Of a stretch of 64,000 nt of DNA, positions 1 to 64,000 are shown one piece after another. Numbering within the stretch: position 1 is the stretch's first letter; the number at the start of each line of letters is the position of its first letter. This DNA comes from a virus. Below the pieces are notes generated by a model. The model did not search any database. It had not been told where the DNA came from and saw nothing but the letters and a program-made list of their open reading frames with translations. The stretch is from positions 154,922-218,921 of IMG/VR virus record IMGVR_UViG_3300045988_107814; one strand, given 5' to 3'. A program made the translations under genes and the position numbers.

Positions 1-136
1 GATGGTTCTGCGACAGACATGATAACTTTCTTGATAGCATCTACGATATCATACTCGCTTCTTATATAAAGCTTTTCATTAAACGGTTCTCTGAAAAGTC
101 TAGAATATTCAGCGAGCATAACTTTTGGGTTAATCA
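1..136 (-). CDS. hypothetical protein, N-terminal part only (gene runs off the window start)
   Basis: ATG at 136-134 overlaps the stop of the upstream gene (ATGATTAA arrangement). Frame stays open to base 1 (MINPKVMLAEYSRLFREPFNEKLY...). Truncated, so absent from the ORF track. Confidence 0.5.
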
Positions 137-858
137 TTATCATCATCTCCTAACTTTATCGGTCCTTCCTTAGAGAGAGCGTTGTTGATATAATCTACAT
201 ATTTATTATCATTAACACCATCTCCAATCCAAGGAAATACTAATGTCTTTCCAATAGGATTAGCTACATTAGGATTCATATCTTGAATTACTAGTGTAGC
301 TCTTATATCCAATTTACCACAGATAGCTTCAGCCTTACCAGCAGTAATACTGTTACCTGAAAACTTTCTTTTATCATTATTAAAGTCAGGACCAAATCTT
401 TCAGCATAATTATTGATATTACAATGTTTAGCAGCAACGGCAGATTTAACTGCAAACATCAATGCTGTGTCATTAGTCTGATCAATATTAGGTGTGAATG
501 CTTCATCACTAGATACAAGATGATTATATTCATCTTTAGATATCTTTTCTTTTGCATCCAATATATCCTGGAACGTAGATGCTGAACCAAAATATGCTAA
601 ATGAGAATCTGAATAATTTTGTTTATCTTCTTCTGTAATTGGATAAACCATTGTCATAAAGATAGCACCATTAATATAAACACCAGGCTTACTATAATCA
701 ATACCTGTGTTTGAATAGAATGGTAAAATATATCCATTGATATGAAGAGCTGTATTACAATCAATACAACAATTCATATAGTCTTTAGAAAACATGTCAC
801 TCTGTTCTATTACTTCATAAATCTTACCATTTATAAAGGCTTTATTTTTTGCAACCAT
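130..858 (-). CDS. hypothetical protein
   Basis: ORF 130-903. Start moved to ATG 858 (MVAKNKAF...), which has GGAGA about 8 nt upstream; ATG 903 lies inside the upstream terminator hairpin. Confidence 0.75.
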   Translation of the reverse strand: MVAKNKAFINGKIYEVIEQSDMFSKDYMNCCIDCNTALHINGYILPFYSNTGIDYSKPGVYINGAIFMTMVYPITEEDKQNYSDSHLAYFGSASTFQDILDAKEKISKDEYNHLVSSDEAFTPNIDQTNDTALMFAVKSAVAAKHCNINNYAERFGPDFNNDKRKFSGNSITAGKAEAICGKLDIRATLVIQDMNPNVANPIGKTLVFPWIGDGVNDNKYVDYINNALSKEGPIKLGDDDND

Positions 859-888
859 TTTAGATTTCTCCTTTTTTATTAAAAATAA

Positions 889-919
889 AGCACCTGCCGA
901 CATGAAATCGACAGGTGCT
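889..919 (-). terminator. rho-independent terminator after gene 948-1688
   Basis: AGCACCTGCCGA / TCGACAGGTGCT inverted repeat with a 7-nt loop, followed on the minus strand by TTATTTTTAAT. Confidence 0.7.
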
Positions 920-947
920 ATTATTTTATCAAGCTATGTTAAAGGTT

Positions 948-1688
948 TTAGCTATTCATATCATTGCTACCCTTTGCGATAGCTTTCATTTCTTCGCCGA
1001 ACTGAATAGAAATGTTCTTGACATCCTTTACAACTTCGACAGAACCAGTTGCTACAACAACCAAAGAATTGCTATATTCTTCGTCACTCATCTGATCATT
1101 GTAAACTCCGATATAACCATCAATGATCAGTTCAACGATCTCATCGGTCTTTGCGTTAACATCAAACCAATGGTACAAAGTTTCAAATGCCTGCATAGTC
1201 AGCGTATAGATCATCTTCTCGTCGCTGATTGCATAGTTGTATGTCTTACAGAGAGTATTGTTGAAAATCTCCCAATAAGTCATGTTGCGTTCTTCGTCTT
1301 TAAAGTCGGTATAGTTTATCAACTTATCCTTGCTAATGTTCTTGATGTCAGCCGGATCGAAAGTGATATTATAGAAATAATTCTCACCATCGGCATCGTA
1401 ATCACTGACACAAGCTGCGATAAATTCACCTGTTTCTTTCTGAAATACAAGTGCTGCTTTTGCCTTGCACTTGAAGAAAGATGTGCTCATGATATCAGCA
1501 CAAGTCTTGATTACATTTGCAAAGCAGTCAACGCTGCTATTGAAATGTGAACGTGGTGCAGGATTCAGACTAAGCTGAACTTTGATTTCTTCTCCTGTGA
1601 TTTTGTTTACAAAGCTAGGTGCTGCTGTTTCTACAGCACATTTATAGCTCTGTGGAATTGTTGATTCTCTCAAATAAATAGTACTCAT
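948..1688 (-). CDS. hypothetical protein (relatively GC-rich codon usage, possibly abundant)
   Basis: 246-aa ORF with GAGGAGG SD upstream of ATG 1688. The antisense ORF 915-1550 lacks an SD and is Cys/Phe/Ile-rich. Confidence 0.8.
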   Translation of the reverse strand: MSTIYLRESTIPQSYKCAVETAAPSFVNKITGEEIKVQLSLNPAPRSHFNSSVDCFANVIKTCADIMSTSFFKCKAKAALVFQKETGEFIAACVSDYDADGENYFYNITFDPADIKNISKDKLINYTDFKDEERNMTYWEIFNNTLCKTYNYAISDEKMIYTLTMQAFETLYHWFDVNAKTDEIVELIIDGYIGVYNDQMSDEEYSNSLVVVATGSVEVVKDVKNISIQFGEEMKAIAKGSNDMNS

Positions 1689-1724
1689 CGTTAAAGTACC
1701 TCCTCAAAAATATTTTATATTGAT

Positions 1725-1742
1725 AGAGACATGTGTGTCTCT
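1725..1742 (-). terminator. short hairpin between ligase and downstream gene (weak terminator or processing site)
   Basis: AGAGACA tgtg TGTCTCT, 7-bp stem, no clear T-run. Confidence 0.35.
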
Positions 1743-1792
1743 TATCGTTTATATGATATATATTTATATCTTTGTTTAACATGTGTTAAAAT

Positions 1793-4114
1793 TTAAACTT
1801 CACTAAGGTATGAAGACTCATTAAGTCTGAACTCATCAAGAGTAAGAATCTTAACTCCATACTTATTAGCTTTATCCACCTTTGATGAAGTATAACCAAC
1901 AAATGGAATCAACAAGAAGTCTGTTGTTTTTGTAACAGAACCTTCAGAACAATCATGACCTTGAATACTCAATCTGTTCTCAAGTTCCTTATCTCTTACA
2001 CCAGAGAATCTGATAGTCTTACATAAAGTTACCTTATCATTCTCTAGTCCTTTACTTGTAATAACATTTGGCATATTGTTACAAATATATACTAGATCTT
2101 TGATAAAGAACTGTCGCTCTTTGATAATAGTAGTGGCTGTTTTAGGACCGATACCCCTACCGCTATTCTCAAGTTTATAATATAATGACATATCACTATC
2201 TGTTGCAAGTTCATGCAATGACACTTTCTTCAAGATTAGTTTCCATTTCTTGTCTCCAATATCAGAGAAACCAAGAGAACCAAGCAGAATATAATCTGGT
2301 ACTTTAGAATCATATAAATGATCAATAGCCTTGATTAGATTTTCTGCATTTGTAGGACCAAGTGCCTTTGCTCTTTCTTCAGTCATTGACATAAGATCGT
2401 TAAATGATGTTAAATTAAGGGTCTTAATAGTTTCTTCAGAGAATCCTTTAAATCCTAATTTATTAACCATATTAACTACTCTTGCCCTTGTTCTACCTGG
2501 ACAACCAATATTACTACAGAATACACTTTTACTTGTATCTGATACAGATAACGGTTGACCACATTCTGGACAATTAGTAATAAATCCAAAAGGTTTCAAT
2601 GGATTGAAATCATTCTCAGGTACATTAGCTTTGTGGACATATGCCATTACATCATTAGTAAATTCAATTTCCAAGATATCATTAGGTCTTAGATTTAACT
2701 TCATGAATCTAGCATAACTATGACCAGAACTCTTTGTGTTGATCATACCATAAAACTCTACTGGATCATAATGAATCATCGGTGTTATATCGCCAGTAGC
2801 ACCAACAGTATAACTAATTCCTCTACAACGAGTAAGTTTCTTTTTGGTTTGAAACTTAATTGCAATAGAATACTCATTAATTGAATTAGATCTACCAAGA
2901 GTTTTTCTAATTTGAGGATCTAGATAAGATACAACTACTCCATCATACATAAATGGAAGAACATCTCTTACTGCTTGTGCTTCTTCTACGAATTTCTTTA
3001 CTAAGAATAATACCTTGTTATAATCTCCACGAACAACTGTATATCTACAAGGTTCACCAGTAGCATAATATTTGTTCATGAATTCAAGCTCTACATCTCT
3101 AGTCATATTATCATGACTTGTCTGCAATGGAACTAAAGTAATATACTTAGCATATTTTGAAGCCTTAGAATTACCAAGAATACCAATAATAGCATTTCTT
3201 GCATTTGCATACGTTTTACCACATTCTGCATTGAGCTGTCTGATAGCATTATACGAAATAACTGCTTCAAACTTCATACCAAATGGTTTAATATCAAATT
3301 TACCTACAGACTTAGTAAAGGTATATCCTTGAAGAATAGATGTCAGATCAGATGCTTTATCCATTTGGGTTTCACCTCTGGTTCTAGCACTTAATACTTT
3401 ATCTGTTACTTCAGCTTCGATACTAACACCATCATATTTAAGCTCTAACACAAGCTCAATATAGTTTGGATTTATGATTCCTGCTTGTACATGTTTTCTC
3501 AAGAAATCTCTTTCAAATACACGTACATTGGGGTCATTATAAACTCCACAATTAATAGCTTCGCTATCCAATACAAACTTAGCTTTGTGAAGTGTTCCAA
3601 CCAATTGAGGATACTTATGACTAGTATTTCTCAATCTCTTGGAAATAGTTTTATTCTCTTGAGAATCTACAAATTTAGATTGACCATAAGAATTACGTTT
3701 AGTAAGTTCATTACCGAATAAAAATCCATTTGTATTCATATAAGGTTGAAACTCAAACAATGATCCTTTAGGTTCTTCATCAACAAACTCTACATCAGAC
3801 GTAGAGAAGTTTGTTAATTCTACTGGTTCTGCACCTACTTGAAAATTTGGATTATATCTCTTATACTTTTCAAGAAGCATATCATAAACACCATCTTCAA
3901 GAACGAGAATACTTCTATCAGTGTTGTTATAGATAATATTAGAGATATGCAAGATATCATCTACAATACCTTGCTCAACTTCTGTCAGTGGTTCTTTGTT
4001 TAATAGATATACAATATAGCTATTAATATTAGCGATGACATCTTGTGTTAAACAAGATGCATCACCAGCTAACAGTTTTTCCACAATTGAATGCATAGGT
4101 GAAATGTTGTTCAT
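1793..4114 (-). CDS. ligA: NAD-dependent (LigA-type) DNA ligase
   Basis: Adenylation motif LELKYDGVSIE (KxDG). C4 zinc finger CPECGQPL...CSNIGCPG. HhH element GRGIGPKTA. BRCT-like C-terminus. Size and domain order as in bacterial LigA. ATGA overlap with the upstream gene. Confidence 0.88.
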   Translation of the reverse strand: MNNISPMHSIVEKLLAGDASCLTQDVIANINSYIVYLLNKEPLTEVEQGIVDDILHISNIIYNNTDRSILVLEDGVYDMLLEKYKRYNPNFQVGAEPVELTNFSTSDVEFVDEEPKGSLFEFQPYMNTNGFLFGNELTKRNSYGQSKFVDSQENKTISKRLRNTSHKYPQLVGTLHKAKFVLDSEAINCGVYNDPNVRVFERDFLRKHVQAGIINPNYIELVLELKYDGVSIEAEVTDKVLSARTRGETQMDKASDLTSILQGYTFTKSVGKFDIKPFGMKFEAVISYNAIRQLNAECGKTYANARNAIIGILGNSKASKYAKYITLVPLQTSHDNMTRDVELEFMNKYYATGEPCRYTVVRGDYNKVLFLVKKFVEEAQAVRDVLPFMYDGVVVSYLDPQIRKTLGRSNSINEYSIAIKFQTKKKLTRCRGISYTVGATGDITPMIHYDPVEFYGMINTKSSGHSYARFMKLNLRPNDILEIEFTNDVMAYVHKANVPENDFNPLKPFGFITNCPECGQPLSVSDTSKSVFCSNIGCPGRTRARVVNMVNKLGFKGFSEETIKTLNLTSFNDLMSMTEERAKALGPTNAENLIKAIDHLYDSKVPDYILLGSLGFSDIGDKKWKLILKKVSLHELATDSDMSLYYKLENSGRGIGPKTATTIIKERQFFIKDLVYICNNMPNVITSKGLENDKVTLCKTIRFSGVRDKELENRLSIQGHDCSEGSVTKTTDFLLIPFVGYTSSKVDKANKYGVKILTLDEFRLNESSYLSEV

Positions 4115-6360
4115 TTATTTTCATCTCCCATAAATTTAAACAATTGTCCTTGTACTTTGTTTACTGGGACGAACAAAGCGTCGATATCTGGATTGTTATC
4201 ATAAGGTACAAACAATTTAGATTGTGCCTCATTAACATCAGTAAACAGACCATTTGAATCCCAGCCAACAAAATAGAACAATGTGTCTTGTTGTTCTGTC
4301 GCAATGTCATTATACTTAATAGGAACTTTCTTAAATTCACAAGCAACACCCATGACTTTAAGAGTTGCATTAAGAATTTCTGCACTGCGAGACTTACCAT
4401 CCTCATCCAATACTACATTGAATTCATATGATTCAAGCATATTCTTACTACCTCTTCTTGCTTGAGGAGAAGTACTATAAATCATAAGAACTGTAACATT
4501 GACTTCAGGCCCCATAAGCATATAGATATTTTGCTCCATCTCACCATTTCTAATAGGTGTATTAGATGTAACACGCATAAACATCTTTGCTGCTTTTGAT
4601 TTAGAGTTTAGACCTCTTACATTGGTTGCAGACATAGAAGTAGCAGAATGTTTTTCTTCCGAATTCTGCTTCATTCTATATATATACTGCTTTGCAACAA
4701 TACTAGGTTTATTACTCTTTACCCATCTAGTATTTCCTCTAGAATCTTTGATAGGCACAATTGTAAATACAGGTTTGATCCATGGGAATGTATTATATAA
4801 TTCCACCAAAGTATCAAATGACACTGCATCTGAAATAGGTTCAAGAGGAATATATAATCCATCTGAATCTTCTGTTAAACAACTTACAACATTAAAACAA
4901 GCTTCTTGATCATTAATACTACTATCGATAGCATCCATAAAATATCTATCCCAATCATCTGATAAAATGCTAAAATACTCGTGCAATAATCCAACACACA
5001 TTTCAACATCAAATGACATAGTAGCCATATATCTGATGATATTCTCAGATATAAAGTTAAGCGATACCTCGTTCAACTGACCATTATTAAGTCGGTTTAC
5101 ACAAGTTGCCAAATTCCAAATGACATCAACAGGTTTACCTATATCTCCATCATCTACTCTTGGCATTTCGTTATCTTCTCTTACTTTTGAAATTACACCT
5201 TTACCGCCATATCTAGAAGTGATTTTATCACCTTCTTTTACAGGAAGACTTTCATATACAACCACTTCTACATAGATATTAGAGAATACATTGTCTTTAA
5301 AATACAATTTACCAGATAATACATCCTCACAAGTAGTATATAATTTGCTAAGTCTATGACTTTTCTTATACATAGAATTGTCAATATAATTCTTAAGAAG
5401 ATTACAAACTTCCGTACAAAATCTCTTGTTGTCCTTTACATAGAATTCTAATTGACCTTCATAGATTCCATTTGGAGTTTCTGAAATATCCTTATTACAA
5501 TACACATTGATATCAATTACTTTACCTTTAGCTTTGTAAGTAATATCATTAATCAATGTAGTCTTGAGTCTTTCTGCGGCTTGAGAGAAGAATATTTCAT
5601 CATTTCTTTCTGTTCTCACACCACAAACAATACCTTTCTTGATATCCTCACCAATGTCTGGAATGATCTTATAAATATTATCATCGCCATATAAGTTAAG
5701 AGGAATATCGTTATCGTTAATCAGAAATGCTATTTTCTTTATTTCTGGTCTTGATAATTTTTGAGATGCTGATCTAGAAATCTCAATAGCGTCTTCTGTA
5801 GTCTCTGCATCAGAAACATACATAACTCTAAGATTTCTACCAGCCATATAGTTATCAGCATCGTCAAATGATTTAGATTTCTTGACAGTTTTCCCTAAAG
5901 GGATAACATCATTGACATTCAAACTATCAAGATAGTCGTTGTTATACAAGAATCCATAAGATTCTGTATTATGACAATATGATACTCTTTCAATAACGTC
6001 CATATTATTATTCTCGTCTATTACAAACAGATAATAATGGTGTCCAGGACGATTAGAGAATTTTTCAATCTTCGCAATCACAGACCAAGCTCTGTCCGCT
6101 TTAATAAACGAAGATGAATGTTGTCCAAATAAGTTTTCGTATCCAGTACTGATATACGGTACTTCTGCATTTTCTAAGCAAACATGTTGCTGATAATGTT
6201 GAGAAAACATAGCTTTTCTTGATGCAGAGTTAGCGGCTTCAAACGGCATGTTCAAGCCTATACCCAACATTTTTTCCATGTTTCCATCATCATACTTTTC
6301 TGACGCTGCCATTATATGCTTATCAATATTGGCATCATCATATAACTTTTGATACTCCAT
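4111..6360 (-). CDS. multisubunit RNA polymerase beta subunit, C-terminal half fragment
   Basis: Colinear with the bacterial RpoB C-half. ANSASRKAMFSQHYQQ matches ANRALMGANMQRQ, GRNLRVMYV...EDAIEIS matches GQNMRVAFMPW...EDSILVS, GDKITSRYGGKGVISKV matches GDKMAGRHGNKGVISKI, and RNGEMEQNIY matches RFGEMEVWAL. Confidence 0.9.
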   Translation of the reverse strand: MEYQKLYDDANIDKHIMAASEKYDDGNMEKMLGIGLNMPFEAANSASRKAMFSQHYQQHVCLENAEVPYISTGYENLFGQHSSSFIKADRAWSVIAKIEKFSNRPGHHYYLFVIDENNNMDVIERVSYCHNTESYGFLYNNDYLDSLNVNDVIPLGKTVKKSKSFDDADNYMAGRNLRVMYVSDAETTEDAIEISRSASQKLSRPEIKKIAFLINDNDIPLNLYGDDNIYKIIPDIGEDIKKGIVCGVRTERNDEIFFSQAAERLKTTLINDITYKAKGKVIDINVYCNKDISETPNGIYEGQLEFYVKDNKRFCTEVCNLLKNYIDNSMYKKSHRLSKLYTTCEDVLSGKLYFKDNVFSNIYVEVVVYESLPVKEGDKITSRYGGKGVISKVREDNEMPRVDDGDIGKPVDVIWNLATCVNRLNNGQLNEVSLNFISENIIRYMATMSFDVEMCVGLLHEYFSILSDDWDRYFMDAIDSSINDQEACFNVVSCLTEDSDGLYIPLEPISDAVSFDTLVELYNTFPWIKPVFTIVPIKDSRGNTRWVKSNKPSIVAKQYIYRMKQNSEEKHSATSMSATNVRGLNSKSKAAKMFMRVTSNTPIRNGEMEQNIYMLMGPEVNVTVLMIYSTSPQARRGSKNMLESYEFNVVLDEDGKSRSAEILNATLKVMGVACEFKKVPIKYNDIATEQQDTLFYFVGWDSNGLFTDVNEAQSKLFVPYDNNPDIDALFVPVNKVQGQLFKFMGDENK

Positions 6361-6393
6361 GAAATTTCAACTCCTTAAATTTAATATGATTTA

Positions 6394-6421
6394 GTATGAA
6401 GATGATTGCTCATCTTCATAC
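6394..6421 (-). terminator. strong 12-bp hairpin between recombinase and RNAP beta genes (attenuator or processing site; no T-run)
   Basis: GTATGAAGATGA ttgc TCATCTTCATAC. Confidence 0.4.
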
Positions 6422-6440
6422 TTATAATATACACTTTATA

Positions 6441-7724
6441 TTAGTTTTGATTAGAATTCATCTGTCTGATCTTATCCATAATAGAAGTAGTAGCCGTAGA
6501 AGATTGAAGTCTAGATGCTTCTTCCAGATACGACAATTCATTATACAGATAAGTTACACATTCAGTTTCAAAGATATCTAAGAATTCTGGATCTGTAATA
6601 AGCTTATTTTTAAACTGCTTTTGAGAGAATTTCTTATCATCTCTTTCACCAAAATACAGATATGCACCAGCACCTTTAACTCTTCCTGCATTCTTAAGCA
6701 TCATATACAATGACAAGTCAGGATCAAATCCAGTTTTATAATTAAGAACAAGATCAACAGCAGAACTCATTCCACTTGCACCAGCTCTAGACTTTACATT
6801 TGATACAATTACATGAGCACCATCAATACCGAATTCCTTATCTGCCGTAAGTTTATCACTATCATCAATTCTAAATACATTATTAGCGAGATAGAGAGGA
6901 GTTACACCACCAGGAATAGTTTCGTCTTGCTTCAGGAATGCTGTCTGAGATTTAGTATGCTTAAATACATTAATTTCTACCTTTTGTGTAATATGGTTTA
7001 CACTAAGGATAATGATATTTGCTTCTTTGATAAGCTGATTACATCTTCTAAACAACTGAGCCAATGCTTTAGCTGTAGCAGTTGTAGACATTTGACCACT
7101 AAGTTGTTCTTCTTCAGATAATTTAGCAGATACAAGCAAAGGAATAGAATCAATAATATAAACAGTCGGCTGGAACTTAGTAATTGACTGTCCATAATCA
7201 TCAACCATACCAGTATCATATCTGAACTTATCTTCGTTAGCAAGCTTTACATCATGAATAGCTTTGATTTGAAGATAAACAGATTCAATTGTAATACCAG
7301 AGTTTCTTACTTTTACTTTAGATTTATACTGTTCTCTAGTGAATCCAGTAAGAGCACTACCTCTTTCATCAAGCATACCACCCTCAAGCAAATCAATAAA
7401 CATAAGCCCATGATCAAAGTTTCTAATAATATTGGCACCAATCTGATATACAAAAGTAGACTTACCACATCCAGATCTACCAATAAACATATTAGAAGTG
7501 CCGTCAAGAATACCTACAGAATCATACTTAACTACACGACCATCACTCAACTTAACAGTTCTTCTGTATCCATTTTTATAATCAAGAGAAAGAAATCCTG
7601 TTGAGTACATTACATCGCTTTCTGCCGTTCTCATAACAGAAATATTTTTGGTTTTAGCTAGACTATCTTGAATTTCTAGCATTAATTCATCAGCATTATT
7701 AGTTAAAACATTTGTATTTGACAT
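6441..7724 (-). CDS. UvsX/RecA-family recombinase
   Basis: Walker A GRSGCGKSTF and Walker B VYIIDSIPLL. The blocks LSVNHITQKV, IPGGVTPLYLAN and NVKSRAG...GFDPDLSLY are colinear with T4 UvsX (IAINHTYETQ, GGGTGPMYSAD, VEKSRTV...GIDPYSGLL). Confidence 0.85.
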   Translation of the reverse strand: MSNTNVLTNNADELMLEIQDSLAKTKNISVMRTAESDVMYSTGFLSLDYKNGYRRTVKLSDGRVVKYDSVGILDGTSNMFIGRSGCGKSTFVYQIGANIIRNFDHGLMFIDLLEGGMLDERGSALTGFTREQYKSKVKVRNSGITIESVYLQIKAIHDVKLANEDKFRYDTGMVDDYGQSITKFQPTVYIIDSIPLLVSAKLSEEEQLSGQMSTTATAKALAQLFRRCNQLIKEANIIILSVNHITQKVEINVFKHTKSQTAFLKQDETIPGGVTPLYLANNVFRIDDSDKLTADKEFGIDGAHVIVSNVKSRAGASGMSSAVDLVLNYKTGFDPDLSLYMMLKNAGRVKGAGAYLYFGERDDKKFSQKQFKNKLITDPEFLDIFETECVTYLYNELSYLEEASRLQSSTATTSIMDKIRQMNSNQN

Positions 7725-7790
7725 AAATAAACCTCCTCAACGTACCTATTGAGTACTTTTATTAAATAGTTTAAATACATGTAAAAAGTA

Positions 7791-7821
7791 ATCCCTCTAC
7801 ATCACTTGGATGTAGAGGGAT
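7791..7821 (-). terminator. rho-independent terminator downstream of the tubulin-like gene
   Basis: ATCCCTCTACAT / ATGTAGAGGGAT 12-bp stem, followed on the minus strand by TACTTTTT. Confidence 0.75.
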
Positions 7822-7875
7822 AGCAGCTTTACAAATAAAATAGAAAGGACTGTCAAAAATTTATTCAGAAACTTG

Positions 7876-7891
7876 ATTTACTTATATGTTA
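7876..7891 (-). promoter_or_regulatory. copy of 16-nt motif TAAC(A/T)N5GTAAA(T/G)
   Basis: Minus strand reads TAACATATAAGTAAAT, 15 nt after the tubulin stop codon. Confidence 0.4.
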
Positions 7892-7905
7892 GTATTATTT
7901 TATTT

Positions 7906-9195
7906 TTAAAAACCGTTCATATCATCTTCAGAATAAGGTTTCTTTTCATCAGACTTCTTTGCTGTGAAACCTTTTTTCTTTTCATAACCACCAGAGACAC
8001 CAGATGTATTGACACGGTTTGTTCTAGATGTAGATGATCTTCTTCTACCAGAACCAGAAGATGTTTCTCCTTCGAAATTAGCAAAGAAATCATTTGTATC
8101 ATCATCTTCAGATTTTTCTTCTTCATGATGTGTTTCTGTTACCATATTAGAAATAGAATCGAAGAAGTCATCCTGCTTTTCAATCTCTTTTCTATTCTGG
8201 TACTTAGTATAGATATCATTAAGTTCATCCTTAGGAAGATTGATACCAGATGCAATAATTCTTACATATTCAGGAAGATCAGATTCACACTGACGATGAA
8301 TAAAGAACTCCTCAATATCTGTATTACCACAAAGCTTCTTTTTAATAGAAGTAAAGTTAGTATCTACAACATCTAGATTATCATCAGAGATATTCATATA
8401 TACACCGATCTTTGTAGCAGATGGTTCGAAATCGAGAGAAGTATTATAGTCAATTGCATCAGATACGATCTGTTCAAACTGAGAAGAATTCTTTAATCTC
8501 TTATCGATATTAACTTCTGTTACAAACATCATACCTGGATTAGTGATTAACTTATAATGGTCTTCATCATCAATATTCTGCTCAGAGTCTACAACATCAT
8601 AAGCACTAATAATCTTAAATGCTTTAGAGATATCATCATTAGCCATCTTTTCAGCAGTAAATGTATTATTAGTTTTATCAAGATACTTCTTATTGGATAC
8701 AGTTCTGATTACAAAATCTCCACCATTAAGATCCTTGAAATATTCAATAGTATTCTGTAATCCTCTTGTATCAGTTTCAAATCCAGTAATCAATGTAATA
8801 ATTACTGGAACTCTCAAATGTTTAGGAATAGCAGTCTTGATAAACTTAGCAAGAATAACGGATGCACCACTACCAGAAGCACCTTCTGTTGTAGCAATGA
8901 TATTTACATATTGATATTTACCTTCAGGAAGTAGGCTAGGAATAGAATTAGGATTCTCTCTAAGATAGTCTAACATAAGACTTTTAGCATATCCTCTATC
9001 CTTACCGCAGCCAGCATTAGGATCTGGATTAATAATAATAGTATTAATATTATTATTACGATATTCATAAGGAATATCTTTCTGTGTGGAGTTTACAATA
9101 CAACAGTCATCAATCTTCAATGTACCTTCTTCAATACAATGAATCATAGCTTTTGTTGCACCTTGACCACAAGCAAAAGTATAAGAGTTGTTCAT
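7906..9195 (-). CDS. FtsZ/tubulin-superfamily GTPase (PhuZ/TubZ/FtsZ-like)
   Basis: Blocks colinear with FtsZ: FACGQGATKAM (T1 GGGGxN region), GCGKDRGYAK (GLGAGANP region), ATTEGASGSGASVILAKF (tubulin signature GGGTGTG), VPVIITLITGFETDTRG and NIDDEDHYKLI (NLDFADV). Low-complexity C-terminal linker ending in SEDDMNGF. Confidence 0.87.
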   Translation of the reverse strand: MNNSYTFACGQGATKAMIHCIEEGTLKIDDCCIVNSTQKDIPYEYRNNNINTIIINPDPNAGCGKDRGYAKSLMLDYLRENPNSIPSLLPEGKYQYVNIIATTEGASGSGASVILAKFIKTAIPKHLRVPVIITLITGFETDTRGLQNTIEYFKDLNGGDFVIRTVSNKKYLDKTNNTFTAEKMANDDISKAFKIISAYDVVDSEQNIDDEDHYKLITNPGMMFVTEVNIDKRLKNSSQFEQIVSDAIDYNTSLDFEPSATKIGVYMNISDDNLDVVDTNFTSIKKKLCGNTDIEEFFIHRQCESDLPEYVRIIASGINLPKDELNDIYTKYQNRKEIEKQDDFFDSISNMVTETHHEEEKSEDDDTNDFFANFEGETSSGSGRRRSSTSRTNRVNTSGVSGGYEKKKGFTAKKSDEKKPYSEDDMNGF

Positions 9196-9201
9196 ATAAA
9201 A

Positions 9202-9345
9202 TTACTCCTTTTCTTTTTTGTCAGATTCTTTTTTCTTATCAGAATCTTCAATATTTTTCTGTTCACTTTCATTAACGGGTGTAAAACCAAACTGACCAGC
9301 TGGATAACCTTGTTCGTTAATTACACCGAATTTGGATTCAGACAT
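9202..9345 (-). CDS. small hypothetical protein (47 aa), translationally coupled to the tubulin-like gene
   Basis: Not in the ORF track (<60 aa). GGAGG 8 nt upstream of ATG 9345. MSESKFGVINEQGYPAGQFGFTPVNESEQKNIEDSDKKKESDKKEKE. Its last codons AAGGAGTAA supply the SD of the next gene. Confidence 0.45.
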   Translation of the reverse strand: MSESKFGVINEQGYPAGQFGFTPVNESEQKNIEDSDKKKESDKKEKE

Positions 9346-9395
9346 TTTTAGTACCTCCTTTTTATTAATTTATATATTAGTTATGATGACAGTAA

Positions 9396-9427
9396 ATATC
9401 CGTATGTGATTTAACACATACGGATAT
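9396..9427 (-). terminator. 13-bp hairpin in the region upstream of the small ORF/tubulin operon
   Basis: ATATCCGTATGTG atttaa CACATACGGATAT; only a weak T tract (TTACTG) follows on the minus strand. Confidence 0.45.
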
Positions 9428-9477
9428 AGAGAATAAAAATGAAAATGTTTAAACTTTACAGGAGAAATCCTTTTTGG

Positions 9478-9493
9478 ATTTACTTATATGTTA
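9478..9493 (-). promoter_or_regulatory. copy of 16-nt motif TAAC(A/T)N5GTAAA(T/G)
   Basis: Minus strand reads TAACATATAAGTAAAT, 8 nt after the stop of gene 9501-10220. Confidence 0.4.
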
Positions 9494-9500
9494 ATACTTT

Positions 9501-10220
9501 TTATTTTTCTATTCTCTTCTTTTTCATACTTAATGTGTAAGGAGTCATATAATCCTCTTCTAATAAGTTAGTCATAATACCAGATCCAATCAAATAAACA
9601 TCAACTGTGTTTCTTGCAACTTGATTAGATTTATCAGATGTAAGATCTTTTAAAGATACTTGACCAGTTGCATTAATTTGGTTATACATCTTATTCTTAG
9701 CTTCCATATCATCTGCTTTAGCACGAGTAAACTCTTTTATTGTAGCATCCATATTCTGTAATACAAGAGACTCTAGTTCTCTATCGGATTCAACACCTTT
9801 AGAGTTACCTACAATAGCACCAGTCTTCGGGTTTCTAACAGTAATATCTGTATTATATCCAGATTTCTTAGTAACTAACTGTTTAAGTTTTTTAAGATTG
9901 AGATATCCAATCATAGCTTCGTTATTAGAGTTTACAGCAACTCCATCACTATTAGTATAAATACTTGGAAGTTTAATTTTCTCTAGTACTGGTACATTAA
10001 TAGCTTTAAGAGCATTAATACATTTAGTAGGATTAAGTTCTCTATCAAATGCAGTAGTCTGTAATCTGAAAGGTAATCTTCTTTTACAGAATTCCATAAA
10101 TTGATTGTCAGACATTTTAGAAAACATTTCTTTATAGAAGTTAGAATTAGCTTTTGTAGGGTCCATTGCATCAAAAAATTTATATATAAGTGCTTCAGCC
10201 TTTTTTCTTTGTGCTGTCAT
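9501..10220 (-). CDS. free-standing RNA polymerase beta-subunit C-terminal fragment homolog (degenerate)
   Basis: Colinear with the last ~210 aa of bacterial RpoB. [24 protein letters not shown] matches [41 protein letters not shown] matches [16 protein letters not shown], and [15 protein letters not shown] matches [15 protein letters not shown]. C-terminal [10 protein letters not shown] matches GINIELEDE. GEME is replaced by DRELE. Own SD (AAAGGAGGG) and own flanking terminator. Confidence 0.7.
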   Translation of the reverse strand: [239 protein letters not shown]

Positions 10221-10271
10221 TCTATTACCCTCCTTTGAGTATATTATAAATATGTTTTAGAATACAAAAAA

Positions 10272-10302
10272 GAAGGATAAAGAGATCAACCCTTTATCCT
10301 TC
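10272..10302 (-). terminator. rho-independent terminator after gene 10325-11185
   Basis: GAAGGATAAAG / CTTTATCCTTC stem followed on the minus strand by TTTTTTG. Confidence 0.75.
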
Positions 10303-10324
10303 CGCACAAGCTACAGTTAGAGTT

Positions 10325-11185
10325 TTATTCTTCTACTGCGGCAAGACAAATTGATGTGATTTCATAATTAGCGTTATATGACACATTATAATACGCCGTC
10401 TTACCAGTTCCGTGCAACAAATTCGATATATCCATAATCCAATTATAAACAGCAATTTTATTATAATCGTTTTTAGTACGATTAATCATTACTTTATCAT
10501 AAGTCTTATTAGGATTAATAAGTCTATTATCCAACATTACTCCTACAATTTTTTCAAGATCTGTATTAAATTGTGTCAGGCTGTTGTTAAGACTTGTAAT
10601 ATTATCGTTGATTGTAGCATCTTCAATATCTTTATTTATTTTGACATTTGGTTCATTCATATTAAAATTACGATTTTCTATCTCTTTCAACAAGTCCATA
10701 GTAGGAACGTTTTTAATTGTAATACTATGATTAAACGTTATCGATAAAGATTCGGTAATATCTAAAACATTATCATCTGTTTCATATTCTCCATAATTAT
10801 GATCTGTAAAATATTCAATTACTTGATTAAACGAATCATCAATATGTTGAATAAGTTCGTTTACCCCAAATTCAGCATCTTTGATAGATACATTAAACAG
10901 AGGAATATTTTCAATTGTGTCTGTTTCATTATCGAAATAAGGCTGTTCAGTTTCAAGCTTATTGAATGAAACTTCGCAAGTTACGTTATCTTTGAATCGA
11001 TTAATATAATCAATAATTTCAGTGAAATCTTTAACAAATTTGCTGTTTTCTAATACGTTTTTAATATACTCTGTGTATGATGATACATCACACTTATCGA
11101 GAATTCCCACTTTATCAAAGACCGATTGACTCGGACCATAGCAAAGTGTAAAATACAGGTTTACATTTCTTTTTAAAGTTTTCAT
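10325..11185 (-). CDS. hypothetical protein (Asn/Asp-rich)
   Basis: 286-aa ORF, AAGGAG SD upstream of ATG 11185. Confidence 0.75.
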   Translation of the reverse strand: MKTLKRNVNLYFTLCYGPSQSVFDKVGILDKCDVSSYTEYIKNVLENSKFVKDFTEIIDYINRFKDNVTCEVSFNKLETEQPYFDNETDTIENIPLFNVSIKDAEFGVNELIQHIDDSFNQVIEYFTDHNYGEYETDDNVLDITESLSITFNHSITIKNVPTMDLLKEIENRNFNMNEPNVKINKDIEDATINDNITSLNNSLTQFNTDLEKIVGVMLDNRLINPNKTYDKVMINRTKNDYNKIAVYNWIMDISNLLHGTGKTAYYNVSYNANYEITSICLAAVEE

Positions 11186-11276
11186 AATTTTAAACTCCTT
11201 TTAAATAAAATTATTTTGTATACACATAAATTATATATAAATGTAATACATATTGAATTTGTAAAACTTTATATTA

Positions 11277-11436
11277 TTATCTATATATAATTATAGTGAA
11301 TAGAGATAGACATTAGAGACTATCTTGTGAGAAGCTATTCGGTCTGGATGCTCGGAGACCTTAAACTGAGCAAGGACGAACATAAACTTTGGATCTTTAT
11401 TATGATCCGCGATGTATAAAAATGGAGGAATTCATC
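11277..11436 (+). promoter_or_regulatory. class-A conserved promoter box plus ~135-nt structured 5' leader, copy 1
   Basis: Near-identical to 38270-38428. Starts TATCTATATATAATTATAGTGAATAGAGATAG and ends AAAATGGAGGAATTCATCATG. Conserved helices at 11304-09/11320-25, 11341-45/11356-60 (alternative 11349-53/11368-72) and 11391-95/11404-08. Confidence 0.6.
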
Positions 11437-11937
11437 ATGAAAAAGAATATCAAGTTAACTGTATCTGCAACTGTAAGCAAGGCTATTCGTACATTGTTAA
11501 CAAACGAAGAATTGGACTGGGAAACCAGATACCGCATCGAAAAATTCATTGAAAGGAGGATTGTAAAGGAAGACGGCTATATAGAATTGATTGAGATCAA
11601 TTCTAAAATTTATGGCAAGAATATTCTTGCCGTAAAAGATGGAAGATATGATGACCAGGATTTTGATCCTGGTCATTACGAGTATAGATATGTATATACG
11701 TATTTTCTGTATATTAATAAGGAAGGAAAATTGAAGGCAAGAGCCTTTTATACCTTCCGCAAATATAGGGATTTATATTCAGCAGAAGTACAAAGATATC
11801 CTATCAATGAAATATCAATCTTTAACATCGCAGAAATGGAATTGGAATTAGACCATGATCAAACCATAGAAGAAAAAGAAGAAATAGACTATGAGTTCAA
11901 TAATGAATATCGTAAATATTTAGGCTGCGAAGACTAA
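11437..11937 (+). CDS. hypothetical protein
   Basis: ORF 11389-11937. Start moved to ATG 11437 (MKKNIKL...), 8 nt after GGAGG. The upstream in-frame TTG lies inside the conserved leader. Confidence 0.7.
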   Translation: MKKNIKLTVSATVSKAIRTLLTNEELDWETRYRIEKFIERRIVKEDGYIELIEINSKIYGKNILAVKDGRYDDQDFDPGHYEYRYVYTYFLYINKEGKLKARAFYTFRKYRDLYSAEVQRYPINEISIFNIAEMELELDHDQTIEEKEEIDYEFNNEYRKYLGCED

Positions 11938-11969
11938 AAATCAATATATATATATACATACAATGCCTA

Positions 11970-11998
11970 AGAAACGTGTTATTGCCAAGCACGTTTCT
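11970..11998 (+). terminator. conserved terminator (cassette copy 1)
   Basis: AGAAACGTG ttattgccaag CACGTTTCT followed by TTTTT. Same stem and loop recur at 13777 and 39235. Confidence 0.8.
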
Positions 11999-12015
11999 TT
12001 TTTGACTTATTATGG

Positions 12016-12030
12016 TTAACTTTAATATAA
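12016..12030 (+). promoter_or_regulatory. AACTTTAATATAA box (candidate phage middle/late promoter), copy 1
   Basis: TTAACTTTAATATAA lies ~10 nt upstream of the SD of the prohead protease gene and directly after the conserved terminator. Confidence 0.45.
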
Positions 12031-12053
12031 AAGAACCGTAAGGAGGTATATAA

Positions 12054-12875
12054 ATGAATAATCAAGTTATTGGTAGTATTATTCTTGAGTCTGCTAATGA
12101 AGCTGCTGAAGTTAATATTATTTCTGAGCATAATGGTAAACCCGAAGCTACTGGTATTATTCAGACTTTAGGCGATGAAAATAGAAATGGACGTATTTAT
12201 GAAGTTAAAGATATGAAACCTGAGATTTACTCCGATAGAATTCAGAAGGAACTTATTCCTACTGGTAATATGAGAGGACATGATGGTCACCCTTCTTCTA
12301 GTGAATTATCTATTCAATCTGTAATCGATCCTAAAATTTGTTCTGTACAATATACTAAGATTTGGCTCGAAGGAACAGAGATTCATGCAAATTTCAAAGG
12401 TACTAATAACCAATATGGTAAGGCATTTACTGAAGATCTGTTAGAAGGATGTAGACCTTCATTCTCTTTAAGAGCATTGGGCTCTGTTGATAGAGAAAGA
12501 AATTGTAAGTGTTATGTAAGAAATATTAGAATCATTACTTGGGATAGAGTTATTTTCCCTTCTCATAAACGTGCATATACTACTGGAATTATTGGTCCTA
12601 AGAATGAAGTACATGAACAAGCAATGATTACTGAATCTGCTGCTATTAATGGTATTGTAATTCCTATTATGAACCAGCAAGTAGTAAGTTATATTAAAGA
12701 AGAATCTGCTAATTTACAGAGTGTATTAAATACATTTGATACTCTATATGAATCTGCTATCATTTGTAATGGTGGAAAGAATGTCCAGTTAAATACAAGA
12801 GATGGTAATAAGATCTTAGTAAATCTTGAACAGTATATTCAAGATGAGATCCTAAACTACTGCTATAATAATTAA
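12054..12875 (+). CDS. prohead (capsid maturation) serine protease, T4 gp21-like
   Basis: ENRNGRIY matches T4 gp21 VNRNKRLYP, GHDGHP matches GELNHP (catalytic His region), and FSLRALGS matches SSRGLGS (catalytic Ser region); all three are colinear. Confidence 0.8.
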   Translation: MNNQVIGSIILESANEAAEVNIISEHNGKPEATGIIQTLGDENRNGRIYEVKDMKPEIYSDRIQKELIPTGNMRGHDGHPSSSELSIQSVIDPKICSVQYTKIWLEGTEIHANFKGTNNQYGKAFTEDLLEGCRPSFSLRALGSVDRERNCKCYVRNIRIITWDRVIFPSHKRAYTTGIIGPKNEVHEQAMITESAAINGIVIPIMNQQVVSYIKEESANLQSVLNTFDTLYESAIICNGGKNVQLNTRDGNKILVNLEQYIQDEILNYCYNN

Positions 12876-12924
12876 AACAATAGAGAGGACATTTAAGTCC
12901 TCTCTATATTTTTCTTTTTATTTA

Positions 12925-12992
12925 TATATTATTATAGTGATAATATAGGATACGGAAATCGTTATAAAGTAACTCGTCCTATATATTGGAGG
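12925..12992 (+). promoter_or_regulatory. class-B promoter box plus ~55-nt conserved leader, copy 1
   Basis: TATATTATTATAGTGATAATATAGGATACGGAAATCGTTATAAAGTAACTCGTCCTATATATTGGAGG. Recurs at 35331-35400 (minus) and 62498-62556. Confidence 0.55.
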
Positions 12993-12997
12993 TATAT

Positions 12998-13768
12998 ATG
13001 AACAACAATAGACAGACACTTATCAATGAAGTAAATGATATCCTTAAATTCATGCAATACAGAAAATCAGTATTAGATGAAAAGCCAGAATATATAATTT
13101 ATCCAGACACAAATGAAAAAGCAATTGATTTGTTAGCAAGAAGAATGTTTATTTTAAACGAGTTCTTTAATGAATCTATCGAATCGTTGGTTGATATCTT
13201 AATTAAATATCATCCTCAACTTTTTCTTAGTGATGAAAAAGACGAGCTTACAGGTATAGTTAATGGTTTCTTAAAGCATGGTAAAAAGTTAGCTATTGGT
13301 GGTACGCCATTGCAATATGAACCAGAGGAATCTAAAGATGTCGAAAAACATATTTCTTCTGATGATATTATTGTTTATACAATAAAAGATGATAAGGTTG
13401 TAATTGCCTGGAAAACCAGACGAATCGATCAAGATTTTGATACTGTATCGTTTATCAAGCAAAATAGAATCATCAATAACTATTTCTCAGTTTATGCTTC
13501 AACACTTGATTATTTTATTAATACTTCGACTGAACCTGATAATGCTAAATATATTGCTATCAGTCCAAATGGAGCAAAAGCATATCAGATTAAAGATGGC
13601 ATGAATATTTTAGATCTTACTGTCTTTGCTATGAATAATCTTAATACAGCTCAGATTGTTCTGATTAAAATTGATAATAATATCTCCATCAAGGATGTAC
13701 CTAATATTGAATTCAATCAAATCATTTTTAGTAATGATTCAGTCCTTAATACAATGACTACTGAGTAA
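12998..13768 (+). CDS. hypothetical protein
   Basis: ORF 12986-13768 (TTG). ATG 12998 is better placed, 7 nt after GGAGG. Confidence 0.7.
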   Translation: MNNNRQTLINEVNDILKFMQYRKSVLDEKPEYIIYPDTNEKAIDLLARRMFILNEFFNESIESLVDILIKYHPQLFLSDEKDELTGIVNGFLKHGKKLAIGGTPLQYEPEESKDVEKHISSDDIIVYTIKDDKVVIAWKTRRIDQDFDTVSFIKQNRIINNYFSVYASTLDYFINTSTEPDNAKYIAISPNGAKAYQIKDGMNILDLTVFAMNNLNTAQIVLIKIDNNISIKDVPNIEFNQIIFSNDSVLNTMTTE

Positions 13769-13776
13769 TTATTACT

Positions 13777-13805
13777 AGAAACGTACTATTGCCAAGTACG
13801 TTTCT
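13777..13805 (+). terminator. conserved terminator (cassette copy 2)
   Basis: AGAAACGTAC tattgccaa GTACGTTTCT followed by TTTTT. Stem differs from copy 1 by a compensatory GTG/CAC to GTA/TAC change. Confidence 0.8.
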
Positions 13806-13820
13806 TTTTTGTCTTATAGC

Positions 13821-13836
13821 TTGAACTTTAATATAA
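13821..13836 (+). promoter_or_regulatory. TTGAACTTTAATATAA box, copy 2
   Basis: Identical 16-mer to 39279-39294, just upstream of the SD of gene 13854. Confidence 0.45.
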
Positions 13837-13853
13837 TGAGAGGAGATGATAAT

Positions 13854-15050
13854 ATGGCTAATGGTAATAATAATATGAATATTACTTCTGTTATAGATAA
13901 AGAGATATATCCTATTGTTTCAAATGTGCTATCTAAATCACTTACTAAATATAAATCGTTAATGAGTAAGTTTATGAATACAAGATCTACTTCTCTTTAT
14001 GATACTTTTCCAGCTACACGTTGTACTTATGGTCAACAAGATGCTGATGAATTATATGCTGTTTTTGGAAAGAAAGAAAAAGAACTGCAAGAGATAATTA
14101 ATAAGACATACTATTCACAGATTCCAAACTTTAACCCTAGAACTGCGAAGAATCCGGTAACTGTATTGTCTATTTGCATTATCAAATATTTTTTGTCTAA
14201 GAATGATAAAAAGAATCTTGATATAGCAATTATTTATATGTCATTCTCTGGTGGATTTTATCCATCTATTCACTATGGATCTTATCCTACTGCTGTGCCT
14301 GCTGATTATAGATGGGTATGTGACTATGTAGTAAACAATGAATTGTCTAATAAGTTTGACTTAAAGAAAACTGGTTCTGTTATAGGAACTATCAAATCCA
14401 TTGGTGCTACTTGGGTAGATGCTTATAAAGATAGATTAAAAGGTAAGACCGATGATGAAGAATATGTTTATGTAATTCAGCAGTTACATATGCGTATTAA
14501 ATCATTTATTCAGAATACAGCAGAAATCTATTATAAGTGTTATCAAAATCGTGAGTATCTTACTTATGATAGTGATGATATGTCTGAAGAAAACTTTAGA
14601 CTTACTGAAAATGACAGTACAAAAATAGAAGCTATTACATCTCGTGCAATGACATGGATTACTACGCATGATGTAGATTATCGTCTATGTAAGATGTGTT
14701 CTGACTCTAATGTAAAAACAGAAGAGATCAAATCTATTATAGAATCTATAGTAAAGAATACTGATAATATAGATACTGTGCGAGAACTTATATCTCTTAT
14801 TACAGCTAACTATTTTAGATCCAGTAGAAATAAGGATGTACGTGATATAGAGTTTATTTCTTTTTCTGTTAAAGCCAAACCAAATACAAAAGATAAAGAT
14901 ATACTAAGACAGAATACTATTATAGATACTTTTCTATGTGAAAATAGTATAGCATATAATAGACGTAAGAGTCGTGAAGCAACTAAGAATAGTTATAACA
15001 GAGCTGTATTGACATATTTCGTTTTAATTATAAATCAATCTAATAAATAA
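13854..15050 (+). CDS. hypothetical protein (morphogenesis-region gene)
   Basis: ORF 13809-15050. Start moved to ATG 13854 (MANGNNNMN...), preceded by GAGAGGAG. Confidence 0.7.
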   Translation: MANGNNNMNITSVIDKEIYPIVSNVLSKSLTKYKSLMSKFMNTRSTSLYDTFPATRCTYGQQDADELYAVFGKKEKELQEIINKTYYSQIPNFNPRTAKNPVTVLSICIIKYFLSKNDKKNLDIAIIYMSFSGGFYPSIHYGSYPTAVPADYRWVCDYVVNNELSNKFDLKKTGSVIGTIKSIGATWVDAYKDRLKGKTDDEEYVYVIQQLHMRIKSFIQNTAEIYYKCYQNREYLTYDSDDMSEENFRLTENDSTKIEAITSRAMTWITTHDVDYRLCKMCSDSNVKTEEIKSIIESIVKNTDNIDTVRELISLITANYFRSSRNKDVRDIEFISFSVKAKPNTKDKDILRQNTIIDTFLCENSIAYNRRKSREATKNSYNRAVLTYFVLIINQSNK

Positions 15051-15064
15051 AGGAGGTTAAATCA

Positions 15065-16453
15065 TTGTCTATTTTTGCAAATGAACAAGCCTTAGATTCA
15101 TATCAAGATAAGCAAATGCTTCAAGTAGTAAATGAAGCTTATTTTGGTCGTACTCCAGGAATTAATAAAGTATATAATGCTTTTTGTGATTGGAGAGATA
15201 AATATAAAAATAATAGAATTATCGGAAAAGGTAATGTATGTGCAATGAATGACAAACTTCTAAGATACTTTAGAAAAACAGTAGAAGAACAATTTGGATT
15301 TAGTACTGTTACCATATGGCTTTGTCAATCTGACAGTAGAAATATGATGTTTACTATTCCAGCTTTTGGTGTTGGACCGGATAAAGTAATCGTAACAAAA
15401 GAAGGATATAAATATAAAGAAGATGCACAAGCAGCTGGTATATTTATTATGAATGCTGGACTTATATTTGATTCTAGTTTTTCTAACGAAGAATGTTTTG
15501 GTATATTTTTACATGAAGTTGGACATGCATTTCAGAATTCTTTAAATGGAATGATGATATCTATAAGATGGGCTACTAATTTATTTACTATAGGTAAATT
15601 GATATTATCTGCTTTAAATATGAAGATTTTAAAAGTAGGGATGTATTCATTAAGTATATTAATGTCATCTAGTGGAATTAATAGAGCCACTTCATATTTA
15701 GTAAATTCAGTTATTATTGATAATAAAGTATTATCCTATATAGTTTCATCTTATTCTTATTTAGCATCTATAGTTAGCTCTATTATAAATACTGCTAAAC
15801 TTATTCCTTCATTTATGATATTACCATTTGTATTTATGATTGAAGGGTTAAAATCTTTAACTAATCTTGTGATAAATCCTGTAGGATCATTTTATGGTTA
15901 TTACGGAGAAAGATTTGCTGATGGATTTCCGGCATCATATGGATTTTCTTCACAAGCTGCAATAGCCATAGATAAGTTGGACTCTACTCAACTTGGCCTT
16001 TTTGGAGAGGCTTTAAATCAATTTCCCATATTAGCTAATATATATAATGCTATGTGTTTACCAGGTATTATGCTAATGTCTGTTGGAGATGAGCATCCAT
16101 TACCACCAACAAGAGCTTATTCTATTTTAAATGATTTAAAAGAAGATTTAAATGATCCATCATTAGATCCTAAACTTAAAACTAAATTAAAAAATGAAAT
16201 TTATGAATATGAAAAAGCTATGAATTTATATTTTGAAGAAGAATCTAAAATAGGAAATTCTCAAATTGCTAGATCTATTGTGTATAGATTTATTTATGAA
16301 AAATGTAAGGGTGGACTTAAATTTAAAGTTTTTTCTGGATTTGGTAAGATTAACTTTAGACGGATTACAAATAATACAGCTAATAAAATTAGAAATTCCA
16401 ATAGATCTTATAAAGAATCTGCTGATTTTATTAATAATACTAAAATTATATAA
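15065..16453 (+). CDS. membrane-embedded HExxH zinc metallopeptidase (M48/M56-like)
   Basis: FLHEVGHAF zinc motif preceded by a ...GLIFDSSFSNEE... context as in M48 peptidases. Followed by ~150 aa of hydrophobic helices. TTG start 8 nt after AGGAGG. Confidence 0.65.
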   Translation: MSIFANEQALDSYQDKQMLQVVNEAYFGRTPGINKVYNAFCDWRDKYKNNRIIGKGNVCAMNDKLLRYFRKTVEEQFGFSTVTIWLCQSDSRNMMFTIPAFGVGPDKVIVTKEGYKYKEDAQAAGIFIMNAGLIFDSSFSNEECFGIFLHEVGHAFQNSLNGMMISIRWATNLFTIGKLILSALNMKILKVGMYSLSILMSSSGINRATSYLVNSVIIDNKVLSYIVSSYSYLASIVSSIINTAKLIPSFMILPFVFMIEGLKSLTNLVINPVGSFYGYYGERFADGFPASYGFSSQAAIAIDKLDSTQLGLFGEALNQFPILANIYNAMCLPGIMLMSVGDEHPLPPTRAYSILNDLKEDLNDPSLDPKLKTKLKNEIYEYEKAMNLYFEEESKIGNSQIARSIVYRFIYEKCKGGLKFKVFSGFGKINFRRITNNTANKIRNSNRSYKESADFINNTKII

Positions 16454-16464
16454 GGAGGGCTATT

Positions 16465-17304
16465 ATGTTTGAATATAATGATTTATTCTCTTACTTTAAT
16501 GAAGCCGATGATGAAGAAGAGAAAAAAAAGAACGGTGATAAAGATACTGAAGATGACAAGAAAGAAGATAAGAAATCTGAGGATAAAAAAGAAGATAAAG
16601 ATGATGACTCCGATTACAATGATCTGATGGATAGTGACAAAGATACAGAAGATGATGAATCTGAAGATTATAATGATTTAATGTCTGATGATTCAGAAGA
16701 GGATATTTCTACAGATGATGTAGCAACAGATAGTTCTGATGATAGTGATTATAATGATTTAATAGGTGATTCTAGCGATTCCAATAGTAGTTGCTGCAAT
16801 GTATACGAAAAAGCTTTAAAAGCTGCATATGCTTCGACTGTTGTAGTCTCTAACTTAAATTATATTTCTTTCAAAGTTATTGGTCAAGGCCTCGATAGTA
16901 CAAAACGTATTATTGAAAGTCTTGTATGGAATATTGATAATGTTTCAAGAACATTTTATCATTTTGCATCAGAATCTCCTTTATGTGAAATTGATAATCC
17001 TATTAGAGCTAAGGAACATTGTGAAGATGTTTCTGTTGCAATTGAAAATGAATATGAATGGAGAGAAGCACTAGAATTTATTGATAAGAATATTAATGAA
17101 TTACTTGTATATATTAAGTGCTTAAATGATATGCCAGGATTAAGAAAAGATATAGCTGACGTATGTGGTTGCTGTATTGGAACTATAGAAAGAGTTTCTA
17201 ACAATGATATACGAAAGACTTTAGCAGGTAAGTCTTCAGACACTTCAACAGCAGTAATTGCAGTTAAGTCTGAATCTTGTGATTATTATAACGACATATT
17301 TTAA
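16465..17304 (+). CDS. acidic repeat protein (four (D/E)YNDL motifs in a D/E/S/K-rich N-terminal 109 aa, plus a Cys-containing C-terminal domain)
   Basis: AAGGAGGG SD. EYNDLF, DYNDLM, DYNDLM and DYNDLI at aa 3, 50, 68 and 95. Confidence 0.75.
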   Translation: MFEYNDLFSYFNEADDEEEKKKNGDKDTEDDKKEDKKSEDKKEDKDDDSDYNDLMDSDKDTEDDESEDYNDLMSDDSEEDISTDDVATDSSDDSDYNDLIGDSSDSNSSCCNVYEKALKAAYASTVVVSNLNYISFKVIGQGLDSTKRIIESLVWNIDNVSRTFYHFASESPLCEIDNPIRAKEHCEDVSVAIENEYEWREALEFIDKNINELLVYIKCLNDMPGLRKDIADVCGCCIGTIERVSNNDIRKTLAGKSSDTSTAVIAVKSESCDYYNDIF

Positions 17305-17314
17305 GAAAATACAA

Positions 17315-17344
17315 TCTCCAGAGGATACTTAAATCCTCTGGAGA
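17315..17344. terminator. bidirectional terminator between convergent genes
   Basis: TCTCCAGAGGA tacttaaa TCCTCTGGAGA, 11-bp stem with T-rich flanks on both strands. Confidence 0.75.
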
Positions 17345-17354
17345 CTTACTTTAT

Positions 17355-17708
17355 TTATACTACATATGGATCTCTACCAAATATTCTCGTTGCTGTCTCA
17401 AGCTCTTTATTAAGATCCTCAATGCATCTAAGAGCTTTTAATTTATTTTCCTCTTTATCGTAATAGATTGTAAGATTAGATACGTAAGCAGTACTTAAAC
17501 CATTTCCAGTCCAAATTAATGATGTTCTGAATCTAATATCATATTCAAAATTATATTTCTTATATACTGTCTCATAAACAGTCATTTCCAGAATAGAACT
17601 TTGACCTTTAGCTGGAATAAAAAAGTTTATACCATTAACTTTGAAGTTAGCTTCTTTTTTCAGTACTGTTACTTTACATTTAACTTGTTCTCTTTCTCTC
17701 TTTTTCAT
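17355..17708 (-). CDS. hypothetical protein
   Basis: ORF 17355-17729. Start moved to ATG 17708 (MKKREREQ...), 9 nt after GAGGTG. Confidence 0.65.
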   Translation of the reverse strand: MKKREREQVKCKVTVLKKEANFKVNGINFFIPAKGQSSILEMTVYETVYKKYNFEYDIRFRTSLIWTGNGLSTAYVSNLTIYYDKEENKLKALRCIEDLNKELETATRIFGRDPYVV

Positions 17709-17721
17709 TTCATATATCACC

Positions 17722-18255
17722 TCAATCAAGATTAGTCCACTTCGGGCAAGGAGAACTTACCTTAAGACCTTCATGTGCAGGAATTGTAGTTTCGTTCTTC
17801 TCATAACGAGGAGATCCATCTTCATTAACACCTGTCTTCATTGGGAACTTCTTCTGGGTCTCTGGAATTTCCTTAAGCTGAATAGAAATATCGGACTTCT
17901 CAGTAGCACCGAGATTAATCTTTCTACCTGTTCTCAAAGCACTATTAACAAAGTCCTTAGAAAGAGTTACCATTGTAGATGCATCAGACTTCTTTACCTC
18001 ATAACTATCTACAATACTACAAGCTTCTACCTTAGGCATCTTTGTCGTAGATGCAATGATACCAGCAACCATTTCTCTATATTCAGTTGCAGGACAATGA
18101 GTTTCTTGAGATGACCAATCCTTTACAACAAAGTTTCTGTCATTAAGCATTGCACGCATAACAGCTTCTTCATCACGTCTAGATGCAGATTTCTGTTTCA
18201 AATTTTCTCTGATGTCATTGATTAGCTCCTGTACACTTACGTTGTTGTTTTCCAT
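17722..18255 (-). CDS. hypothetical protein
   Basis: ORF 17722-18330. Start moved to ATG 18255 (MENNNVSVQ...), preceded by AAGGAGGAAAATAAA. Confidence 0.7.
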   Translation of the reverse strand: MENNNVSVQELINDIRENLKQKSASRRDEEAVMRAMLNDRNFVVKDWSSQETHCPATEYREMVAGIIASTTKMPKVEACSIVDSYEVKKSDASTMVTLSKDFVNSALRTGRKINLGATEKSDISIQLKEIPETQKKFPMKTGVNEDGSPRYEKNETTIPAHEGLKVSSPCPKWTNLD

Positions 18256-18317
18256 TTTATTTTCCTCCTTAATGGAATTTAATTTATTATTAAACGTTTT
18301 CATTTGAAAACGAATAA

Positions 18318-18761
18318 TTACATATAACAAACTACAATTTTGACATTTATATCATTAAAAGTATATTTGATAAGATTTCTGACTAAATTCCAGTTCATCT
18401 TATCTAAGCCAGAACCAATTTTAGGCATTGCTAATAGTCTGATTCTTTGTTTTAAAACTTGTTTCCTTAGATCTACTAAAGAATTTAAGATAGTTTTCTT
18501 GGTAGGTTTTTGATAATAGTTTCGTTTTGTTACTAAGTTAAACACTTTTCCATCTTGAACACAAAATCCTTTTGCTAGGGATTTGTCCCATTCAGATAAC
18601 ATATTGTAATGACTTCTTCTTAAATTTTCTCTTGTATTAAAATGCTCATTAAATTGGACTGCGATTCCAGCACCCATTGCAAAATCAGCACTAATGCATT
18701 GTACCAGATAATAATCATCAGATACACTAAATAAATCTCTTTGTTCCTCACTATAAACCAT
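18318..18761 (-). CDS. macrodomain protein, TARG1/OARD1/DarG-like (ADP-ribose hydrolase family)
   Basis: LVQCISADFAMGAGIAVQF matches TARG1 VHCISEDCRMGAGIAVLF, and LAMPKIGSGLDKMNWNLV matches LSMPRIGCGLDRLQWENV. Length (147 aa) fits a single macrodomain. Confidence 0.85.
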   Translation of the reverse strand: MVYSEEQRDLFSVSDDYYLVQCISADFAMGAGIAVQFNEHFNTRENLRRSHYNMLSEWDKSLAKGFCVQDGKVFNLVTKRNYYQKPTKKTILNSLVDLRKQVLKQRIRLLAMPKIGSGLDKMNWNLVRNLIKYTFNDINVKIVVCYM

Positions 18762-18763
18762 AA

Positions 18764-18922
18764 TTACACCTTTTTCTTTCTAGGATTGATATTGTCCCAT
18801 TGAAATACAAACAATCCATTATTTGAATTGTTTTTACCGTTTCTTTTTATATATTCTTGAATGTCTTCATCAGTCATTGTCATCAATTTATCGATGAACT
18901 TTTCTTTCTTATCTTCTTTCAA
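18764..18922 (-). CDS. small hypothetical protein (52 aa, TTG start)
   Basis: Not in the ORF track. GGAGG 8 nt upstream of TTG 18922. MKEDKKEKFIDKLMTMTDEDIQEYIKRNGKNNSNNGLFVFQWDNINPRKKKV. Stop lies 2 nt before the macrodomain ATG. Confidence 0.35.
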   Translation of the reverse strand: MKEDKKEKFIDKLMTMTDEDIQEYIKRNGKNNSNNGLFVFQWDNINPRKKKV

Positions 18923-19036
18923 TTTTATTACCTCCATCATTCATTTATAGATATGTTTAAGAGGTAGTAAAAACATACGCAATGCGTTCATTAATCAACA
19001 TTAAAATAAAAGAATGAAATTAAAGGAGGTCGTTTT

Positions 19037-19810
19037 ATGATTAATGAAAGTTCTTTAATAGGAGTACAACCTAATGAAGTCGATGTTATAAAAATTCCAA
19101 AAGATATTCCAGCTATGGATATTGAAGATTATGATTTATTTGATGACAAAGATAGAGAAAAATATATTAAAGATTTAGAAAGAACAATTAGATCGTCTTA
19201 TGAGTATAGAAATATGATTCAATATCTAAGAGAATATATGAATATGAATTCTTGTGCATTTATGCCTAATGTAACAAATGATGTCAATAGAAGAATTAAG
19301 ATTGAAATACATCATTCTCCATTTACTTTAAGAGATGTATGCGTTACGATTATAAATAAGAGAATGAAAAATAATGAACCTCTTACTATAGAATCTGTAG
19401 CATATGAAGTAATGTATGTACATTATTGTTTAATGGTAGGATTGATTCCTTTGTCTGAAACAGTACACCAATTAGTGCATACACAATATATTTTTATCCC
19501 TGTAGATAAAGTATATGGATATTATAAGAATTTCGTGAAATCTTATTATGATTATATTGATCCAGAATTATTAGATAAACTTGATGAGTTAGAAAAACTT
19601 ACTATCGCTGGTACATATAATGACTCTTATAAAGAAGTACTTGAAAAGAAATATGTTACTGTTGATATGGAAGGCAATAATCAAATTGAAAAATTACATG
19701 ATCTGCAAGAAACATTAAAACAAAGATTGAGTGAACTTAGAGGAGATTCTCAAGAAACTCCAAATAAGGATTATTCTAATTCTCCTTTATTACATCCTCA
19801 AAATATGTAA
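19037..19810 (+). CDS. hypothetical protein, paralog of 61697-62434 (HH...TVHQLxH motifs)
   Basis: AAAGGAGG SD. Shares IEIHHSP.../...IPLSETVHQLVH blocks with the other ORF. Confidence 0.75.
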   Translation: MINESSLIGVQPNEVDVIKIPKDIPAMDIEDYDLFDDKDREKYIKDLERTIRSSYEYRNMIQYLREYMNMNSCAFMPNVTNDVNRRIKIEIHHSPFTLRDVCVTIINKRMKNNEPLTIESVAYEVMYVHYCLMVGLIPLSETVHQLVHTQYIFIPVDKVYGYYKNFVKSYYDYIDPELLDKLDELEKLTIAGTYNDSYKEVLEKKYVTVDMEGNNQIEKLHDLQETLKQRLSELRGDSQETPNKDYSNSPLLHPQNM

Positions 19811-19824
19811 ATGACAAAGAAATC

Positions 19825-19849
19825 CCCGTAGGAATTTTGTTCCTACGGG
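19825..19849 (+). terminator. rho-independent terminator
   Basis: CCCGTAGGAA ttttg TTCCTACGGG followed by TTTTT. Confidence 0.85.
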
Positions 19850-19909
19850 TTTTTCATTCAGTATATCTTTTGGAGTATATTACCAGTGTGTCTGACATTA
19901 CATCAGACT

Positions 19910-19985
19910 TGGTTGGGATAGCTGGATTTGAACCAGCGGAATGACGGAGTCAAAGTCCGTTGCCTTACCACTTGGCTATATCCCA
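19910..19985 (-). tRNA. tRNA-Gln (anticodon UUG)
   Basis: Cloverleaf on the minus strand. Acceptor TGGGATA/TATCCCA, D arm GCC-AAGTGGTAA-GGC, anticodon stem ACGGA/TCCGT with loop CTTTGAC, and T arm GCTGG-TTCAAAT-CCAGC. Discriminator A and encoded CCA. Very close to bacterial tRNA-Gln. Variable region appears to be 6 nt. Confidence 0.85.
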
Positions 19986-19993
19986 TCATTCAT

Positions 19994-20009
19994 ATTTACT
20001 TATAAGTTA
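19994..20009 (-). promoter_or_regulatory. copy of 16-nt motif, directly upstream of the tRNA (best promoter candidate)
   Basis: Minus strand reads TAACTTATAAGTAAAT, ending 8 nt before the tRNA 5' end and lying after terminator 20028-20049. Confidence 0.5.
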
Positions 20010-20027
20010 GTGTGGTTATAAAAAATA

Positions 20028-20049
20028 ACAGGTGGTATTAACCACCTGT
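20028..20049 (-). terminator. rho-independent terminator after gene 20085-20549
   Basis: ACAGGTGGT atta ACCACCTGT followed on the minus strand by TATTTTTTA. Confidence 0.8.
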
Positions 20050-20084
20050 CAAAATTTTCCAGCATGACGCTAAAGAAATACATG

Positions 20085-20549
20085 TTAGCAATTTCTATTT
20101 GCTAACGTCAATCTAGAAATTTCTTTAATCTTAAATTCTCCATTTTCTAGTTCATAGTAACCATTCATTTTAATTACTGGTTGATCTAGCTTAGAATAAT
20201 ATAAAGAATTAATAACTTCAATCTCTAATGAGTCTTCTCCATTTTCTTCATCTCTAATATACCTAAGTACTTTAGCAACAATATTATCACCATCATCTGG
20301 ATATTCGGAATTATGACATATTTGCATATTGCCTTCTCTAAAGTTAACCCTATTATTAGGATGATTAGGATCACTCACTCTAGGTTCATAGATAAATATC
20401 ATTCCATTATTATTATTAGAAATACTTTTGAAAAGATTATTTCTAACCTCATCAAAATTAGTTATCTTATTACCTTTGAGTAAATAACTCATATTCTTTT
20501 TTGTCATGAAGAAATTAACGATAGCTTTTGATTCTTTGGTTGATAGCAT
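20085..20549 (-). CDS. hypothetical protein
   Basis: 154-aa ORF. AAGGAGA ~10 nt upstream of ATG 20549. Overlaps the 3' end of the upstream ORF by 46 nt. Confidence 0.65.
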   Translation of the reverse strand: MLSTKESKAIVNFFMTKKNMSYLLKGNKITNFDEVRNNLFKSISNNNNGMIFIYEPRVSDPNHPNNRVNFREGNMQICHNSEYPDDGDNIVAKVLRYIRDEENGEDSLEIEVINSLYYSKLDQPVIKMNGYYELENGEFKIKEISRLTLANRNC

Positions 20550-20941
20550 GTAAATTCATTCTCCTTTCGTTTGTACAACTCTACATAATTTTTGAATAAC
20601 TGCAAATACTTAGTTTGTCTATGAGGATTAGACTTGTTACTTTTAATGTTAACAAGATTATTTCCATTCTTTACATAGAAATAAACTACATTGATTTTAT
20701 TATTACTATCTACCTTATATAGTAATCTAACTTGAATTTTGTTGAATTGTGATTTATAAACGTAGAAACCGTCATCTACAATATCATGAATAATATTACC
20801 ATCTCCAAATACATTGGAGATGGCAATATTTTGTTCTTGATAATACTTATAACGATTTTCTAGTTTACTAATACACTTATCAACTGCTTTACGAATACTT
20901 GGATCTAATTTCTTGTATTCTTTACACGAGTTAATAATCAT
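20504..20941 (-). CDS. hypothetical protein with RelE/ParE (HigB/Gp49-like) toxin-fold pattern
   Basis: CKEYKKLDPSIRKAVDKCISKL followed by FYVYKSQFNKIQVRLLYKVDSNNKINVVYFYVKNG. This resembles the RelE pattern (...CYKIKLRSSGYRLVYQVIDEKVVVFVISVGKR). Start lies 5 nt after the topoisomerase A stop, with its SD inside that gene. Confidence 0.45.
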   Translation of the reverse strand: MIINSCKEYKKLDPSIRKAVDKCISKLENRYKYYQEQNIAISNVFGDGNIIHDIVDDGFYVYKSQFNKIQVRLLYKVDSNNKINVVYFYVKNGNNLVNIKSNKSNPHRQTKYLQLFKNYVELYKRKENEFTCYQPKNQKLSLISS

Positions 20942-20946
20942 ATTAA

Positions 20947-23361
20947 TTAAACCTTCTTTACTCTCATTTTTACAACTTCTCCACCTTTAATCATTTTAAT
21001 TCCAGTACTAATACTTGTACCAGACGGAATACTAGATACAGGAATTTCAATAATTTCTCCAGTAGGTGCAATAGTTGCCTCTAGAATTTCATTTTGATTT
21101 ACACCGCACATAGCTACGATGTTGTCTGTCTTACTAAGTTTAATCACATTACTACCAGCTTTACTTCTTCCCTTTTGTACACAATCTGGAATAATTCTGT
21201 TAACATAACCATTCTTAGTAACTACTACAATATCCTTAAATCCCTTACAAATAACAGACATACCTTCAACGTTAGTTGTTTTACTAGACATTGAGATACA
21301 GCCTCTTGAATTTCGTTTAAGAATAGGAATCTCATTAATATCGATTCTCAAAGCTTTCTTACTACCATATACTACGATCTCTGCATTATTGTTAAACATA
21401 AGCATATCGATAATTTTATCATTACCATCAAGCTTACAATACACAAGACCACTAGTGGGAACATTAAGAAAATCAGTAGTTGTCATTCTCTTAATAAATC
21501 CATCCTTTGTAAGGGTAACAACAAATCCTTTACTATATTGCTCCATTACTACATCATATACTACAGATGTGATTTGAGAATTAATATACTTATTAATCAA
21601 TCGAATATCAATACCACTTGAGTTTTTATCTGCAAATGGAATTTTAGCAATTGGAATGTTATAAACTTTACCAAACTCATCAAACAACAAAATGTTTCTG
21701 CTGTTATCACCAGCTACAACAAATTTTACATTATCATTCTTAGGTTTAGTAATAGGATCATTTACTCCAATCTTTTTAATGAAGTTATTTTCAGTAATAA
21801 CAACTTTAAATGTTCCAGCTGCTACACCATTAACTTCAGATTCTGAAATGAGTTTGCATTTTCTAGGCATACCATATTTTGCTTTAATTTCAAGAAGCTC
21901 ATTGATAATATTCTGCTCGATAGCACCATCTGTAACAATGACATCTGTACAAGCTTTAATATCTTGATTCAATTTAACTTCTTCTTGTTTAAAGATATTA
22001 TAATATCCCTTTGAAAGTTTCTTCAGTTCACAATTGATAAAGAACTTAGCTTGAATATCAGTAATCTTACATTTCTTGATCAGCATTTCAATCAATACAT
22101 TATCATCTGTAGATTTATTACTTTTAATCATATTGATAATGTCGTCAGAAATACCTCTCTCAATTGCCATAATATACATACTGATAACATGCTTTCTTGT
22201 CATAAGCTTCTGAATACGATTATCAAAGTATCTTAACTTGGTAAGCTTTCTAAACTCAATCCAAGCTTTTAGATACCCAGTATAAGATAATCTCTTTACA
22301 GGATACGCTCTATCTCCAGTATCCATAACTTTAAGATTAACTCTTGCCGTCTGGAGAAGATTAGTATTCTTATAAATTTCATTACGAATATAATTTGGAT
22401 CCGTACCAGGTTTAAGAACAATTACAAATCTCATATGATCAAGATCAGACTTATGCTTTTTACCAGTTCTGTCTTTCTCAATAAAAGATTGTTCTTCCAT
22501 ATCAATGATACCAATAATCTTGTTCTTTTTAACCATTTCTGTTAACTTAAGAATTGCAGTTTCTAGAAACGTTTGATTAGGACAAGACTTAATAACAAGT
22601 GTTTGACAATCCCTATATTTGTTATTATCACCTTTATAAGGTTCAATATCAATTACACTTCTTACTTTATAATTACCATATCCTTTAGCACTAATATCGG
22701 CCCAGTCAGTATCTACGATTTCACATGCTTGACAATGATCTGGAACTAATGCAATCTTTGCTTTTGGATTTTGAATCAAAGTAATAGTAGCATCTATTAC
22801 TTCATTGATATTATGTGATGGGATATCTACTTTATCACCAACACTAATACCTGTACAACCGTTAATCAATAACAGTGGTACTTTACAAGGTAGAAAATTA
22901 GGTTCAGGTTTAGATTCATCATAATTCCTTCCCCAATCTACAACTTCTTTAAATGATACCAACTCATCAAGAATACATTCCTGAGCAAACTTACTTAACT
23001 TTACTTCAGTATAACGATAAGATGCAGGAACGTTTTGATACGTGTTACCAAAGTTACCTTGTCCTTCAAACAACGGAATCTTTGTTTGAAACCAATTTGT
23101 CATTGTACACAGTGCTCCATAAATACTAGAGTCACCATGAGGGTGATAACCACCCATTGTAGAACCTACAATGTCTGCACATTTTCTATTATCTAGTGCA
23201 TTAGATACAAATCTTGCTGTATACAAGATTCTTCTTTGAACAGGCTTTAAACCATCTCTAAGTTCAGGAGTAGTTCTATGTCTTTCTACATATAGAGCAT
23301 ACTCTTTATAGTCTTTGGTATACTGTTCATTAGCTTTTGTGTCTACGATAGTTTGTGGCAT
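20947..23361 (-). CDS. type IIA DNA topoisomerase, subunit A (GyrA/ParC-like)
   Basis: RDGLKPVQRRILY, GGYHPHGD, active-site region ASYRYTEVKL, and a long C-terminal beta-pinwheel-sized domain. Confidence 0.92.
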   Translation of the reverse strand: MPQTIVDTKANEQYTKDYKEYALYVERHRTTPELRDGLKPVQRRILYTARFVSNALDNRKCADIVGSTMGGYHPHGDSSIYGALCTMTNWFQTKIPLFEGQGNFGNTYQNVPASYRYTEVKLSKFAQECILDELVSFKEVVDWGRNYDESKPEPNFLPCKVPLLLINGCTGISVGDKVDIPSHNINEVIDATITLIQNPKAKIALVPDHCQACEIVDTDWADISAKGYGNYKVRSVIDIEPYKGDNNKYRDCQTLVIKSCPNQTFLETAILKLTEMVKKNKIIGIIDMEEQSFIEKDRTGKKHKSDLDHMRFVIVLKPGTDPNYIRNEIYKNTNLLQTARVNLKVMDTGDRAYPVKRLSYTGYLKAWIEFRKLTKLRYFDNRIQKLMTRKHVISMYIMAIERGISDDIINMIKSNKSTDDNVLIEMLIKKCKITDIQAKFFINCELKKLSKGYYNIFKQEEVKLNQDIKACTDVIVTDGAIEQNIINELLEIKAKYGMPRKCKLISESEVNGVAAGTFKVVITENNFIKKIGVNDPITKPKNDNVKFVVAGDNSRNILLFDEFGKVYNIPIAKIPFADKNSSGIDIRLINKYINSQITSVVYDVVMEQYSKGFVVTLTKDGFIKRMTTTDFLNVPTSGLVYCKLDGNDKIIDMLMFNNNAEIVVYGSKKALRIDINEIPILKRNSRGCISMSSKTTNVEGMSVICKGFKDIVVVTKNGYVNRIIPDCVQKGRSKAGSNVIKLSKTDNIVAMCGVNQNEILEATIAPTGEIIEIPVSSIPSGTSISTGIKMIKGGEVVKMRVKKV

Positions 23362-23439
23362 ATAAATACCTCCAATTATTTTATTTATTAAGCTGTTGTT
23401 GCTTAATCATTTTTATAATATATAGACATATCAAAATTT

Positions 23440-23468
23440 CCTCTCTACGAGACTTGCCCGTAGAGAGG
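23440..23468 (-). terminator. terminator after gene 23493-23981
   Basis: CCTCTCTACG agacttgcc CGTAGAGAGG, 10-bp stem with a modest T tract. Confidence 0.6.
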
Positions 23469-23492
23469 ATTGGAGATTATCTCATGTATCTA

Positions 23493-23981
23493 TTATTCAG
23501 AAACTTCTGCCTTAGCATAGTCTTCGGAATCTGTAACTTCATCCATCATATCCTTTTCGAGGTCTGCATAGTTTTCCTTAACAGACTTGCCCTTAACGAT
23601 AGAGAAGGAATTTACATATGTGATTTCGCCAGTTTCATAGTCCTTATGACAACGAATACCCATTACATGCTTATCAGCATTGAATTTACCTGCATAGGAT
23701 TCTTGAACAGAAACTGTAAAGGTGTTATCAGTGTTGAACTTAATGATTGTACCGAACTGTGCATAACCCTTGAGCTGGTCGTTGTCAAACAGTTCTGCCT
23801 TGCTCATGTTTACAGGGATAGCAACCTTGTCGAAGGAAATAGAACAGAGAAGATTGTATAGAGAATCGATGTTTCCAGCATAGAAATCAGAATCAGCGAT
23901 CTCAACCTTGATCTTAGTAAACTTCGGCTTTGCCTTCTTGAACTTGTTGTCACCTTTGTTGTTGTTTTTAAAATTAGCCAT
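23493..23981 (-). CDS. hypothetical protein; possible ssDNA-binding protein (basic N-terminus, acidic C-terminal tail)
   Basis: AAAGGAGA SD. N-terminus KGDNKFKKAKPKF and C-terminus DMMDEVTDSEDYAKAEVSE. Sits between the two topoisomerase genes. GC-richer codons. Function is inferred only from charge layout and context. Confidence 0.5.
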   Translation of the reverse strand: MANFKNNNKGDNKFKKAKPKFTKIKVEIADSDFYAGNIDSLYNLLCSISFDKVAIPVNMSKAELFDNDQLKGYAQFGTIIKFNTDNTFTVSVQESYAGKFNADKHVMGIRCHKDYETGEITYVNSFSIVKGKSVKENYADLEKDMMDEVTDSEDYAKAEVSE

Positions 23982-24035
23982 TTTTAATTTCTCCTTTGAA
24001 TAGAATTTTAAGATTTTAGATTTATTTTGTTAAAT

Positions 24036-24051
24036 CTTTACATATTAGTTA
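24036..24051 (-). promoter_or_regulatory. variant copy of the 16-nt motif upstream of gene 23493-23981
   Basis: Minus strand reads TAACTAATATGTAAAG, immediately after terminator 24067-24091. Confidence 0.4.
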
Positions 24052-24066
24052 GGTCATTAGTAAAAA

Positions 24067-24091
24067 ACAACGGGCTGATGAAACCCGTTGT
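24067..24091 (-). terminator. rho-independent terminator after the topoisomerase B gene
   Basis: ACAACGGG ctgatgaaa CCCGTTGT followed on the minus strand by TTTTTT. Confidence 0.8.
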
Positions 24092-24118
24092 CTACTAGTT
24101 TGGAATATCTTTTCTAAC

Positions 24119-26416
24119 TTATTCTTTAAGCAAAAGATCTTTGTTAGAATTGATATATCTCATTTCTTGTAACTCCTTCTCAATATCTTCGACTGTATAT
24201 CTTACAAGTTTTCTATCACCATCAGGTTTTAGAGTAGACTCAGCAAGCATAACTGGATTCATTTCACCAAGTCCCTTAAATCTCTTCAATCTAGCAGGTT
24301 TGAAACTCTCAAAGATTGTCATAAGATCATACAATGTCATTCTAGTATCGTTAACAATATATTCTGAATCAGAACTATCAATGAATGAGATTACTTCTTT
24401 ACATTCTTTGATAAGCATATCATTAAAGAATACTTTATGATATTTGTCATTAGCTACACCTTCAATTATGATCATACCATTTACTTGAGTAACTTCGATA
24501 AATCTGTACAGTTTCTTGATAATGGATTTAAACTTATTAAACGGTAATTTTCTATTGACAAGAATATGTTCTAACAACTTCGGATCAATTGCGTGATTAA
24601 ACGATACTTTGTTAAGCTCACTAATATAATCTTCATTGTTATATAGGATTCTTGTAATTTCAGCAGGTTTAAGTTCTTTTCCACTAACAGATTTAATCTT
24701 ATACTGTTTACTAAATTCACTCTGTACATACTTAACAAAGTCAAGCATATTAGAGAAATATTTGTAATCATTGTTACCCTTAGGAATTGCAAATAGAGGC
24801 GGTAGAGCTGCAAATAATCTTCCAGCTTCTACAAAAGGTGCACAATATAACATAAAGAATCTCAACCATAGAGTTCTAATATGTGCACCATCTGGATCGG
24901 CATCTGCCATGATAATTACTCTAGATATCTTGCATTTAGATAAGTTAAAGTTCTTACCATATCCAGCTCCCATGATAGTCAATACACCAGAGAGTTCGTC
25001 ATTTTTCAAAATCTCTGCTTTTGACTTTTCAAATGCATTTGGAATTTTACCTCTTGAAGGAAGAATACCTTGATGTGCCTGATCTCTTACGTTTCTTGCT
25101 GAACCATACGCAGAATCACCCTCAACAATTATGAGTTCGTTATCGTGCTTACTATTCGGTCTCAGATATTTTTCTGGAAGACCCGAAAACGGCGACGCTT
25201 CGAACATCGAAGACAGTTTAATTTTATCTTTGTCTTGTTTATTTCTCATCTCGATAACTTCTTTGAAATATTTACAAAGTTTCTGAAGTTCCGAAGAATG
25301 AGATTTAGACCATTCATTTAAACCGGCAATAATTGTCTGAGAAACAAAAGGTTTCATATCTTCATTACTAAGCAATTCCTTAGCTTGACCATTATATAAT
25401 GCTCTAAGATGGAAAGTACTGATAGCAAGTTTAAGTCCTTGTCTAATATCTTGTACAGTACAAGTTAGTTTATTCTTTGCTTTAGAGTTCTTAAGATAAA
25501 TCTTATTCATATAATCCCTAAAGTATCTAGTGATACCATCAAGAGCACCGTCTACATGAGTACCACCATCAGTAGGACAAGTGTTATTCAAGGAAATAAT
25601 CTCCTCGTCGCTACCAGTATCATAGGTAAAAGCAACTTCCATCTTATGAGTACCATCATCATTTCTAATAATGATAGGTTCAATAAATGGATTTTGAGTC
25701 ATATTAATAAGATGAGTTATAATACCATCTCTGTTTTCAATAGATTCAATATGCTTTTTACCACCAATATCAATGCCTGTATATTCTACATGAGTACCAA
25801 TTGGAGTTGATGGTACAATGATAGAAATAAGATCATAAATATCTTTCCAAGTAGTAGTTACAGTACCAATTACTGTTTCATTAGGAATAAACGAGATTGT
25901 AGAACCTTGTCTATCACCACATTTAATATCTACTTCACCCTTCTTCCAAATATGACCTTCGATAAATTCTACATGCTTAGCTTTACCCAGCACATAGCTA
26001 TCTACAGTAAATTTACTAGAAAGGGCATTTGTAGTAGAACCACCACAACCATTCTTACCAGCAGAATATTTATATGGTTCTTTTACATAGTTAGATGAAG
26101 TATGGCTAGTACCAAAGATAATACCAATTTTACCATGAGGAATACCTCTACCATTATCACTAACTGTAACTTTATGAGTTCTTTCATCATATTCTACAAA
26201 GATATTTTGAGAAAATGCATTTCCTTTAAGAATTTCATCAATAGAGTTTTGAAAAATCTCTCTTACCATTGTAATAAATGCAGCATTATCTTTTACTTTT
26301 CCTATATATACGTCAGGTGTTTGTCTTACCTGTTCTACAAAGTCTGAGATTTGTTTTATTTCGTCTCCATAATTCTTGGCTCTATCTTCTAATGAAGATG
26401 TTTTTATTTTCTTCAT
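24119..26416 (-). CDS. type IIA DNA topoisomerase, subunit B (GyrB/ParE-like ATPase-Toprim)
   Basis: GHKL motifs SDNGRGIP and GKNGCGGS. Toprim IIVEGDSAYGSA, LPSRGKIPN and IMADADPDGAHI. Start moved to ATG 26416 (MKKIKTSS...) after AAGGAGG. Confidence 0.92.
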   Translation of the reverse strand: MKKIKTSSLEDRAKNYGDEIKQISDFVEQVRQTPDVYIGKVKDNAAFITMVREIFQNSIDEILKGNAFSQNIFVEYDERTHKVTVSDNGRGIPHGKIGIIFGTSHTSSNYVKEPYKYSAGKNGCGGSTTNALSSKFTVDSYVLGKAKHVEFIEGHIWKKGEVDIKCGDRQGSTISFIPNETVIGTVTTTWKDIYDLISIIVPSTPIGTHVEYTGIDIGGKKHIESIENRDGIITHLINMTQNPFIEPIIIRNDDGTHKMEVAFTYDTGSDEEIISLNNTCPTDGGTHVDGALDGITRYFRDYMNKIYLKNSKAKNKLTCTVQDIRQGLKLAISTFHLRALYNGQAKELLSNEDMKPFVSQTIIAGLNEWSKSHSSELQKLCKYFKEVIEMRNKQDKDKIKLSSMFEASPFSGLPEKYLRPNSKHDNELIIVEGDSAYGSARNVRDQAHQGILPSRGKIPNAFEKSKAEILKNDELSGVLTIMGAGYGKNFNLSKCKISRVIIMADADPDGAHIRTLWLRFFMLYCAPFVEAGRLFAALPPLFAIPKGNNDYKYFSNMLDFVKYVQSEFSKQYKIKSVSGKELKPAEITRILYNNEDYISELNKVSFNHAIDPKLLEHILVNRKLPFNKFKSIIKKLYRFIEVTQVNGMIIIEGVANDKYHKVFFNDMLIKECKEVISFIDSSDSEYIVNDTRMTLYDLMTIFESFKPARLKRFKGLGEMNPVMLAESTLKPDGDRKLVRYTVEDIEKELQEMRYINSNKDLLLKE

Positions 26417-26474
26417 TATTGACCTCCTTAACAAAAAAGGTAGCAATTTTCAACTACCCTTTTTATAAATTTAA

Positions 26475-26504
26475 TGTACACTCTACACAAAGGTAGAGTG
26501 TACA
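26475..26504 (-). other. 12-bp hairpin without T tract between the Q-rich gene and the topoisomerase B gene
   Basis: TGTACACTCTAC acaaag GTAGAGTGTACA. Confidence 0.4.
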
Positions 26505-26551
26505 CCAAACTTATGTTATATTATTGCTTATATCCTTATGAACAACTACTA

Positions 26552-27502
26552 TTATACCTTAGTAGTAGCAGTAGTTGTATTATTCTGACCTCCCATAGCC
26601 GGATTAGCTGTAGGTGCAACAGGTGCTCCAGGCATAGGAATATTCTGAAGCTGAGGTGTTGCTGTCTGCGGCTGAGGAGTCATCTGAGGCTGCTGCTGTG
26701 GCTGGCCATTCTGAACGAAAGGATTACCACCCATCATTGTACCACCCATTGGCATAGGTGCACCCATCATTTGCTGCTGAGGATACTGTGTCGGCTGCTG
26801 CTGATATCCCATAGGCTGCTGATACGGCATCTGCTGAGGCATCATCTGCGGCTGTGTCGGCTGCTGATATGCACCTGGCATAGGCTGCTGATAGCCCATA
26901 TTGCCATTCGGAATGAAATAATTCGGAACTGCACCAATAGTACCGTTAAAGTATCCATTGTTCCAATTACCCTGATAGCCGATGCCGGATACCATATTGC
27001 TGGAATTCTTCATATCGTTCTTTAAATTAGTAATTGCATCATTGTAATATTGCGGGAACAAATTTCGTACAATGCCGATAGCTTTGTTGATTTCATTTAC
27101 GTTATCTCCACATTCTTTTGTAGTGGCTTTTGCTGTCATGCCAGCATTTGTCAGAAACGTAATCATTTGCTCTACAACTTCTTTAGATGCTACAACCATG
27201 TTAAAAGTAACATTTGTACCTTTGACTCTAACAAGATTTGTTGCCGGATCAATCACTTCAAGAGCGAGAGTTCCATCAGCATTTCTAAAATTCCATTCTT
27301 CTAGGAGCAACTGTTCCTGTGTAAGAGTCAGACCATTCTGATTTTTCTTACGGATGATATCAAGCTGTTCATTAGTAAGATTAGATCTTACAGACTGTGG
27401 AGTATTACCAAAGACTACTCCATTGTTCTGTGCAAAGCCCATAGGCTGTGCAAATGCGTTTGCGGGCTGATTGTTCTGCTGCTGAAAAATACTTCCATAC
27501 AT
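26552..27502 (-). CDS. Gln/Pro/Met/Gly-rich low-complexity protein with a folded central domain
   Basis: AAGGAGG SD. N-terminus MYGSIFQQQNNQPANAFAQPMGF. C-terminal ~125 aa reads (GYQQPMPGAYQQPTQPQMMPQQMPYQQPMGYQQQPTQYPQQQMMGAPMPMGG...). The coding DNA at 26552-26935 is visibly GC-rich (CAG/CCN/GGN codons). Confidence 0.8.
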   Translation of the reverse strand: MYGSIFQQQNNQPANAFAQPMGFAQNNGVVFGNTPQSVRSNLTNEQLDIIRKKNQNGLTLTQEQLLLEEWNFRNADGTLALEVIDPATNLVRVKGTNVTFNMVVASKEVVEQMITFLTNAGMTAKATTKECGDNVNEINKAIGIVRNLFPQYYNDAITNLKNDMKNSSNMVSGIGYQGNWNNGYFNGTIGAVPNYFIPNGNMGYQQPMPGAYQQPTQPQMMPQQMPYQQPMGYQQQPTQYPQQQMMGAPMPMGGTMMGGNPFVQNGQPQQQPQMTPQPQTATPQLQNIPMPGAPVAPTANPAMGGQNNTTTATTKV

Positions 27503-27574
27503 GGTGTATTTTCCTCCTTTTATAAAATTTATTTGATTGAGATTTCTCTCTAATCATCAATATGATATATAATC

Positions 27575-27590
27575 ATTTACTTTTTTGTTA
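27575..27590 (-). promoter_or_regulatory. variant copy of the 16-nt motif upstream of the Q-rich gene
   Basis: Minus strand reads TAACAAAAAAGTAAAT. Here GTAAATGATT can also pair with the upstream AATCATTTAC. Confidence 0.35.
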
Positions 27591-27609
27591 AGTTCATTGT
27601 AAATGATTA

Positions 27610-28089
27610 TTACAGAAACTTAGTTGCGTCGATATTGATAATCTCATCGTCTGGACGCAAACCACGTTTTTCTGTAGTTGTACTATTCTGACCCATAAAG
27701 TATGTTCTTTCATCCTGTAATTGAGTCATTTGCATAAAGTAACGCTTTCTAGTTTCTTCATTAGTTAGTCCTTCATCTACTTTTGCTTTAAGCAAATTAT
27801 CTAAACATAATCTGTCTAAGACTGTACCAATAAATTCAATACTACCATAATCCATTACTTTAACACACATTGGATAAAGACGAGAATCTAAAGTCTTAGT
27901 TTCTACAGTATTTGGGAAAATGAAATAAACTAGTTCATTTGTATCATCCCAAAGCATACAAACATCAGCTTCTGAAAAACATTCATTGCCATCTCCACCC
28001 ATTACTTTTAATGGAAGAGCTACTCCTCTTTCTTTGCCTGGAAGATTGTGTAGCTCTTTTCTTATTCTAATAACTTGTTCTTTGGTCAT
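27610..28089 (-). CDS. hypothetical protein
   Basis: 159-aa ORF, AAAGGAGG SD. Confidence 0.7.
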   Translation of the reverse strand: MTKEQVIRIRKELHNLPGKERGVALPLKVMGGDGNECFSEADVCMLWDDTNELVYFIFPNTVETKTLDSRLYPMCVKVMDYGSIEFIGTVLDRLCLDNLLKAKVDEGLTNEETRKRYFMQMTQLQDERTYFMGQNSTTTEKRGLRPDDEIINIDATKFL

Positions 28090-28132
28090 AGTATCAACCT
28101 CCTTTGATTTATATGAAAGTTGATACTATTAT

Positions 28133-28666
28133 TTAGATAAATCTGACCGAAGGGTTACCCCATTTATTATTAGTTTTATAAATCAATCTACACAGATTAA
28201 CCATGAAAGTATAATCTGAAAAGTTTGAATTAATAAAACCGCTGAGCATAGCATACGCATTATAATAGTATGCATATGTCTCATCAATAAAATGAATAGC
28301 TGGAATATTATTGATCTCTTCATTAATCTTTTCCAGTTGTTCTTGTCTATACTCTTCAGCAACAGAATTAACAGAGTTTACTCTATTCTGCTTCCACTGC
28401 TGTACAATGTTATACAACGGCAAGATATTCGTGATCTTAGTAGCATAGTAATTATACAATGCCGTTGCTATAGAATAAGAACACAAATCTTTAAAATCTG
28501 GATTTGTGTTAATATTTGTTTCACCCATGTTTCCGAAATACAGATCCTTTACTACATTTTCAATGAATCTGTTAAGAGTATCTGGATGAATCCTCGTAGT
28601 CCAATCAGGTCCAAGAGATTGTCTCTGGTTACTCATCCATGACTTTCTTTCTTTAAACTGTGCCAT
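28133..28666 (-). CDS. hypothetical protein
   Basis: 177-aa ORF, AAAGGAGG SD overlapping the end of the upstream gene. Confidence 0.7.
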   Translation of the reverse strand: MAQFKERKSWMSNQRQSLGPDWTTRIHPDTLNRFIENVVKDLYFGNMGETNINTNPDFKDLCSYSIATALYNYYATKITNILPLYNIVQQWKQNRVNSVNSVAEEYRQEQLEKINEEINNIPAIHFIDETYAYYYNAYAMLSGFINSNFSDYTFMVNLCRLIYKTNNKWGNPSVRFI

Positions 28667-28670
28667 TTTA

Positions 28671-29150
28671 TTAGTCCTCCTTTAAAAATGTACCTCCAAA
28701 CAATGCATTACCTGTAGTACTTGTATTGTTTGGCACTGGGTTTACTACTTCTTCTTCGATATAACTGTTAAGTTCATCGAATTCTTCATTTGGATATGAC
28801 TTATTGCATAAACCAATGAATCTATAAAGAGACACTGCTTTGCCAGCATCTACTCCTTCTACCATTACGATAGACTTCTTGATGTCGATGATCTTTTCTG
28901 CTTCCATATCAGCAATAAGATAATTCTTAATTGTATTGAATACATTATATCGACCATCTACAATGATAGCTTCGTTAACTTCAACACCCTCTGCAATCTG
29001 ACTTTCCAGAGTATCGGTTGTAACGAAAATAACTGTATATCTTTTTTCTTCGGGCGATTTTGCATCAGACGGAACGATACCTGATTTATTCATTCTGTCC
29101 AATTGTTCCTGTGTGACATGTCCATTCAATTCTGTGAACAATCCTGCCAT
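28671..29150 (-). CDS. hypothetical protein
   Basis: 159-aa ORF, TAGGAGG SD. Confidence 0.7.
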   Translation of the reverse strand: MAGLFTELNGHVTQEQLDRMNKSGIVPSDAKSPEEKRYTVIFVTTDTLESQIAEGVEVNEAIIVDGRYNVFNTIKNYLIADMEAEKIIDIKKSIVMVEGVDAGKAVSLYRFIGLCNKSYPNEEFDELNSYIEEEVVNPVPNNTSTTGNALFGGTFLKED

Positions 29151-29177
29151 TTTAATTTCCTCCTAAAATTTTATAAA

Positions 29178-29203
29178 ATGTGGATATTCTTATATATCCA
29201 CAT
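29178..29203 (-). terminator. terminator after the helicase gene
   Basis: ATGTGGATAT tcttat ATATCCACAT followed on the minus strand by a T-rich tract. Confidence 0.65.
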
Positions 29204-29228
29204 TAATAGTATATACTTAAGTGTATAT

Positions 29229-30437
29229 TTACCAAAATTTTTTAGGTCTCTTCTTTACATAGATACAATGTTGTCTAAAACGAGTTATACCTACATAATG
29301 AAGATTATTGTTTATATTCCTATTTAGATATTCTTCAAAGTAAATTCCGTTATTAAATTCAGATCCTTGACTCATATGAGTAGTAATAGCATATCCGAAT
29401 TCAAATTTATTACCTTTAGAAAAATGAGTTTGAAGAATAGAATCTCTACCTTTTTTATCTGCGACCATATATCTATAATCTACATCTATATCTTTGAAAT
29501 AAGTATTGATTATATCTGGTTTAAAAGACATCTTAAAGGTATGATCTGTATTGTTAAAACTAGATGGTGTAATCATAGATACACAGTTACCTACAAGTCC
29601 ATTAGTTAAGTTTATACCACTAGATTCTTCTTGCCAATTATTCTTTCTACAAACTAATCTCTCACCAAGATTAGGTATAGAATTAGTAAATCCAAACATA
29701 TCATGTCTAACATGATTGTTTATATTATCTCGTGTTATATTCTTACTACAAATAACAATATCTGATTTAGAAATCATATCATCATTTACTTCATCTTCGT
29801 ATAACACAGTTACATTCTTGAATTTACCATGTGGTAGAGGAATTCCTTTAATAAGCATTTGAGAAAACTTAATGATTGTATTGTCATTAGCTTGTCTCAT
29901 AATCTCTGTTAGCTTATGAATTTTCCATGGTTCTGTAAGATATCCAGCTTTACCTACGACTGGTGGTAATTGATCTATATCACCTGCGGCTATTACTGGA
30001 ATACCCATCTTATCTATAACAGCACGCATTTCAATAGGAACCATGCCGGCTTCGTCTATAATAATAAGATCAAATCCATATAAACATTCTTTAGGAATGA
30101 ATACCATTTTGTACTTTGGTTTATTGAATACTGGATCTAATATAGGACTTCCTTTATCATCAATAATAGGAACCTCTTTAAAGTCATACAACCAAGAAAA
30201 AATGGTTCCAGCATTATGTATTCCTTTTGTACGCATGTTAATAGCCGCAGACCCAGTATAAGCCATGGGTGCGATTCTATTAACATCTATTCCAAGTGCG
30301 TTTACAATTGTATTAATAAGAAATGTTTTGCCAGAACCAGGCGGACCAGATATCTCAAATGTCTGCTCTGATCCATTACGCCACCAATCTATAGCTTCAT
30401 TAAAAACTTTTTTTTGAGATTCGTTTAATTCAATCAT
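29229..30437 (-). CDS. SF1 DNA helicase, Dda/RecD-like
   Basis: Walker A GPPGSGKTF, Walker B LIIIDEAGMV, AAGDIDQLPPV, and YAITTHMSQGSEF (compare TIHKSQGSEF). ATGA overlap with the upstream gene. Confidence 0.88.
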   Translation of the reverse strand: MIELNESQKKVFNEAIDWWRNGSEQTFEISGPPGSGKTFLINTIVNALGIDVNRIAPMAYTGSAAINMRTKGIHNAGTIFSWLYDFKEVPIIDDKGSPILDPVFNKPKYKMVFIPKECLYGFDLIIIDEAGMVPIEMRAVIDKMGIPVIAAGDIDQLPPVVGKAGYLTEPWKIHKLTEIMRQANDNTIIKFSQMLIKGIPLPHGKFKNVTVLYEDEVNDDMISKSDIVICSKNITRDNINNHVRHDMFGFTNSIPNLGERLVCRKNNWQEESSGINLTNGLVGNCVSMITPSSFNNTDHTFKMSFKPDIINTYFKDIDVDYRYMVADKKGRDSILQTHFSKGNKFEFGYAITTHMSQGSEFNNGIYFEEYLNRNINNNLHYVGITRFRQHCIYVKKRPKKFW

Positions 30438-30946
30438 TTCTTTTTAACTCCTTTTATAGATTGCTGTAGGCTTCTTTCCAAATTAATCTGAGAGTCAAAT
30501 AATCCCATATCTTCAATCTGATAGTTATCCATAATATAAATAAGGTCGATCCAACAAACAGATTCATTTGTAAAAGCATGAGATACAAAGTCACCTTTAT
30601 TAGTTCTACAAGTAGCATATAACATATTTGGATTATTTATATACTTAGAGATGAAAAACGAATTAACTCTAAAACTTGGATCTTCTTTCATACGAACAAT
30701 TGCATATTTGTTAAACAAGAAATATGCAATCTTTCTATTATTGAAAGGATCATAATTAATAGAATACTTATCTGGGATTTCTGACTGCACTTTGGGATAA
30801 CTAATTGTCTTTCCATCAATAGTGATCGGAACTCCATTTTCAATAAAGATACCATTACTGATATTGATTTCGAGCATCATTACGAGTTCTTGCTCGATTT
30901 GTTCCATTCTTTCCTTTACATCTGATACGTTATAACCAATTTCCAT
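30434..30946 (-). CDS. hypothetical protein
   Basis: 170-aa ORF, AAAGGAGA SD. Confidence 0.7.
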   Translation of the reverse strand: MEIGYNVSDVKERMEQIEQELVMMLEINISNGIFIENGVPITIDGKTISYPKVQSEIPDKYSINYDPFNNRKIAYFLFNKYAIVRMKEDPSFRVNSFFISKYINNPNMLYATCRTNKGDFVSHAFTNESVCWIDLIYIMDNYQIEDMGLFDSQINLERSLQQSIKGVKKK

Positions 30947-31030
30947 AATAATTTGTTCTCCTTTACGAATTTAGTTTGAGATATGCTCTCTCAACACTTT
31001 TATAATATATAAATTGAAAGGGGTTTGAAT

Positions 31031-31381
31031 ATGAAGGATTATTCTAATTACAATTTTATCCATGAAGCAGTACTATATGAAACTGTGGATAAGTATGAAG
31101 AACAAGGATTACGACATCCATTCTTCATAAAAGCTTTAGTTCCATTAGAGACAGAAGCTGGTCAAACTATAAATATTGATAAATCTAATATTTATAATAA
31201 AGACCTTACTTGGTTGTCTACTTATACAATGACTAGTGAAAGAACAATAGATCTATTTATACCTAAATATATTATGCTAGATTATCCAGACAAATATATT
31301 CCAAAAGGTACCAAGTTCTTAGTTGCTTTCATTGGTGGTAACTTGAATAATTGTCAAATAATTGGGAGGTGTTATGAATGA
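31031..31381 (+). CDS. hypothetical protein
   Basis: ORF 31025-31381 (TTG). ATG 31031 is better spaced from AAAGGGG. Confidence 0.6.
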   Translation: MKDYSNYNFIHEAVLYETVDKYEEQGLRHPFFIKALVPLETEAGQTINIDKSNIYNKDLTWLSTYTMTSERTIDLFIPKYIMLDYPDKYIPKGTKFLVAFIGGNLNNCQIIGRCYE

Positions 31382-31809
31382 GTACTAAAACTAGTACTAC
31401 TTTTACTTTAGATCAATTTGCAGATAGTAAGTCTTCTAATGATATATCATACTATAGTATGAGTTTATTAGAAAGAGATCCTAATACCAATATAGAATAT
31501 GATGTATTTAATGTTGTATCTGATTATATGAATGAATTGAAAGAAATGTCTCATTCTGTTACTTTGACTGATACTGAATACTATACTTATAGATTTAAAC
31601 CAAAGTTATTAGCTAAGTTCTTATATGGTAATACGGAACTTTACTTCATAATCTTATGGTTAAATGATATGTGGTCTGTTAAGGATTTCAATCTAAGAAC
31701 TATAAAGCTTATAAAAAATACAGAACTCGCTGAGGCATTAAGCAAAATCAATGCCTCAGAAAAGTCCTTTATCAAAGCTTATAATGAATCTGCTTTAGCT
31801 AATTATTAA
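31378..31809 (+). CDS. hypothetical protein
   Basis: 143-aa ORF, GGGAGG SD, ATGA overlap with the upstream gene. Confidence 0.65.
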   Translation: MSTKTSTTFTLDQFADSKSSNDISYYSMSLLERDPNTNIEYDVFNVVSDYMNELKEMSHSVTLTDTEYYTYRFKPKLLAKFLYGNTELYFIILWLNDMWSVKDFNLRTIKLIKNTELAEALSKINASEKSFIKAYNESALANY

Positions 31810-33959
31810 GATGCATTTACTTTACGTAAATACTTCATATATGCATCTTGATCAATTGTAGGAACTCTTACAAACAAACCATTGGATGAACAATCATCTT
31901 CCTGAACATAAGTCTTTGTAGGTTTTACGAACTTATCCATATCAGGCATTTCTCCATTTTTCATCATCATAAAGTGAGAGTATAACATTCCGAAGTCTTT
32001 TTCTGTAAATAGATCTTCTCCAGAATGACCATACTTTATATTATAATCATGTGCAAGTCTTTCTTCTTTACTACCAGTAGGATCGTAAAGTCTAGTATAT
32101 TCATCAGAATATCTAGAAATACCATTTAAAGAATTTATAGTTGAACTCATAATATTACTCATTCCCTTTCCAAGAGACTTTCTAAGTTTCTGTTCTGGAC
32201 TTTCAGCGTTTAAATTTGGTAAACCATTAATTAACTTAGGCTCTAATCTCCAATAAACACTATATATTGGCTTTGTTCCATCACTGTTAAGAGCAATGGG
32301 GTTCTGCAATTGCGGAGCCTCATTTTCTCCTAAAATTGACGGTTTACGATCATCATTGTTAGGAATTTCAATAGTTTCGTCTACTTCACATTCCACATTC
32401 TTACAACTCAAATCAAGCATATATACAGGTTCTTTCATATTGACATCACATACAAGATTGATGCTGTCAATATCTTTATATGGTTGATAAATACCTGTAC
32501 TATAATCTAACGGTTTTGTATAAGGATCAAATCTATGTTTTACCAACTTAAACGACAAATATTTCTCCTTTGTATTCTTAATCTTAGAAGGAGTAATGAT
32601 AAATGCACCGTCCAAATTATTAAGGATAAGCATAGACTCACCCATATTACTTCTGTCAATACAAGAAAGCAAATTAAGCATACCCTTTTCTCTTGCTTCA
32701 TCAACTTTCTTATTTGCTTCTCTATTCAACTGGCCTGCTGTTATAATCGGAATATCCATATCTGATGCAATAGTTTTAAATTCATTGATAATTGCACCAA
32801 GTCTTAGTCTTTCTTCTGAAGCACTAAATCTATCAATAGACTTAATTACATTGATATAGTCTACTATATAACAGATTACTTCATAATTACTTTCAGCCAA
32901 AGTATCTGAAAAATCATAAAGATATCCAGTATCAATTGAATTGCTAGGTTCATATTTAATAATAAGGTCAATAGGATTCTCGTCATTAACTACCAATCCA
33001 TTCTCTCTCATCAACTGAACTACTTTATCACTATCACCAATATCACTCATTCTCTGACCAGTTACCATAGAACATAGACGAGTAAAAGTTTCTCTCTTAG
33101 TATTCTCAAGAGTAAGATATACGATAGCAGGTTTCTTAGTAGGATCTTTTGTCTTGTAATTTTTATTAAACATCTTCATCTGAAGACCAAGGTTAAGAAG
33201 TGTCAATGATTTACCCTCACCTTGTAATCCAAAAAATCCATATACTCTAGTACTTTCAAATCCACCACCAAGAAGATAATTCACACCAACCATACCAGTA
33301 GATAATTTGCTAGATGTATTGGTCACATATGAATAAGTATCTTTTGCGTATTCCTCGAATATACCAGGTCTAAGAGATACAAACTCCTGTTCTGAGTTTA
33401 TAACCTTATTATTTCTGATATGATTATTACAATCAGAAACCATAGTCTTCCAATTGTTTACAATAGCAGATTTCTCATATGCTGTAGCACTATCAAAATC
33501 TCTACTGATTTCTGCAAATTTATGAATATATGAAGAAAATGTTGCACTATCTAACAAACTAGTTGCCATAGTGTTTACATATTCTACATCTTGATTTGAC
33601 ATCTCTTGAAAATTAATATTATAATTTCCAGCATGAATTGTATCTTTAGAAACGATATAATCCATTACTTTCTTAGAATCAATCAAACCATACTTTAGCC
33701 TTGCATCTAATGCAAATCTAATAAAATCTATTCTTTCAATATCAGCATCACTTTTATAATCACTAGGATTAATAATACTGAATAATTCTTTGATTGTTTT
33801 ATAACCTCTTGTCTTGATATTTCTATTTTCAGATACAAGATAAGAACAAATCAAATCCAAAATAACATAACTTAATTTCTGAGTTAATTCTCTTACTGGT
33901 TCAGACGATCTACCTCTTGCATTACTTTTTCCATACTTTTGTGAGATCTTAATTGCCAT
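31806..33959 (-). CDS. DnaB-family replicative helicase with long N- and C-terminal extensions
   Basis: Walker A GLQGEGKSLTLLNLG, Walker B ICYIVDYINVI, and ITAGQLNREA (DnaB QLxR motif). Start moved to ATG 33959 (MAIKISQ...) after GGAGG. Confidence 0.85.
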   Translation of the reverse strand: MAIKISQKYGKSNARGRSSEPVRELTQKLSYVILDLICSYLVSENRNIKTRGYKTIKELFSIINPSDYKSDADIERIDFIRFALDARLKYGLIDSKKVMDYIVSKDTIHAGNYNINFQEMSNQDVEYVNTMATSLLDSATFSSYIHKFAEISRDFDSATAYEKSAIVNNWKTMVSDCNNHIRNNKVINSEQEFVSLRPGIFEEYAKDTYSYVTNTSSKLSTGMVGVNYLLGGGFESTRVYGFFGLQGEGKSLTLLNLGLQMKMFNKNYKTKDPTKKPAIVYLTLENTKRETFTRLCSMVTGQRMSDIGDSDKVVQLMRENGLVVNDENPIDLIIKYEPSNSIDTGYLYDFSDTLAESNYEVICYIVDYINVIKSIDRFSASEERLRLGAIINEFKTIASDMDIPIITAGQLNREANKKVDEAREKGMLNLLSCIDRSNMGESMLILNNLDGAFIITPSKIKNTKEKYLSFKLVKHRFDPYTKPLDYSTGIYQPYKDIDSINLVCDVNMKEPVYMLDLSCKNVECEVDETIEIPNNDDRKPSILGENEAPQLQNPIALNSDGTKPIYSVYWRLEPKLINGLPNLNAESPEQKLRKSLGKGMSNIMSSTINSLNGISRYSDEYTRLYDPTGSKEERLAHDYNIKYGHSGEDLFTEKDFGMLYSHFMMMKNGEMPDMDKFVKPTKTYVQEDDCSSNGLFVRVPTIDQDAYMKYLRKVNAS

Positions 33960-34074
33960 TATAACAACCTCCAATACTTTAATTTCTCTATCTATATTAA
34001 TTTATTGTTTGTAGTGTGGTATTTTAATACAAAAAATAATCGTCAGATTACCCATTACGTTAGAATACGAAAAA

Positions 34075-34106
34075 ATAAAGGAGGTGAATAAAATCACCTC
34101 CTTTAT
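34075..34106 (-). terminator. rho-independent terminator after gene 34137-34709
   Basis: ATAAAGGAGGTGA ataaaa TCACCTCCTTTAT, 13-bp stem, TTTTT on the minus strand. Confidence 0.8.
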
Positions 34107-34136
34107 TCTGTTATTTGATTAAAATGTCACGTTTAA

Positions 34137-34709
34137 TCAGTCTTTAGTAGATTCTTTTTTGTTTTTATTACACGAACAAGTATGATCAACATAAATATTT
34201 TTATATAACTTATCACAAATATAATAATCTGTATTGACCATGACAATATTATTTTCAAGGGATATTAATTTATCAGCCACTTCAAAATTAAGATCAAAGT
34301 AAAGATCTGTCATCCATTTTCTAACCATCTCATGTTCACGATCAAATATAATAAATACCGGAGGAGTATTTTTAAATTTACGTGACACAATATATTCCTT
34401 GACTAGTTCACACACAAGGCTGATCGGAACATAGTCATTCCATTGTTTGACAATGATAAATTTTTTTACAACTCCGTGGCAAGCATTATAAATATTTCCT
34501 CGAATAGTTCTGAGAATGATAAGTTCTTTTACAACTTCGTAGCAAGCATCATAAGAATCTTCTCGAATAATTCCGAAATAGTTTTCAAATGCTTTGTCGT
34601 CTTCTCGATTTTTAGTAGTATCAATAATTTCGATATCTACATTGTGAGAATCTTTAGTGATTCTCACATTTTCAATACCACTACAAGGGTATGTTGTAGT
34701 AAATTCCAT
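34137..34709 (-). CDS. hypothetical protein with three tandem ~20-aa repeats; paralog of 34715-35326 in its C-terminal half
   Basis: AAGGAGG SD. Repeats are DSYDACYEVVKELIILR, IYNACHGVVKKFIIVK and ISLVCELVKEYIVSR. Shares the block ...IF(I/C)...(R/K)(K/L)W(M/V)TD... with the upstream gene. Confidence 0.65.
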   Translation of the reverse strand: MEFTTTYPCSGIENVRITKDSHNVDIEIIDTTKNREDDKAFENYFGIIREDSYDACYEVVKELIILRTIRGNIYNACHGVVKKFIIVKQWNDYVPISLVCELVKEYIVSRKFKNTPPVFIIFDREHEMVRKWMTDLYFDLNFEVADKLISLENNIVMVNTDYYICDKLYKNIYVDHTCSCNKNKKESTKD

Positions 34710-34714
34710 GATAA

Positions 34715-35326
34715 TTAGTCCTCCTTATTATTACCGAAAATCTTCTTGCATATTTTAATAAATGTTTCTTCTGTTGTCAAAAGTCTAGTGTCAAGATCTG
34801 ACAACTTTACAAAGTAATCCACTGAATCGAAATCAGGAGTATCTGTTACCCATAATCTTTTGTTGATATGATTTTTATAATAACAGATAAATATCGGTAA
34901 TTTATTTAATTCATAACCGTTGTTTCTATAATATTCGAGTACAGTTTCAATGCTGCCTTGAAGATTATAATCGTTCCAGTTTGTAATCAGAATAAATCCA
35001 TCTGTGATATCTTTACACAGATTATAAAGTTCATTTAATACTTCATCTGATTTAATGTACTGTATCATGTTTTCATTATTTGTAAAATTTATTTTAGTAA
35101 ATCTTACAGTTTCTTTGCTGACTCTTCTCATAATATTTGAGTCGTTAATACCAAGGTTTAAATTGACATTTTCTGTTTTGTTTGGTGAAATAACGATATC
35201 ACATAAACCGTTAAATTCACTTTTTTCCATGACAAAACTACTGTATGAATTAATAGTAGTAATATCATTGTTGGTGTACTTGGTTGCCCCATATGGGACC
35301 TGAATATAGTTGTTATTAGTGTTCAT
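34715..35326 (-). CDS. hypothetical protein
   Basis: ORF 34715-35338. Start moved to ATG 35326 (MNTNNNYIQ...), 6 nt after GGAGG of the class-B leader. Confidence 0.65.
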   Translation of the reverse strand: MNTNNNYIQVPYGATKYTNNDITTINSYSSFVMEKSEFNGLCDIVISPNKTENVNLNLGINDSNIMRRVSKETVRFTKINFTNNENMIQYIKSDEVLNELYNLCKDITDGFILITNWNDYNLQGSIETVLEYYRNNGYELNKLPIFICYYKNHINKRLWVTDTPDFDSVDYFVKLSDLDTRLLTTEETFIKICKKIFGNNKED

Positions 35327-35330
35327 ACTA

Positions 35331-35400
35331 ACCTCCATATATAGGATGAGTTACTTTATAACGATTTCCGTATCCTATATTATCACCGTAATAATATATA
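35331..35400 (-). promoter_or_regulatory. class-B promoter box plus conserved leader, copy 2
   Basis: Minus strand reads TATATATTATTACGGTGATAATATAGGATACGGAAATCGTTATAAAGTAACTCATCCTATATATGGAGG. Confidence 0.55.
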
Positions 35401-35408
35401 AGTTTAAA

Positions 35409-36548
35409 TTACATTATCTCTGTTAAAATCTTTATTAGTTCATCAGATGTAATAAACTCTTCGCCTTTACTTTGATTAACATATTTAGCAAAGATTTCGT
35501 ATTCAGATAAGTTGGGATCAAATATATAATCATACTTAGCAAACTTATTATTATTCTTTTGATTCTCTTTCATCGATTCTATAAAACCAGAATCTTGAAC
35601 GTCGATTATAATATTATGATTCTTTGTACTAAAATACTGTTTAACTGCATCTGTAGAAGTTGTAGCATTTTTGAATCTTACCTTAATAAAATCTATACCA
35701 CTATTCTTTAGATTCATAATATGATTTATAATAGTTTTTGGATCAGCATTTATCATTTCATCCAAATTGATAGTATCATATCTAAATGATTTTACTGGTT
35801 GAAATTGTACAGAATACTGATGTGTAGGTTTATCATATAATAGAACAAGGAATCCTTTTTCTTGTTCTTCTCCAAACTTCCATCTCAATGGACTACCAGA
35901 ATAATATATATGATTTTGAAAACAACCTTGAACGTGTACATGTCCACATAAAATAGGACCGTTACATCTAGCAAAGCTATTAATATCAAATACTGGACTC
36001 TTTGGAGAATCTAGATTTTCTTTATCCATTCCATATATAGCACCTTTAATATTACCATGTAAAACAGCCATATCATAATCCTGTGTATAATAAAGTAACT
36101 GTTCATAATAATCTCTACCCTTACCATACTCTTCTGGAATGCATAAAACCTTTGTTCCCTTGATGTCTTGGAACTGCATATATTCTACAATTCTAATATC
36201 TACACCAGAGTTGATATATCTATAAAATAATTTCAACTGATCAGCATCGTGAGAAAATGTACCATGTAGTAATACTAATGTAGCATTATTTCTAATACAT
36301 AATTTTACAACTTCATCTACAAATAACAAAGCATACATAATTACATCGGAATTAGACATAAACTTATGATGAAATAAATCACCATTAATAAAAAATGCAT
36401 CGAAATGAATCTTACTAACTTCATTTATCATTTGATCCATTAAAATATCATATTGTGTCTTTGGATCCATAGCACCGAAATGAATATCTGCCGTATGAAT
36501 TTCTACAAGAGTTCTATTATTAGAATACATAATCGCACCATCTTTCAT
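35409..36548 (-). CDS. SbcD/Mre11-family nuclease (T4 gp47-like metallophosphoesterase)
   Basis: Phosphoesterase motifs HTADIHFG, FINGDLFH, LLHGTFSHD, AVLHGNI and LCGHVHV. Start is uncertain (ATG 36548 or 36530); neither has a strong SD. Confidence 0.82.
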   Translation of the reverse strand: MKDGAIMYSNNRTLVEIHTADIHFGAMDPKTQYDILMDQMINEVSKIHFDAFFINGDLFHHKFMSNSDVIMYALLFVDEVVKLCIRNNATLVLLHGTFSHDADQLKLFYRYINSGVDIRIVEYMQFQDIKGTKVLCIPEEYGKGRDYYEQLLYYTQDYDMAVLHGNIKGAIYGMDKENLDSPKSPVFDINSFARCNGPILCGHVHVQGCFQNHIYYSGSPLRWKFGEEQEKGFLVLLYDKPTHQYSVQFQPVKSFRYDTINLDEMINADPKTIINHIMNLKNSGIDFIKVRFKNATTSTDAVKQYFSTKNHNIIIDVQDSGFIESMKENQKNNNKFAKYDYIFDPNLSEYEIFAKYVNQSKGEEFITSDELIKILTEIM

Positions 36549-36599
36549 AAGAATATTATAAGTAAGTTTTTGAAGTAGTAATTATAAAAACTTTGGATT

Positions 36600-36676
36600 G
36601 TATAATATTATAGTGAGTAGAGAAGAAAGAAAGCTGCTCAGTACGTATATTATTCAATTTCTAGGAGGAAATAAAA
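36600..36676 (+). promoter_or_regulatory. ATTATAGTGA promoter-like box plus 5' leader
   Basis: TGTATAATATTATAGTGAGTAGAGAAGAAAG... shares ATTATAGTGA(A/G)TAGAGA with the class-A leaders. Confidence 0.45.
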
Positions 36677-37303
36677 ATGAAGGAACAAAAGTATACCAGT
36701 AACCGTATGGTCACAGCGAATGTAATTCGTGGTTACAAAAATCATATTGAAGAGCTGAAAGAAAAAATGGAACAGTATGATCAAGAAATCAGCAGGATTT
36801 CCAATCTTGTTGAAAATCTTGAAGGCTTGGTGGACATGGATGAAAAACATGAAATAACAATTGAAGATGTTATTAAGTTCATTTCCACTTCTACAAATCA
36901 TGATAAGAATATCATTAAATCTGCACTCGGAGTAAGTAATATGGAAGATGACGGATTTTATGACAATGTCGATTGGGCGGTATTTTATAAACATATTTCT
37001 CAAATTACGCAACACAATACTGTTCCAAATATAAATATTTTGAAAAGGCTAGTCGAAGCGTGCCAAGGACTCACGCAACAAGAAGTCGTAGAAAAAATAG
37101 GATTCTTATCTACTTGCAAAATAATTCAACTAAACAAAATATTAGAATCCTATGGATTAGGAAGAATAGGATTAAAAAAGAAAAGAACAGTACACCGTAA
37201 ATCATGTAAACCATCATACAAAAAAGCATCAGAAACCAGAAAGAAAAGAATTAAGGTGATGAATGACATGGTAGATATGGTAAACGAGTTAAATAAGAGA
37301 TAA
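36677..37303 (+). CDS. hypothetical protein, possible HTH regulator (coiled-coil N-terminus, basic C-terminus)
   Basis: TAGGAGG SD. LTQQEVVEKIGFLSTCKIIQLNK is HTH-like. C-terminal KKKRTVHRKSCKPSYKKASETRKKRIK. Confidence 0.6.
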   Translation: MKEQKYTSNRMVTANVIRGYKNHIEELKEKMEQYDQEISRISNLVENLEGLVDMDEKHEITIEDVIKFISTSTNHDKNIIKSALGVSNMEDDGFYDNVDWAVFYKHISQITQHNTVPNINILKRLVEACQGLTQQEVVEKIGFLSTCKIIQLNKILESYGLGRIGLKKKRTVHRKSCKPSYKKASETRKKRIKVMNDMVDMVNELNKR

Positions 37304-37325
37304 ACATAATCTTTTCAATTCAAAC

Positions 37326-37356
37326 AAACAATCGGGGAGGTCAGACCCGATTGTTT
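37326..37356 (+). terminator. rho-independent terminator
   Basis: AAACAATCGGG gaggtcaga CCCGATTGTTT followed by TTTTTTT. Confidence 0.85.
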
Positions 37357-37380
37357 TTTTTTTGTATTATTACACTTACT

Positions 37381-37393
37381 TTAACTTTATAGT
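37381..37393 (+). promoter_or_regulatory. TTAACTTTATAGT box (variant of the AACTTTAATATAA box)
   Basis: Directly upstream of the SD of gene 37409 and downstream of a terminator, the same layout as the three conserved cassettes. Confidence 0.35.
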
Positions 37394-37408
37394 AAGGAGG
37401 TGTAATAT

Positions 37409-38221
37409 ATGGAAAATTATTTATCATTTGAAACTGGTATAGATAATGAAGACAGAGTATATGCTCATAGAGGAGATATATTTATCTGTGAAGGATTATT
37501 TAAACCACTTGATGATATTGAAAAGAATGACCATATAATCGGAAAACCCGATAGACCAGTTCTAATTATTTCTAGTGACGAGAATAATATTAATATCGTT
37601 AAGGTATTACCATTCTCGACTAAATCTGGATCTTTTGATTCTAACTCTATTACTTCTGGTAGAGTAATTAAAGTCCCTGGAATTGGAAACAATCTAAACT
37701 CTAATTTTATCGATGTATCTCAGATATTCACTATCAATACTTATCAACTGAAAGTAAAATTGGGACGTGCTTCTCAAGAGATTGTAGATGCTGCTGTTGC
37801 ATTACATACTTTACAAAATATTGCTAATGCTTCATCAGTAAATACAATAGTCAAAATATTCAAAGACAAGTATCCAAAAGCACAAGTATTTAATCATCCT
37901 GTTACTATAAGTAATGATGGTTGTGTTAATGGACAGAAAATGTTTATGAATAATATGTATGATCCGTCAGTTGATCTGTTTACTGAAGTTAAACAAGTAT
38001 CTATAGAAGAACTTAATGCTCAGATAAAGAATACATTGAAACTACCAGAAACAAAAGAAGATGCTTATGAATTATATACAGAATGGCTATCATTAGGAAC
38101 AGATATATTTAGAAACAAGTACGGCTTATCTAGACAACAATATATAACGTTGAGAGATAAATGCGTATGTAAGATGCTAGGTAAAATAGCAAACTTTAAG
38201 AAACATGATTGGTCAGCTTAA
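37409..38221 (+). CDS. MazF/PemK-like (SH3-barrel toxin fold) N-terminal domain fused to an unknown ~135-aa C-terminal half
   Basis: Colinear with B. subtilis EndoA/MazF. HRGDIFICE matches KRGDVYFAD, GKPDRPVLIISSD matches GGVRPVLVIQND, VLPFSTKS matches AAITAQ, and FIDVSQIFTINTYQLKVKLGRASQEIVDAAVALH matches ILLEQIRTIDKQRLTDKIGHLDDEMMDKVDEAL. Confidence 0.7.
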   Translation: MENYLSFETGIDNEDRVYAHRGDIFICEGLFKPLDDIEKNDHIIGKPDRPVLIISSDENNINIVKVLPFSTKSGSFDSNSITSGRVIKVPGIGNNLNSNFIDVSQIFTINTYQLKVKLGRASQEIVDAAVALHTLQNIANASSVNTIVKIFKDKYPKAQVFNHPVTISNDGCVNGQKMFMNNMYDPSVDLFTEVKQVSIEELNAQIKNTLKLPETKEDAYELYTEWLSLGTDIFRNKYGLSRQQYITLRDKCVCKMLGKIANFKKHDWSA

Positions 38222-38229
38222 TTGTATAA

Positions 38230-38255
38230 ACAGACTGGATTAAATTCCAGTCTGT
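38230..38255 (+). terminator. rho-independent terminator
   Basis: ACAGACTGGA ttaaat TCCAGTCTGT followed by CTTTATTTT. Confidence 0.8.
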
Positions 38256-38269
38256 CTTTATTTTATATT

Positions 38270-38428
38270 TTATCTATATATAATTATAGTGAATAGAGAT
38301 AGATATTAGACTATCCTTTGAGAAGCTATTCAGTCTGGATGCTCGGAGACCTTAAACTGAGCAATAGAAGAACATAAACTTTGGATCTATTACTATGATC
38401 CCTGATGAAGAAAATGGAGGAATTCATA
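38270..38428 (+). promoter_or_regulatory. class-A conserved promoter box plus structured 5' leader, copy 2
   Basis: See 11277-11436. Same start and end sequences, same helices, different loops. Confidence 0.6.
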
Positions 38429-39211
38429 ATGATTAACAATATTACTGTAAAGTACGTAGACTCCGTAACTAAGGTTACTATAAAGAAAGAGATTAATTTC
38501 AGAGATCTTTTCGGAAAAGAGGATATTTCAAAGATTTCTAAGTATGGAATTATTCTCGCTACCGTTAACTTTGAAAAGAACTGTAAGACAATTAGGCGTA
38601 GAGCATTTTTTAGAGGTGGATTGAATAAGGATTTGATGTACTATATCCTGACTGCTTCTGAAAATAGTATTTTGATTAAATTTAGTGAAAAGTTTGAAAT
38701 TAATCTGATGAAATATTCCAACATCGATTTCATGGATGAAATGTTAAGCTACTGGGATGTTAATGATGAACAAGAACTCGTTAACTATTATCGAGAAACT
38801 TTGCCTGTATTTGAATATAAGAGAACTTTTGCTGAAGTCTTGGCTACTCTCGTATCTTATTCAGATTATTGGGATAATCTTCAGTATTGTCTTAAGTATA
38901 ATGATATTGAAGATACTGAAATTAAAATTAGTAAATCGTATTTTAAGAAGCAGGGTGATAATTTATATACGATAACATGTTGTTACAAAAACGAAAATTA
39001 TGAAGGGTATATGACTGTCGTTGTACAAGAATGTAAAGCAATTAAAATGCTTTTTAATAATTATAATAGTGGTGCTATTATTATTGATAATCATGAAATT
39101 GGAATAGTTAATGAAAATCCTTGTCCGGATCCCATTGGTCAAGGACAGAACCTCTTGACTGTTTTGATTTTGGCCATGTTTTTGTCTAACGATGGTGTTT
39201 GGTGGAAGTAA
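38429..39211 (+). CDS. hypothetical protein
   Basis: ORF 38405-39211. Start moved to ATG 38429 (MINNITVKY...), 8 nt after the conserved GGAGG. Confidence 0.7.
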   Translation: MINNITVKYVDSVTKVTIKKEINFRDLFGKEDISKISKYGIILATVNFEKNCKTIRRRAFFRGGLNKDLMYYILTASENSILIKFSEKFEINLMKYSNIDFMDEMLSYWDVNDEQELVNYYRETLPVFEYKRTFAEVLATLVSYSDYWDNLQYCLKYNDIEDTEIKISKSYFKKQGDNLYTITCCYKNENYEGYMTVVVQECKAIKMLFNNYNSGAIIIDNHEIGIVNENPCPDPIGQGQNLLTVLILAMFLSNDGVWWK

Positions 39212-39234
39212 TCTGATATAATATAACAAAAGAA

Positions 39235-39261
39235 GAAACGTGTTATTGCCAAGCACGTTTT
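39235..39261 (+). terminator. conserved terminator (cassette copy 3)
   Basis: GAAACGTG ttattgccaag CACGTTTT followed by CTTTTTT. Confidence 0.8.
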
Positions 39262-39278
39262 CTTTTTTGTTTGTTAGC

Positions 39279-39294
39279 TTGAACTTTAATATAA
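39279..39294 (+). promoter_or_regulatory. TTGAACTTTAATATAA box, copy 3
   Basis: Identical to 13821-13836. Upstream of the 39319-46707 structural operon. Confidence 0.45.
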
Positions 39295-39318
39295 ATGACT
39301 AGAAAAGGAGGATTAATT

Positions 39319-40254
39319 ATGCCTAAAACGTATAATAATACATTTATTTATAGCAAATTTCCATACGAAGAAAACATATTTAGATTCCTTATCAATGCTA
39401 ATCGTATTGATAAAGACACTGATAAGTTTGAAGATATTAAGTATGAATTCAAAAAGAGACAGATCGATAATAGTCTCTTGAAAGTTCTTATGTCTAAGAA
39501 CGTTATTCTTTGCTTATCTGAATCTATGCCCTTGAATACACAATTTAGAGTTATTTGTGCAAGGGATCCTAAATTTAAATCTAATACAGATTATAAGATT
39601 TTTATCGACTGTACTGGTCTTATTACGTTAGATAAGAGTGGTAATTATAAATGCCGTAGTATTGATATCTTAGTTTCTCATATCGTAAATGCTATGGTAA
39701 CAATGATTTATCATAAAGCCGAGAATCAGATTCTTTCTACACAATTGATTTCTGATACAATGGAAGCTTTTGCTAATCTATTTACTCATGTAATTGATTA
39801 TCTAGCAAAGATTTCTGTAATTCCTTCTTCTAAATCTAAATGTCAGTTCTTGGCTTGTATGTACTTTACTGAGAATATTATCCAGAAAGATTTCAATAAT
39901 AACTTTCAACATATTGCCGGTAAGATTACTAATCTTTCTGAAAGAGAACAAGAAATGATAATGACTCAGTGTGATGAAGAAGATTTTGATAATATCAAGT
40001 CTTTTGTTTCTAAACTTGCTACACTTATTAAAGTACCTGGAATTAAAGTAGATAATGTATTAGATAAATGGATGTATCTATACGGCTCTAATACAGTATT
40101 CTCTCTTGAATATTATCCAGCACTATCTGCAATGTTAACAGATGCATATTGCGGTGCATATATTAACAATCAGAAAACTATCGAAAAGGTGGTAGGAAAT
40201 ACTTTAGTAAGTTATACTAAGAATGTTATTGCTAAAGGTGGGACGTTAGTATGA
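39319..40254 (+). CDS. hypothetical protein (first gene of the putative tail/structural operon)
   Basis: ORF 39295-40254. Start moved to ATG 39319 (MPKTYNN...) after AAAGGAGG. ATGA-type overlap with the next gene. Confidence 0.7.
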   Translation: MPKTYNNTFIYSKFPYEENIFRFLINANRIDKDTDKFEDIKYEFKKRQIDNSLLKVLMSKNVILCLSESMPLNTQFRVICARDPKFKSNTDYKIFIDCTGLITLDKSGNYKCRSIDILVSHIVNAMVTMIYHKAENQILSTQLISDTMEAFANLFTHVIDYLAKISVIPSSKSKCQFLACMYFTENIIQKDFNNNFQHIAGKITNLSEREQEMIMTQCDEEDFDNIKSFVSKLATLIKVPGIKVDNVLDKWMYLYGSNTVFSLEYYPALSAMLTDAYCGAYINNQKTIEKVVGNTLVSYTKNVIAKGGTLV

Positions 40255-43200
40255 GTAAATATATGGAAGATATACAAGGTAAGATTGTATCTAATCCAAT
40301 TAATGAAACTAATACTAAATATCCATATATTGAGAAAGAAAATAATATACGCCCTGGCGACAAATATTCTATAGATACTCAATATATGTATAATGATAAC
40401 GAACCAGTGAGTGATATTGATACAACTTACTATGCTGATTATAGAAATAAGATTGAAGAACTTAGAAAGAGAACAGAAAGTACTTATGAAGCTCTTGAAT
40501 CTTGTTTAGTTCCAGTAGAAATTCCTGGAATGTCTTTTCAACCGTTTGAATATGTACAGACTGAATTAGATAGCGGAGAAGTTGTTGAAGAAAGAGTTAA
40601 GTCATTTACTTATTTTTTTCAAGATCATTTATCTCCTATCGGTATTCAATCTGATACTGGAGAAGGTTCTATTCAAGAATTTGTTTTTAGAACAAATAAA
40701 GTTAAGTTTATTGATGACAGACATAGACGTCTTATTTATGATAGAACTATTCATCTTATGAGTCTAAAAGAAGATGAAGACAATAATGTAACATTTAGAG
40801 AAATGATTAGAAATACATTTACTGAATATAGTGATAAATATAAAACATACTATTCATTGATCAAAGATACAAATGCTGTAACTATAAACTATAGTGATAT
40901 TATCAGCAATATTTTGTCTAGCATTGCTGATGGAACAGATAGTTATACTGTAATTGATAATAATGGCAAAGAAAAGAAAGTTAAATCTGATGCTGATTTT
41001 GATTATCCATTATTAAGTGGTCAAGATATAGATACATTTGTTCCAAGTACATTGTATAATCTATATAATCTTGGTTGGGTAAATGCAGCTATGATTTACT
41101 TAAATGGATTATCTATAGAATGGACAAAAATTCTTATATCTGTAGATAATATAGATACGTTTATCATTATAACAAATCTACCTAAATCTGGGCTTGATTT
41201 GATTGACGATAGTAAAGAGATATATTTAGATTATATTCACATTCCATTTAAAGTACAATATATCATCGGTTCTGTATATAATAATAAAAATCCATATTAT
41301 GATAAGTATGTAACAAATGGTAATATCAATAAACCAATTATATTTGTTATTGATAAGACATCTTTATCTATGAGATTTACTCATATAGATTCTGATCTTT
41401 ATAGATATAATACAGGATATAATTTTGACAAGATAATATGTGTAGATGACAATATAAAGTTTATGGAATTTACTTTATATGATAGTGAAGATAGTGATCA
41501 TCTTATTGATGCTGGTATTAATTACACAAAGTCATTTAAGCAATTTTGTGATAATGATTATAGATGTAAATTAAAACAGTTTAATTTTTTAGGATTTGAG
41601 TTAAATAGATATGATGACTCTAATAAAAACGGAACTTTAAAGAATGATGACTTTACAATAACTTGGCATCCATTTAATATTATGGATGTTAGATTTAAGC
41701 GTCTATTTAATAGATCAAGAGTATTTAAAGTGTTCTATAATACAAAAGTATTATACGATCAAGATAATATCTTGAGAATTAAAAATCATGATAGAATTTC
41801 TGATGAATATGAGAAATATAGAAAAGACGTAACTGCTAATATTGAAACTTATTTAAATGAAATTTATATTCTAGCTAAGAAAGATATTGGTACTTATATA
41901 GCTAATAATGGTGTTATGTATGGTTATAAATATCATTATGTAACTCCATATGAATGTCTATTATTATATAATGCTATAAGTGAAGTTAACGGTGATAATA
42001 AAGTTTCATTTGATGATTTCAGAAATATAAATGTATCTGGAATAAAGATGGATCCAAATAAGTTTAAATCTGTAATGAATCCTAAATTAGTTGCTAATAA
42101 AGATGGTAAATGTGTTTGGACTATTCCTGTAAGTGAAACTATAAAAGAATGTCCAGCTGTTAAAATAGTTGATATGACTACAGGTGATATTGTATTGGCC
42201 GATATTGATTATATCCAAGATACAAATGAAATAGCTATTACTATGTATAAAGATGGTAATAATATTCCTGAAAATACTTATAAAGTTACTATATATTATG
42301 CAGATATTATTAAAGGTAATCCAGCATTTGCAAAATCAAATACAGGCATATATATTTGGTATGAAACTATTGTTGGTAATGTAAAAGCTGTAGCTGTATA
42401 TGAAACAAAAACAAATCAAGTTGTATTAGCTGATGTTGAATCTTACCCTAGAGTAGATGGTAAACGCACTAGAATAAAAGTTACTCTTCATACAACAGAA
42501 GAAATTCCAGCAGATAAATATAAGCTTGTAATCAATATTAATAAAGTCGATGAACATAGTTTCTTAAATTATATTAATGGTGGATTTATAGCTGTTCCTA
42601 AAGATGAAGATAGTATATTTGCAGAAAAGATTAATGAAAAAGATATCTATACTGGTGGCGTATTAAATTCTAATATTAGAGAGTACTTTAATAATATTAT
42701 GAAATTAACTGGAGCTACTTTACCAGATATTTTAATTCCTATAGATGATGAAAGACGAGATGATCTAACTCAACCTAATGATATATTCTATAATTATGAG
42801 GGTGATAATAAAGGTAAGATTGTTCCTTATACACCAATAGCAAATGAATTTAATCTAACTCAAGAATATGATGATGTACAGTATGATAAGTTAAAGATTA
42901 GATTTGAATTAGCATATCTTAATAATATGGAAGAAGGAGCTACTCCAGTAGATGAATTCATATATTATTTCGATAATGATAATGTAGCAAATCTAGATAA
43001 ATATCCAGTTACGAATAGTTACGTTGATCGTCAGACAGCAAATATTTTAAATGCTATTGCAAAGAATATTTTCAAATACGATCCTAAATTAGTAGCTAAT
43101 TCTATTTATAAAATGAATTATGCTGCTGATTATATTATTCCTAAATCTCTAGGAAGCATGTCTAGAGAAGATTGTATTGTTACATCAAATGAACAATATC

Positions 43201-44843
43201 CTGTACACTATGATTATAGATATGACCCTAAGTTTTATTATAATTATGGATATCGTACAGAAGATAATAAACCACATAGATTACAATCTGAATGGGGTTT
43301 AAGAAGAAATCTTCCAGAAATGTTCTATTGGAGTCTTGATGAAAAAGAATATACAATAGATAGTATGCATTTACTAGATGAAGTGTTTAATTTTACTTAT
43401 GACTTTAATAAGACATATGAAGAGAATTTAAAAGAAGGATTAAATTATGTTATCGGTTATGACGCTGATAAAGTAGAACAATCTATAAAACGTAGCATTG
43501 TTTCTATTACAAGAACTGGTGCTGAATTAAAGAAGATTCAAGCTAGTCATCCTTATGTAAGAATTACATCTTTAAATAAGAATAAGGTAATGACATTTAT
43601 AAAGAATAAGAATAGAAAGATTTTGTTTGATAATATAAAATTCATTGTAACTCTTAATAGTAGTTATGGTGATATTGTTGATATAAATACATTTCAATAT
43701 ATAGATGAGAAGGGTATTAAAAGATTTGTATCCAAAACGGCTAATATTAATATGAAGTATGGAGATCAGGTAAATCCTACCATTACAAAAGCTTCTGGAG
43801 TATATGCATTTAAAGATGTAGATAAGAACTTTACTCAGGTATATGATAAAGTAAAATACAATAGAATAACAGAAATGATTGAATTGTATTATAATAATGA
43901 ACTCGTTATAACAACTCAAGTTGATGAAGTGCACGATAATTCGAAGATTGAGCTTTCTAGATGGAATATTAGCAAACAAGAAAACTACGTAATGATCTTT
44001 AAGAATAGAGAGCTTTATGATAGATATCATAGTATTGAATATACAGATATATCATTCATAGTGGATTTTAATAAAGATCAGATTGTAGATACAGATGAAT
44101 TTGAATTTGTATTTTTCTTAAATGCTAATAATACTATTATGAAAAAACTTTGTGAGACTAATGATGATTTAAAATTAAGTGTACCATCTGGTTATTTTTC
44201 TAATTCTGTTAATAAGATAAGAACTGATAATTATGGTAATTTAATGGATAAAGGTCTATACGAAGGATTAACTGGAACTGTTGATTTAGATTGTGCTATT
44301 GCATGTGATACAAGTATTATTGATGCTGAAAATGTTCAATTACTTGTAAATACAATGCCTGTTAATAAAGATGATAAATGGACGGTTGACAATGTTGATA
44401 ATACAGCGTATGAATTATCATATAAAATGAAATCATACAAAGCCGAAACCTCTATGGCTTATAATAATGAAAAGTTTATTATGCATTTAGAAGATGATAA
44501 TAAATTAAATGGTCTTCATCGAGTTACAAAACAAGGTGGAGGAGAATATTTCTTATTATTTGATGGTACTGTTCCTAAAAATGATGGTACTACTGATGGT
44601 GGTGTACATGTTAAACCTGGTGGCGGAGGAACAAGTGGTATTACCGGTATTGGTCTAATGGCATTTGCTACTCAAAATGTACGTTCTATTGAATTTAATG
44701 GTACTATGGAAGGATGGAATAAAATTTCTAAAACCTTACCTTGGATTAGAGATGCTACTAATCTTAATAATGGTGGTGGTATTAAATGTACTGATGGTAA
44801 TATAAAAGTTAAACCTGAAGAAACTCAAAATGGTAGTGTATAA
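40251..44843 (+). CDS. giant virion-associated protein (1530 aa), presumed tail/baseplate component
   Basis: Uninterrupted 4.6-kb ORF with an SD. No catalytic motif recognised. The Gly-rich C-terminus followed by ...AFATQNVRSIEFNGTMEGWNKI resembles the end of BspA-type LRR modules. The operon continues into an LRR protein. Confidence 0.6.
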   Translation: MSKYMEDIQGKIVSNPINETNTKYPYIEKENNIRPGDKYSIDTQYMYNDNEPVSDIDTTYYADYRNKIEELRKRTESTYEALESCLVPVEIPGMSFQPFEYVQTELDSGEVVEERVKSFTYFFQDHLSPIGIQSDTGEGSIQEFVFRTNKVKFIDDRHRRLIYDRTIHLMSLKEDEDNNVTFREMIRNTFTEYSDKYKTYYSLIKDTNAVTINYSDIISNILSSIADGTDSYTVIDNNGKEKKVKSDADFDYPLLSGQDIDTFVPSTLYNLYNLGWVNAAMIYLNGLSIEWTKILISVDNIDTFIIITNLPKSGLDLIDDSKEIYLDYIHIPFKVQYIIGSVYNNKNPYYDKYVTNGNINKPIIFVIDKTSLSMRFTHIDSDLYRYNTGYNFDKIICVDDNIKFMEFTLYDSEDSDHLIDAGINYTKSFKQFCDNDYRCKLKQFNFLGFELNRYDDSNKNGTLKNDDFTITWHPFNIMDVRFKRLFNRSRVFKVFYNTKVLYDQDNILRIKNHDRISDEYEKYRKDVTANIETYLNEIYILAKKDIGTYIANNGVMYGYKYHYVTPYECLLLYNAISEVNGDNKVSFDDFRNINVSGIKMDPNKFKSVMNPKLVANKDGKCVWTIPVSETIKECPAVKIVDMTTGDIVLADIDYIQDTNEIAITMYKDGNNIPENTYKVTIYYADIIKGNPAFAKSNTGIYIWYETIVGNVKAVAVYETKTNQVVLADVESYPRVDGKRTRIKVTLHTTEEIPADKYKLVININKVDEHSFLNYINGGFIAVPKDEDSIFAEKINEKDIYTGGVLNSNIREYFNNIMKLTGATLPDILIPIDDERRDDLTQPNDIFYNYEGDNKGKIVPYTPIANEFNLTQEYDDVQYDKLKIRFELAYLNNMEEGATPVDEFIYYFDNDNVANLDKYPVTNSYVDRQTANILNAIAKNIFKYDPKLVANSIYKMNYAADYIIPKSLGSMSREDCIVTSNEQYPVHYDYRYDPKFYYNYGYRTEDNKPHRLQSEWGLRRNLPEMFYWSLDEKEYTIDSMHLLDEVFNFTYDFNKTYEENLKEGLNYVIGYDADKVEQSIKRSIVSITRTGAELKKIQASHPYVRITSLNKNKVMTFIKNKNRKILFDNIKFIVTLNSSYGDIVDINTFQYIDEKGIKRFVSKTANINMKYGDQVNPTITKASGVYAFKDVDKNFTQVYDKVKYNRITEMIELYYNNELVITTQVDEVHDNSKIELSRWNISKQENYVMIFKNRELYDRYHSIEYTDISFIVDFNKDQIVDTDEFEFVFFLNANNTIMKKLCETNDDLKLSVPSGYFSNSVNKIRTDNYGNLMDKGLYEGLTGTVDLDCAIACDTSIIDAENVQLLVNTMPVNKDDKWTVDNVDNTAYELSYKMKSYKAETSMAYNNEKFIMHLEDDNKLNGLHRVTKQGGGEYFLLFDGTVPKNDGTTDGGVHVKPGGGGTSGITGIGLMAFATQNVRSIEFNGTMEGWNKISKTLPWIRDATNLNNGGGIKCTDGNIKVKPEETQNGSV

Positions 44844-44859
44844 GAGAGGAGGAATATAG

Positions 44860-46707
44860 ATGCAAACTTTATATTGTGGTACTACTGACTTTAGTTCTGT
44901 AGATAGACACGATAGTCAAATTACTATATATGGCGATGATAAAGATTCTACAGTAAGAAAATCATTTATTGAAAATTTAGCTAAGTCTTTAGACGGATTA
45001 TCTATAATAGAAATGAAAGAAATAACTGTAATAGAAGAATATGCTTTGTCTAATCTACAAGTAAGTAAGTTTAAACTTATTCTTCCTGATACATTAACTA
45101 CTATAGGAAAATATGCATTCCAAAACTGTACAGCTATGAATGATATTGTAATCCCAGCATCTGTAACTAGTATTGGCGAAGGCGTGTTTTATGGATGTGC
45201 ATCTTTAAATAATATTTATTTTAAAGAAGATACTAAAATTACTTATATTCCAGAGTTGTTCTGTTCTGGTGGTGGTTTTAATACTATAGGAATAGAATAT
45301 AATGATGGTACAAGAACTGAGCATGACAAAATAGAATTTCCAAAATCTATTACTAAGATTGGTAATAATGCATTTTATAATTGTGGATCTATGGGACATA
45401 CATTAGTAATTGGAGATAATATAACTACTATTGGTGATTATGCTTTCTTTGGAACTACTATTGACGTTATAAAGGTTGGTAATGGTATTAACACTGGTTC
45501 TGACCAAAAAACTGAAGATTTTGATGATGGCAATTATGATACAGATAGAGATATTGCTGTTCCTTATACATTATACTTATCATCAAAACGTCAATTTAGA
45601 TATAAGTATTTTGTTGCTGAAAAAGATATGGATCCTGGCACTATATATCTAATGAATAAGAAAGAGTATGAGGAAACTGATGAAAAGACTTATACTTATA
45701 AAACAGATGATGATGACTTTAAGTTCTGCTTACAGAATTCTCATTTAATGATCTTTAAAAATGGTTTGTTATTACCAAAATCTTTCTACTATTTACATTC
45801 TATTATCAATACTCCAATTACAGACGTAGGTGTTGTATTTAATGTTCCTATAAAGACTGGAGATAGAATTGATATATTCTATATAACTAATGATCTTAAG
45901 CATATAGATACAGAATACTATGATGAGAAAAATAAAGAAAGATATATTAAAAATGGTGATATTGAAGTAAGTAATAAGGAAAGTGAATATCGTGTAATGG
46001 GTAACCAATTATATGAGAACAACACTTCTAGAACTAACTATATTAAATTACGTTCTCCTTTATATGCTATTTCTAGTAAACATTCTGTATTTGTATTTCT
46101 AAATGGTAAGAAAGTAAGATTAGATGAACTTGAAGATATATCTGATACTATAATGAGTGTAAATACAGATTATAGTACTTATAATCCAGAGATGAACGCT
46201 GCTATACTAGAAGTGATGAATCACTTAGATACACAAGATATTATTGAACAGATGTATATTAATGATGGTTTAAATCATGATACAAACACATCAAGTCAAT
46301 TTAATAATACTGATAATAATAATGTATATAAATCTACAAAGTTAGTATCTTCTGTAGATCTTACTAAATTAGAAGCGTATGCTAAACGTACATTATTAGA
46401 TGATATTCTTAATGATCTATCTGATACTAATTTAAATAAGTTATTCTATAATTATGATACTGCTAAAGGACCTATGACATTATATAATAAGAGTAATACT
46501 AATGAACCTGATTTTATTAATAGAAATGATGTAATTGCAAGTATAGTAGATAAATATTATACTAGTGGTGAATCTTATATTGATGAAAAATTAGATTTAT
46601 TTGAAGTTCCTAAAGCAAGTGGTGTTGTAGAACAAGACAATACAAACGGTACTCTATATTATCTTGGTGATGATATTAAAGCCCCTGAAACTAGTACTGA
46701 AGAATAA
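44860..46707 (+). CDS. BspA-type leucine-rich-repeat protein, candidate receptor-binding/tail fibre protein
   Basis: Repeats of the I..IG..AF..C..L..I.IP.SVT.IG type: IEEYALSNL, LTTIGKYAFQNCTAMNDIVIPASVTSIGEGVFYGCASL, ITKIGNNAFYNCGSM and TTIGDYAFFGT. GAGGAGG SD. Confidence 0.75.
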   Translation: MQTLYCGTTDFSSVDRHDSQITIYGDDKDSTVRKSFIENLAKSLDGLSIIEMKEITVIEEYALSNLQVSKFKLILPDTLTTIGKYAFQNCTAMNDIVIPASVTSIGEGVFYGCASLNNIYFKEDTKITYIPELFCSGGGFNTIGIEYNDGTRTEHDKIEFPKSITKIGNNAFYNCGSMGHTLVIGDNITTIGDYAFFGTTIDVIKVGNGINTGSDQKTEDFDDGNYDTDRDIAVPYTLYLSSKRQFRYKYFVAEKDMDPGTIYLMNKKEYEETDEKTYTYKTDDDDFKFCLQNSHLMIFKNGLLLPKSFYYLHSIINTPITDVGVVFNVPIKTGDRIDIFYITNDLKHIDTEYYDEKNKERYIKNGDIEVSNKESEYRVMGNQLYENNTSRTNYIKLRSPLYAISSKHSVFVFLNGKKVRLDELEDISDTIMSVNTDYSTYNPEMNAAILEVMNHLDTQDIIEQMYINDGLNHDTNTSSQFNNTDNNNVYKSTKLVSSVDLTKLEAYAKRTLLDDILNDLSDTNLNKLFYNYDTAKGPMTLYNKSNTNEPDFINRNDVIASIVDKYYTSGESYIDEKLDLFEVPKASGVVEQDNTNGTLYYLGDDIKAPETSTEE

Positions 46708-46713
46708 AAATAT

Positions 46714-46740
46714 TGAGGGATAGCATAAGGCTATCCCTCA
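46714..46740 (+). terminator. rho-independent terminator
   Basis: TGAGGGATAGC ataag GCTATCCCTCA followed by GTTTATTT. Confidence 0.75.
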
Positions 46741-46811
46741 GTTTATTTCAACAATCTAATAATATTGGAGTAATGATCTCTTATAGGGGATGTACTCAGA
46801 AAGGAGTTAAT

Positions 46812-47633
46812 ATGATCACTACAATTTTGACAGTTGCAGAAACATCTAAAAATGATTATGTTAATGATGTCAGTCAATATTCTGATTTAATTCATACATA
46901 CGGTGCATCTGCTGTTATTATTGCTGTTTTCTTGATTATTGTGTTATCTATTATTGGATATACTTTACATAATAATCAAAAAACTAACAACCAAATTATT
47001 AAACAACAGCAAGAGCTTGTTGATATGCTTTTAAAAAACAAAGAAGAAAAGGAGGAAGAGACCAATGATAGGCAAGTAAAACCTAGAGAACCTGATTTAG
47101 TACAAGTATTTTTAAATATAAATTCTAGTTTAAAAGACGTACTAAAAGAATTATCTGATGATATTGGTACTAGTCGAATAGCTATATATGTATTCCATAA
47201 TGGTGTATATAGTTCTCATGGTTTACCATTCTTTAAAACATCTTGTATATGTGAAGTTGTAGAAAAGAATTGTGGGGTGATTAAAAATATTAAATCACAT
47301 ACAGGCTTACCATTGCAAATGTTTGATAATAGTATTTCATATATTTATAAGAATGGTAAAATGAGTATATGTGATGTAGATATAGATACTGATGAATTAG
47401 TTCATGATTCACCAGTTCTTTCTGGTATGTTAAAAAGTAATAATATTAGATCTGCCAGTGCTATAGCTGTATACGATCATGATAATAATATTCTTGGTAT
47501 TATTCTTGCTGAGTTTACTGATAAACATGACAAAGAATTTTTATCTTCTGTTGAAAATAAGCTTATTGATAAAGCACCAACGTTGTCTCCAATTCTTGAG
47601 TATTCAGGAATTTATAATACAACTAATAAATAA
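46812..47633 (+). CDS. single-pass membrane protein with a GAF-like C-terminal domain
   Basis: ORF 46713-47633. Start moved to ATG 46812 after AAAGGAG. TM helix ASAVIIAVFLIIVLSIIGYTL. C-terminal pattern SRIAIYVFHNG...ICDVDIDTDE...IRSASAIAVYDHDNNILGIILAEF resembles GAF domains. Confidence 0.5.
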   Translation: MITTILTVAETSKNDYVNDVSQYSDLIHTYGASAVIIAVFLIIVLSIIGYTLHNNQKTNNQIIKQQQELVDMLLKNKEEKEEETNDRQVKPREPDLVQVFLNINSSLKDVLKELSDDIGTSRIAIYVFHNGVYSSHGLPFFKTSCICEVVEKNCGVIKNIKSHTGLPLQMFDNSISYIYKNGKMSICDVDIDTDELVHDSPVLSGMLKSNNIRSASAIAVYDHDNNILGIILAEFTDKHDKEFLSSVENKLIDKAPTLSPILEYSGIYNTTNK

Positions 47634-47649
47634 GGTATACCTCCACAAT

Positions 47650-47677
47650 TGTAGATGAGGTTTTTGCCTCATCTACA
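47650..47677 (+). terminator. rho-independent terminator
   Basis: TGTAGATGAGG tttttg CCTCATCTACA followed by TAACTTTTTT. Confidence 0.8.
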
Positions 47678-47790
47678 TAACTTTTTTCGACTGTATACTA
47701 TAAAAGTGTTATAGAGACAAGATTATATTTAATCTTGCAATCCACACCCGAAAAGTAAAAAGAAAGAAGAAAGAAATGAGGTTATTTATT

Positions 47791-48606
47791 ATGTCAAAGA
47801 AAACTTATTTTACATTGATCGGAATTATTATATTTACGGTCATAATGTTATTAGGATTTGTACTTAGTACAGTATTTACTGCTGAGAAGATTGATAATAA
47901 AGAATTTATCGAAGCAGAGGCACTTACTATTGTTACAACTGATTCAGAAGCAGAAGTATTAGACCAAAAGATTGTGCAGTATACCGAGATCGCATATACA
48001 ACTACTACAACAGAAACTACTACTGTTGCAACAACATCTACAGATTCCACCACTGTAGAAACAACTATTCCTACTACAACAACTACAGAAGCAGTTGTAG
48101 AGGATTGTTATTACTTCTATCAAGATAGTATGAGGGTACACACTGCGGATTGTCAGTACGCAGATCCGTCTTGTATGGAAGCTATTTATGGTGATTATAT
48201 AGATACAGCCAGAAAGTGTCAAGTATGTAATCCAGATATTACAATTGGTGAAGAATATATTCCACCTAAACAAGAAGCATCAGTACAGCAAGTGTCTTCT
48301 AATAATAGTGGAAATAGAAACTATACAGTATCTGAAATGACATATTATTCTGGTGGCTATGGGTGCTATGGTGCATCGGGTAGAACGTTAATTAATAACT
48401 ACTCTGTTGCTTGTAATAGCATTCCTTTAGGAACTATCGTGTATATTAAATCGTCAGATGGTTCTATTGATGGTACTTATAGAGTAGATGATACTGGTGC
48501 TATGGGAGGTCATGTAATCGATATTTTCTATTCTAACTACAGCAATGTTCCTAGTTCATTCCGAAATCTTGGACGTGTGTCATGTGAAGTCTGGATTGTA
48601 GGATAA
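47791..48606 (+). CDS. membrane-anchored 3D-domain cell-wall hydrolase (YocH/MltA-like), lysin candidate
   Basis: N-terminal TM YFTLIGIIIFTVIMLLGFVL. Thr-rich linker TTTTTETTTVATTSTDSTTVETTIPTTTTT. Cys cluster HTADCQY...KCQVCNP. C-terminal SIPLGTIVYI...YRVDDTGAMGGHVIDIF matches the 3D-domain pattern VIPLGSKVYV...AADTGGAIKGNRIDVF. Confidence 0.72.
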   Translation: MSKKTYFTLIGIIIFTVIMLLGFVLSTVFTAEKIDNKEFIEAEALTIVTTDSEAEVLDQKIVQYTEIAYTTTTTETTTVATTSTDSTTVETTIPTTTTTEAVVEDCYYFYQDSMRVHTADCQYADPSCMEAIYGDYIDTARKCQVCNPDITIGEEYIPPKQEASVQQVSSNNSGNRNYTVSEMTYYSGGYGCYGASGRTLINNYSVACNSIPLGTIVYIKSSDGSIDGTYRVDDTGAMGGHVIDIFYSNYSNVPSSFRNLGRVSCEVWIVG

Positions 48607-48697
48607 AAATGAACTAGTTCTCTATAACAACACTTTGAAATAAGAGTTGATCTAATCTTCTCTTATTTTTTATATTATATTTAAGAAGGTATACAAA

Positions 48698-48725
48698 AGC
48701 ACCATACCATTTAAGGTATGGTGCT
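48698..48725. terminator. bidirectional terminator between convergent genes
   Basis: AGCACCATACC atttaa GGTATGGTGCT. Confidence 0.7.
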
Positions 48726-48731
48726 AATGTT

Positions 48732-49127
48732 TTAACCTTTATCTTCAGTAGATTGATCATCATTTTCTTTTGTTTGATCACCAGTTGTATCATCAGAAGA
48801 AGTGCCTTTTGCATCATATACAACTAGTAAACGATCCATATCAATAATAGCTGTAGGTTCAACGCTAACTACATCAAGACCTTCGAGAGCAGCATCGATA
48901 GTCTTTGCTGCTTCTACAGCATCATTAATAGAGAACTGTACAAGCTTTACTTGAGGCTTTGTAATAGTAGACTTAGCATCATCATAAAGAACAACAGCAA
49001 TATTATTATGACCGTTAAAAGTCAGCTTAATAGAAGAGAACTTTTCTACAGTAGCTAACTTTGCATTTACCTGCTTTTCAATCTCAGAAATATCAGCACG
49101 ACCAATATTAATAATAAGACTTTTCAT
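48732..49127 (-). CDS. hypothetical protein (acidic C-terminal tail)
   Basis: 131-aa ORF, TGGAGG SD. Confidence 0.7.
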   Translation of the reverse strand: MKSLIINIGRADISEIEKQVNAKLATVEKFSSIKLTFNGHNNIAVVLYDDAKSTITKPQVKLVQFSINDAVEAAKTIDAALEGLDVVSVEPTAIIDMDRLLVVYDAKGTSSDDTTGDQTKENDDQSTEDKG

Positions 49128-49143
49128 TTATAATTACCTCCAA

Positions 49144-49662
49144 TCATTCTTTAAAAAGAATAATCATATTCTTATCATCTAGCATAAAACTGTCATATGG
49201 TTCCAATCCCCAATCCTTATCATTATCTAATCTATCGAATATACTAGTCAATAAACGAGATCCAGAATATGGATCTGCTGGATTAGGAACGATCTTAATT
49301 CTTGGATTAGTACCAGCTTTGTACTCAAAAAGAATAATGTACATATATTCAGAAGGACGACAAATAGAAATAAACGACTTTTCATCTAGTTCCATTTGTT
49401 TTAATTCTTCATTAATGATCTCTTCTGTTTTGATCATACTTTGTGATCCTCTGATAACTCTTACACCAATTTCAGGAGTTTCAGAACCAGCAGAATCTTC
49501 TTTCTCAGCAACAAGCATATACTTTCCATCATCCAAAGCTTTAATAAGATCTGCTAACCAAGTAACAGAAGAATCTTTTCCAATCTTATAGATTGCTTCA
49601 TTGATCTTAGTTTCATTGTCTTTTTCATTTCTAGACATTGGAATTAAGTATACTTGCTTCAT
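49144..49662 (-). CDS. hypothetical protein
   Basis: 172-aa ORF, AAGGAGG SD. Confidence 0.7.
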   Translation of the reverse strand: MKQVYLIPMSRNEKDNETKINEAIYKIGKDSSVTWLADLIKALDDGKYMLVAEKEDSAGSETPEIGVRVIRGSQSMIKTEEIINEELKQMELDEKSFISICRPSEYMYIILFEYKAGTNPRIKIVPNPADPYSGSRLLTSIFDRLDNDKDWGLEPYDSFMLDDKNMIILFKE

Positions 49663-49750
49663 TAGGATTTACCTCCTTAAATAACAGTAGTTATATATCA
49701 TCATCTTTATTATAAAGTTTCGATATAAAATTAAAAAAAATAAAATGATA

Positions 49751-49780
49751 ATGGGATCTCTTATTTATAAGAGATCCCAT
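49751..49780 (-). terminator. rho-independent terminator after small ORF 49787-49951
   Basis: ATGGGATCTCTTA ttta TAAGAGATCCCAT, 13-bp stem, followed on the minus strand by ...ATTTTATTTTTTTT. Confidence 0.85.
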
Positions 49781-49786
49781 TAAATT

Positions 49787-49951
49787 TTAGAAACTTATCT
49801 TTTCTAAATTAGAGAGGCATTCTTCTGTTTCTCTAATTGTGTCTGAAGTCAAAGCCTCAGACATTTCTTCTATTAATGTAGCTACAAGCTGGAAATCTTC
49901 AGCCTTTGTAGCCGCATTCATTTTTTCTATTATTTCATCAACTGTGTTCAT
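49787..49951 (-). CDS. small acidic helical protein (54 aa)
   Basis: Not in the ORF track. GGAGGAAATA SD before ATG 49951. MNTVDEIIEKMNAATKAEDFQLVATLIEEMSEALTSDTIRETEECLSNLEKISF. Has its own terminator. The competing plus-strand ORF 49839-50024 has no SD. Confidence 0.55.
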   Translation of the reverse strand: MNTVDEIIEKMNAATKAEDFQLVATLIEEMSEALTSDTIRETEECLSNLEKISF

Positions 49952-50042
49952 TATTTCCTCCGATAGGATGTTGAATCTTTATAACTGTTTTACAGTATCC
50001 TATATTCATAATTATAATATATAAATAAGTTATAGCAAATTA

Positions 50043-50750
50043 TCAATAATACACATACCAATCTCTAGCATCTAAATCTTCTTGAGAAGGTTTCCAATCT
50101 TTATAGTGTCCATTTTCTTTTATTTGAATAATTTCTTCTTCTTTTGTTATAATCTTACCAGACTCATCTAAATCTTTATAATGCCGTTTAATAATTATAA
50201 TAAATTTATCATCTTCCCAACACTTTCTTGCACAAGCATCATTTAAACTAATAAATTCGAGTGCAGTTCTAAACTTAAAACCAATAGGAATATATGTGTA
50301 CTTATCTCTATTATTTTTAATATGATCTGGAATATCAAAATATGAATTACAACATTTCTTCTTCATATTTTCCTTAACCATATCATCTATACTATCATCA
50401 TCAATTTTCCAATCTGAAGTATTTATAATTGCGTTGAGTTTATCCGTAAGATCATTTACAAATCTTTGAATAAATTTTGTATTATTCTTGATTGACTTGA
50501 TATCGATAATTTCAAACTCTGTATCTAACCATTTCTTTACAGTATCAAAATCATAAGAACCATAACCTTCAATTATTTTAAAATTAGTATCAATCCATAT
50601 AATCGTAAAATATACTTTATATTCTTTAAGTGTAAGTGTAGGTTCCACACTAACATTAGTAGCAGTAGGGGTTGCTTTAATAAAAGCTGTAAAACATTCT
50701 ATTTTTTGTTTCTTTTCTTTGTCATTAGCATTACAACACGTAGTTTCCAT
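50043..50750 (-). CDS. hypothetical protein
   Basis: 235-aa ORF, weak AAAGG SD. Confidence 0.65.
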   Translation of the reverse strand: METTCCNANDKEKKQKIECFTAFIKATPTATNVSVEPTLTLKEYKVYFTIIWIDTNFKIIEGYGSYDFDTVKKWLDTEFEIIDIKSIKNNTKFIQRFVNDLTDKLNAIINTSDWKIDDDSIDDMVKENMKKKCCNSYFDIPDHIKNNRDKYTYIPIGFKFRTALEFISLNDACARKCWEDDKFIIIIKRHYKDLDESGKIITKEEEIIQIKENGHYKDWKPSQEDLDARDWYVYY

Positions 50751-50778
50751 AATAATATCAACCTTTCTTTAAAATAAA

Positions 50779-50806
50779 ATCACTAAAGGAATTAACCTTT
50801 AGTGAT
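50779..50806 (-). terminator. rho-independent terminator
   Basis: ATCACTAAAGG aattaa CCTTTAGTGAT followed on the minus strand by TTTATTTT. Confidence 0.75.
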
Positions 50807-50863
50807 TAGTTTTTATCAATGTAATTTATAATACTTCATCTTCAACCATCATAAATGCCTCCA

Positions 50864-51574
50864 TTAATAATATAATTCTTTAATAAATCTTGAATCATTA
50901 TCAAAGTTATATACAAATAGTGGATTCAGATTATAAAATTTCCATCCTCCACCAGTTGTACTCTGCTCTCCTCTAAGACAATCTGAAATACGTTTGGAAT
51001 CTAGATTATGTCTTGCAGCAAATTGTAATTGATTGTTAGTGAGATATAATTGACCATTAGGTGCTTCTGCTATAAACTCTCTAACAGTTGTAGAATTTCT
51101 TGTTTGTTGTATTGGTGTACCCCAAGATATATTTCCATCTACATACCCTAGATTATTATTTACTCTATCAATAGATAATTTTACACCAGGATATCTAGCT
51201 TTCATTTGTACATATTGAGCATAACAAGCATCAAAAAAATCTACTGGATATTCGTAATCAGTTGTAAGACCTCGTCCACCGTATCTATGATATTCTTTAT
51301 CATTTGGATTATTGATTCTACTTTTTAAATGCATAAATGTATCATAAAATGTAGGATCTAAAGATTTAATATCACGACTACAAGCTATTCCATGTTTTGA
51401 AGCATTTGGATTATTTCTTAAGTCATATTCACTTATTTCTTTAATTCTGTTACATTTAATACATCTAGTAGAAAAATACTTTCTATGTGCTTTTACGTTT
51501 CTATAAGATCTCATTAAAAACATATCTCCAACTATATCTCCAGGTTGAAGATAATTTGTACTGTTTTCGTTCAT
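50864..51574 (-). CDS. free-standing homing-endonuclease-like protein (degenerate HNH_3-type core plus C-terminal DNA-binding module)
   Basis: YGGRGL...SIDRVNNNLGYVDGNISWGTPIQQTRN matches the phage YGGRGI...lDRIDndgnYepgNCRWat..eQ.nN pattern. C-terminal ...LTNNQLQFAARHNLDSKRISDCLRGEQSTTGGGWKF is like the DNA-binding tails of Seg/Tev-type endonucleases. Confidence 0.55.
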   Translation of the reverse strand: MNENSTNYLQPGDIVGDMFLMRSYRNVKAHRKYFSTRCIKCNRIKEISEYDLRNNPNASKHGIACSRDIKSLDPTFYDTFMHLKSRINNPNDKEYHRYGGRGLTTDYEYPVDFFDACYAQYVQMKARYPGVKLSIDRVNNNLGYVDGNISWGTPIQQTRNSTTVREFIAEAPNGQLYLTNNQLQFAARHNLDSKRISDCLRGEQSTTGGGWKFYNLNPLFVYNFDNDSRFIKELYY

Positions 51575-51682
51575 GACAACAGCAACCTCCTTTATTTATA
51601 ATTTTTATAAATAAGTTATGCTGTTAATATTTTATTATCATGAAACCAAATCAAGCGTTAGAAATATCATAATTTTAAAAAT

Positions 51683-52897
51683 TTATTCACCGAATGCTTC
51701 CATAGCGTCCATCTGAGTAAATTTTTCTGTACTGTCGTGGAATGATTTCATCATGATATTCTTTACTGCACTGGCTAATTGAGGTGTGGCGGTGCCAATG
51801 TTAGGAGTGTCTAATAGATAGTATAGGTCACCAGCACACTTATTACAAATGCATTCATTCTTACATAAGCTACTGAAACGCATTTTTACTTTCTTACCTC
51901 TATATTTATCTATGTTTGTACTATCAAGACGTACTAATTTATTTCCTTCTACTATATAAGAATACATTAACATCTTTAAATAGTTCTTATCTAAGGTTAC
52001 TGTAATTGTTCGTTTAGTACCACAGTCACTACCTTTTGGTCCTAACTTAACATGCTGGAAAGCTAATAAGAATTTCTTTTCTTCATATCCCCATACAGCA
52101 GTTTTTCTAGCACGGGCATATGGACCTGCTGCTAGTGAGTTTGCCATAGCAGCATAATCATCTTTAGATACACCTTCAGAATAGCAAGATTTAATTATGT
52201 TATATCCTTTTGTAGGATCTGGATCTTTCTGTGCACCTTTAACAACATACATGTTTTTAAAGTTATTACCTAAGTCAGCACCTGCACCAGCTTTAATATT
52301 ATCCCAAGCAGGATCATCTTTTAGTTTATCTTCACAATAAGCCAGTAATTCATTCTCTATCTTTTGCATTGTAAAAGCGTCACCAGCTGCTAGTTCTTTT
52401 TCATATTTCTTAAATAATTCTTTCTTCTTCGGTTCTATTGTTTTTGAAATTAGTAGCATATCTTCAGAAGATGTAGTACAAATTACTGTAGAGTAGTTCA
52501 TAAATTTCTGACAACAAAGAATCCAATCTTTAAACTGCTTAGTAGTGACTCTATCTTCTAGAATAGCTAATGATAATTTGTCATTAATATCACCATATAC
52601 CCCTTTGTTTACTGGTTTATTAATATAACCAATTTCATCAAAGATACCTGGATAATCAATGCATGCTTTATTAAAGAACCAAGCACCAACAGTAGTAACG
52701 AATTCATTTTTGTTATTATGATATGTCTTTGGTGGTACTTTCATAACATCATAAGTGTTGAATTTTTTCTTTCCATTAAATTCACCGAAACATTCCATGA
52801 ATACACTTGTCTTTAAACAGTCTTTACTAGAAAGGGATAGGATATAATCTCTTTCTGAATCTGTAATATATCTAGCTTTTCTTTTCTTAATAGCCAA
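51683..52897 (-). CDS. multisubunit RNA polymerase beta' subunit, middle fragment (up to the first arm of the trigger loop)
   Basis: [10 protein letters not shown] matches [21 protein letters not shown] matches SGARGSAAQI, and the bridge-helix region [19 protein letters not shown] matches [32 protein letters not shown]...CNKCAGDL matches VKVRSVVSC...CAHCYGRDL. Ends at MMKSFHDS, matching LTMRTFHIGG. TTG start 7 nt after GGAGG. Confidence 0.8.
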   Translation of the reverse strand: [404 protein letters not shown]

Positions 52898-53016
52898 TTT
52901 AATTCCTCCTTTGTGATATATAATTATATGATTGTTGAAATGGGTTATAATTACATATTATAATATTGAAGTTAGTAATGAACTAATCTTTAAATATAAT
53001 AGAAAGGAGTGGTAAT

Positions 53017-53469
53017 ATGGCTGTTGTGATTACAGATTCAAAAAACGAAAGCCAAAAACCACAAAAGTATGTTTCGATCAAAGAACTTAATAGATCGAAT
53101 ACAAAACCAATCAATATCGTACCATCTAAGACACTTATTATCAATGAATTGAGTGTTGAGATTGTACAAGACTTTGATGAAGATATTGATTTTAGAATCA
53201 ATACAATTCCAGGAATGCTGTCTGATAATAAGACAATTCCCAAATTAGACATTACTGCAAAAGAAGAAATTGTCTTTGACGATGATCTTACTTTGGCAAA
53301 ATTAGAAAGTATTATTCGTCGATGTGGTATTCTAGACGAGTATAAAGAATACTTTACTAATGATCCAGATATCGTTATTAATCAATACTATCTTGTTATT
53401 AAGAAGAAGTATAAATATTTTAACGAGTTCAGAGAAGGCATTATGATTGCTGGTGATATTATACAGTAG
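53017..53469 (+). CDS. hypothetical protein
   Basis: 150-aa ORF, AAAGGAG SD. Antisense ORF 52983-53252 rejected. Confidence 0.7.
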   Translation: MAVVITDSKNESQKPQKYVSIKELNRSNTKPINIVPSKTLIINELSVEIVQDFDEDIDFRINTIPGMLSDNKTIPKLDITAKEEIVFDDDLTLAKLESIIRRCGILDEYKEYFTNDPDIVINQYYLVIKKKYKYFNEFREGIMIAGDIIQ

Positions 53470-53509
53470 TACCAACTTACTGATAATATAAATTTACAGG
53501 AGGTATAAT

Positions 53510-55084
53510 ATGGCACAACAATCAGAAAATTATGATTACCTTTATGAGAGACTACAGGAATATTACAATGTTTCTGTAACAGGTAATTATCCGTTTAATA
53601 TTCCTTTGAATAAGAACGGACAACCGATTTATAAGTTCGAGTCTAGAATCGTTCCTATCGATTTTGACGAGACTTGTAAGAATGATATTATCAAGGGTAT
53701 CGGTTTCTATATTTCTAAGAAGCAAGATATCAAGAAGGATGTTAGATCTATTGATAGTATCTTTTCATCTAGATTTGGTATGCAAATTGATGACATGACA
53801 CCTTTTGGAGACGTTTATAAATGTAAATGTGGAAAGACAATGATGAAAGTAAACAATGGATTGTTTTGCCCATTTTGTCACACAAAGGTTAGATATGTTG
53901 CAAATGACTTCTCTATTACTGGTTGGATTAAGATAAATGATTTTGAAATTATCCATCCAAACATGTTTAAGAAGTTAATCTCATTTATGGGAAAGAAAGT
54001 TTTGGATTCTATTATTAATATAGATACTAAAACAAACGAGGATGGTTTTGAAAATGTAAAAGAACCATCCAAAGCAAGTCCGTTTTCTGGTCTTGGCTTT
54101 ATCAAGTTTAAAGAGAGATTTGATGAAGTTATGGAATTCTACAGAAATAAGTACAAATCTAATGCAAATAAGATGGCTTATTATGAAGACATTATGCAGA
54201 ATAAGAAAATTGTATTTTGTCATTGTCTTCCAGTTTATACTTCTCAGTTAAGACCATTCTCTATTAAACAGAATAAATTTAACTTTGAAGGTAATAATGC
54301 ACTTTATAATCTTATTGCTGGATTAGTTGCTAAGCTTAATAAACACAATATTTATTCTCGTAATAGAAATAAGCCGACTAATCAGATTCTGTATGATATT
54401 CAAATGAAGTATATGGAGATCTATGCAGATCTTGAAAAGGTAATTGCACAAAAGAAAGGTTATACTAGATCTCTTAATGGTGGTAGATATAACTTTACTG
54501 CAAGAAATGTAATTATTCCTGATCCTGATTTAAGGATTGATGAGATCATTCTTCCATATCCATCATTGATAGAATTAATGAGTCTTACTATCATTAATAT
54601 TCTTACAAAGACATATAGTCCGTCAGAAGCTTATAGAATTTGGGATGAAGCTCGTATTGAGTATAATCCTATGATTGCTGATTTGATACAGAATATTATT
54701 GATAGTCAATATGTAGCAATTACACTTAATCGAAATCCTAGTATTTCTCCGTCTTCTATTATTCAGCTTCATGTAGTTGGAGTAACTAAAAATGACACTT
54801 ATAGTTGTCATGTACCTCACGAGATTCTCAAATCAATGGGTGCAGACTTTGATGGCGATACTTTGAATATTCTTCTTATTATTAATGATGAATTCTTATT
54901 AAATGCTGCTAAGTTGTTTAATCCTAGACTCAGTATGCAAATATCATATAATGATGGAATGTTTAATGGTAAGATGTCATTGCAGACCGATACAATGATC
55001 TGTATTAATTCATTTACTCAGCTTGGAATTGATAGTATTACTGATGAAGAGTATGCTATGATTGAAGCTTGTCAAAATTCATAA
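53510..55084 (+). CDS. multisubunit RNA polymerase beta' subunit, N-terminal fragment with catalytic DFDGD loop
   Basis: Zinc ribbon YKCKCGK...CPFCH. LNRNPSISPSSIIQLHV matches LNRAPTLHRLGIQAF. Catalytic MGADFDGDTLN matches NADFDGDQM. Confidence 0.9.
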   Translation: MAQQSENYDYLYERLQEYYNVSVTGNYPFNIPLNKNGQPIYKFESRIVPIDFDETCKNDIIKGIGFYISKKQDIKKDVRSIDSIFSSRFGMQIDDMTPFGDVYKCKCGKTMMKVNNGLFCPFCHTKVRYVANDFSITGWIKINDFEIIHPNMFKKLISFMGKKVLDSIINIDTKTNEDGFENVKEPSKASPFSGLGFIKFKERFDEVMEFYRNKYKSNANKMAYYEDIMQNKKIVFCHCLPVYTSQLRPFSIKQNKFNFEGNNALYNLIAGLVAKLNKHNIYSRNRNKPTNQILYDIQMKYMEIYADLEKVIAQKKGYTRSLNGGRYNFTARNVIIPDPDLRIDEIILPYPSLIELMSLTIINILTKTYSPSEAYRIWDEARIEYNPMIADLIQNIIDSQYVAITLNRNPSISPSSIIQLHVVGVTKNDTYSCHVPHEILKSMGADFDGDTLNILLIINDEFLLNAAKLFNPRLSMQISYNDGMFNGKMSLQTDTMICINSFTQLGIDSITDEEYAMIEACQNS

Positions 55085-55094
55085 GGAGATATAA

Positions 55095-55421
55095 ATGGGA
55101 CGAAAACCAAAAATTTGTTTATTGAACAGAATTGAATTTGAAAACGAGGCAAAGAATCACGATTCTATGACTTCTCTTGTAATGTATTATGCTAATATTC
55201 TTAAAGATAAACTTGATAAAGAATATGATGATAATACTCATAGTTATATCATTATATTATATATAGAACTTAAAAAATTGTATAAAAATGATTATACTAG
55301 AATAATTCATCTTAAAAATAGTATTATAACTAGTGGAGCTATTATCAGTTATTTAAAAGTTACTATCCATTCACATTATGGAGCTGATATAACAAAAGCT
55401 ATCGCTAAGTCTATTAAGTAA
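55095..55421 (+). CDS. hypothetical protein
   Basis: 108-aa ORF, AAGGAGA SD, immediately downstream of the beta' N gene. Confidence 0.65.
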   Translation: MGRKPKICLLNRIEFENEAKNHDSMTSLVMYYANILKDKLDKEYDDNTHSYIIILYIELKKLYKNDYTRIIHLKNSIITSGAIISYLKVTIHSHYGADITKAIAKSIK

Positions 55422-55434
55422 AAGAAAGAACGAG

Positions 55435-55458
55435 GGTGGGGACGTTTGTGTCCCCACC
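55435..55458. terminator. bidirectional terminator between convergent genes
   Basis: GGTGGGGA cgtttgtg TCCCCACC followed by TTTGTTTTTTT. Confidence 0.8.
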
Positions 55459-55467
55459 TTTGTTTTT

Positions 55468-56550
55468 TTAATAATATAGATAATAAGTAATATCGATTCC
55501 CTTAGAGTAATCAATGAGAGCTTCATTAGGAAAGTTAAATCTAGTGAATGGTCTGATATCAGCATATTCTACCATATTAGTTGCAGAATTCAAATACGGA
55601 ATAGCTGTACATAGAGAAATAGTATTGATCTTAGAATCATTTGTTCCTATATTACGATTAAAATATTCTCTACAATCAGATGCTGTTACACTCATCTTTA
55701 ATTGTACAACAACCTCAGCTTCAGAAGCACGTTTATCTTTCCATACATCAGTACCAGAACCACTAATGTTAATAAGATCAGCACTATCATCAGCATAACG
55801 TCTGATAAGCTTAGGAGACTCATCAAATGTCTTGAAGAAATATCCAATAGCATTATTAGCAACCATACGACCGTGATACTGTTTTCTATAAGAAGAACTT
55901 AAGTCAGCATCGGTAGTTCTATACTTAAATGGAATTAAGCAAGTAAGATTATTAGTATCTGTTGTAGGATAAGTATTGTTTCCACCAGTACCATCATTAA
56001 AATCCCAATAACCATAAGGTGCAATCCATTTAGTATTATGAACCTTAAATACTCTGGATGCTTCGATACCACAACCATCAATACCGACACACCATAGACA
56101 AACACGACGAGCAAAATATCTATATAAATTATGATGTGCTAATGTATTAATACTTAATTGACTGAAAGAACTTAAAGCACTATTAGAGTTTTCTCCTTCA
56201 TAGAACTTTAAACCAGCAGAGCCAAAGTTGGACATATCAATAGGCATTTCAATATCTCCACTTTGACCAATAATCTTAAACGGTCTATTAGCATTCTTAA
56301 AAGCCATATCGTAACTAGGAATAGAAGTTAAGAAATCATATGCTGGATCATGAACAAACTTATCATAATCAAAGTCTTTAATTGCATTGAATTCAGAACC
56401 AGATACAATTACCTTATTACTACCACGGAATAATACTTTACCGTTATCCATAGACTTTAGAATAATATCTGTTCCTTTTATGCTAGCAGAATCAGCTTTT
56501 AGAATATTAGTACCACCATTATCATCAAAAATAGTGAGTTTTTTATTCAT
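55468..56550 (-). CDS. hypothetical protein, presumed virion structural
   Basis: 360-aa ORF with GAGAGG SD, directly downstream of the 1573-aa ORF. No motif recognised. Confidence 0.6.
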   Translation of the reverse strand: MNKKLTIFDDNGGTNILKADSASIKGTDIILKSMDNGKVLFRGSNKVIVSGSEFNAIKDFDYDKFVHDPAYDFLTSIPSYDMAFKNANRPFKIIGQSGDIEMPIDMSNFGSAGLKFYEGENSNSALSSFSQLSINTLAHHNLYRYFARRVCLWCVGIDGCGIEASRVFKVHNTKWIAPYGYWDFNDGTGGNNTYPTTDTNNLTCLIPFKYRTTDADLSSSYRKQYHGRMVANNAIGYFFKTFDESPKLIRRYADDSADLINISGSGTDVWKDKRASEAEVVVQLKMSVTASDCREYFNRNIGTNDSKINTISLCTAIPYLNSATNMVEYADIRPFTRFNFPNEALIDYSKGIDITYYLYY

Positions 56551-56567
56551 AATTATACCTCTCTTTC

Positions 56568-59500
56568 TTATGGTAATAATACGTTTCCATTTGAATCCTG
56601 TTGTACATCACCAGTATAATATACAGTATTCATTTCAACTTTTTCACCAATAGTAATTTTGTCTTTAAAGTTTAGTTTAGACGTTAATTCTGGAAAATCA
56701 AAATTTTGGCCATACATCTTTTCGCCAAATCCGAATTCTATCGTGTAAGGCTCATAGTAAATTTCTTTATGTTCATACTTTTCACCAATCTTAATCGGAT
56801 CTTTATATTCAGTATGGTTCAAGAAATACTTATATTCTTTAGGTCTAATCTTTTCTAGAAGATTATCAAATGTAGTATTATAGTACATATCATCTATAAT
56901 GTGTACATGATTATTGAATGGGTCATCTATAATATAATTCACAGAAGTATCTAGAATCTGAGTTTTCCAAGACTTAAAAAATACTACCATTTTCATAATA
57001 TAATTTTGGATATTTTCTATATTTGCAGTTGGAATTAGATTAAAGATATATTTCCATTCATTACGATCGAAGTACTTTTCTAGTGCGTCTACAATAAGTT
57101 CACACAAAGCTTCTATTCTCTTTCTTTTTTCATCAGAAGGAATATATCTTGTCATCTTAGTCTCAGGATCAGTAATTTGATTATTCTTATAATTGTATTT
57201 CAAGTCAATCAAATGACTATATAGTGCTGGGTTTCTATATTGTAAGAAATCATAATAACTATCGGCAATCTTTCTAGTTATAATAATCTCCTTTTGATCT
57301 TTATCTACAGGAGAATTTTTTAATACCTTACTTATAGTACCATCGCTATTTACAATATACTTATATTTATCTAAATCTTTTATATTACCGTCCTCATCTA
57401 ATTCTACTTCAAGTTTTATATTAGGATCTTGTTTACTAATAAGATATGTCTTTACACTAGTTTCCATATCGAATAAATAATTTTCCTTAGTAGGAACCAT
57501 ATAATATTCTCTTGGTAATACGTCTTGTTCATCTCTATATACACGGAACTTTCTTTGACCCGACTTGTTATATTCGTCTTCATCATAACTACACCAAACA
57601 GAATCACCTGTTTCAGTATTGACATATTTACAATCAGTAAAGTCAGTGTTATGAGACAATCTATATATACCTCTATCAATATAAATATCATTCTTTACAT
57701 CTAATTCATGTGCTCTGAAATAAGGAAAACCTTCTTTATCACACAATACTTCTTGTACAGTGGTCATAAGATATAAATCATCCGGATTATTAGAATCAGT
57801 ATAGACTGGGTTTTCATTCTCATCAATTAATCCATAGTAGTCATGATTCATCTTAGTTTCCATAAATGATTCAAATAGAGTATGGTATATATCATACATA
57901 CGTTTAGATTCAGCATGTCTCATCATGTAAGTAAGATGATTATATAGATTTGTATTACTATAATAGATCTTCTTTAACATATTTATCTTTTGTAGATCTG
58001 ACATATTACTATCTAGTACAGTAAGTAATTCTGTATCTAACCATAATCCGTGAGAGTTGTTATCATCATTACCATATTGAGTAGGCTTCCAAGATATATC
58101 AATTATCTTTATTCGACCGTATTCATCTACAATAGGATGCTTTACTAGATTATAATTCCATATATCGGATTCACCGAAGTCTAATTCCATAGTAATTGTA
58201 GCTTCACAGTTCTCATCACATTTTTCATATCTACCACTTAAGAAAGCACCTATACTTGGATTAGGAATAAGATGTTGTGGATCAGAATAATATGGCTTAG
58301 CATTTTTGATATTTCCTATTTCATCAGGTGACAATACTCTAGTTCCATCTTCAGTATAATAAAACATAGGATTATTAGAATCATCATATGGACAACCATA
58401 ATAATACTTTATATCATTTTCAGCATCATAAACAAACCAATCATCAAATCGTTCAGTCATCCATCCTTTACACATAGGATCCATACCATAACCAGTATTT
58501 TCAATAGTTTCTCCAAATTCATTTACATAAGTGTAATCGTGTATATCATTTAGATAATTATTATTGATAAAATGTTTATTCTGAAGATAATTATATATAT
58601 CATTCCAGTCAGTATCAAAGTTAAATCCATTGATATACATATTCTTCTCCATATCAGAAGCTATGTTATCTGGTTCAACACCATTGTATATAAAGTTAAG
58701 TGCAATAGCAAATGTCAATAGATCGTTTAATCTAACTTTATTTGGAGATATCTCTGGATCAACTTCTACATATAGATCTTCTTCATCACGATGCTTATCA
58801 TATAGCATATTCATAAAATAGCTTACTTGATATGACATCTTTACTAGATCTATAGACGCTTCAACAGCAATATATTTAGTACGTTCTATAGTAAATTCTT
58901 TGTTTAGAATTTCTTGTTTCTTTTCTCTATGGAGACTATCTCTTTCTTCATCTGTAAGAATATCAAATGTAGATACACCATCCCAGAAAGGATCTGCTAA
59001 TGTAATAGTGTCATAATTTCTTCTGTTTTCTTTCTTTTCTAATACTTCATAAGCATTTGGATCTAAGATAGGTACTTTAAGAAAACATAGATCGTAATTC
59101 TTTCTATAATATTCTTTACCTATCATATCTTCAGTAATTACTTCATATACATAAGCATTATTATAGATAGGGATATTTAGATTATTTAATGTAGTAATCT
59201 TATCTCCAAATTTTATTTCATCTAATGATTTACCTAGTTGAGAAATAGCTTGACCAATATCAATCCAACCAGAATATCTAGGAGTTTGATTATTAAGACT
59301 ATCATATGCTAAAGAATCAAACACAGCTTCTACAAATAGTTTAGTAGATATGCAGTAGTTTTCTCTAAATAATCTAGTATACTTTTCATACAAACTACCC
59401 AACGAACTTGGAGTAGCACCAAATGTATTATTAGTATTGAATATATAACAATACTCATCACCAATATAATCTGAAATAGAAGATTGAATAGATAATGTGC

Positions 59501-61289
59501 TAATACTAGATTTTTTATAAGGCATCCATACCATAAACGGTATAGTGTGATTTAACATATACTTATTTTCAGAATCAATAGTATCTTTATAAACAAGATT
59601 ATTATCATTACAATACTCTTCATCTACTAAAGTATCAGCATTATAAAAATAAGTTTCAAGTTCTTCATCAGTAACATTATCCCAATCGATATCTTTATTG
59701 AAGTTGAATATACCCAATATAGAATATATTCTATATTTTACTTTCTTATAATTAAATTGATTTAAAGAAAAAGTTTTATCTTTTGCTCTTTCTTTATCAA
59801 ATACCAGTTTGATTAGATTAGATAGAGAATCTTTATATTTATTAAGATAGTCATTTCTATTAGTTAGATAATCTGTTGTCTGAGAATTATATCTTTCTGT
59901 ACCAAACCACCCATTTTTATTCTTGATAGCCGTATTATCAAGGAAGTCACATACAAAGCTATTAGATAATGAATTATCATTATCGTCAGTCTTTAAACTA
60001 TCAGCAAATTTACCAGCAATAGGTTGATAATCAGATGCCAATATTACTCTATTATCAGTATTGTCTTTTTTCTTTAGATCCTTTAATGAATAACCATATA
60101 CATATTTCTTAATGAAATCAGGTTCTTCTTCATCATATCTTACATTTGTTAAAGGTATCTTATTATTCATTATATCTTCTATTCTACCAAGATAGAAATC
60201 TCTATTAGTATTATACTTTGGATTAATATCATCCTCAGTATAATAATAGAAGTCTTCTCTATTTATTCTCTTGGTTTTCATAAGATAATAAGTAAACACA
60301 GTGATATCGGTATTATCAAACAACTCAAGAATATCTACAATATTTCTATTAGAAGATTTGTATTTGAGAAGTTTATTTACGTTCTTGATTATTCTAATTT
60401 GATACTTTACTGGGATCTCTTTATAATATTCGATACCATAAGATTCAAATAGATATCTGATGGTTCTAGAGTCGAATACATCTTTATTGATTATATATTC
60501 TTGTACTTCAGAAATCATATCTACCATTGTTTGAATAATAATTAGAATTTGTATAAATGCATCATAATGATATGACATAAATCTATATGCTTCTGAGTAT
60601 ACAGTAGCCATAGTATATTGTCTATTTCTATCATACATTCTTCTAAATTTATTCTCAATAATATCAAATGTATTTAAACTAGGGAGATATAACAAGGAAA
60701 AATTAACAGCTTTTCTAGCAGTATAATAGTCAACTCTTTTATCACCAAGATGATAAATATATTGATAATGAGAATCAGATTCATAATCAGATTTAATTTG
60801 GTCAAGTGTACCATCTGCAATAATAACAGCAAGTTCTTCTCCATCTAATTCATGTAAATATTTGCCAGCAAGTTCTTCTTTATAATCACCCATATCTATG
60901 AAGTATCTTTCATATAATTCTGGTATTACATACGCAAGACCAGTATCTTCATATATAGATTCATCGTATCCAGTAGCAGCAAAATAAGCCTTTTCATCAT
61001 TTAGAGAATATGCCGGTGGTAATCCATTAAGCATTCTATAATAACTATTCCATTCCATATATCCATCTTCATTATATGGACCATTCTTTACTACATCCCA
61101 GTGACCTTCTTTATATTTAATTAGATCTCCAGCAGCTGTAGAAGATCGAATGTCTTCATAGTGAAGAGCTTGATTTTCATTCTTTATAACTGCATTCATA
61201 CCTAGAATTTTTGTACAATTTACAATAAGATCAATATATGGATTATCAGTATATTTCATGTCAAATTCATAATTATATCTGTTACCCAT
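56568..61289 (-). CDS. giant protein (1573 aa), presumed virion structural
   Basis: Uninterrupted 4.7-kb ORF, AAAGGAGG SD. Tyr/Asn/Asp-rich. No catalytic motif recognised. Confidence 0.6.
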   Translation of the reverse strand: MGNRYNYEFDMKYTDNPYIDLIVNCTKILGMNAVIKNENQALHYEDIRSSTAAGDLIKYKEGHWDVVKNGPYNEDGYMEWNSYYRMLNGLPPAYSLNDEKAYFAATGYDESIYEDTGLAYVIPELYERYFIDMGDYKEELAGKYLHELDGEELAVIIADGTLDQIKSDYESDSHYQYIYHLGDKRVDYYTARKAVNFSLLYLPSLNTFDIIENKFRRMYDRNRQYTMATVYSEAYRFMSYHYDAFIQILIIIQTMVDMISEVQEYIINKDVFDSRTIRYLFESYGIEYYKEIPVKYQIRIIKNVNKLLKYKSSNRNIVDILELFDNTDITVFTYYLMKTKRINREDFYYYTEDDINPKYNTNRDFYLGRIEDIMNNKIPLTNVRYDEEEPDFIKKYVYGYSLKDLKKKDNTDNRVILASDYQPIAGKFADSLKTDDNDNSLSNSFVCDFLDNTAIKNKNGWFGTERYNSQTTDYLTNRNDYLNKYKDSLSNLIKLVFDKERAKDKTFSLNQFNYKKVKYRIYSILGIFNFNKDIDWDNVTDEELETYFYNADTLVDEEYCNDNNLVYKDTIDSENKYMLNHTIPFMVWMPYKKSSISTLSIQSSISDYIGDEYCYIFNTNNTFGATPSSLGSLYEKYTRLFRENYCISTKLFVEAVFDSLAYDSLNNQTPRYSGWIDIGQAISQLGKSLDEIKFGDKITTLNNLNIPIYNNAYVYEVITEDMIGKEYYRKNYDLCFLKVPILDPNAYEVLEKKENRRNYDTITLADPFWDGVSTFDILTDEERDSLHREKKQEILNKEFTIERTKYIAVEASIDLVKMSYQVSYFMNMLYDKHRDEEDLYVEVDPEISPNKVRLNDLLTFAIALNFIYNGVEPDNIASDMEKNMYINGFNFDTDWNDIYNYLQNKHFINNNYLNDIHDYTYVNEFGETIENTGYGMDPMCKGWMTERFDDWFVYDAENDIKYYYGCPYDDSNNPMFYYTEDGTRVLSPDEIGNIKNAKPYYSDPQHLIPNPSIGAFLSGRYEKCDENCEATITMELDFGESDIWNYNLVKHPIVDEYGRIKIIDISWKPTQYGNDDNNSHGLWLDTELLTVLDSNMSDLQKINMLKKIYYSNTNLYNHLTYMMRHAESKRMYDIYHTLFESFMETKMNHDYYGLIDENENPVYTDSNNPDDLYLMTTVQEVLCDKEGFPYFRAHELDVKNDIYIDRGIYRLSHNTDFTDCKYVNTETGDSVWCSYDEDEYNKSGQRKFRVYRDEQDVLPREYYMVPTKENYLFDMETSVKTYLISKQDPNIKLEVELDEDGNIKDLDKYKYIVNSDGTISKVLKNSPVDKDQKEIIITRKIADSYYDFLQYRNPALYSHLIDLKYNYKNNQITDPETKMTRYIPSDEKRKRIEALCELIVDALEKYFDRNEWKYIFNLIPTANIENIQNYIMKMVVFFKSWKTQILDTSVNYIIDDPFNNHVHIIDDMYYNTTFDNLLEKIRPKEYKYFLNHTEYKDPIKIGEKYEHKEIYYEPYTIEFGFGEKMYGQNFDFPELTSKLNFKDKITIGEKVEMNTVYYTGDVQQDSNGNVLLP

Positions 61290-61320
61290 ATCTCTACCTC
61301 CTTTCTCTAGATATTATATT

Positions 61321-61776
61321 TTATAAAGAAGTCTTGTTGTGTTCAATTACAAAATTAGTTACCTTAAAATATACTCTTTTACCAATTATATCATATATAG
61401 CATCTTCATTATAGTATAGAGATAACTGTTGTAACATAACTGGACTAATTCTATCACTAACAAGAGCACATATATCTTTACTAATCTTAATTTCATCTTC
61501 TTCTTTAATATACCAATCTGTTTTATAAATAAGATTCATTAAAGAATATTCCTGGAAACAGCTTTCTATAATAGTATCAAGTCTGGTTTCTATATCTTTA
61601 GTGACATTTAAGTGAATATCAATATCATATTTCTTTAATTCTAATTCCTTGTATTTATACTCAACCCACTTGTTAAATATCTTTACCAAGATAATGTCAA
61701 ATACTATTCCCAGTATTAGAATTATTCCAAAAATAATAAGGATTTTCGGATTCAATAGTGTGAATAACGCTTCCAT
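61321..61776 (-). CDS. small membrane protein (one N-terminal TM helix)
   Basis: ORF 61321-61788. ATG 61776 (MEALFTLL...) lies 9 nt after GGAGTG. TM helix ILIIFGIILILGIVFDIILV. Overlaps the upstream gene by 80 nt. Confidence 0.55.
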   Translation of the reverse strand: MEALFTLLNPKILIIFGIILILGIVFDIILVKIFNKWVEYKYKELELKKYDIDIHLNVTKDIETRLDTIIESCFQEYSLMNLIYKTDWYIKEEDEIKISKDICALVSDRISPVMLQQLSLYYNEDAIYDIIGKRVYFKVTNFVIEHNKTSL

Positions 61777-62434
61777 AGTTCTTTTCACTCCAATTCTGAA
61801 TTTCGTTTGCCAATGTTAATAATTCATTATCATTAGATTCTTTTTCTTTTTGAGAAAGTCTAATGTAATATAAAAGCTTACTGCAAATATCAGGTGTAAT
61901 ACCATTATAATAATCTTTAATTAGTTCGGTCCATTTACCAAACACTTGATTCGGGTGTACATAAAACAGATCATCATTATGATATAATTGATGTACTGTT
62001 TTACTCATCATTATAATTGGTACTCTGTTTTGTTTATGTTCTTCTCTAAGAGCAGCTACAATATGGAAAGTAGATACATAACCATATGTATTTATATAAT
62101 GCTCCGATATCATTAGAGCTATATCAAATATAGTAAGTATAACATGATTCATCTCTAATTCAGCCATATCAGAATTTATATTGTGTAAATAAGCACAATG
62201 GTCTAATCCAAGAGACATTAAACTAGCTTTATATTCTTTATAAAATCTACTATGTCTAAACTGAGCAATAGCATTGTTTATAAATCTAGCATAACTATCA
62301 ATATCGGCTAGTGTCTCTTTAGTTTGCATGAGACTAATCTCATATACAGAATTAGGACTTCTAAGTGTAGGATTTCCGTTGTTTAAATAACAAGTAATAT
62401 CAGGGAAATCTTTTCCATTAAGTTCTATGTCCAA
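61697..62434 (-). CDS. hypothetical protein, paralog of 19037-19810
   Basis: TTG start 8 nt after GGAGG. Shares the LEMNHV... and ...MMSKTVHQLYH blocks with the other ORF. Confidence 0.7.
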   Translation of the reverse strand: MDIELNGKDFPDITCYLNNGNPTLRSPNSVYEISLMQTKETLADIDSYARFINNAIAQFRHSRFYKEYKASLMSLGLDHCAYLHNINSDMAELEMNHVILTIFDIALMISEHYINTYGYVSTFHIVAALREEHKQNRVPIIMMSKTVHQLYHNDDLFYVHPNQVFGKWTELIKDYYNGITPDICSKLLYYIRLSQKEKESNDNELLTLANEIQNWSEKNYGSVIHTIESENPYYFWNNSNTGNSI

Positions 62435-62497
62435 AATAACAACCTCCTTTATTTTAGCATTTACTAAATAGTTGACCTGTAATAAATATATCGATTA

Positions 62498-62556
62498 AAT
62501 ATTATAATAGTGATAGGATACGAAAATCGTTATAAAGTACACGTCCTATATGGAGG
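62498..62556 (+). promoter_or_regulatory. class-B promoter box plus conserved leader, copy 3
   Basis: AAATATTATAATAGTGATAGGATACGAAAATCGTTATAAAGTACACGTCCTATATGGAGG. Confidence 0.55.
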
Positions 62557-62562
62557 TTTAAT

Positions 62563-63060
62563 ATGAATATTAACTTTAAAGATTATCTTGCTCTGAGATA
62601 TGTATCTGATAAAGATATTAGTCCAGAGTATGCGGTAGAAGAAATTAACAAAAAATTTTATAGAGTTGAAGAAGTATCAGTAGATGAAATAATTGATACT
62701 AATGGGCCTGACTTTGATGGTGTATTTAAAACAGATAAACTTTATAAATTCACCGGCCATTGTTCTATCGACAGGCAATTTATTTCATATTATGTCGATT
62801 ATAGAAAGATCGGGTACAAGTTTACATTATCTTTCTATATTAATGGTAAGAAAATAAAAGTTAAAGGTGACTGTGTTAAGAGATTAATTTCTCTTATACA
62901 AACATCCGAAGATGATTCTGATAATGATAGAACTATTGATCTGTTAAAAGAAGAGTCTGAGATGGATTTGACAGTGTATTTCAGACTTATTGATTTAGAC
63001 AGATTCAATGATCTTCGTCATAAATACTTTTTACTTTCTAAAGAGGATTTAATGTCATAA
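62563..63060 (+). CDS. hypothetical protein
   Basis: 165-aa ORF, TGGAGG SD supplied by the class-B leader. Confidence 0.7.
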   Translation: MNINFKDYLALRYVSDKDISPEYAVEEINKKFYRVEEVSVDEIIDTNGPDFDGVFKTDKLYKFTGHCSIDRQFISYYVDYRKIGYKFTLSFYINGKKIKVKGDCVKRLISLIQTSEDDSDNDRTIDLLKEESEMDLTVYFRLIDLDRFNDLRHKYFLLSKEDLMS

Positions 63061-63110
63061 TTAATAAAAGGGGTTTAATAAATTTTGACAAATAACAGGA
63101 GGAAATAATT

Positions 63111-63518
63111 ATGTTGTTTGATGTAAAGAGTATTGTTGAAGCGTTAAAAGAAGAAGGTATTTTGTATGATAACCATACTGTATTACCTAAATATTTTGAA
63201 GTCTATATTATCAAGATTATAACAGATGAAGGAAAAGAATATTATTTTACCTTACCACTAAGTCTTTTTATTAAAAATGATGGTGCTAATATTGCTATTA
63301 AAAATATAATTGAGTATCATATTGGTAGTGATATTGAAACTATAAATAGTATAAAGGAAATCATCATTATTCTAGACTATAAGGTCTATCATAAATATTT
63401 CAAAACTTCTAAAGGTATGTATGATAAAATGATCTATATTGAGAAAGGTGTTAAATACGGTCCTTGTCTATATAGAGAAGATTTTAAATACAAAGAAACT
63501 TCTATAAGAAAAATATAA
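63111..63518 (+). CDS. hypothetical protein
   Basis: 135-aa ORF, CAGGAGG SD. Confidence 0.7.
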   Translation: MLFDVKSIVEALKEEGILYDNHTVLPKYFEVYIIKIITDEGKEYYFTLPLSLFIKNDGANIAIKNIIEYHIGSDIETINSIKEIIIILDYKVYHKYFKTSKGMYDKMIYIEKGVKYGPCLYREDFKYKETSIRKI

Positions 63519-63526
63519 AAAGAAAT

Positions 63527-63551
63527 AAAGCTGGACTTTACATCCAGCTTT
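63527..63551. terminator. bidirectional terminator between convergent genes
   Basis: AAAGCTGGA ctttaca TCCAGCTTT followed by ATTTTTTG; T-rich on the other strand too. Confidence 0.8.
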
Positions 63552-63560
63552 ATTTTTTGT

Positions 63561-63824
63561 TTACTTAATTTCAGATGTTTTTACCCAACCAGTTACATAG
63601 TTACCGATAGGAGTTCTACCTACATTGATAGTAGAGTTTGTAATACGAATTCTTCCGTTAGAAATCTCGTTACTATAGATGTAATAAGTACCAGACTTCT
63701 TGCCACCAGATGTAGCAGTAGCAGAAGAATATAAAGTAGCATTACTTAAAGTTACCTTAGTACCAGCTGTTAAAGTTTTCTTAACAGGTGCAGATGTTGC
63801 AGTTCCTTTGACAGCAGATACATC
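63561..63824 (-). pseudogene. out-of-frame terminal SH3b-like cell-wall-binding repeat (87-codon ORF; frameshifted continuation of the gene at 63757-64000)
   Basis: Read by hand; absent from the supplied ORF track. From aa ~17 it encodes KTLTAGTKVTLSNATLYSSATATSGGKKSGTYYIYSNEISNGRIRITNSTINVGRTPIGNYVTGWVKTSEIK. This is nearly identical to the repeat encoded upstream in another frame. Confidence 0.6.
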
Positions 63825-64000
63825 AACCCAACCAGTTACATAGTTACCGATAGGAGTTCTACCTACATTACTAGCAGAGTTAGTAATACGAATCTTATTG
63901 TTTATAACTTCACTACTATAGATATAATAAGTACCAGACTTCTTACCACCAGATGTAGCAGTAGCAGAAGAATATAAAGTAGCATTACTTAAAGTTACCT
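63584..64000. repeat. tandem direct repeat, period 244 bp (not a multiple of 3)
   Basis: CCCAACCAGTTACATAGTTACCGATAGGAGTTCTACCTACATT occurs at 63584 and again at 63828. The ~170 nt shared within the window are near-identical. Confidence 0.85.
63757..64000 (-). CDS. C-terminal part of a protein with tandem SH3b-like cell-wall-binding repeats (probable endolysin or wall-binding protein); 5' end outside the window
   Basis: Open frame from the window end to TAA at 63759-63757. Reads VTLSNATLYSSATATSGGKKSGTYYIYSSEVINNKIRITNSASNVGRTPIGNYVTGWVDVSAVKGTATSAPVKENFNSWY*. Confidence 0.6.

What the first reader, a model, noticed from the sequence alone, without database searches (positions are those of the whole stretch)
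7791..9497. FtsZ/tubulin-family GTPase operon in a Gram-positive-type phage that also carries a fragmented multisubunit RNAP
ORF 7906-9195 matches FtsZ block by block (T1-like ACGQGATKAM, GCGKDRGYAK, tubulin signature EGASGSGASV, NIDDEDH in the T7/activation region). It then has a ~70-aa Ser/Gly/Arg/Glu-rich linker ending in an acidic-aromatic tip, SEDDMNGF. That is the tail layout FtsZ, PhuZ and TubZ use for polymer or partner contacts. Phage tubulins are established in nucleus-forming jumbo phages of Gram-negatives (alongside split RNAPs) and in clostridial TubZRC plasmid-prophages. Here the gene sits in a lytic replication module (next to UvsX and an RNAP fragment) of a phage with Firmicute-style signals, and by eye it looks more FtsZ-like than PhuZ-like. 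This could be a nucleus-like or DNA-positioning system outside the known host range, or a decoy of host FtsZ. The gene is translationally coupled to an unannotated 47-aa ORF (9202-9345).
Basis: partly seen in the sequence, partly recalled or inferred. Interest (0 to 1): 0.75.

Follow-up and report, generated by a model that had tools for sequence, protein, structure and literature searches.

The report
Phage tubulin with small partner protein
An uncultured giant phage of gut Firmicutes carries a two-gene operon for a divergent tubulin/FtsZ-type filament protein and a tiny, always-co-occurring partner protein, a third kind of phage cytoskeleton that has not been described or studied.

Summary
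ORF 7906-9195 (minus strand, 429 aa) is a tubulin/FtsZ-superfamily GTPase. All catalytic motifs are conserved, the predicted fold is confident, and an ~85-aa mostly disordered tail ends in an acidic-aromatic tip.

It is not an FtsZ, PhuZ or TubZ orthologue. It founds a separate, uncultured family of ~159 clusters at 50% identity, on 120-340 kb viral contigs. By profile it is about equally close to phage G gp138, c-st TubZ and FtsZ, and far from PhuZ.

The main new result concerns the 47-aa upstream ORF. It is a conserved partner, found upstream on the same strand in 82 of 87 sources, down to 28% tubulin identity. Its family has at least 1355 unnamed clusters. It is predicted as a beta-hairpin plus a charged helix, the layout of the filament cappers MciZ and stathmin.

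The phage belongs to the AR9/PBS1-like lineage, which has a multisubunit RNA polymerase and no nucleus. Cultured members lack the module. No chimallin, TubR, centromere repeats or plasmid copies were found where testable.

Best reading: a phage-encoded filament system for intracellular organisation during lytic growth, regulated by its own small partner. The nucleus reading is unsupported, but only about a third of the genome was visible.

The parts
9478..9493 (-). Distal promoter-like 16-mer TAACATATAAGTAAAT, starting 7 nt after the stop of the upstream RNA polymerase-fragment gene. It fits the AR9 late (non-virion polymerase) consensus AACA-N6-TA.
   Evidence: Conserved in clade relatives whose flanks have diverged. 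An exact second copy is at 7876-7891, and a 1-mismatch copy of its first 14 nt lies about 10 nt upstream of the tRNA-Gln. Consensus taken from PMC5312081. Promoter function is inferred.
9396..9427 (-). Conserved stem-loop (13-bp perfect stem in the window) between the distal motif and the small ORF. It could be a terminator for the upstream gene or a 5'-UTR element.
   Evidence: 15 predicted pairs, 8 with compensatory double changes across 9 relatives, and the core pairs are never broken.
9368..9396 (-). Proximal conserved element TTTACTG-N-AACTAATATATAAAT, resembling a sigma-A -35/-10 pair, directly upstream of the ribosome-binding site.
   Evidence: Conserved in the clade alignment. The 15-mer with up to 2 mismatches occurs 9 times against 3.4 expected. 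Function is inferred.
9354..9359 (-). Shine-Dalgarno AGGAGG of the small ORF, 8 nt before its ATG.
   Evidence: Read from the sequence; conserved in relatives.
9202..9345 (-). Small partner gene, 47 aa: MSESKFGVINEQGYPAGQFGFTPVNESEQKNIEDSDKKKESDKKEKE. Predicted beta-hairpin (aa 7-12 and 18-23) plus a charged helix (aa 26-46).
   Evidence: Homologues lie upstream on the same strand in 82 of 87 sources. The family has at least 1355 clusters, all unnamed. AF2 pLDDT 86.5. No hit in Pfam, PHROGs, PADLOC or PDB.
9205..9210 (-). AAGGAG ribosome-binding site of the tubulin gene, embedded in the last codons (K-E) of the small ORF. This is a translational-coupling arrangement.
   Evidence: Read from the sequence...GAAAAGGAGTAATTTTATATG.
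8176..9195 (-). Tubulin/FtsZ-family globular core (aa 1-340): GTPase domain with T1 (aa 8-17), T3 (62-67) and T4 (104-110), helix H7, T7 loop N207-I-D209-D-E-D212, the C-terminal activation domain, and a long helix H11 (322-339).
7906..8175 (-). C-terminal tail (aa 341-429) plus the stop codon. It contains a DDFF motif (aa 343-346), a second DFFxxF motif in a short helix (370-378), a basic Ser/Arg-rich linker, and the PYSEDDMNGF tip.
   Evidence: AF2 predicts disorder. A D-x-F-F-type motif is present in 60 of 65 unique family members, and 46 of 65 have an acidic-then-hydrophobic C-terminus.
7876..7891 (-). Second exact copy of TAACATATAAGTAAAT, starting 14 nt after the tubulin stop. It is the presumed promoter for the next unit (UvsX).
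7791..7821 (-). Intrinsic-terminator-like hairpin (13-bp perfect stem, 5-nt loop, T-rich tail) downstream of the tubulin gene.

Best explanation
The region is a compact two-gene operon of an uncultured, AR9/PBS1-related jumbo phage of low-GC Firmicutes. It runs from conserved upstream signals through the 47-aa gene and the translationally coupled 429-aa gene to a terminator.

Shown or strongly supported: the large gene encodes a self-assembling tubulin/FtsZ-superfamily GTPase of a previously undescribed phage family. The full nucleotide-binding set and the T7 activating residues are invariant, which argues that it polymerises head-to-tail with GTP turnover.

Inferred:
- The DDFF motifs just after helix H11 are proposed to make subunit-subunit contacts, as the tails of PhuZ and TubZ do (from memory).
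- The distal acidic-aromatic tip is proposed to be a docking peptide for cargo or an anchor.
- The small protein is proposed to be the filament's dedicated regulator. Its conserved beta-hairpin would bind the tubulin by extending a beta-sheet at, or capping, a longitudinal interface, as MciZ does on FtsZ and the stathmin N-cap does on alpha-tubulin. Its charged helix would project outward or lie along the subunit. This would set filament length, polarity or nucleation.
- The pair is proposed to act during lytic infection to position or organise the large replicating genome and/or the virion assembly sites. That would be PhuZ-like in purpose but without a chimallin shell.
For: - Superfamily identity: motif invariance, family profile against FtsZ structures E=4e-11, fold match E~1e-16 and TM 0.75-0.82 normalised to the target, PF00091 in 33 of 36 members.
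- Separate family: no match in GenBank phages or plasmids, only phage G gp138 at 22% identity. About 159 clusters at 50% identity reach E<=1e-30. There are 78 IMG/VR loci, most on contigs above 100 kb and up to 342 kb.
- Lineage core gene: the order polymerase fragment, small ORF, tubulin, UvsX, polymerase beta, ligase is kept across 20 tubulin clades.
- Partner protein: 82 of 87 sources have it, always upstream and on the same strand. It is absent from the loci examined around phage G gp138, c-st TubZ and phiKZ PhuZ and from the AR9 and LPJP1 syntenic regions. Conservation is concentrated in the hairpin. The hairpin-plus-helix model has pLDDT 86.5. MciZ and stathmin precedents: PMC4929429, PMC7491153.
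- Coupling: 6-nt gap with the ribosome-binding site inside the upstream ORF.
- Lytic-module context, and AR9-type AACA-N6-TA motifs shared with UvsX and the tRNA.
- No TubR, no centromere repeats, no plasmid copies.
- No chimallin where it could be tested.
Against:
- The small model has no significant structural neighbour, so the capper analogy rests on topology alone.
- Conserved gene order in a conserved block could partly reflect shared ancestry rather than function. In most clades the two genes are 60-1700 nt apart, sometimes with a glucosaminidase gene between them.
- Expression timing is inferred only from motifs.
- About two thirds of the genome was not visible, so a shell protein or a partition locus elsewhere cannot be excluded.
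- The window protein alone is below the Pfam threshold.
Confidence: 0.5

Rival explanations
1. PhuZ-like spindle serving a nucleus-like compartment. The filaments would centre or rotate a proteinaceous or membranous replication compartment whose shell protein is encoded outside the window, or is not homologous to chimallin.
For: Tubulin and multisubunit polymerase co-occur in jumbo phages (PMC7824862). The family is essentially confined to very large viral contigs. About 150 kb of the genome was not examined. The acidic tail motifs resemble the PhuZ tail logic (comparison from memory).
Against: The chimallin HMM finds nothing in the window or in 1.75 Mb around 86 related tubulin genes (best E=4.9). 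No window ORF of 400 aa or more hits phrog_4795. The gene upstream of the gp055 homologue, where chimallin sits in chimalliviruses, is only 150 aa. The closest cultured relatives, AR9/PBS1 and PALS_2, lack chimallin and a nucleus (PMC10299810, PMC7598289). Similarity to PhuZ is the weakest of all subfamilies tested.
Confidence: 0.13
2. TubZ-like type III segregation. The filaments would partition the phage genome as an episome during a carrier or pseudolysogenic state, with the small protein acting as the adaptor in place of TubR.
For: Profile similarity to c-st TubZ is among the highest (E=5.2e-10, shared NSTxKD and GCGKER motifs, best TM normalised to the target 0.82). The layout of a small upstream gene followed by the tubulin gene mirrors tubR-tubZ. 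The review PMC7824862 cites tubulin/FtsZ-like proteins as segregating jumbo-phage genomes during pseudolysogeny.
Against: The small protein has no similarity to TubR (probability 0.1%). It has no predicted DNA-binding fold and is acidic or mixed-charge. There are no iterated centromere-like repeats near the operon, and the 64-kb window holds only six short tandem repeats, none near it. No family member is on any of 72,556 plasmids. None of the 25 window ORFs scanned against PHROGs was annotated as an integrase, ParA/ParB or repressor, and the context is a replication/transcription block.
Confidence: 0.13
3. Host-division interference. The phage protein would co-assemble with or cap host FtsZ (a decoy or poison), possibly together with the small peptide, which would act like the phage FtsZ inhibitors Kil or Gp0.4. 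This would block division and enlarge the cell.
For: By plain HMM search the best solved-structure matches are FtsZ. The linker-plus-terminal-peptide tail layout resembles FtsZ. Small phage proteins that target FtsZ exist, for example T7 Gp0.4 (PMC13423816). The small protein has the topology of the FtsZ capper MciZ (PMC4929429).
Against: Identity to FtsZ structures is only 14-18%. The window protein does not hit TIGR00065 at all. The tail tip PYSEDDMNGF is unlike the FtsZ C-terminal peptide that binds FtsA, SepF and ZipA (from memory). A poison would not need invariant T7 catalytic residues over a 28-100% identity range. The strict pairing of the small protein with the phage tubulin, not with the host gene, points to the phage polymer as its target.
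Confidence: 0.1

Closest known systems
TubZ of Clostridium botulinum phage c-st (CST189; TubZRC type III partition system)
   Same: Tubulin/FtsZ fold with a long C-terminal helix. hhalign E=5.2e-10 over 285 columns. Shared INTSKKD/NSTxKD and GCGKER motifs. Foldseek E=2.7e-16 with the best TM normalised to the target (0.82). A small gene lies directly upstream. The host range is Firmicutes.
   Different: There is no TubR-like winged-helix adaptor, no tubC-type repeats, no plasmid or prophage-plasmid context, and about 17% identity. The gene sits in the replication/transcription block of an AR9-like phage.
PhuZ of Chimalliviridae (phiKZ gp039, 201phi2-1 gp59)
   Same: A jumbo-phage-encoded tubulin in a phage with a split multisubunit RNA polymerase. 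The acidic, aromatic C-terminal tail motifs could mediate filament contacts. The likely purpose is intracellular positioning during lytic growth.
   Different: This is the weakest sequence relation: hhalign E=1.6e-5 over the N-terminal 139 columns only, PDB profile E=0.046, and the window protein does not hit phrog_4733. No chimallin partner was found. The lineage is the non-nucleus AR9-like branch. PhuZ has no known dedicated small partner (from memory).
Bacterial FtsZ
   Same: GTPase core motifs, with T7 N207/D209/D212 falling at the same residue numbers as in E. coli FtsZ (from memory). Best plain-HMM matches among solved structures, E=4e-11. A disordered linker followed by a terminal peptide.
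   Different: hhalign to E. coli FtsZ gives E=4.5e-8. The window protein does not hit TIGR00065 and no FtsZ_C domain is detected. It has an extra helix H11, which from memory is typical of CetZ and TubZ. The tip differs from the FtsA/SepF-binding peptide (from memory). The T3 loop is GCGKDR rather than GLGAG. The gene is not in a division gene cluster.
Bacillus phage G gp138 ('putative FtsZ-like cell division protein')
   Same: The only cultured-phage relative. hhalign E=4.2e-10 over 304 columns; tblastn with family member P0105 gives 22% identity, E=2e-6. The host is a Firmicute and the phage is a jumbo phage.
   Different: It belongs to a different PHROG (phrog_17961). No small partner ORF was detected in the locus. 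The genome context and lineage differ (no AR9-like synteny), and it is uncharacterised itself.
MciZ (B. subtilis, 40 aa) and the stathmin N-cap plus helix, as analogues for the 47-aa protein
   Same: Very small size. A beta-hairpin that, in the known cases, extends a beta-sheet or caps the longitudinal face of FtsZ or tubulin, followed in stathmin by a helix (PMC4929429, PMC7491153).
   Different: There is no sequence or significant fold match. The helix here is a short Lys/Glu-rich segment. Binding is untested. It is encoded with its own tubulin, not as an inhibitor of a host polymer.

Membership tests
Tubulin/FtsZ superfamily | Glycine-rich T1 and T4 nucleotide-binding loops (tubulin signature GGGTG[ST]G-like) | tested here: met
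   The window protein has ACGQGATKA and EGASGSG; distant members have GVGAAGNKA and EGGTGSG. G105, G108 and G110 are invariant.
Tubulin/FtsZ superfamily | T7 loop with catalytic acidic residues (NxDxxD/E) after helix H7 | tested here: met
   N207, I208, D209 and D212 are invariant in 36 sequences.
Tubulin/FtsZ superfamily | Two-domain fold: Rossmann-like GTPase domain, helix H7, C-terminal activation domain | tested here: met
   AF2 pLDDT 81.6, with most blocks of residues 1-340 above 90 (range 84-96). Foldseek probability 1.00, E~1e-16, TM normalised to the target 0.75-0.82 against CetZ, TubZ and FtsZ.
Tubulin/FtsZ superfamily | Pfam PF00091 at the gathering threshold | tested here: inconclusive
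   The window protein scores 23.5 bits against a cutoff of 33. At E<=0.01, 33 of 36 family members match, best 1.5e-12.
FtsZ (cell-division orthologue) | Matches the NCBIfam equivalog TIGR00065 and carries an FtsZ_C domain | tested here: not met
   The window protein has no TIGR00065 hit; 15 of 36 distant members hit weakly. No FtsZ_C domain appears in Pfam scans.
FtsZ (cell-division orthologue) | C-terminal conserved peptide that binds FtsA, SepF or ZipA, and location in a division gene cluster | tested here: not met
   The tip is PYSEDDMNGF, and family tips are [DE]-x-[FY]. The neighbours are UvsX and polymerase fragments. The FtsZ peptide consensus is recalled from memory.
PhuZ (Chimalliviridae spindle tubulin) | Membership of the PhuZ sequence family (phrog_4733) | tested here: not met
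   The window protein has no PHROG hit at E<=0.1. phiKZ PhuZ scores 4.6e-118 on phrog_4733. hhalign to the family gives only E=1.6e-5 over 139 columns.
PhuZ (Chimalliviridae spindle tubulin) | Co-occurrence with the chimallin shell protein in the same genome | tested here: inconclusive
   None was found in the 64-kb window, in 1.75 Mb of related flanks, or at the syntenic position.
TubZRC type III partition system | TubR winged-helix DNA-binding adaptor encoded upstream of tubZ | tested here: not met
   The upstream gene is a 47-aa hairpin-plus-helix protein. hhalign against c-st TubR gives probability 0.1%.
TubZRC type III partition system | Centromere (tubC/tubS) of iterated repeats next to the operon | tested here: not met
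   Only two-copy chance-level repeats and two hairpins occur in 7600-10400, and there is no array near the operon.
TubZRC type III partition system | Carried on a low-copy plasmid or plasmid-prophage | tested here: not met
   No tblastn match in 72,556 plasmids with two family members. Whether the phage has a carrier state cannot be tested here.
AR9/PBS1-like jumbo phages with a multisubunit RNA polymerase | Split beta/beta' polymerase subunits most similar to AR9, PBS1, PALS_2 and LPJP1, and shared gene order UvsX, non-virion polymerase beta, NAD ligase | tested here: met
   Polymerase beta is 30-31% identical to PBS1, AR9 and Staphylococcus jumbo phages, against 23-25% for chimalliviruses. 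The synteny is seen in AR9. Four polymerase fragments lie in the window.
MciZ/stathmin-type filament cappers (small protein) | Beta-hairpin that binds the longitudinal face or C-terminal sheet of the tubulin-family partner | not testable with these tools

The most novel reading that the evidence does not exclude
This would be the first viral tubulin that comes with its own dedicated, genetically coupled filament regulator, a 40-60-aa hairpin-plus-helix capper or nucleator analogous to MciZ or stathmin. Together they would form a chimallin-independent cytoskeleton that organises replication or assembly of AR9-like (possibly uracil-DNA) jumbo phages in gut and oral Firmicutes, a third and mechanistically distinct phage cytoskeletal system.
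Probability: 0.3. Interest if true: 0.8.

Novelty: new variant of a known kind. Interest (0 to 1): 0.62.

Why it matters
Phage tubulins are currently understood through two models. PhuZ is a spindle for the chimallin nucleus in phages of Gram-negative hosts. TubZ drives plasmid-prophage partition.

This family is large: about 159 clusters at 50% identity, on viral contigs from what appear by sample number to be human gut and oral metagenomes. It is absent from every cultured phage and plasmid searched. It sits in the branch of polymerase-encoding jumbo phages that reviews describe as lacking a nucleus or PhuZ.

It would therefore show that a tubulin cytoskeleton is useful to giant phages without a protein shell. 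It would also extend phage cytoskeletons to uncultured Bacilli-class hosts.

The obligate small partner offers a minimal, tractable tubulin-regulator pair for studying how filament ends are controlled. It also gives names and a testable function to at least 1355 clusters of unannotated small proteins.

Tried and rejected
1. Co-folding the two proteins. Adding the short peptides to the fusion alignment made MAFFT misplace them inside the tubulin.
2. A chimallin profile scan of IMG/VR was impossible because the alignment has no conserved stretch. It was replaced by a local HMM search and a synteny test.
3. Walking along the 219.6-kb contig to see the whole genome was not possible.
4. Single-sequence searches were uninformative: phmmer against PDB found nothing, PHROGs nothing, and tblastn against GenBank phages nothing.
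5. The first regex for the small ORF missed most loci. An iterated HMM on stop-to-stop translations replaced it.
6. Foldseek and a PDB profile search of the 47-aa protein gave nothing significant; PADLOC gave nothing.
7. Classifying expression timing. The operon lacks the ATATATTAT early-type core that is enriched upstream of other genes. It has an AACA-N6-TA motif 133 nt upstream. The short motif is only 2-fold enriched in intergenic DNA, so timing is left as inferred.
8. The 307-aa and 252-aa neighbours seen in other clades were considered as extra components. The 252-aa protein is a membrane-anchored glucosaminidase (endolysin-like) and the 307-aa protein has no annotation. Neither was detected in the window or in the loci of its clade, so neither is counted as part of the core module.
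9. Recent capture of a host ftsZ was rejected because of the depth of the family (down to 28% identity), its conserved phage synteny and its failure on TIGR00065.
Full report
**1. The observation**

Single-sequence evidence is weak:
- Pfam Tubulin PF00091 scores E=7.6e-5, 23.5 bits, below the 33-bit gathering score.
- There is no PHROG hit and no phmmer hit in PDB.

The protein has 128 metagenomic relatives, including 99%-identical copies. One of these lies on a 219,593-bp contig. In a 36-sequence alignment spanning 87-31% identity, the invariant columns fall on the nucleotide-binding and activating loops: G62/G64 (T3), G105/G108/G110 (T4, EGASGSG) and N207-I208-D209...D212 (T7).

The family profile finds solved FtsZ structures at E=4e-11, and 33 of 36 members hit PF00091. 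An AF2 model (pLDDT 81.6, pTM 0.77) has the full tubulin fold plus a long helix H11 at 322-339. It matches CetZ2, c-st TubZ, many FtsZ structures and Bt TubZ at E about 1e-14 to 1e-16, with TM normalised to the target up to 0.82. Residues 347-368 and 379-416 are predicted disordered.

**2. Which tubulin**

Fold alone does not separate the subfamilies. Profile comparisons with the family alignment give:

| Reference | hhalign E-value | Aligned columns |
|---|---|---|
| Phage G gp138 | 4.2e-10 | 304 |
| c-st TubZ | 5.2e-10 | 285 |
| E. coli FtsZ | 4.5e-8 | 279 |
| phiKZ PhuZ | 1.6e-5 | 139 (N-terminal only) |

With c-st TubZ the family shares the NSTxKD and GCGK(E/D)R motifs. phiKZ PhuZ has a related GMGKDR at the same position, and FtsZ has GLGAG there.

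The window protein hits neither TIGR00065 nor the PhuZ PHROG. The best viral structural neighbour is an automatically named 'Cell division protein' of a metagenomic myovirus (29% identity, E=4e-36). PhuZ models score about 1e-12.

No GenBank phage (50,697 records) or plasmid (72,556 records) carries a detectable relative of the members tested, apart from phage G gp138 at 22% identity. An exhaustive search of 1.84 billion cluster representatives finds 159 clusters at E<=1e-30. This is therefore a distinct and sizeable family known only from uncultured material. The reviews in the held library recognise only the TubZ and PhuZ phage subgroups (PMC7950403, PMC12908238, PMC13282480).

**3. The phage**

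The window encodes the following:
- NAD ligase, UvsX, topoisomerase II/gyrase subunits, Dda and DnaB helicases;
- a prohead protease and virion proteins;
- a tRNA-Gln;
- four fragments of multisubunit RNA polymerase beta/beta'.

The 749-aa beta fragment is 30-31% identical to the non-virion polymerase beta of PBS1, AR9 and the Staphylococcus jumbo phages, and 29.6% to that of Listeria LPJP1. It is 23-25% identical to the chimallivirus proteins. AR9 keeps the same order of UvsX, polymerase beta and NAD ligase, but has no tubulin or small ORF upstream of UvsX. LPJP1 also has no tubulin-sized gene there.

The literature describes this branch as encoding the polymerase but lacking chimallin, a pseudo-nucleus and PhuZ (PMC10299810, PMC7598289).

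Host clues are as follows:
- GC content is 30%.
- Ribosome-binding sites are strong AGGAGG.
- The only hits in species-representative genomes are a human-gut 'Bacilli bacterium' MAG, whose 212.7-kb contig is evidently the phage itself, and an uncultured Solobacterium MAG.

**4. The small ORF is a conserved partner**

An iterated HMM over stop-to-stop translations finds a homologue of the 47-aa ORF upstream of the tubulin gene, on the same strand, in 82 of 87 sources. Four of the five misses have the tubulin gene at a contig edge. This holds down to 28% tubulin identity and across 20 tubulin clades.

The gaps range from 10 nt to 8.5 kb, with a median of 257 nt; 19 pairs are within 60 nt. A profile search finds at least 1355 clusters of 37-84 aa. 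None has a meaningful name (one carries a spurious 'acetyl-CoA carboxylase beta subunit' label), and they lie on contigs up to 287 kb.

Conservation is concentrated in G-V-I-x-E-Q-G-[DY]-L-G-L-G-F, with E11, G13 and G20 invariant. A Lys/Glu/Asp-rich segment follows. With a 63-sequence alignment AF2 predicts a beta-hairpin (7-12, 18-23) plus a helix (26-46) at pLDDT 86.5.

The protein has no match in Pfam, PHROGs, PADLOC or PDB. It is unrelated to TubR. It is absent from the loci examined around phage G gp138, c-st TubZ and phiKZ PhuZ.

In the window the two genes are 6 nt apart, in the same frame, and the tubulin's AAGGAG site lies within the last codons of the small ORF. This is a classic coupling arrangement.

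**5. Operon signals**

In clade relatives whose flanks have diverged, three upstream elements persist:
- TAACATATAAGTAAAT, which fits the AR9 late (non-virion polymerase) consensus AACA-N6-TA (PMC5312081). It recurs exactly just after the tubulin stop, ahead of UvsX, and its first 14 nt recur with one mismatch about 10 nt upstream of the tRNA.
- A stem-loop with 8 of 15 pairs showing compensatory changes.
- TTcACTG-N-TAATATATAAAT, just before the ribosome-binding site.

A terminator-like hairpin follows the tubulin gene. The short AACA-N6-TR motif is 2-fold enriched in intergenic DNA. It sits 21-26 nt upstream of several replication and transcription genes. Transcription by the phage's own non-virion polymerase is therefore plausible, but it is inferred.

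**6. The tail**

Across 65 unique family members, 60 carry a D-x-F-F-type motif in the last 130 residues, usually right after H11 and often repeated. Forty-six end in an acidic-then-hydrophobic tip, and 43 end in F, Y or W. The window clade adds a basic RRR/KRR cluster and the tip PYSEDxxxGF.

By analogy with PhuZ and TubZ (from memory), the proximal acidic-aromatic motif probably contacts the neighbouring subunit and the distal tip probably docks a partner.

**7. Tests of the alternative readings**

*Nucleus.*
- phiKZ chimallin defines phrog_4795, and no window ORF of 400 aa or more hits it.
- A six-member chimallin HMM finds nothing (best E=4.9) in the window or in 1.75 Mb of sequence (the window plus about 10 kb either side of the tubulin gene in 86 related loci).
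- In the five chimalliviruses examined (phiKZ, Noxifer, Desertfox, Eowyn, Goslar), chimallin lies immediately upstream of the gp055-type polymerase subunit. Here the gp055 homologue (53510-55084) is preceded by a 150-aa ORF.
- The remaining ~150 kb of the genome could not be read.

*Partition.* There is no TubR, no repeat array and no plasmid copy.

*FtsZ decoy.* Identity to FtsZ structures is 14-18%, the tail tip is unlike the FtsZ peptide, and the T7 residues are invariant.

**8. Most likely mechanism**

Shown:
- a conserved, GTPase-competent tubulin-family protein;
- a near-obligate small partner;
- translational coupling in this clade;
- core-gene status in an uncultured AR9-like lineage.

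Inferred:
- The tubulin forms dynamic filaments.
- The small protein's hairpin binds the tubulin by sheet extension or end-capping, as MciZ does on FtsZ (PMC4929429) and the stathmin N-cap does on alpha-tubulin (PMC7491153). This would control filament length, polarity or nucleation.
- The system organises the replicating genome and/or assembly sites during lytic growth without a chimallin shell.

I give this composite reading about 0.5. The rivals are a nucleus spindle (0.13), episome partition (0.13) and host-division interference (0.10).

**9. Novelty**

This is a new variant of a known kind, a phage-encoded tubulin cytoskeleton. It is a separate family, in the 'non-nucleus' polymerase-encoding lineage and in Firmicute hosts, with a dedicated small partner that no described phage or plasmid tubulin system has. 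I found no paper in the held library describing either protein.

Noticed in passing
window 12920-12985 (+), 35340-35403 (-), 49965-50026 (-): Three near-identical elements of about 60 nt (tTTATATATTATtatagtgataatataggatacggaaatcgttataaagtaactc) lie upstream of ORFs 12986.., ..35338 and ..49662. The core ATATATTAT equals the core of the AR9 early (virion polymerase) promoter and is 9-fold enriched in upstream regions. They may be promoters with a conserved leader.
   Followed up: partly
window 10242-10257, 52922-52937, 33995-34010, 23383-23398 (all -), 18996-19011 (+): AR9-late-type AACA-N6-T[AG] motifs sit 21-26 nt upstream of the starts of polymerase-fragment, DnaB and topoisomerase genes. 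This suggests the phage uses AR9-like non-virion-polymerase promoters, and so possibly uracil-containing DNA.
   Followed up: partly
L005 9728-9985 and L006 5437-5694: In relatives at 49-50% tubulin identity, an 85-aa Tad2-like gene (PF11195, an anti-Thoeris sponge family) is inserted between the small ORF and the tubulin gene.
   Followed up: no
e.g. L025 9066-9995, L051 8705-9460; L003 11140-12027, L029 11273-12199: In 9 tubulin clades a membrane-anchored glucosaminidase (PF01832, endolysin-like) lies between the small ORF and the tubulin. In 13 clades an unannotated ~300-aa protein follows the tubulin directly. Neither was detected in the window or in the loci of its clade.
   Followed up: partly
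L094 (CAADXH010000018.1, 212,719 bp): A GTDB species-representative MAG labelled 'Bacilli bacterium HGM10607' contains a 212.7-kb contig carrying this phage module at 86% tubulin identity. It is evidently a jumbo-phage genome binned as bacterial.
   Followed up: no
window 19910-19985 (-): A tRNA-Gln(UUG) is about 90% identical to short stretches in Staphylococcus and Enterococcus 'phage' records (probably host-like tRNA). It is preceded by a 1-mismatch copy of the first 14 nt (TAACATATAAGTAA) of the 16-mer motif.
   Followed up: partly
window 34448-34573: A 63-nt tandem duplication (2.0 copies, 82% match) lies inside or next to ORF 34137-34709.
   Followed up: no
L059, L062, L087: These IMG/VR loci carry a second identical copy of the small ORF on the opposite strand, about 8.6 kb away. 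This is probably an inverted duplication or a fold-back assembly artefact.
   Followed up: no
window 53017-53469 (+): A 150-aa ORF occupies the position directly upstream of the gp055-type polymerase beta' fragment, where chimalliviruses encode chimallin. Its function is unknown and it was not analysed.
   Followed up: no

Follow-up and report, generated by a model that had tools for sequence, protein, structure and literature searches.

A stand-alone C-terminal piece of RNA polymerase beta in a human-microbiome jumbo phage, very probably a subunit of the virion-packaged enzyme

What does a phage do with a gene for only the last stretch of an RNA polymerase beta subunit, when a longer protein encoded a few kilobases away already contains that region? 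The question is raised by an ATG-to-TAA open reading frame of 239 aa at 9501..10220 on the minus strand of the 64,000-nt stretch of viral DNA analysed here, referred to as the window. A sequence-only reading, which left the strand of the ORF unstated, had described it as a degenerate copy of the end of bacterial RpoB and had offered two explanations, namely that it belongs to a second phage RNA polymerase divided into smaller pieces, or that it is a captured fragment of the 3' end of rpoB. Our results make the first of these essentially right: the product is very probably the C-terminal subunit of beta (C-beta) in the multisubunit RNA polymerase that a jumbo phage packages into its virion (vRNAP).

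The proposed colinearity with the C terminus of RpoB held up in two kinds of comparison. In a pairwise BLASTP alignment, residues 104-182 of the 239-aa protein matched E. coli RpoB 1227-1308 with E=6e-4, and identity to E. coli beta was ~28% over the 85 residues of the best block. Pfam models detected no RNA polymerase domain in the protein (Rpb2_6 and RNA_pol_Rpb2_7 were silent, and only a sub-threshold DUF772 appeared), and a phmmer search of PDB with the single protein returned noise only, without any RNA polymerase; therefore, a family profile was needed. This profile, A1, was a 14-sequence alignment of the C-beta family searched against all PDB sequences. Its top 21 matches were all bacterial RNA polymerase beta chains (best E=1.9e-5), among which no single bacterial lineage stood out as a donor, and its positions 36-184 aligned to E. 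coli beta 1164-1309 (E=8e-5). The 239-aa protein is colinear with E. coli beta 1164-1342, with blocks at FSDEE..., at KSDDV..R.KMYKNI and at a further block of 16 residues, but it is a separate polypeptide, whereas in bacteria the region is the last part of a 1,100-1,400-aa beta chain. Of the four blocks proposed in the sequence-only reading, three lie inside significant alignments; the fourth, the terminal GINIELEDE, is colinear with the RpoB end but falls outside every significant alignment. An AF2 model of the isolated protein was poor, with a mean pLDDT of 62.6 and values under 50 over much of residues 106-239. Foldseek searches with this model placed bacterial beta chains in the top four positions, at scores that were not significant (E=0.14-0.55).

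The alignment also bore out the reported motif changes. HARSTG (E. coli 1244-1249) aligns with GYNTDI (residues 121-126), and GEME aligns with RELE (residues 147-150), in which both glutamates are retained. E. coli H1237 corresponds to Q114 and K1242 to K119. Ten columns of A1 are invariant (N25, F33, M36, D38, F41, Q114, K119, G134, K141 and G186). Across the C-beta family, the glutamine at the H1237 position is fixed and the HARSTG position is variable; in the family at its widest, K119 and E148 (the first GEME glutamate) show no or almost no variation, and E150 is invariant only in the lineage of the window protein. To call such a protein degenerate was misleading. Against nine relatives, the gene showed a dN/dS of 0.05-0.09 with dS >1, i.e., it is under strong purifying selection, and dozens of metagenomic relatives carry the ORF intact and without change in length.

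The family to which the protein belongs is one of jumbo phages. Its residues 1-220 matched positions 1-223 of the 225 in phrog_3233, annotated “RNA polymerase beta subunit” (E=4e-38), and tblastn identified homologs in 95 jumbo-phage records, with a query coverage of at least 80% in 81 of them. The family is present in jumbo phages infecting Gram-positive as well as Gram-negative bacteria and is spread over phages of Pseudomonas, Salmonella, Erwinia, Vibrio, Yersinia, Bacillus and Staphylococcus. Among the tblastn matches were SPN3US_0218, PhiPA3 gp172, 201phi2-1 gp233, phiR1-37 g203 and gp078-like proteins of Goe21 and of Staphylococcus phage SA1. In the source collections, C-beta is mostly unnamed and, where it does carry a name, is given only as “hypothetical protein”.

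Several members of the family are documented as parts of the virion polymerase. SPN3US gp218, described as the “C-terminal subunit of the vRNAP beta”, is essential, and particles of its knock-out lose all five vRNAP subunits (PMC5694885). The phiKZ protein Gp149 co-immunoprecipitates with Gp180, Gp178 and Gp80 (PMC10612078) and is listed among the vRNAP subunits (PMC12809450). According to their record annotations, PhiPA3 gp172 and 201phi2-1 gp233 are similar to phiKZ gp149, and 201phi2-1 gp233 was found in virions by mass spectrometry. Like the window protein, SPN3US gp218, phiKZ gp149, 201phi2-1 gp233 and PhiPA3 gp172 are stand-alone proteins of ~220-240 aa, and the phiKZ-like orthologs occupy the same place in the split beta, starting after a PSRMN-like block. 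They align with the window protein over its full length at only 24-26% identity, and the window lineage has a slightly longer C-terminal tail. In PhiPA3, a UvsX-like gene lies near C-beta, as it does in the window. The window phage differs from the phiKZ-like phages in being uncultured, in its GC content of ~30%, in its origin from human-microbiome metagenomes and in belonging to another host clade. The arrangement, which had been called unfamiliar, is thus documented for phiKZ gp149, SPN3US gp218 and 201phi2-1 gp233, and also for AR9 gp078.

The nearest cultured relatives are AR9/PBS1 gp078, Goe21_00920 and the “AR9_g078” protein of SA1, with 30-38% identity over the RNA polymerase module; the best tblastn match (37.7% identity) was to the last 225 residues of the Goe21 protein, which is gp078-like and 516 aa long. 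In AR9, the beta subunit of the vRNAP consists of gp189 and gp078 (PMC5312081). In proteins of the AR9 gp078 type, C-beta is fused to an N-terminal HD phosphohydrolase, whereas the window ORF starts at the RNA polymerase module and contains no HD domain. According to its annotation (virion RNAP subunit, HD family phosphohydrolase), AR9_g078 is proteolysed and virions hold only the RNA polymerase domain, so that the mature gp078 product resembles the stand-alone window protein. A further difference is that AR9 g078 has introns, its CDS being joined from three pieces, whereas the C-beta gene of the window is uninterrupted. A 286-aa ORF upstream of C-beta was considered as a split-off HD domain and rejected: its BLASTP match was marginal (E=0.001), and the ORF is missing from close relatives.

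It had been stated that no neighbouring gene supplies the preceding GRHGNKG-type block of beta, and this was confirmed, as tblastn searches with N-terminal beta (N-beta) proteins identified no vRNAP N-beta in the 64-kb window. Neither was an N-beta present within 10 kb to the right or ~6.5 kb to the left of the window. Large genes that were considered as candidates were dismissed: the ORFs of 1,530 aa (40251-44843) and 1,573 aa (56568-61289) are not RNA polymerase genes, and the gene that borders the window on the right encodes a structural-type protein of 1,408 aa. The N-beta of the window genome was not seen; it is therefore from relatives, with a C-beta as much as 92% identical to that of the window, that the complementarity of the two pieces is argued.

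In these relatives, the two pieces occur together. A 42-mer taken from the window had no exact occurrence in IMG/VR. A first N-beta alignment (A2) and two single-protein scans of IMG/VR gave no contigs shared with C-beta, and a degenerate DNA pattern for N-beta recovered four loci, none on contigs bearing the C-beta of the window lineage. The first four shared contigs, with a C-beta identity of 73-75%, came from an alignment of a broader N-beta set (A3), and the same alignment reordered with the closest N-beta first (A4) gave the five nearest, at 85-92% (pairs L158/L020, L160/L018, L159/L023, L161/L024 and L164/L026). Altogether, N-beta and C-beta lie on the same contig in nine IMG/VR contigs, the C-beta of which is 73-92% identical to the window protein. 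In the pairs that were worked out, N-beta is located ~18-19 kb downstream of C-beta; for L158/L020, the distance is 19.4 kb, on the same strand.

The N-beta proteins end where C-beta begins. The L158 product ends in ...FSVGDKLIFLGAQKGVAK...SFDKRMCCAP..., and AR9 gp189 as well as all metagenomic N-beta proteins end 25-45 residues past the S-x-x-RM block. Profile A4 aligns with bacterial beta as far as GDKLAGRHGNKG...PSRM, corresponding to E. coli 1005-1108. The N-beta of the window's lineage is ~1,700 aa long and has retained the lysines of GDK...K (K1065 and K1073 in E. coli), which are invariant or nearly so, together with a PSRMN-like block; in N-beta proteins, GRHGNKG is reduced to a conserved lysine. 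The beta of the virion polymerase is thus split late in these phages: the large N-beta reaches through the second double-psi beta-barrel, and the C-beta of ~220-240 aa supplies the remaining conserved C-terminal regions, equivalent to E. coli ~1164-1342.

Further polymerase genes in the window fit two separate enzymes. A 404-aa protein encoded at 51683..52897 on the minus strand is the homolog of AR9 gp264, the middle piece of the vRNAP beta' (phrog_2962, E=2e-62); by tblastn it matched AR9_g264, whose annotation reads “virion RNAP subunit”, at 34% identity and 98% query coverage. The 749-aa ORF at 4111-6360 matches PHROG 3295 and, as its best PDB match, 7s00_C from the non-virion RNA polymerase (nvRNAP) of AR9 (E=1.3e-70), and it is the C-terminal half of beta of that separate enzyme. 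It belongs with AR9 gp089 (7S00 chain C) and phiKZ 7OGP chain C, and holds SRYGGKGV, which is similar to GRHGNKG, and GEME in one chain. In the nvRNAP, beta is divided at another point, and for this reason the 749-aa protein itself contains the C-beta region. The two genes lie a few kilobases apart, and both products derive from the C-terminal region of beta. BLASTP between the two proteins found nothing (E>=5.6), and the 239-aa protein matched neither phrog_3295 nor, at E<=10, 7s00_C or 7ogp_C. Profile A1 scored 25.4 bits on E. coli RpoB vs -0.1 bits on the 749-aa protein, in agreement with the earlier impression that the short protein is closer to bacterial beta than to its neighbour.

In total, the window holds parts of two polymerase sets, the C-beta and N-beta' of the nvRNAP, and the middle beta' piece and C-beta of the vRNAP. 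The non-virion enzyme of such phages is composed of four pieces and a specificity subunit (PMC7598289, PMC12809450), and only two RNA polymerase sets have been described for phiKZ/AR9-like phages (PMC7598289). The gene order is conserved as well: from 10220 to 1793 the window contains C-beta, (tubulin), UvsX, the 749-aa ORF and a ligase, which matches the order g078, g086 (UvsX), g089 (nvRNAP C-beta) and g095 (NAD ligase) in AR9.

The signals flanking the C-beta gene were read from the same strand. The Shine-Dalgarno sequence AAGGAGGG is located at 10228..10235 on the minus strand, with 7 nt between it and the ATG, and its core GGAGG (10233-10229) is 8 nt from the ATG, so a ribosome-binding site of its own, as had been claimed, is present. 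The claim that the gene also has its own terminators stands only in part. Upstream, a terminator scan called a strong intrinsic-terminator-like hairpin at 10271..10303 (minus strand), with a 14-bp stem followed by the T-run TTTTTGTATT; this element would end the upstream 286-aa ORF, so that C-beta is transcribed separately from it. Past the stop codon, the hairpin ATCCGTATGTG-ttaaat-CACATACGGAT (9398..9425, minus strand) lacks a proper T-run and was not called by the scan; it is possibly a weak terminator or an RNA end. A speculative phage promoter candidate, AACATATTTATAATAT, lies at 10241..10256 on the minus strand, 21-36 nt 5' of the ATG, and similar AACATAT motifs occur on the strand of C-beta at intergenic positions 9492, 7890 and 18957. 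These motifs resemble the published late-promoter form of AR9, AACA-N6-TA (PMC7598289). The short form of the AACA-type motif was not enriched in the window (74 found vs 88 expected), and the idea that it is a sign of late C-beta expression was dropped. The repeated leader had no match in Rfam.

A captured 3' fragment of host rpoB, acting as a decoy or adaptor that binds the beta' clamp in either the host's or the phage's enzyme, would account for a family profile that is nearer to bacterial beta than to the phage nvRNAP beta, and a non-catalytic binder could tolerate both the replacement of HARSTG and the glutamine at the position of H1237. We nevertheless judge this origin very improbable. 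Identity to E. coli beta reaches only 28% over 85 aa, with no evident donor lineage. The broad conservation of the family across jumbo phages of many host genera fits ancient vertical inheritance together with the rest of the vRNAP, not recent capture. Also against a decoy, N-beta stops exactly where C-beta starts, with both on the same contigs in the relatives, and the middle beta' piece is present in the window itself. The strong purifying selection, the near-invariance of K119, E148 and the N-beta lysines, and the experimental assignment of homologs to the vRNAP (co-immunoprecipitation of phiKZ Gp149, knock-out of SPN3US gp218) point in the same direction.

The proximity of the C-beta gene to that of the nvRNAP C-beta (~3 kb) could instead suggest an extra or alternative subunit of the nvRNAP, or a third polymerase, and it is from homologs, not from the window phage, that the virion association of C-beta is known. 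We give this assignment a very slim chance: the 749-aa protein already has the equivalent region including GEME; the nvRNAP complexes of AR9 and phiKZ have been solved, and reviews give them four beta/beta' pieces plus gp226 or gp68; the C-beta orthologs are virion proteins; and a third polymerase would exceed the two sets described for these phages. That the ORF is a functionless, decaying pseudogene of a duplicated beta 3' end is hardly conceivable. The altered canonical motifs (HARSTG to GYNTDI) and the silence of the Pfam RNA polymerase models are what such a relic might show, but the low dN/dS at dS >1, the intact ORF, which does not vary in length among dozens of metagenomic relatives, the strong Shine-Dalgarno sequence and the residues fixed throughout the family (Q114, K119, G134 and K141) all argue against decay.

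In bacterial RNA polymerase, the C-terminal regions of beta line the active-site/hybrid pocket (the region of H1237 and K1242) and contribute the beta portion of the clamp, which holds the N terminus of beta'. As the C-beta of the vRNAP, the 239-aa protein would perform this pocket-lining and clamp job in trans, docking onto N-beta and the beta' pieces and completing the catalytic core. By analogy with the homologs, the complex would be produced at a late stage of infection and assembled ahead of packaging; it would be loaded into the capsid, ejected together with the DNA, and would then transcribe early genes without the host polymerase. Likewise, virion packaging, assembly into the vRNAP, essentiality and the time of expression of the window protein are those expected from its homologs.

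A bolder reading is that the replaced residues reflect a truly different catalytic or NTP-entry pocket, with the separate C-beta as a possible control point. It is built on the invariant glutamine in place of H1237, the lack of conservation of HARSTG and the reduction of GRHGNKG to a lysine in N-beta, and we regard it as unlikely; among the matches of the PDB sequence searches there was no vRNAP structure. If it were true, C-beta might keep the late-made vRNAP inactive, or let it unfold for ejection, until reassembly in the next host.

The C-beta described here is very probably a well-known and expected piece, essential by analogy with SPN3US gp218, of the virion RNA polymerase by which phiKZ/AR9-like jumbo phages are defined. 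Its identification clears up the apparent anomaly of a short “RpoB tail” ORF and carries little weight as a discovery. The glutamine at the H1237 position and the loss of HARSTG throughout the family, now seen in dozens of new sequences, are potentially useful for structural work on the vRNAP. Where such phages carry a short “RpoB tail” ORF, an N-beta of ~1,400-1,750 aa should be looked for elsewhere in the genome. Together with the other polymerase pieces, tubulin and UvsX, C-beta marks a two-polymerase jumbo phage of ~190-220 kb in human-microbiome samples.

The 239-aa protein encoded at 9501–10220 (minus strand, ATG to TAA) is C-beta, the C-terminal beta subunit of a virion RNA polymerase (vRNAP). 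Its gene is preceded by a Shine-Dalgarno sequence (GGAGG, 8 nt before the ATG), the gene upstream of it is closed by a strong terminator-like hairpin with a T-run (10303–10271, minus strand), and on its own 3′ side there is a hairpin only, without a T-run. Searched as a single sequence, C-beta yielded nothing relevant to RNA polymerase in Pfam and only noise in phmmer against PDB. A profile built from 14 members of its family (A1) recovered exclusively bacterial RNA polymerase beta chains among its top 21 PDB matches (best E=1.9e-5); against E. coli beta (E=8e-5), residues 1164–1309 were colinear with profile positions 36–184. Pairwise BLASTP with E. coli RpoB aligned C-beta residues 104–182 to 1227–1308 (E=6e-4). 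The colinearity with the RpoB C terminus proposed in the sequence-only reading is correct according to both alignments, as are the altered motifs: HARSTG (E. coli 1244–1249) is aligned to GYNTDI, and GEME to RELE, with both glutamates retained. Q114 stands at the position of H1237 and K119 at that of K1242, and the final GINIELEDE-like block was the sole block of that reading to fall outside the significant alignments. C-beta was also judged to be nearer to bacterial beta than the phage's other beta C-half of 749 aa (4111–6360, minus strand), which the profile bears out with 25.4 bits for E. coli RpoB vs −0.1 bits for the 749-aa protein; BLASTP between the two window proteins detected no similarity.

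The named orthologs of C-beta are well-characterised vRNAP subunits. C-beta matches PHROG 3233 (“RNA polymerase beta subunit”, profile of 225 positions) over its full length (E=4e-38), and tblastn against 50,697 phage records found homologs in 95, jumbo phages only, infecting Erwinia, Salmonella, Pseudomonas, Bacillus, Staphylococcus, Vibrio, Yersinia and others, where they are annotated as “virion structural protein” or “RNA polymerase beta subunit”. The SPN3US ortholog, SPN3US_0218 (gp218), is “the C-terminal subunit of the vRNAP beta”, and its amber mutant produces particles lacking all five vRNAP subunits (PMC5694885). The annotations of PhiPA3 gp172 and 201phi2-1 gp233 note similarity to phiKZ gp149, and gp233 was detected in virions by mass spectrometry. 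In phiKZ, Gp180, Gp178 and Gp80 co-immunoprecipitate with Gp149 (PMC10612078), and the vRNAP subunits are GP178, GP149, GP180, GP80 and GP176 (PMC12809450). The best tblastn match (37.7% identity) was to a 516-aa protein of Bacillus phage Goe21 that corresponds to AR9 gp078, and covered its C-terminal 225 aa; AR9 gp078 itself is annotated as [quoted passage not shown]. The AR9 vRNAP beta is gp189/gp078 (PMC5312081), and the C-beta of Bacillus phages carries a fused HD domain (PMC7598289). The vRNAP core comprises an N-terminal beta piece (N-beta), C-beta and three beta′ pieces, with beta split at sites unlike those of the non-virion enzyme (nvRNAP) (PMC7598289).

The last exon of AR9 gp189, the N-beta, ends ...GDKITYYTALKTIVS...SPLSIVSRMTVDIYNALYLNKALVHLKREIGKIYSE, shortly past the counterpart of bacterial GDKxAGRHGNKG...PSRMN, and all metagenomic N-beta homologs share this end point. 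The alignment of the N-beta profile (A4) to bacterial beta includes “...GDKLAGRHGNKGVISKILP...PLGVPSRM”, and the lysine of GDK and a further one (E. coli K1065 and K1073) are invariant in N-beta. The profile's match covers E. coli residues 1005–1108 and that of the C-beta profile begins at 1164; therefore, the two polypeptides are contiguous along beta. We found no N-beta in the window, nor within 10 kb to its right or ~6.5 kb to its left. Five IMG/VR contigs encode a C-beta 85–92% identical to that of the window together with an N-beta of ~1,712–1,744 codons (N-beta/C-beta loci L158/L020, L160/L018, L159/L023, L161/L024 and L164/L026), and four further contigs carry both genes at 73–75% C-beta identity. 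The L158/L020 contig carries both genes on one strand, with N-beta 19.4 kb downstream of C-beta and the N-beta product ending ...FSVGDKLIFLGAQKGVAKEV...SFDKRMCCAPLQY...; for L138/L027 the distance is ~18 kb. Projected onto the window, this spacing would place the N-beta start ~10 kb past the left end, which fits its absence from the searched sequence.

Two explanations had been offered for the stand-alone fragment: a piece of a second split phage polymerase, or a captured rpoB fragment acting as decoy or adaptor. Membership in the vRNAP C-beta family and the N-beta of relatives establish the former. The decoy or captured-fragment reading is not supported: the complementary fragment is present on the relatives' contigs, the kind of result that the sequence-only reading had itself named as refuting a decoy. 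Nor is C-beta “degenerate”: dN/dS was 0.05–0.09 against nine relatives (dS at least 1.0), and ORF length is constant across dozens of metagenomic relatives. From phiKZ-like to AR9-like phages, Q114, K119, G134 and K141 are invariant and E148 nearly so, D146, E148 and E150 are invariant within the window's own lineage, and the HARSTG position is variable across the family. The arrangement, described as unfamiliar, was already well known from the orthologs in SPN3US, phiKZ, AR9 and 201phi2-1.

On the minus strand, from 10220 down to 1793, C-beta is followed by a tubulin-like gene, a UvsX-like recombinase, the 749-aa beta C-half and an NAD-dependent ligase, reproducing the AR9 order g078, g086 (UvsX), g089 (nvRNAP C-beta) and g095 (ligase). 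The 749-aa protein, an AR9 gp089 homolog, is the C-beta of the non-virion enzyme (PDB 7s00_C of AR9 nvRNAP, E=1.3e-70, then phiKZ 7ogp_C). The window further encodes a vRNAP middle beta′ (51683–52897, minus strand), homologous to AR9 gp264 (annotated “virion RNAP subunit”), and an nvRNAP N-beta′ with Rpb1 domain 2 (53510–55084, plus strand), the counterpart of AR9 gp270 and phiR1-37 g274; thus, both polymerase sets are visibly present. An HNH endonuclease ORF (50864–51574, minus strand) lies directly downstream of the middle-beta′ gene; in AR9, RNAP genes are interrupted or flanked by homing endonucleases and introns. The 429-aa tubulin/FtsZ-like ORF between C-beta and UvsX (7906–9195, minus strand) matched Pfam Tubulin under the curated cut-off (E=7.6e-5), had no PHROG match and may be a PhuZ-type phage tubulin. 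At 19910–19985 (minus strand) lies one tRNA-Gln gene (anticodon TTG).

Motifs of the form AACATAT(N3)TA, resembling the AR9 late promoter AACA-N6-TA, occur in minus-strand intergenic positions just upstream of C-beta (10241–10256), of a small ORF preceding the tubulin gene (9481–9492), of UvsX (7879–7890) and of a gene starting near 18920 (18946–18957); the short promoter pattern was not enriched over the whole window (74 observed vs 88 expected). Additionally, two ~88% identical copies of a ~180-nt element (11268–11450 and 38262–38442, plus strand) precede plus-strand genes, each with an AT-rich core TATCTATATATAATTATAGTG followed by a G+C-richer stretch (GAGAAGCTATTCAGTCTGGATGCTCGGAGACC...). 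The element has no Rfam match and could represent an early (vRNAP-type) promoter plus conserved 5′ leader RNA. Directly upstream of C-beta, a 286-aa ORF (10325–11185, minus strand) without Pfam or PHROG matches marks a strain-variable spot: close relatives lack it and have a divergently oriented 149–153 aa ORF there. Its BLASTP match to the Goe21 gp078-like HD domain (E=0.001) is marginal and probably due to chance. A ~175-aa gene that in more distant relatives (L013, L015, L017) adjoins the vRNAP N-beta and a giant ~4,000-aa CHAP/lysozyme protein has a window homolog at 17737–18270 (minus strand, 44–46% identity) with no N-beta adjacent; this region is rearranged between lineages.

The first 20.2 kb of the window are 100% identical to ENA ERZ1034170 NODE_9_length_192550, and its proteins recur on scaffolds SRS045645 and HMPC12-1 scaffold_19 (218,931 bp), whose names suggest an origin in the Human Microbiome Project (loci L002 and L072–L075). 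The source is an uncultured jumbo phage of ~30% G+C (as in the window) from human-associated samples.

For C-beta modeled with AlphaFold2 from a 23-sequence alignment, the mean pLDDT was 62.6 and only residues 1–100 were well predicted, which is unsurprising for a subunit whose folding takes place on its partners. The top four Foldseek matches of this model in PDB were bacterial beta chains (E=0.14–0.55), which is consistent with the assignment but not evidence for it; no vRNAP chain was among the PDB matches of the C-beta and N-beta profiles. In bacterial RNA polymerase, the active-site and hybrid pocket is lined by the final conserved regions of beta, which also contribute the beta face of the clamp where it contacts the beta′ N terminus. 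By analogy with these structures, C-beta would supply these regions in trans. Judging from its homologs, the vRNAP would be made late (PMC5312081), assembled ahead of packaging (PMC5694885), carried in the capsid and, once ejected, would transcribe the early genes (PMC7598289). The window C-beta adds an uncultured-phage member to the known PHROG 3233 family; its one feature of some interest is that H1237 is replaced and HARSTG lost throughout the family, which may bear on vRNAP catalysis.

Follow-up and report, generated by a model that had tools for sequence, protein, structure and literature searches.

A repeated promoter and folded leader as a probable early-expression cassette of an uncultured gut jumbo phage

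Why does one phage carry nearly the same non-coding sequence in front of two genes that have nothing in common? In the 64,000-nucleotide stretch of viral DNA analysed here (the window), the initial annotation took this repeat for a promoter box followed by a structured leader, and proposed that the leader is a cis-regulatory RNA, either riboswitch-like or bound by a protein.

The repeated element, its genes and its phage

Both copies of the element lie on the + strand where they had been placed. Aligned globally, 11277-11439 and 38270-38431 agree in 148 of 165 columns (89.7%), which bears out the earlier by-eye figure of roughly 85-90%; the copies differ by 12 mismatches and by three indels spanning 5 gap columns, where two indels had been counted. 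The 32-nt string with which they start occurs exactly twice in the window and in none of 100 shuffles, both copies finish AAAATGGAGGAATTCAT(C/A)ATG as had been described, and nhmmer and the covariance model find these two full copies in the window and no others. Their flanks (60-120 nt upstream, 150 nt downstream) are 53-59% identical, the random level at the 30% GC of the 64-kb window. In the DNA just past the ATG, the two downstream genes resemble each other over ~15-20 nt, a similarity that probably belongs to a recombination arm.

The genes behind the two copies, and two RNA polymerase genes that help to place the phage, are as follows.

11437..11937, + strand: gene A, an ORFan of 166 aa (ORF list)
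38429..39211, + strand: gene B, an ORFan of 260 aa (ORF list)
4111-6360, - strand: RNAP beta-type split subunit (sequence match)
53510-55084, + strand: RNAP beta-type split subunit (sequence match)

The products of genes A and B are unrelated, as the initial annotation had it (best BLASTP E = 0.24), and comparison with Pfam and PHROG families gave no assignment for either. Homologues of gene B sit behind the same leader in the related contigs L061, L066 and L068. The gene that precedes copy B is MazF-like.

As its sequence indicates, the source of the window is an uncultured gut jumbo phage of ~213 kb, AT-rich and distantly related to AR9. Besides the two beta-type RNAP subunit genes seen within the 64 kb, the window encodes a prohead protease of the S77/S80 type, topoisomerase II subunits, a DnaB-like helicase, a UvsX-like recombinase and large virion proteins. 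Homologues of the protease, 71-88% identical, occur on IMG/VR contigs of 212-225 kb, and the best GenBank matches of the RNAP subunit are in Bacillus phages PBS1/AR9 and the Staphylococcus S6 group, at ~31% amino acid identity. The ribosome-binding sites are strong (GGAGG), which suggests a Firmicute as host. Among GenBank phages there is no match at the DNA level, near or distant. A host origin of the element was considered and rejected: its sole match in a bacterial genome is a 212.7-kb contig in a 'Bacilli bacterium' MAG, i.e. the phage itself.

The element had not been recognised as a known RNA family, and a search of Rfam 15 agrees, with no match at gathering score or at E<=10. Over the whole window the sole Rfam match is a tRNA. 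Copy A gave nothing at E<=10, copy B gave noise only (best 21 bits against a 77-bit threshold, located on a terminator), and the leaders of relatives gave nothing at E<=0.1.

The promoter and its inferred start site

Early promoters of jumbo phages carry an AT-rich motif of ~10 nt centred near -10. The early promoters of AR9, which are read by the virion RNA polymerase and were mapped by dRNA-seq and primer extension (e.g. aaatttatattataataGtG), have the form ...ATATATTAT-N6-G+1, or TATATAWWAT-N6-G(+1) (PMC5312081). Boxes of this kind stand at both copies of the element and at a third place in the window.

11258..11267, + strand: upstream promoter element TTTGTAAAAC of copy A, at about -40..-31 (sequence; TG conserved)
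11282..11297, + strand: putative early-promoter core of copy A, TATATATAAT followed by TATAGT, with TATAAT at -12..-7 (match to the AR9 consensus)
38275..38290, + strand: putative early-promoter core of copy B, TATATATAAT followed by TATAGT, identical to copy A (sequence, PWM)
36601..36676, + strand: third promoter of this type, TGTATAATATTATAGT followed by G, with +1 = 36615 and a different short leader (scan, fold)

The core in the window agrees with the AR9 consensus AAATATATATTAT-(6N)-G+1 in 10 of its 13 positions and lies at the same distance from the G, and a PWM scan scores the promoters of copies A and B at 40.9 and 41.7 bits. A second variant in the window, TTATATATTAT-TATAGT-G at 12925-12939, comes closer still to the AR9 consensus together with its relatives. 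Over the 34 promoter instances of the family the conserved block extends from about -17 to +6, and the TG at -38/-37 inside TTTGTAAAAC is conserved as well; copy B does not have TTTGTAAAAC, whose place is occupied by a terminator. The likeness to AR9 (Lavysh et al. 2017, PMC5312081) thus consists in an AT-rich motif of ~10-13 nt that ends at -7, six variable bases and a G at +1, which reads TATATATAAT or TATATATTAT-TATAGT-G in the window and ATATATATTAT-N6-G in AR9. Phages with promoters of this type encode two sets of split beta/beta' RNAP subunits, of which the window shows two beta-type subunit genes, and the window has a late box resembling AACA-N6-TA. Unlike AR9, the window adds the upstream TTTGTAAAAC, and the RNAP subunits of the two phages are ~31% identical.

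By analogy with AR9, we infer that transcription starts at G11298 and G38291. With these G residues as +1, the last 11 nt of the promoter box of the initial annotation (GAATAGAGATAG) would be RNA; the promoter part of that box stands, and these 11 nt, most probably transcribed, make up the 5' strands of two helices. The predicted +1 is independently supported, since these clamp helices, described below, begin exactly there. The polymerase that reads the promoter is, by the same analogy, most likely the virion-packaged phage RNA polymerase. Start site, timing and polymerase of the window promoter would all follow the AR9 model.

Could the RNA polymerase of the host read these boxes instead? Such a promoter would consist of an extended AT-rich -10 with a UP-like upstream element and would depend on sigma-A. 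The TATAAT at -12..-7 from the inferred start is perfect and would suit host sigma-A too, and TTGTAA is found upstream in many copies; yet it lies 21 bp from the TATAAT and is absent from copy B. No canonical -35 is present at the window boxes, and a scan of the window with the sigma-70 consensus showed no enrichment. The wrong spacing and the unenriched scan rule out a canonical sigma-70/sigma-A promoter. Against sigma-A in the wider sense, the conserved block runs through -6..-1 and +1..+6, like the AR9 vRNAP promoters, and the phage has multisubunit RNAPs of its own. We therefore consider reading by the host enzyme unlikely, and continue with the virion polymerase.

The folded leader and its 5' end

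Folded from the inferred +1, the minimum free energy (MFE) structure contains two helices, P1 and H1, followed by a GCUCGG/CUGAGC hairpin (S2) and a GGAUC hairpin. P1 pairs GAAUAG (+1..+6) with CUAUU(C/U) ~40 nt downstream and encloses H1 (GAUAG/CUAUC). The parts of the two leaders, all on the + strand, are listed with the evidence for each.

11298..11436: inferred 5' UTR of copy A, 139 nt, +1 = G11298 (covariance-model match, 81.1 bits)
11298-11303 with 11335-11340: P1 of copy A (MFE, pair counts)
11305-11309 with 11320-11324: H1 of copy A (MFE, pair counts)
11341-11345 with 11356-11360: S1 of copy A (pair counts)
11349-11355 with 11366-11372: S2 of copy A (MFE)
11391-11395 with 11404-11408: clade-specific hairpin of copy A (MFE)
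11424-11429: Shine-Dalgarno sequence (SD) GGAGGA of copy A (sequence)
38291..38428: inferred 5' UTR of copy B, 138 nt, +1 = G38291 (covariance-model match, 88.3 bits)
38291-38296 with 38326-38331: P1 of copy B (fold)
38298-38302 with 38311-38315: H1 of copy B (fold)
38332-38336 with 38347-38351: S1 of copy B, outer pair A.C (fold)
38340-38346 with 38357-38363: S2 of copy B (fold)
38383-38387 with 38397-38401: hairpin of copy B (fold)
38416-38421: SD of copy B (sequence)

The initial annotation was right in placing a structured leader behind the promoter and in front of unrelated genes, and it missed the GAAUAG/CUAUUC helix. The helices that it named are present, except that in copy B the outer pair of its GGTCT/AGACC helix is mismatched (AGTCT/AGACC, A.C). 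The SD GGAGGA is strong, stands 7 nt ahead of the ATG and is unpaired or inconsistently paired in the predicted folds. In terms of stability the leader as a whole is not unusual, with MFE z-scores of -1.07 and -0.44, and those of the core are -2.2 and -1.5.

Relatives of the leader were sought by pattern scans of viral, metagenome and genome collections and with the covariance model. The family whose members we call class-I leaders comprises 22 distinct sequences, which come from at least 8 contigs of genome size and number 2-3 in each genome. Downstream of them lie no fewer than 11 unrelated ORFans, 97-261 aa long. What all clades have in common is the first ~80 nt of the leader and no more; the 3' part, including the GGATC/GATCC hairpin, is clade-specific. 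Between clades the loop of H1 varies in length and in sequence, while the stems are invariant. Mosaic or recombinant copies occur as well, namely L065, L075 and, in its 5' part, L066.

The claim that stems survive while loops drift had been drawn from the two copies, which turn out to be uninformative on this point: among them and their 6 closest relatives there are no compensatory changes, and observed and shuffled covariation are equal. In the wider family the three helices do keep pairing, with some compensation. P1, H1 and S1 are paired at 99.7% across 21 distinct sequences, and the covariation score, computed on an alignment that had been fitted to the structure model, is 0.141 against 0.090 in shuffles (0 of 500 reach 0.141) and no more than 0.048 when the pairing partners are slid. 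When the other clades are aligned with MAFFT alone, RNAalifold again gives P1, H1 and S1, together with the A-U/G-C covariation of S1, and in the window-type group it gives P1 and H1. The changes themselves are the following.

P1, GAAUAG/CUAUU(C/U): A-U to G-C in L004
H1, GAUAG/CUAUC: G-C to A-U in L004 and to U-A in L058
S1, (A/G)GUC/GAC(U/C): outer pair A-U in 10, G-C in 8, G.U in 1 and broken in 1 (window copy B)

The support that covariation lends to P1, H1 and S1 is modest, as the independent events are few and concern one pair in each helix.

The near-invariant core, CUAUUYRGUCU...GACYU(U)WAAACUGAGC, folds into S1, with S2 as a possible addition. Its segments follow each other in the order S1a-S2a-S1b-S2b, which is that of an H-type pseudoknot, with the linker UUAAA, so that S1 and S2 can coexist in a predicted pseudoknot of this type. 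The competition between mutually exclusive GGTCT/AGACC and TGCTC/GAGCA pairings that had been proposed is not needed, as this order accommodates both. S2 itself, (U)GCUCGG/CUGAGC(A), shows wobble-compatible changes only and no compensatory change, and is weakened in the variant GCTATGG (4 loci).

Four further features of the leader were considered and rejected. An extension of S2 by CTAAAG/CTTTAG is convincing in 3 loci and uncoupled in the recombinants L065 and L075. A long-range helix of GUCUGGAU with AUCCNNGAC, given by RNAalifold in the window-type group, shows no compensatory change and is missing from other clades. Sequestration of the SD by UGUUCC, with GGAACA as anti-anti-SD, is plausible in the R and S clades, and the window-type leader does not have these segments. 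A leader peptide (ATGCTCGGAGACC..., 23 codons in copy A) is shifted by an indel in copy B, meets a TGA in the S clade and has no ATG in the R clade.

The pairing of the very 5' end is not confined to this leader family. From the family loci we collected 44 leaders behind TATA[AT][AT]AT-N6-G, which fall into 17 families by sequence. Their nt 1-5 are paired with a mean probability of 0.76; shuffling of the 3' part lowers this to 0.33, and a start moved by 12 nt lowers it to 0.50. The 5' end is clamped in the MFE structure in 13 of the 17 unrelated families compared with 19% in shuffles (binomial 4e-7, Wilcoxon 5e-4). All six first bases are paired (6/6) in 8 of 10 family leaders, against 2 of 11 unrelated chance matches to the box. 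The short leader at 36615 begins with GAGUAG, which pairs with CUGCUC, and its orthologues are compensated (GAGUGG/CCACUC in L066, GAGUGG/CUACUC in L068), as is the clamp of L004 (GAGUAG/CUACUU).

The analogy with AR9 extends to the promoter and not to the leader. AR9 has unusually long UTRs of 26-491 nt with conserved motifs of unknown function (PMC5312081). The leader sequences of the two phages are dissimilar, and the AR9 early leaders behind nine mapped TSSs, when folded, are short, unstructured and without a 5' clamp. This excludes the clamp as a general AR9-like trait and makes it a trait of the new clade.

Does the leader matter as RNA at all? It may be a hitch-hiker of the promoter, kept alike by recent duplication and gene conversion and of importance solely as a homology arm. 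Gene conversion instead of selection on the RNA could indeed account for the high similarity of the copies, the eight closest copies do not covary, the MFE of the whole leader is ordinary, leader copies are mosaic (the three cases named above), and the breakpoints of cassette replacement, as described in the next section, fall in the leader and the terminator. Such a passive role is nevertheless hard to reconcile with stems that stay invariant across clades while the H1 loop varies, or with the compensatory changes in P1, H1 and S1. Nor can the copying of one sequence explain the clamp, since it recurs in unrelated leader families. Of the competing readings this is the foremost; we regard it as rather improbable that the promoter alone matters, and retain the reading of the leader as a functional folded RNA.

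Exchange of gene cassettes and the proposed role of the element

The places occupied by genes A and B (slots A and B) are framed not only by the leader but also by a second repeat, and the initial annotation does not mention the repeat pair around the two genes.

11969..12034, + strand: 3' bracket of slot A, a terminator (11969-11999 and a T run) and a late-promoter-like box GGTTAACTTTAATATAA (repeat D2, terminator scan)
39233..39298, + strand: 3' bracket of slot B, the same terminator (39235-39261) and a late-promoter-like box GCTTGAACTTTAATATAA (repeat D2, terminator scan)
38230..38255, + strand: intrinsic terminator of the MazF-like gene, abutting the copy B promoter as a composite terminator/promoter (terminator scan)

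This repeat, D2, is 66 nt long and has 3 copies, the third of which precedes another structural gene; the gene 3' of the slot B bracket matches PHROG 21032, a virion structural protein. The box in D2, AACN-N6-TA, resembles the AR9 late consensus AACA-(6N)-TA/G. Terminators are enriched (7 found, 0.6 expected), and another of them, at 12880-12907, abuts the promoter at 12939. In the related contig L061 (ERZ1034984.9) the sequence on either side of slot A is 90-100% identical to that of the window, but the gene in the slot matches gene B (60-84% at the nucleotide level) instead of gene A; the change of identity falls within the leader at one end and at the D2 terminator at the other. As shown by this sequence comparison, the leader and the terminator/late-promoter repeat bracket exchangeable gene cassettes.

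A similar arrangement is known from T4-type phages as promoter-early stem-loops, or PeSLs (Arbiol et al. 2010, PMC2839356; Comeau et al. 2014, PMC4122927). Like PeSLs, the elements described here are small multi-copy cassettes of a strong early promoter and a stem-loop terminator that flank ORFans, and recombination between copies, which replaces, inserts and deletes genes in PeSL-bearing phages, has replaced genes in related phages here too, as in slot A of ERZ1034984.9. PeSLs, however, are ~50-100 bp long, have a sigma-70-type promoter and terminator, occur in T4-like phages of Gram-negative bacteria and have no long leader. The cassette in the window has as its 5' arm an AR9-type promoter with a ~140-nt structured leader, and as its 3' arm a terminator with a late promoter. 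The sigma-70-like promoter of a T4-type myovirus is lacking. As there is no usable -35 and the phage is an AR9-like jumbo phage, the element is an analogue of PeSLs and not a member of them.

Taken together, we think it fairly probable that the element is a portable early-expression cassette, made of an AR9-type promoter and a folded leader, which is reused before unrelated small genes and marks sites of gene swapping. Class I would then be one family of multi-copy early cassettes in a clade of uncultured jumbo phages of ~213-225 kb with AR9/PBS1-like split RNAPs. According to this model, TATATATAAT-TATAGT would be read by the virion RNA polymerase, with a start at the G six bases downstream, as the match to AR9 suggests. 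In the emerging RNA, P1 would close GAAUAG with CUAUU(C/U) around H1, and in the predicted folds this leaves the mRNA with no free 5' end. In Firmicutes, mRNA decay that depends on the 5' end involves RNase J1, RppH and 5' stabilisers, and from this knowledge we infer that the clamp may shield early mRNAs from such decay and stabilise them. The near-invariant core would form S1 and, with the optional S2, an H-type pseudoknot, which the predicted structures and pair counts bear out in part. As the weakest step of the model, a common trans-acting factor may recognise the core and co-regulate translation or decay; a site for such a factor is the most likely role of the core because its sequence is conserved, each genome has it 2-3 times and the genes behind it are unrelated ORFans. 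The clade-specific hairpin and the strong, unpaired SD GGAGGA would then drive translation. Finally, as the comparison of genomes shows, the leader on the 5' side and the terminator/late-promoter repeat on the 3' side serve as homology arms through which ORFans are swapped between slots.

One may speculate further that the core of class I, and of the similarly arranged class II in relatives, is a new pseudoknotted cis-regulatory RNA that switches a regulon of early ORFans through a phage factor or a small molecule, and that the clamp is a dedicated shield against RNase J of the host or against a 5'-end-dependent nuclease of the phage itself. We would give this extension of the model little credence at present.

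Two known kinds of leader come close to parts of the model. In Firmicutes, stem-loops at the 5' terminus stabilise mRNAs, as in ermC, aprE and the leader of phage SP82. The element shares with them a helix at or near the 5' end (given the inferred +1, P1 begins at nt 1, i.e. within a few nt of the end) and, behind it, a strong SD, and a similar block of decay may be expected by analogy; it differs in being much longer and in having an invariant core without counterpart. The mRNA of T4 gene 32 carries a pseudoknot in its 5' region, and translational operators are bound by phage proteins. The possible H-type pseudoknot upstream of the SD may likewise be a recognition site for a protein. The pseudoknot in the window differs in that it is only predicted, with no covariation in S2, and in that it occurs in multiple copies before unrelated genes.

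A role of the leader beyond its own message appears very unlikely. The leader might give rise to a stable trans-acting sRNA derived from the 5' UTR, or act as an RNA like put of HK022 that promotes read-through of terminators. Its position just past the promoter and in at least two copies recalls nut/put sites, sRNAs derived from 5' UTRs have been reported in giant phages, and behind each class-I gene come a strong terminator and then late genes. The window-type leader, however, contains no terminator or obvious processing signal, it has no similarity to put/nut and no Rfam match, and nothing links the leader to read-through.

A riboswitch, in which the invariant core would be the aptamer and refolding (S1 versus S2, or a long-range pairing) would control the downstream gene, is the least probable of the readings: a highly conserved, pseudoknot-capable core with an A-rich linker, an alternative pairing of GUCUGGAU with AUCCNNGAC predicted in window-type leaders and a UGUUCC of other clades that could pair with GGAACA or with the SD would suit it, but Rfam has no match, there is no terminator inside 11298-11436 or 38291-38428 and no conserved SD-sequestering helix in the window-type copies, the alternative pairings do not covary and are not common to the clades, the genes that follow, at least 11 unrelated ORFans, share no metabolic theme, and the element is absent from bacterial genomes. 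Of the cis-regulatory reading in the initial annotation, the structured leader, now placed in a wider family, stands, and the riboswitch-like part falls for want of an expression platform and a coherent gene set.

The promoter type and the shuffling of cassettes are of kinds already known. New are the leader family, the rule of the clamped 5' end and the possible pseudoknot core, which have no match in Rfam and no counterpart that we found in the literature. If the leader is inert at the RNA level, the finding comes down to a repeated promoter and is ordinary. To our knowledge, transcription in jumbo phages with multisubunit RNAPs is known from few cultured phages, and their post-transcriptional control is almost unexplored. 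For this uncultured gut clade the analysis offers a promoter model that predicts where transcription starts to the nucleotide, a simple and testable rule by which early mRNAs would start with a clamped 5' end, and a defined conserved RNA core of 80 nt that can be used to fish for its partner. It also indicates that PeSL-style shuffling operates in a very different phage lineage and with another type of promoter, which helps to explain the turnover of early ORFans.

Predicted early promoters and the class X leaders

A further promoter-leader repeat in the window, class X, consists of TTATATATTAT-TATAGT-G followed by a leader of ~55 nt, in which AUAUAGGA is paired with UCCUAUAU, the latter lying immediately 5' of the SD. 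The copies share 71% identity overall, with a nearly identical leader core, and their promoter is the closest match we found to the mapped early promoters of the Bacillus jumbo phage AR9. Further, weaker matches to the early-promoter core are of the TATATTATAAAAGTG type, and these point to a total of roughly 9-10 early promoters in the 64-kb window.

12921-13010 (+), class X
35310-35401 (-), class X
62495-62567 (+), class X
50007 (-), class X, weaker copy
23405-23422 (-), weaker early-promoter core match
30992-31009 (-), weaker early-promoter core match
47694-47711 (+), weaker early-promoter core match

Leaders in related phages

A second multi-copy leader, class II, stands behind a promoter identical to that of class I, the duplicated promoter and structured leader of the window. 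There are no class II copies in the window and at least nine in relatives (locus and position on the contig):

L001:3296, L002:3308, L011:3208, L012:11776
L015:3193(-), L022:3116, L024:21, L036:2589, L037:9021

By eye, class II is laid out as an H-type pseudoknot, CAGGU[UGAUGC]AWACCUG-AAACCUCAA-GCAUCA, in an arrangement like that of class I, and a hairpin, ACGUAGAAAYUCUACGU, lies 3' of this pseudoknot-like part. Its sequence varies little, with a single wobble (UGAUGU, in L024).

In another relative (L066:11490-11573, -), the 5' part of the leader is much more diverged from window positions 38290-38372, whereas the surrounding orthologous region is 95.8% identical. The diverged stretch covers the loop of the class I hairpin H1, the linker and the GAAUAGAAG form. 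Since this 5' part also looks like the leaders of other clades, the comparison with the copy B region suggests gene conversion between leader copies.

Among the contigs assigned to the MAG 'Bacilli bacterium HGM10607' is one genome-length copy of a related jumbo phage (L079, CAADXH010000018.1, 212,719 bp), a placement that is probably a binning artefact or possibly a pointer to the host lineage.

Terminators and late-promoter-like boxes

Two further repeats of the window carry late-promoter-like boxes:

11969-12034, 13776-13841 and 39233-39298, terminator hairpin plus box
7876-7902, 9478-9504 and 19994-20020, late-promoter consensus, read on the - strand

The three terminator hairpins conserve the loop UAUUGCCAA, and their stem holds a compensated change (GUGU/GCAC vs GUAC/GUAC). 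The (G)CTTGAACTTTAATATAA box 3' of the hairpin is similar to AACA-N6-TA, the late promoter of AR9, and lies upstream of the prohead protease gene and of virion genes. AACATATAAGTA, which is part of the reverse complement of the second repeat, agrees exactly with the AR9 late-promoter consensus AACA-(6N)-TA and has minus-strand genes downstream, such as that of a UvsX-like recombinase.

Other genes of the window

19910-19985 (-), single tRNA-Gln, anticodon UUG (68 bits, Rfam tRNA model)
63572-63757 and 63815-64000, repeated 186-nt segments at the window edge
37409-38221 (+), PemK/MazF-like protein, 270 aa

The 186-nt segments (88% identical, spacing 243 nt) are probably a repeated domain of a minus-strand ORF running off the window. 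Immediately 5' of class I copy B is the gene of the 270-aa protein, whose N-terminal part matches PemK/MazF-like endoribonuclease domains (Pfam E = 9.5e-8). The presence of a phage-encoded putative mRNA interferase beside mRNAs with predicted clamped 5' ends is suggestive of a possible link.
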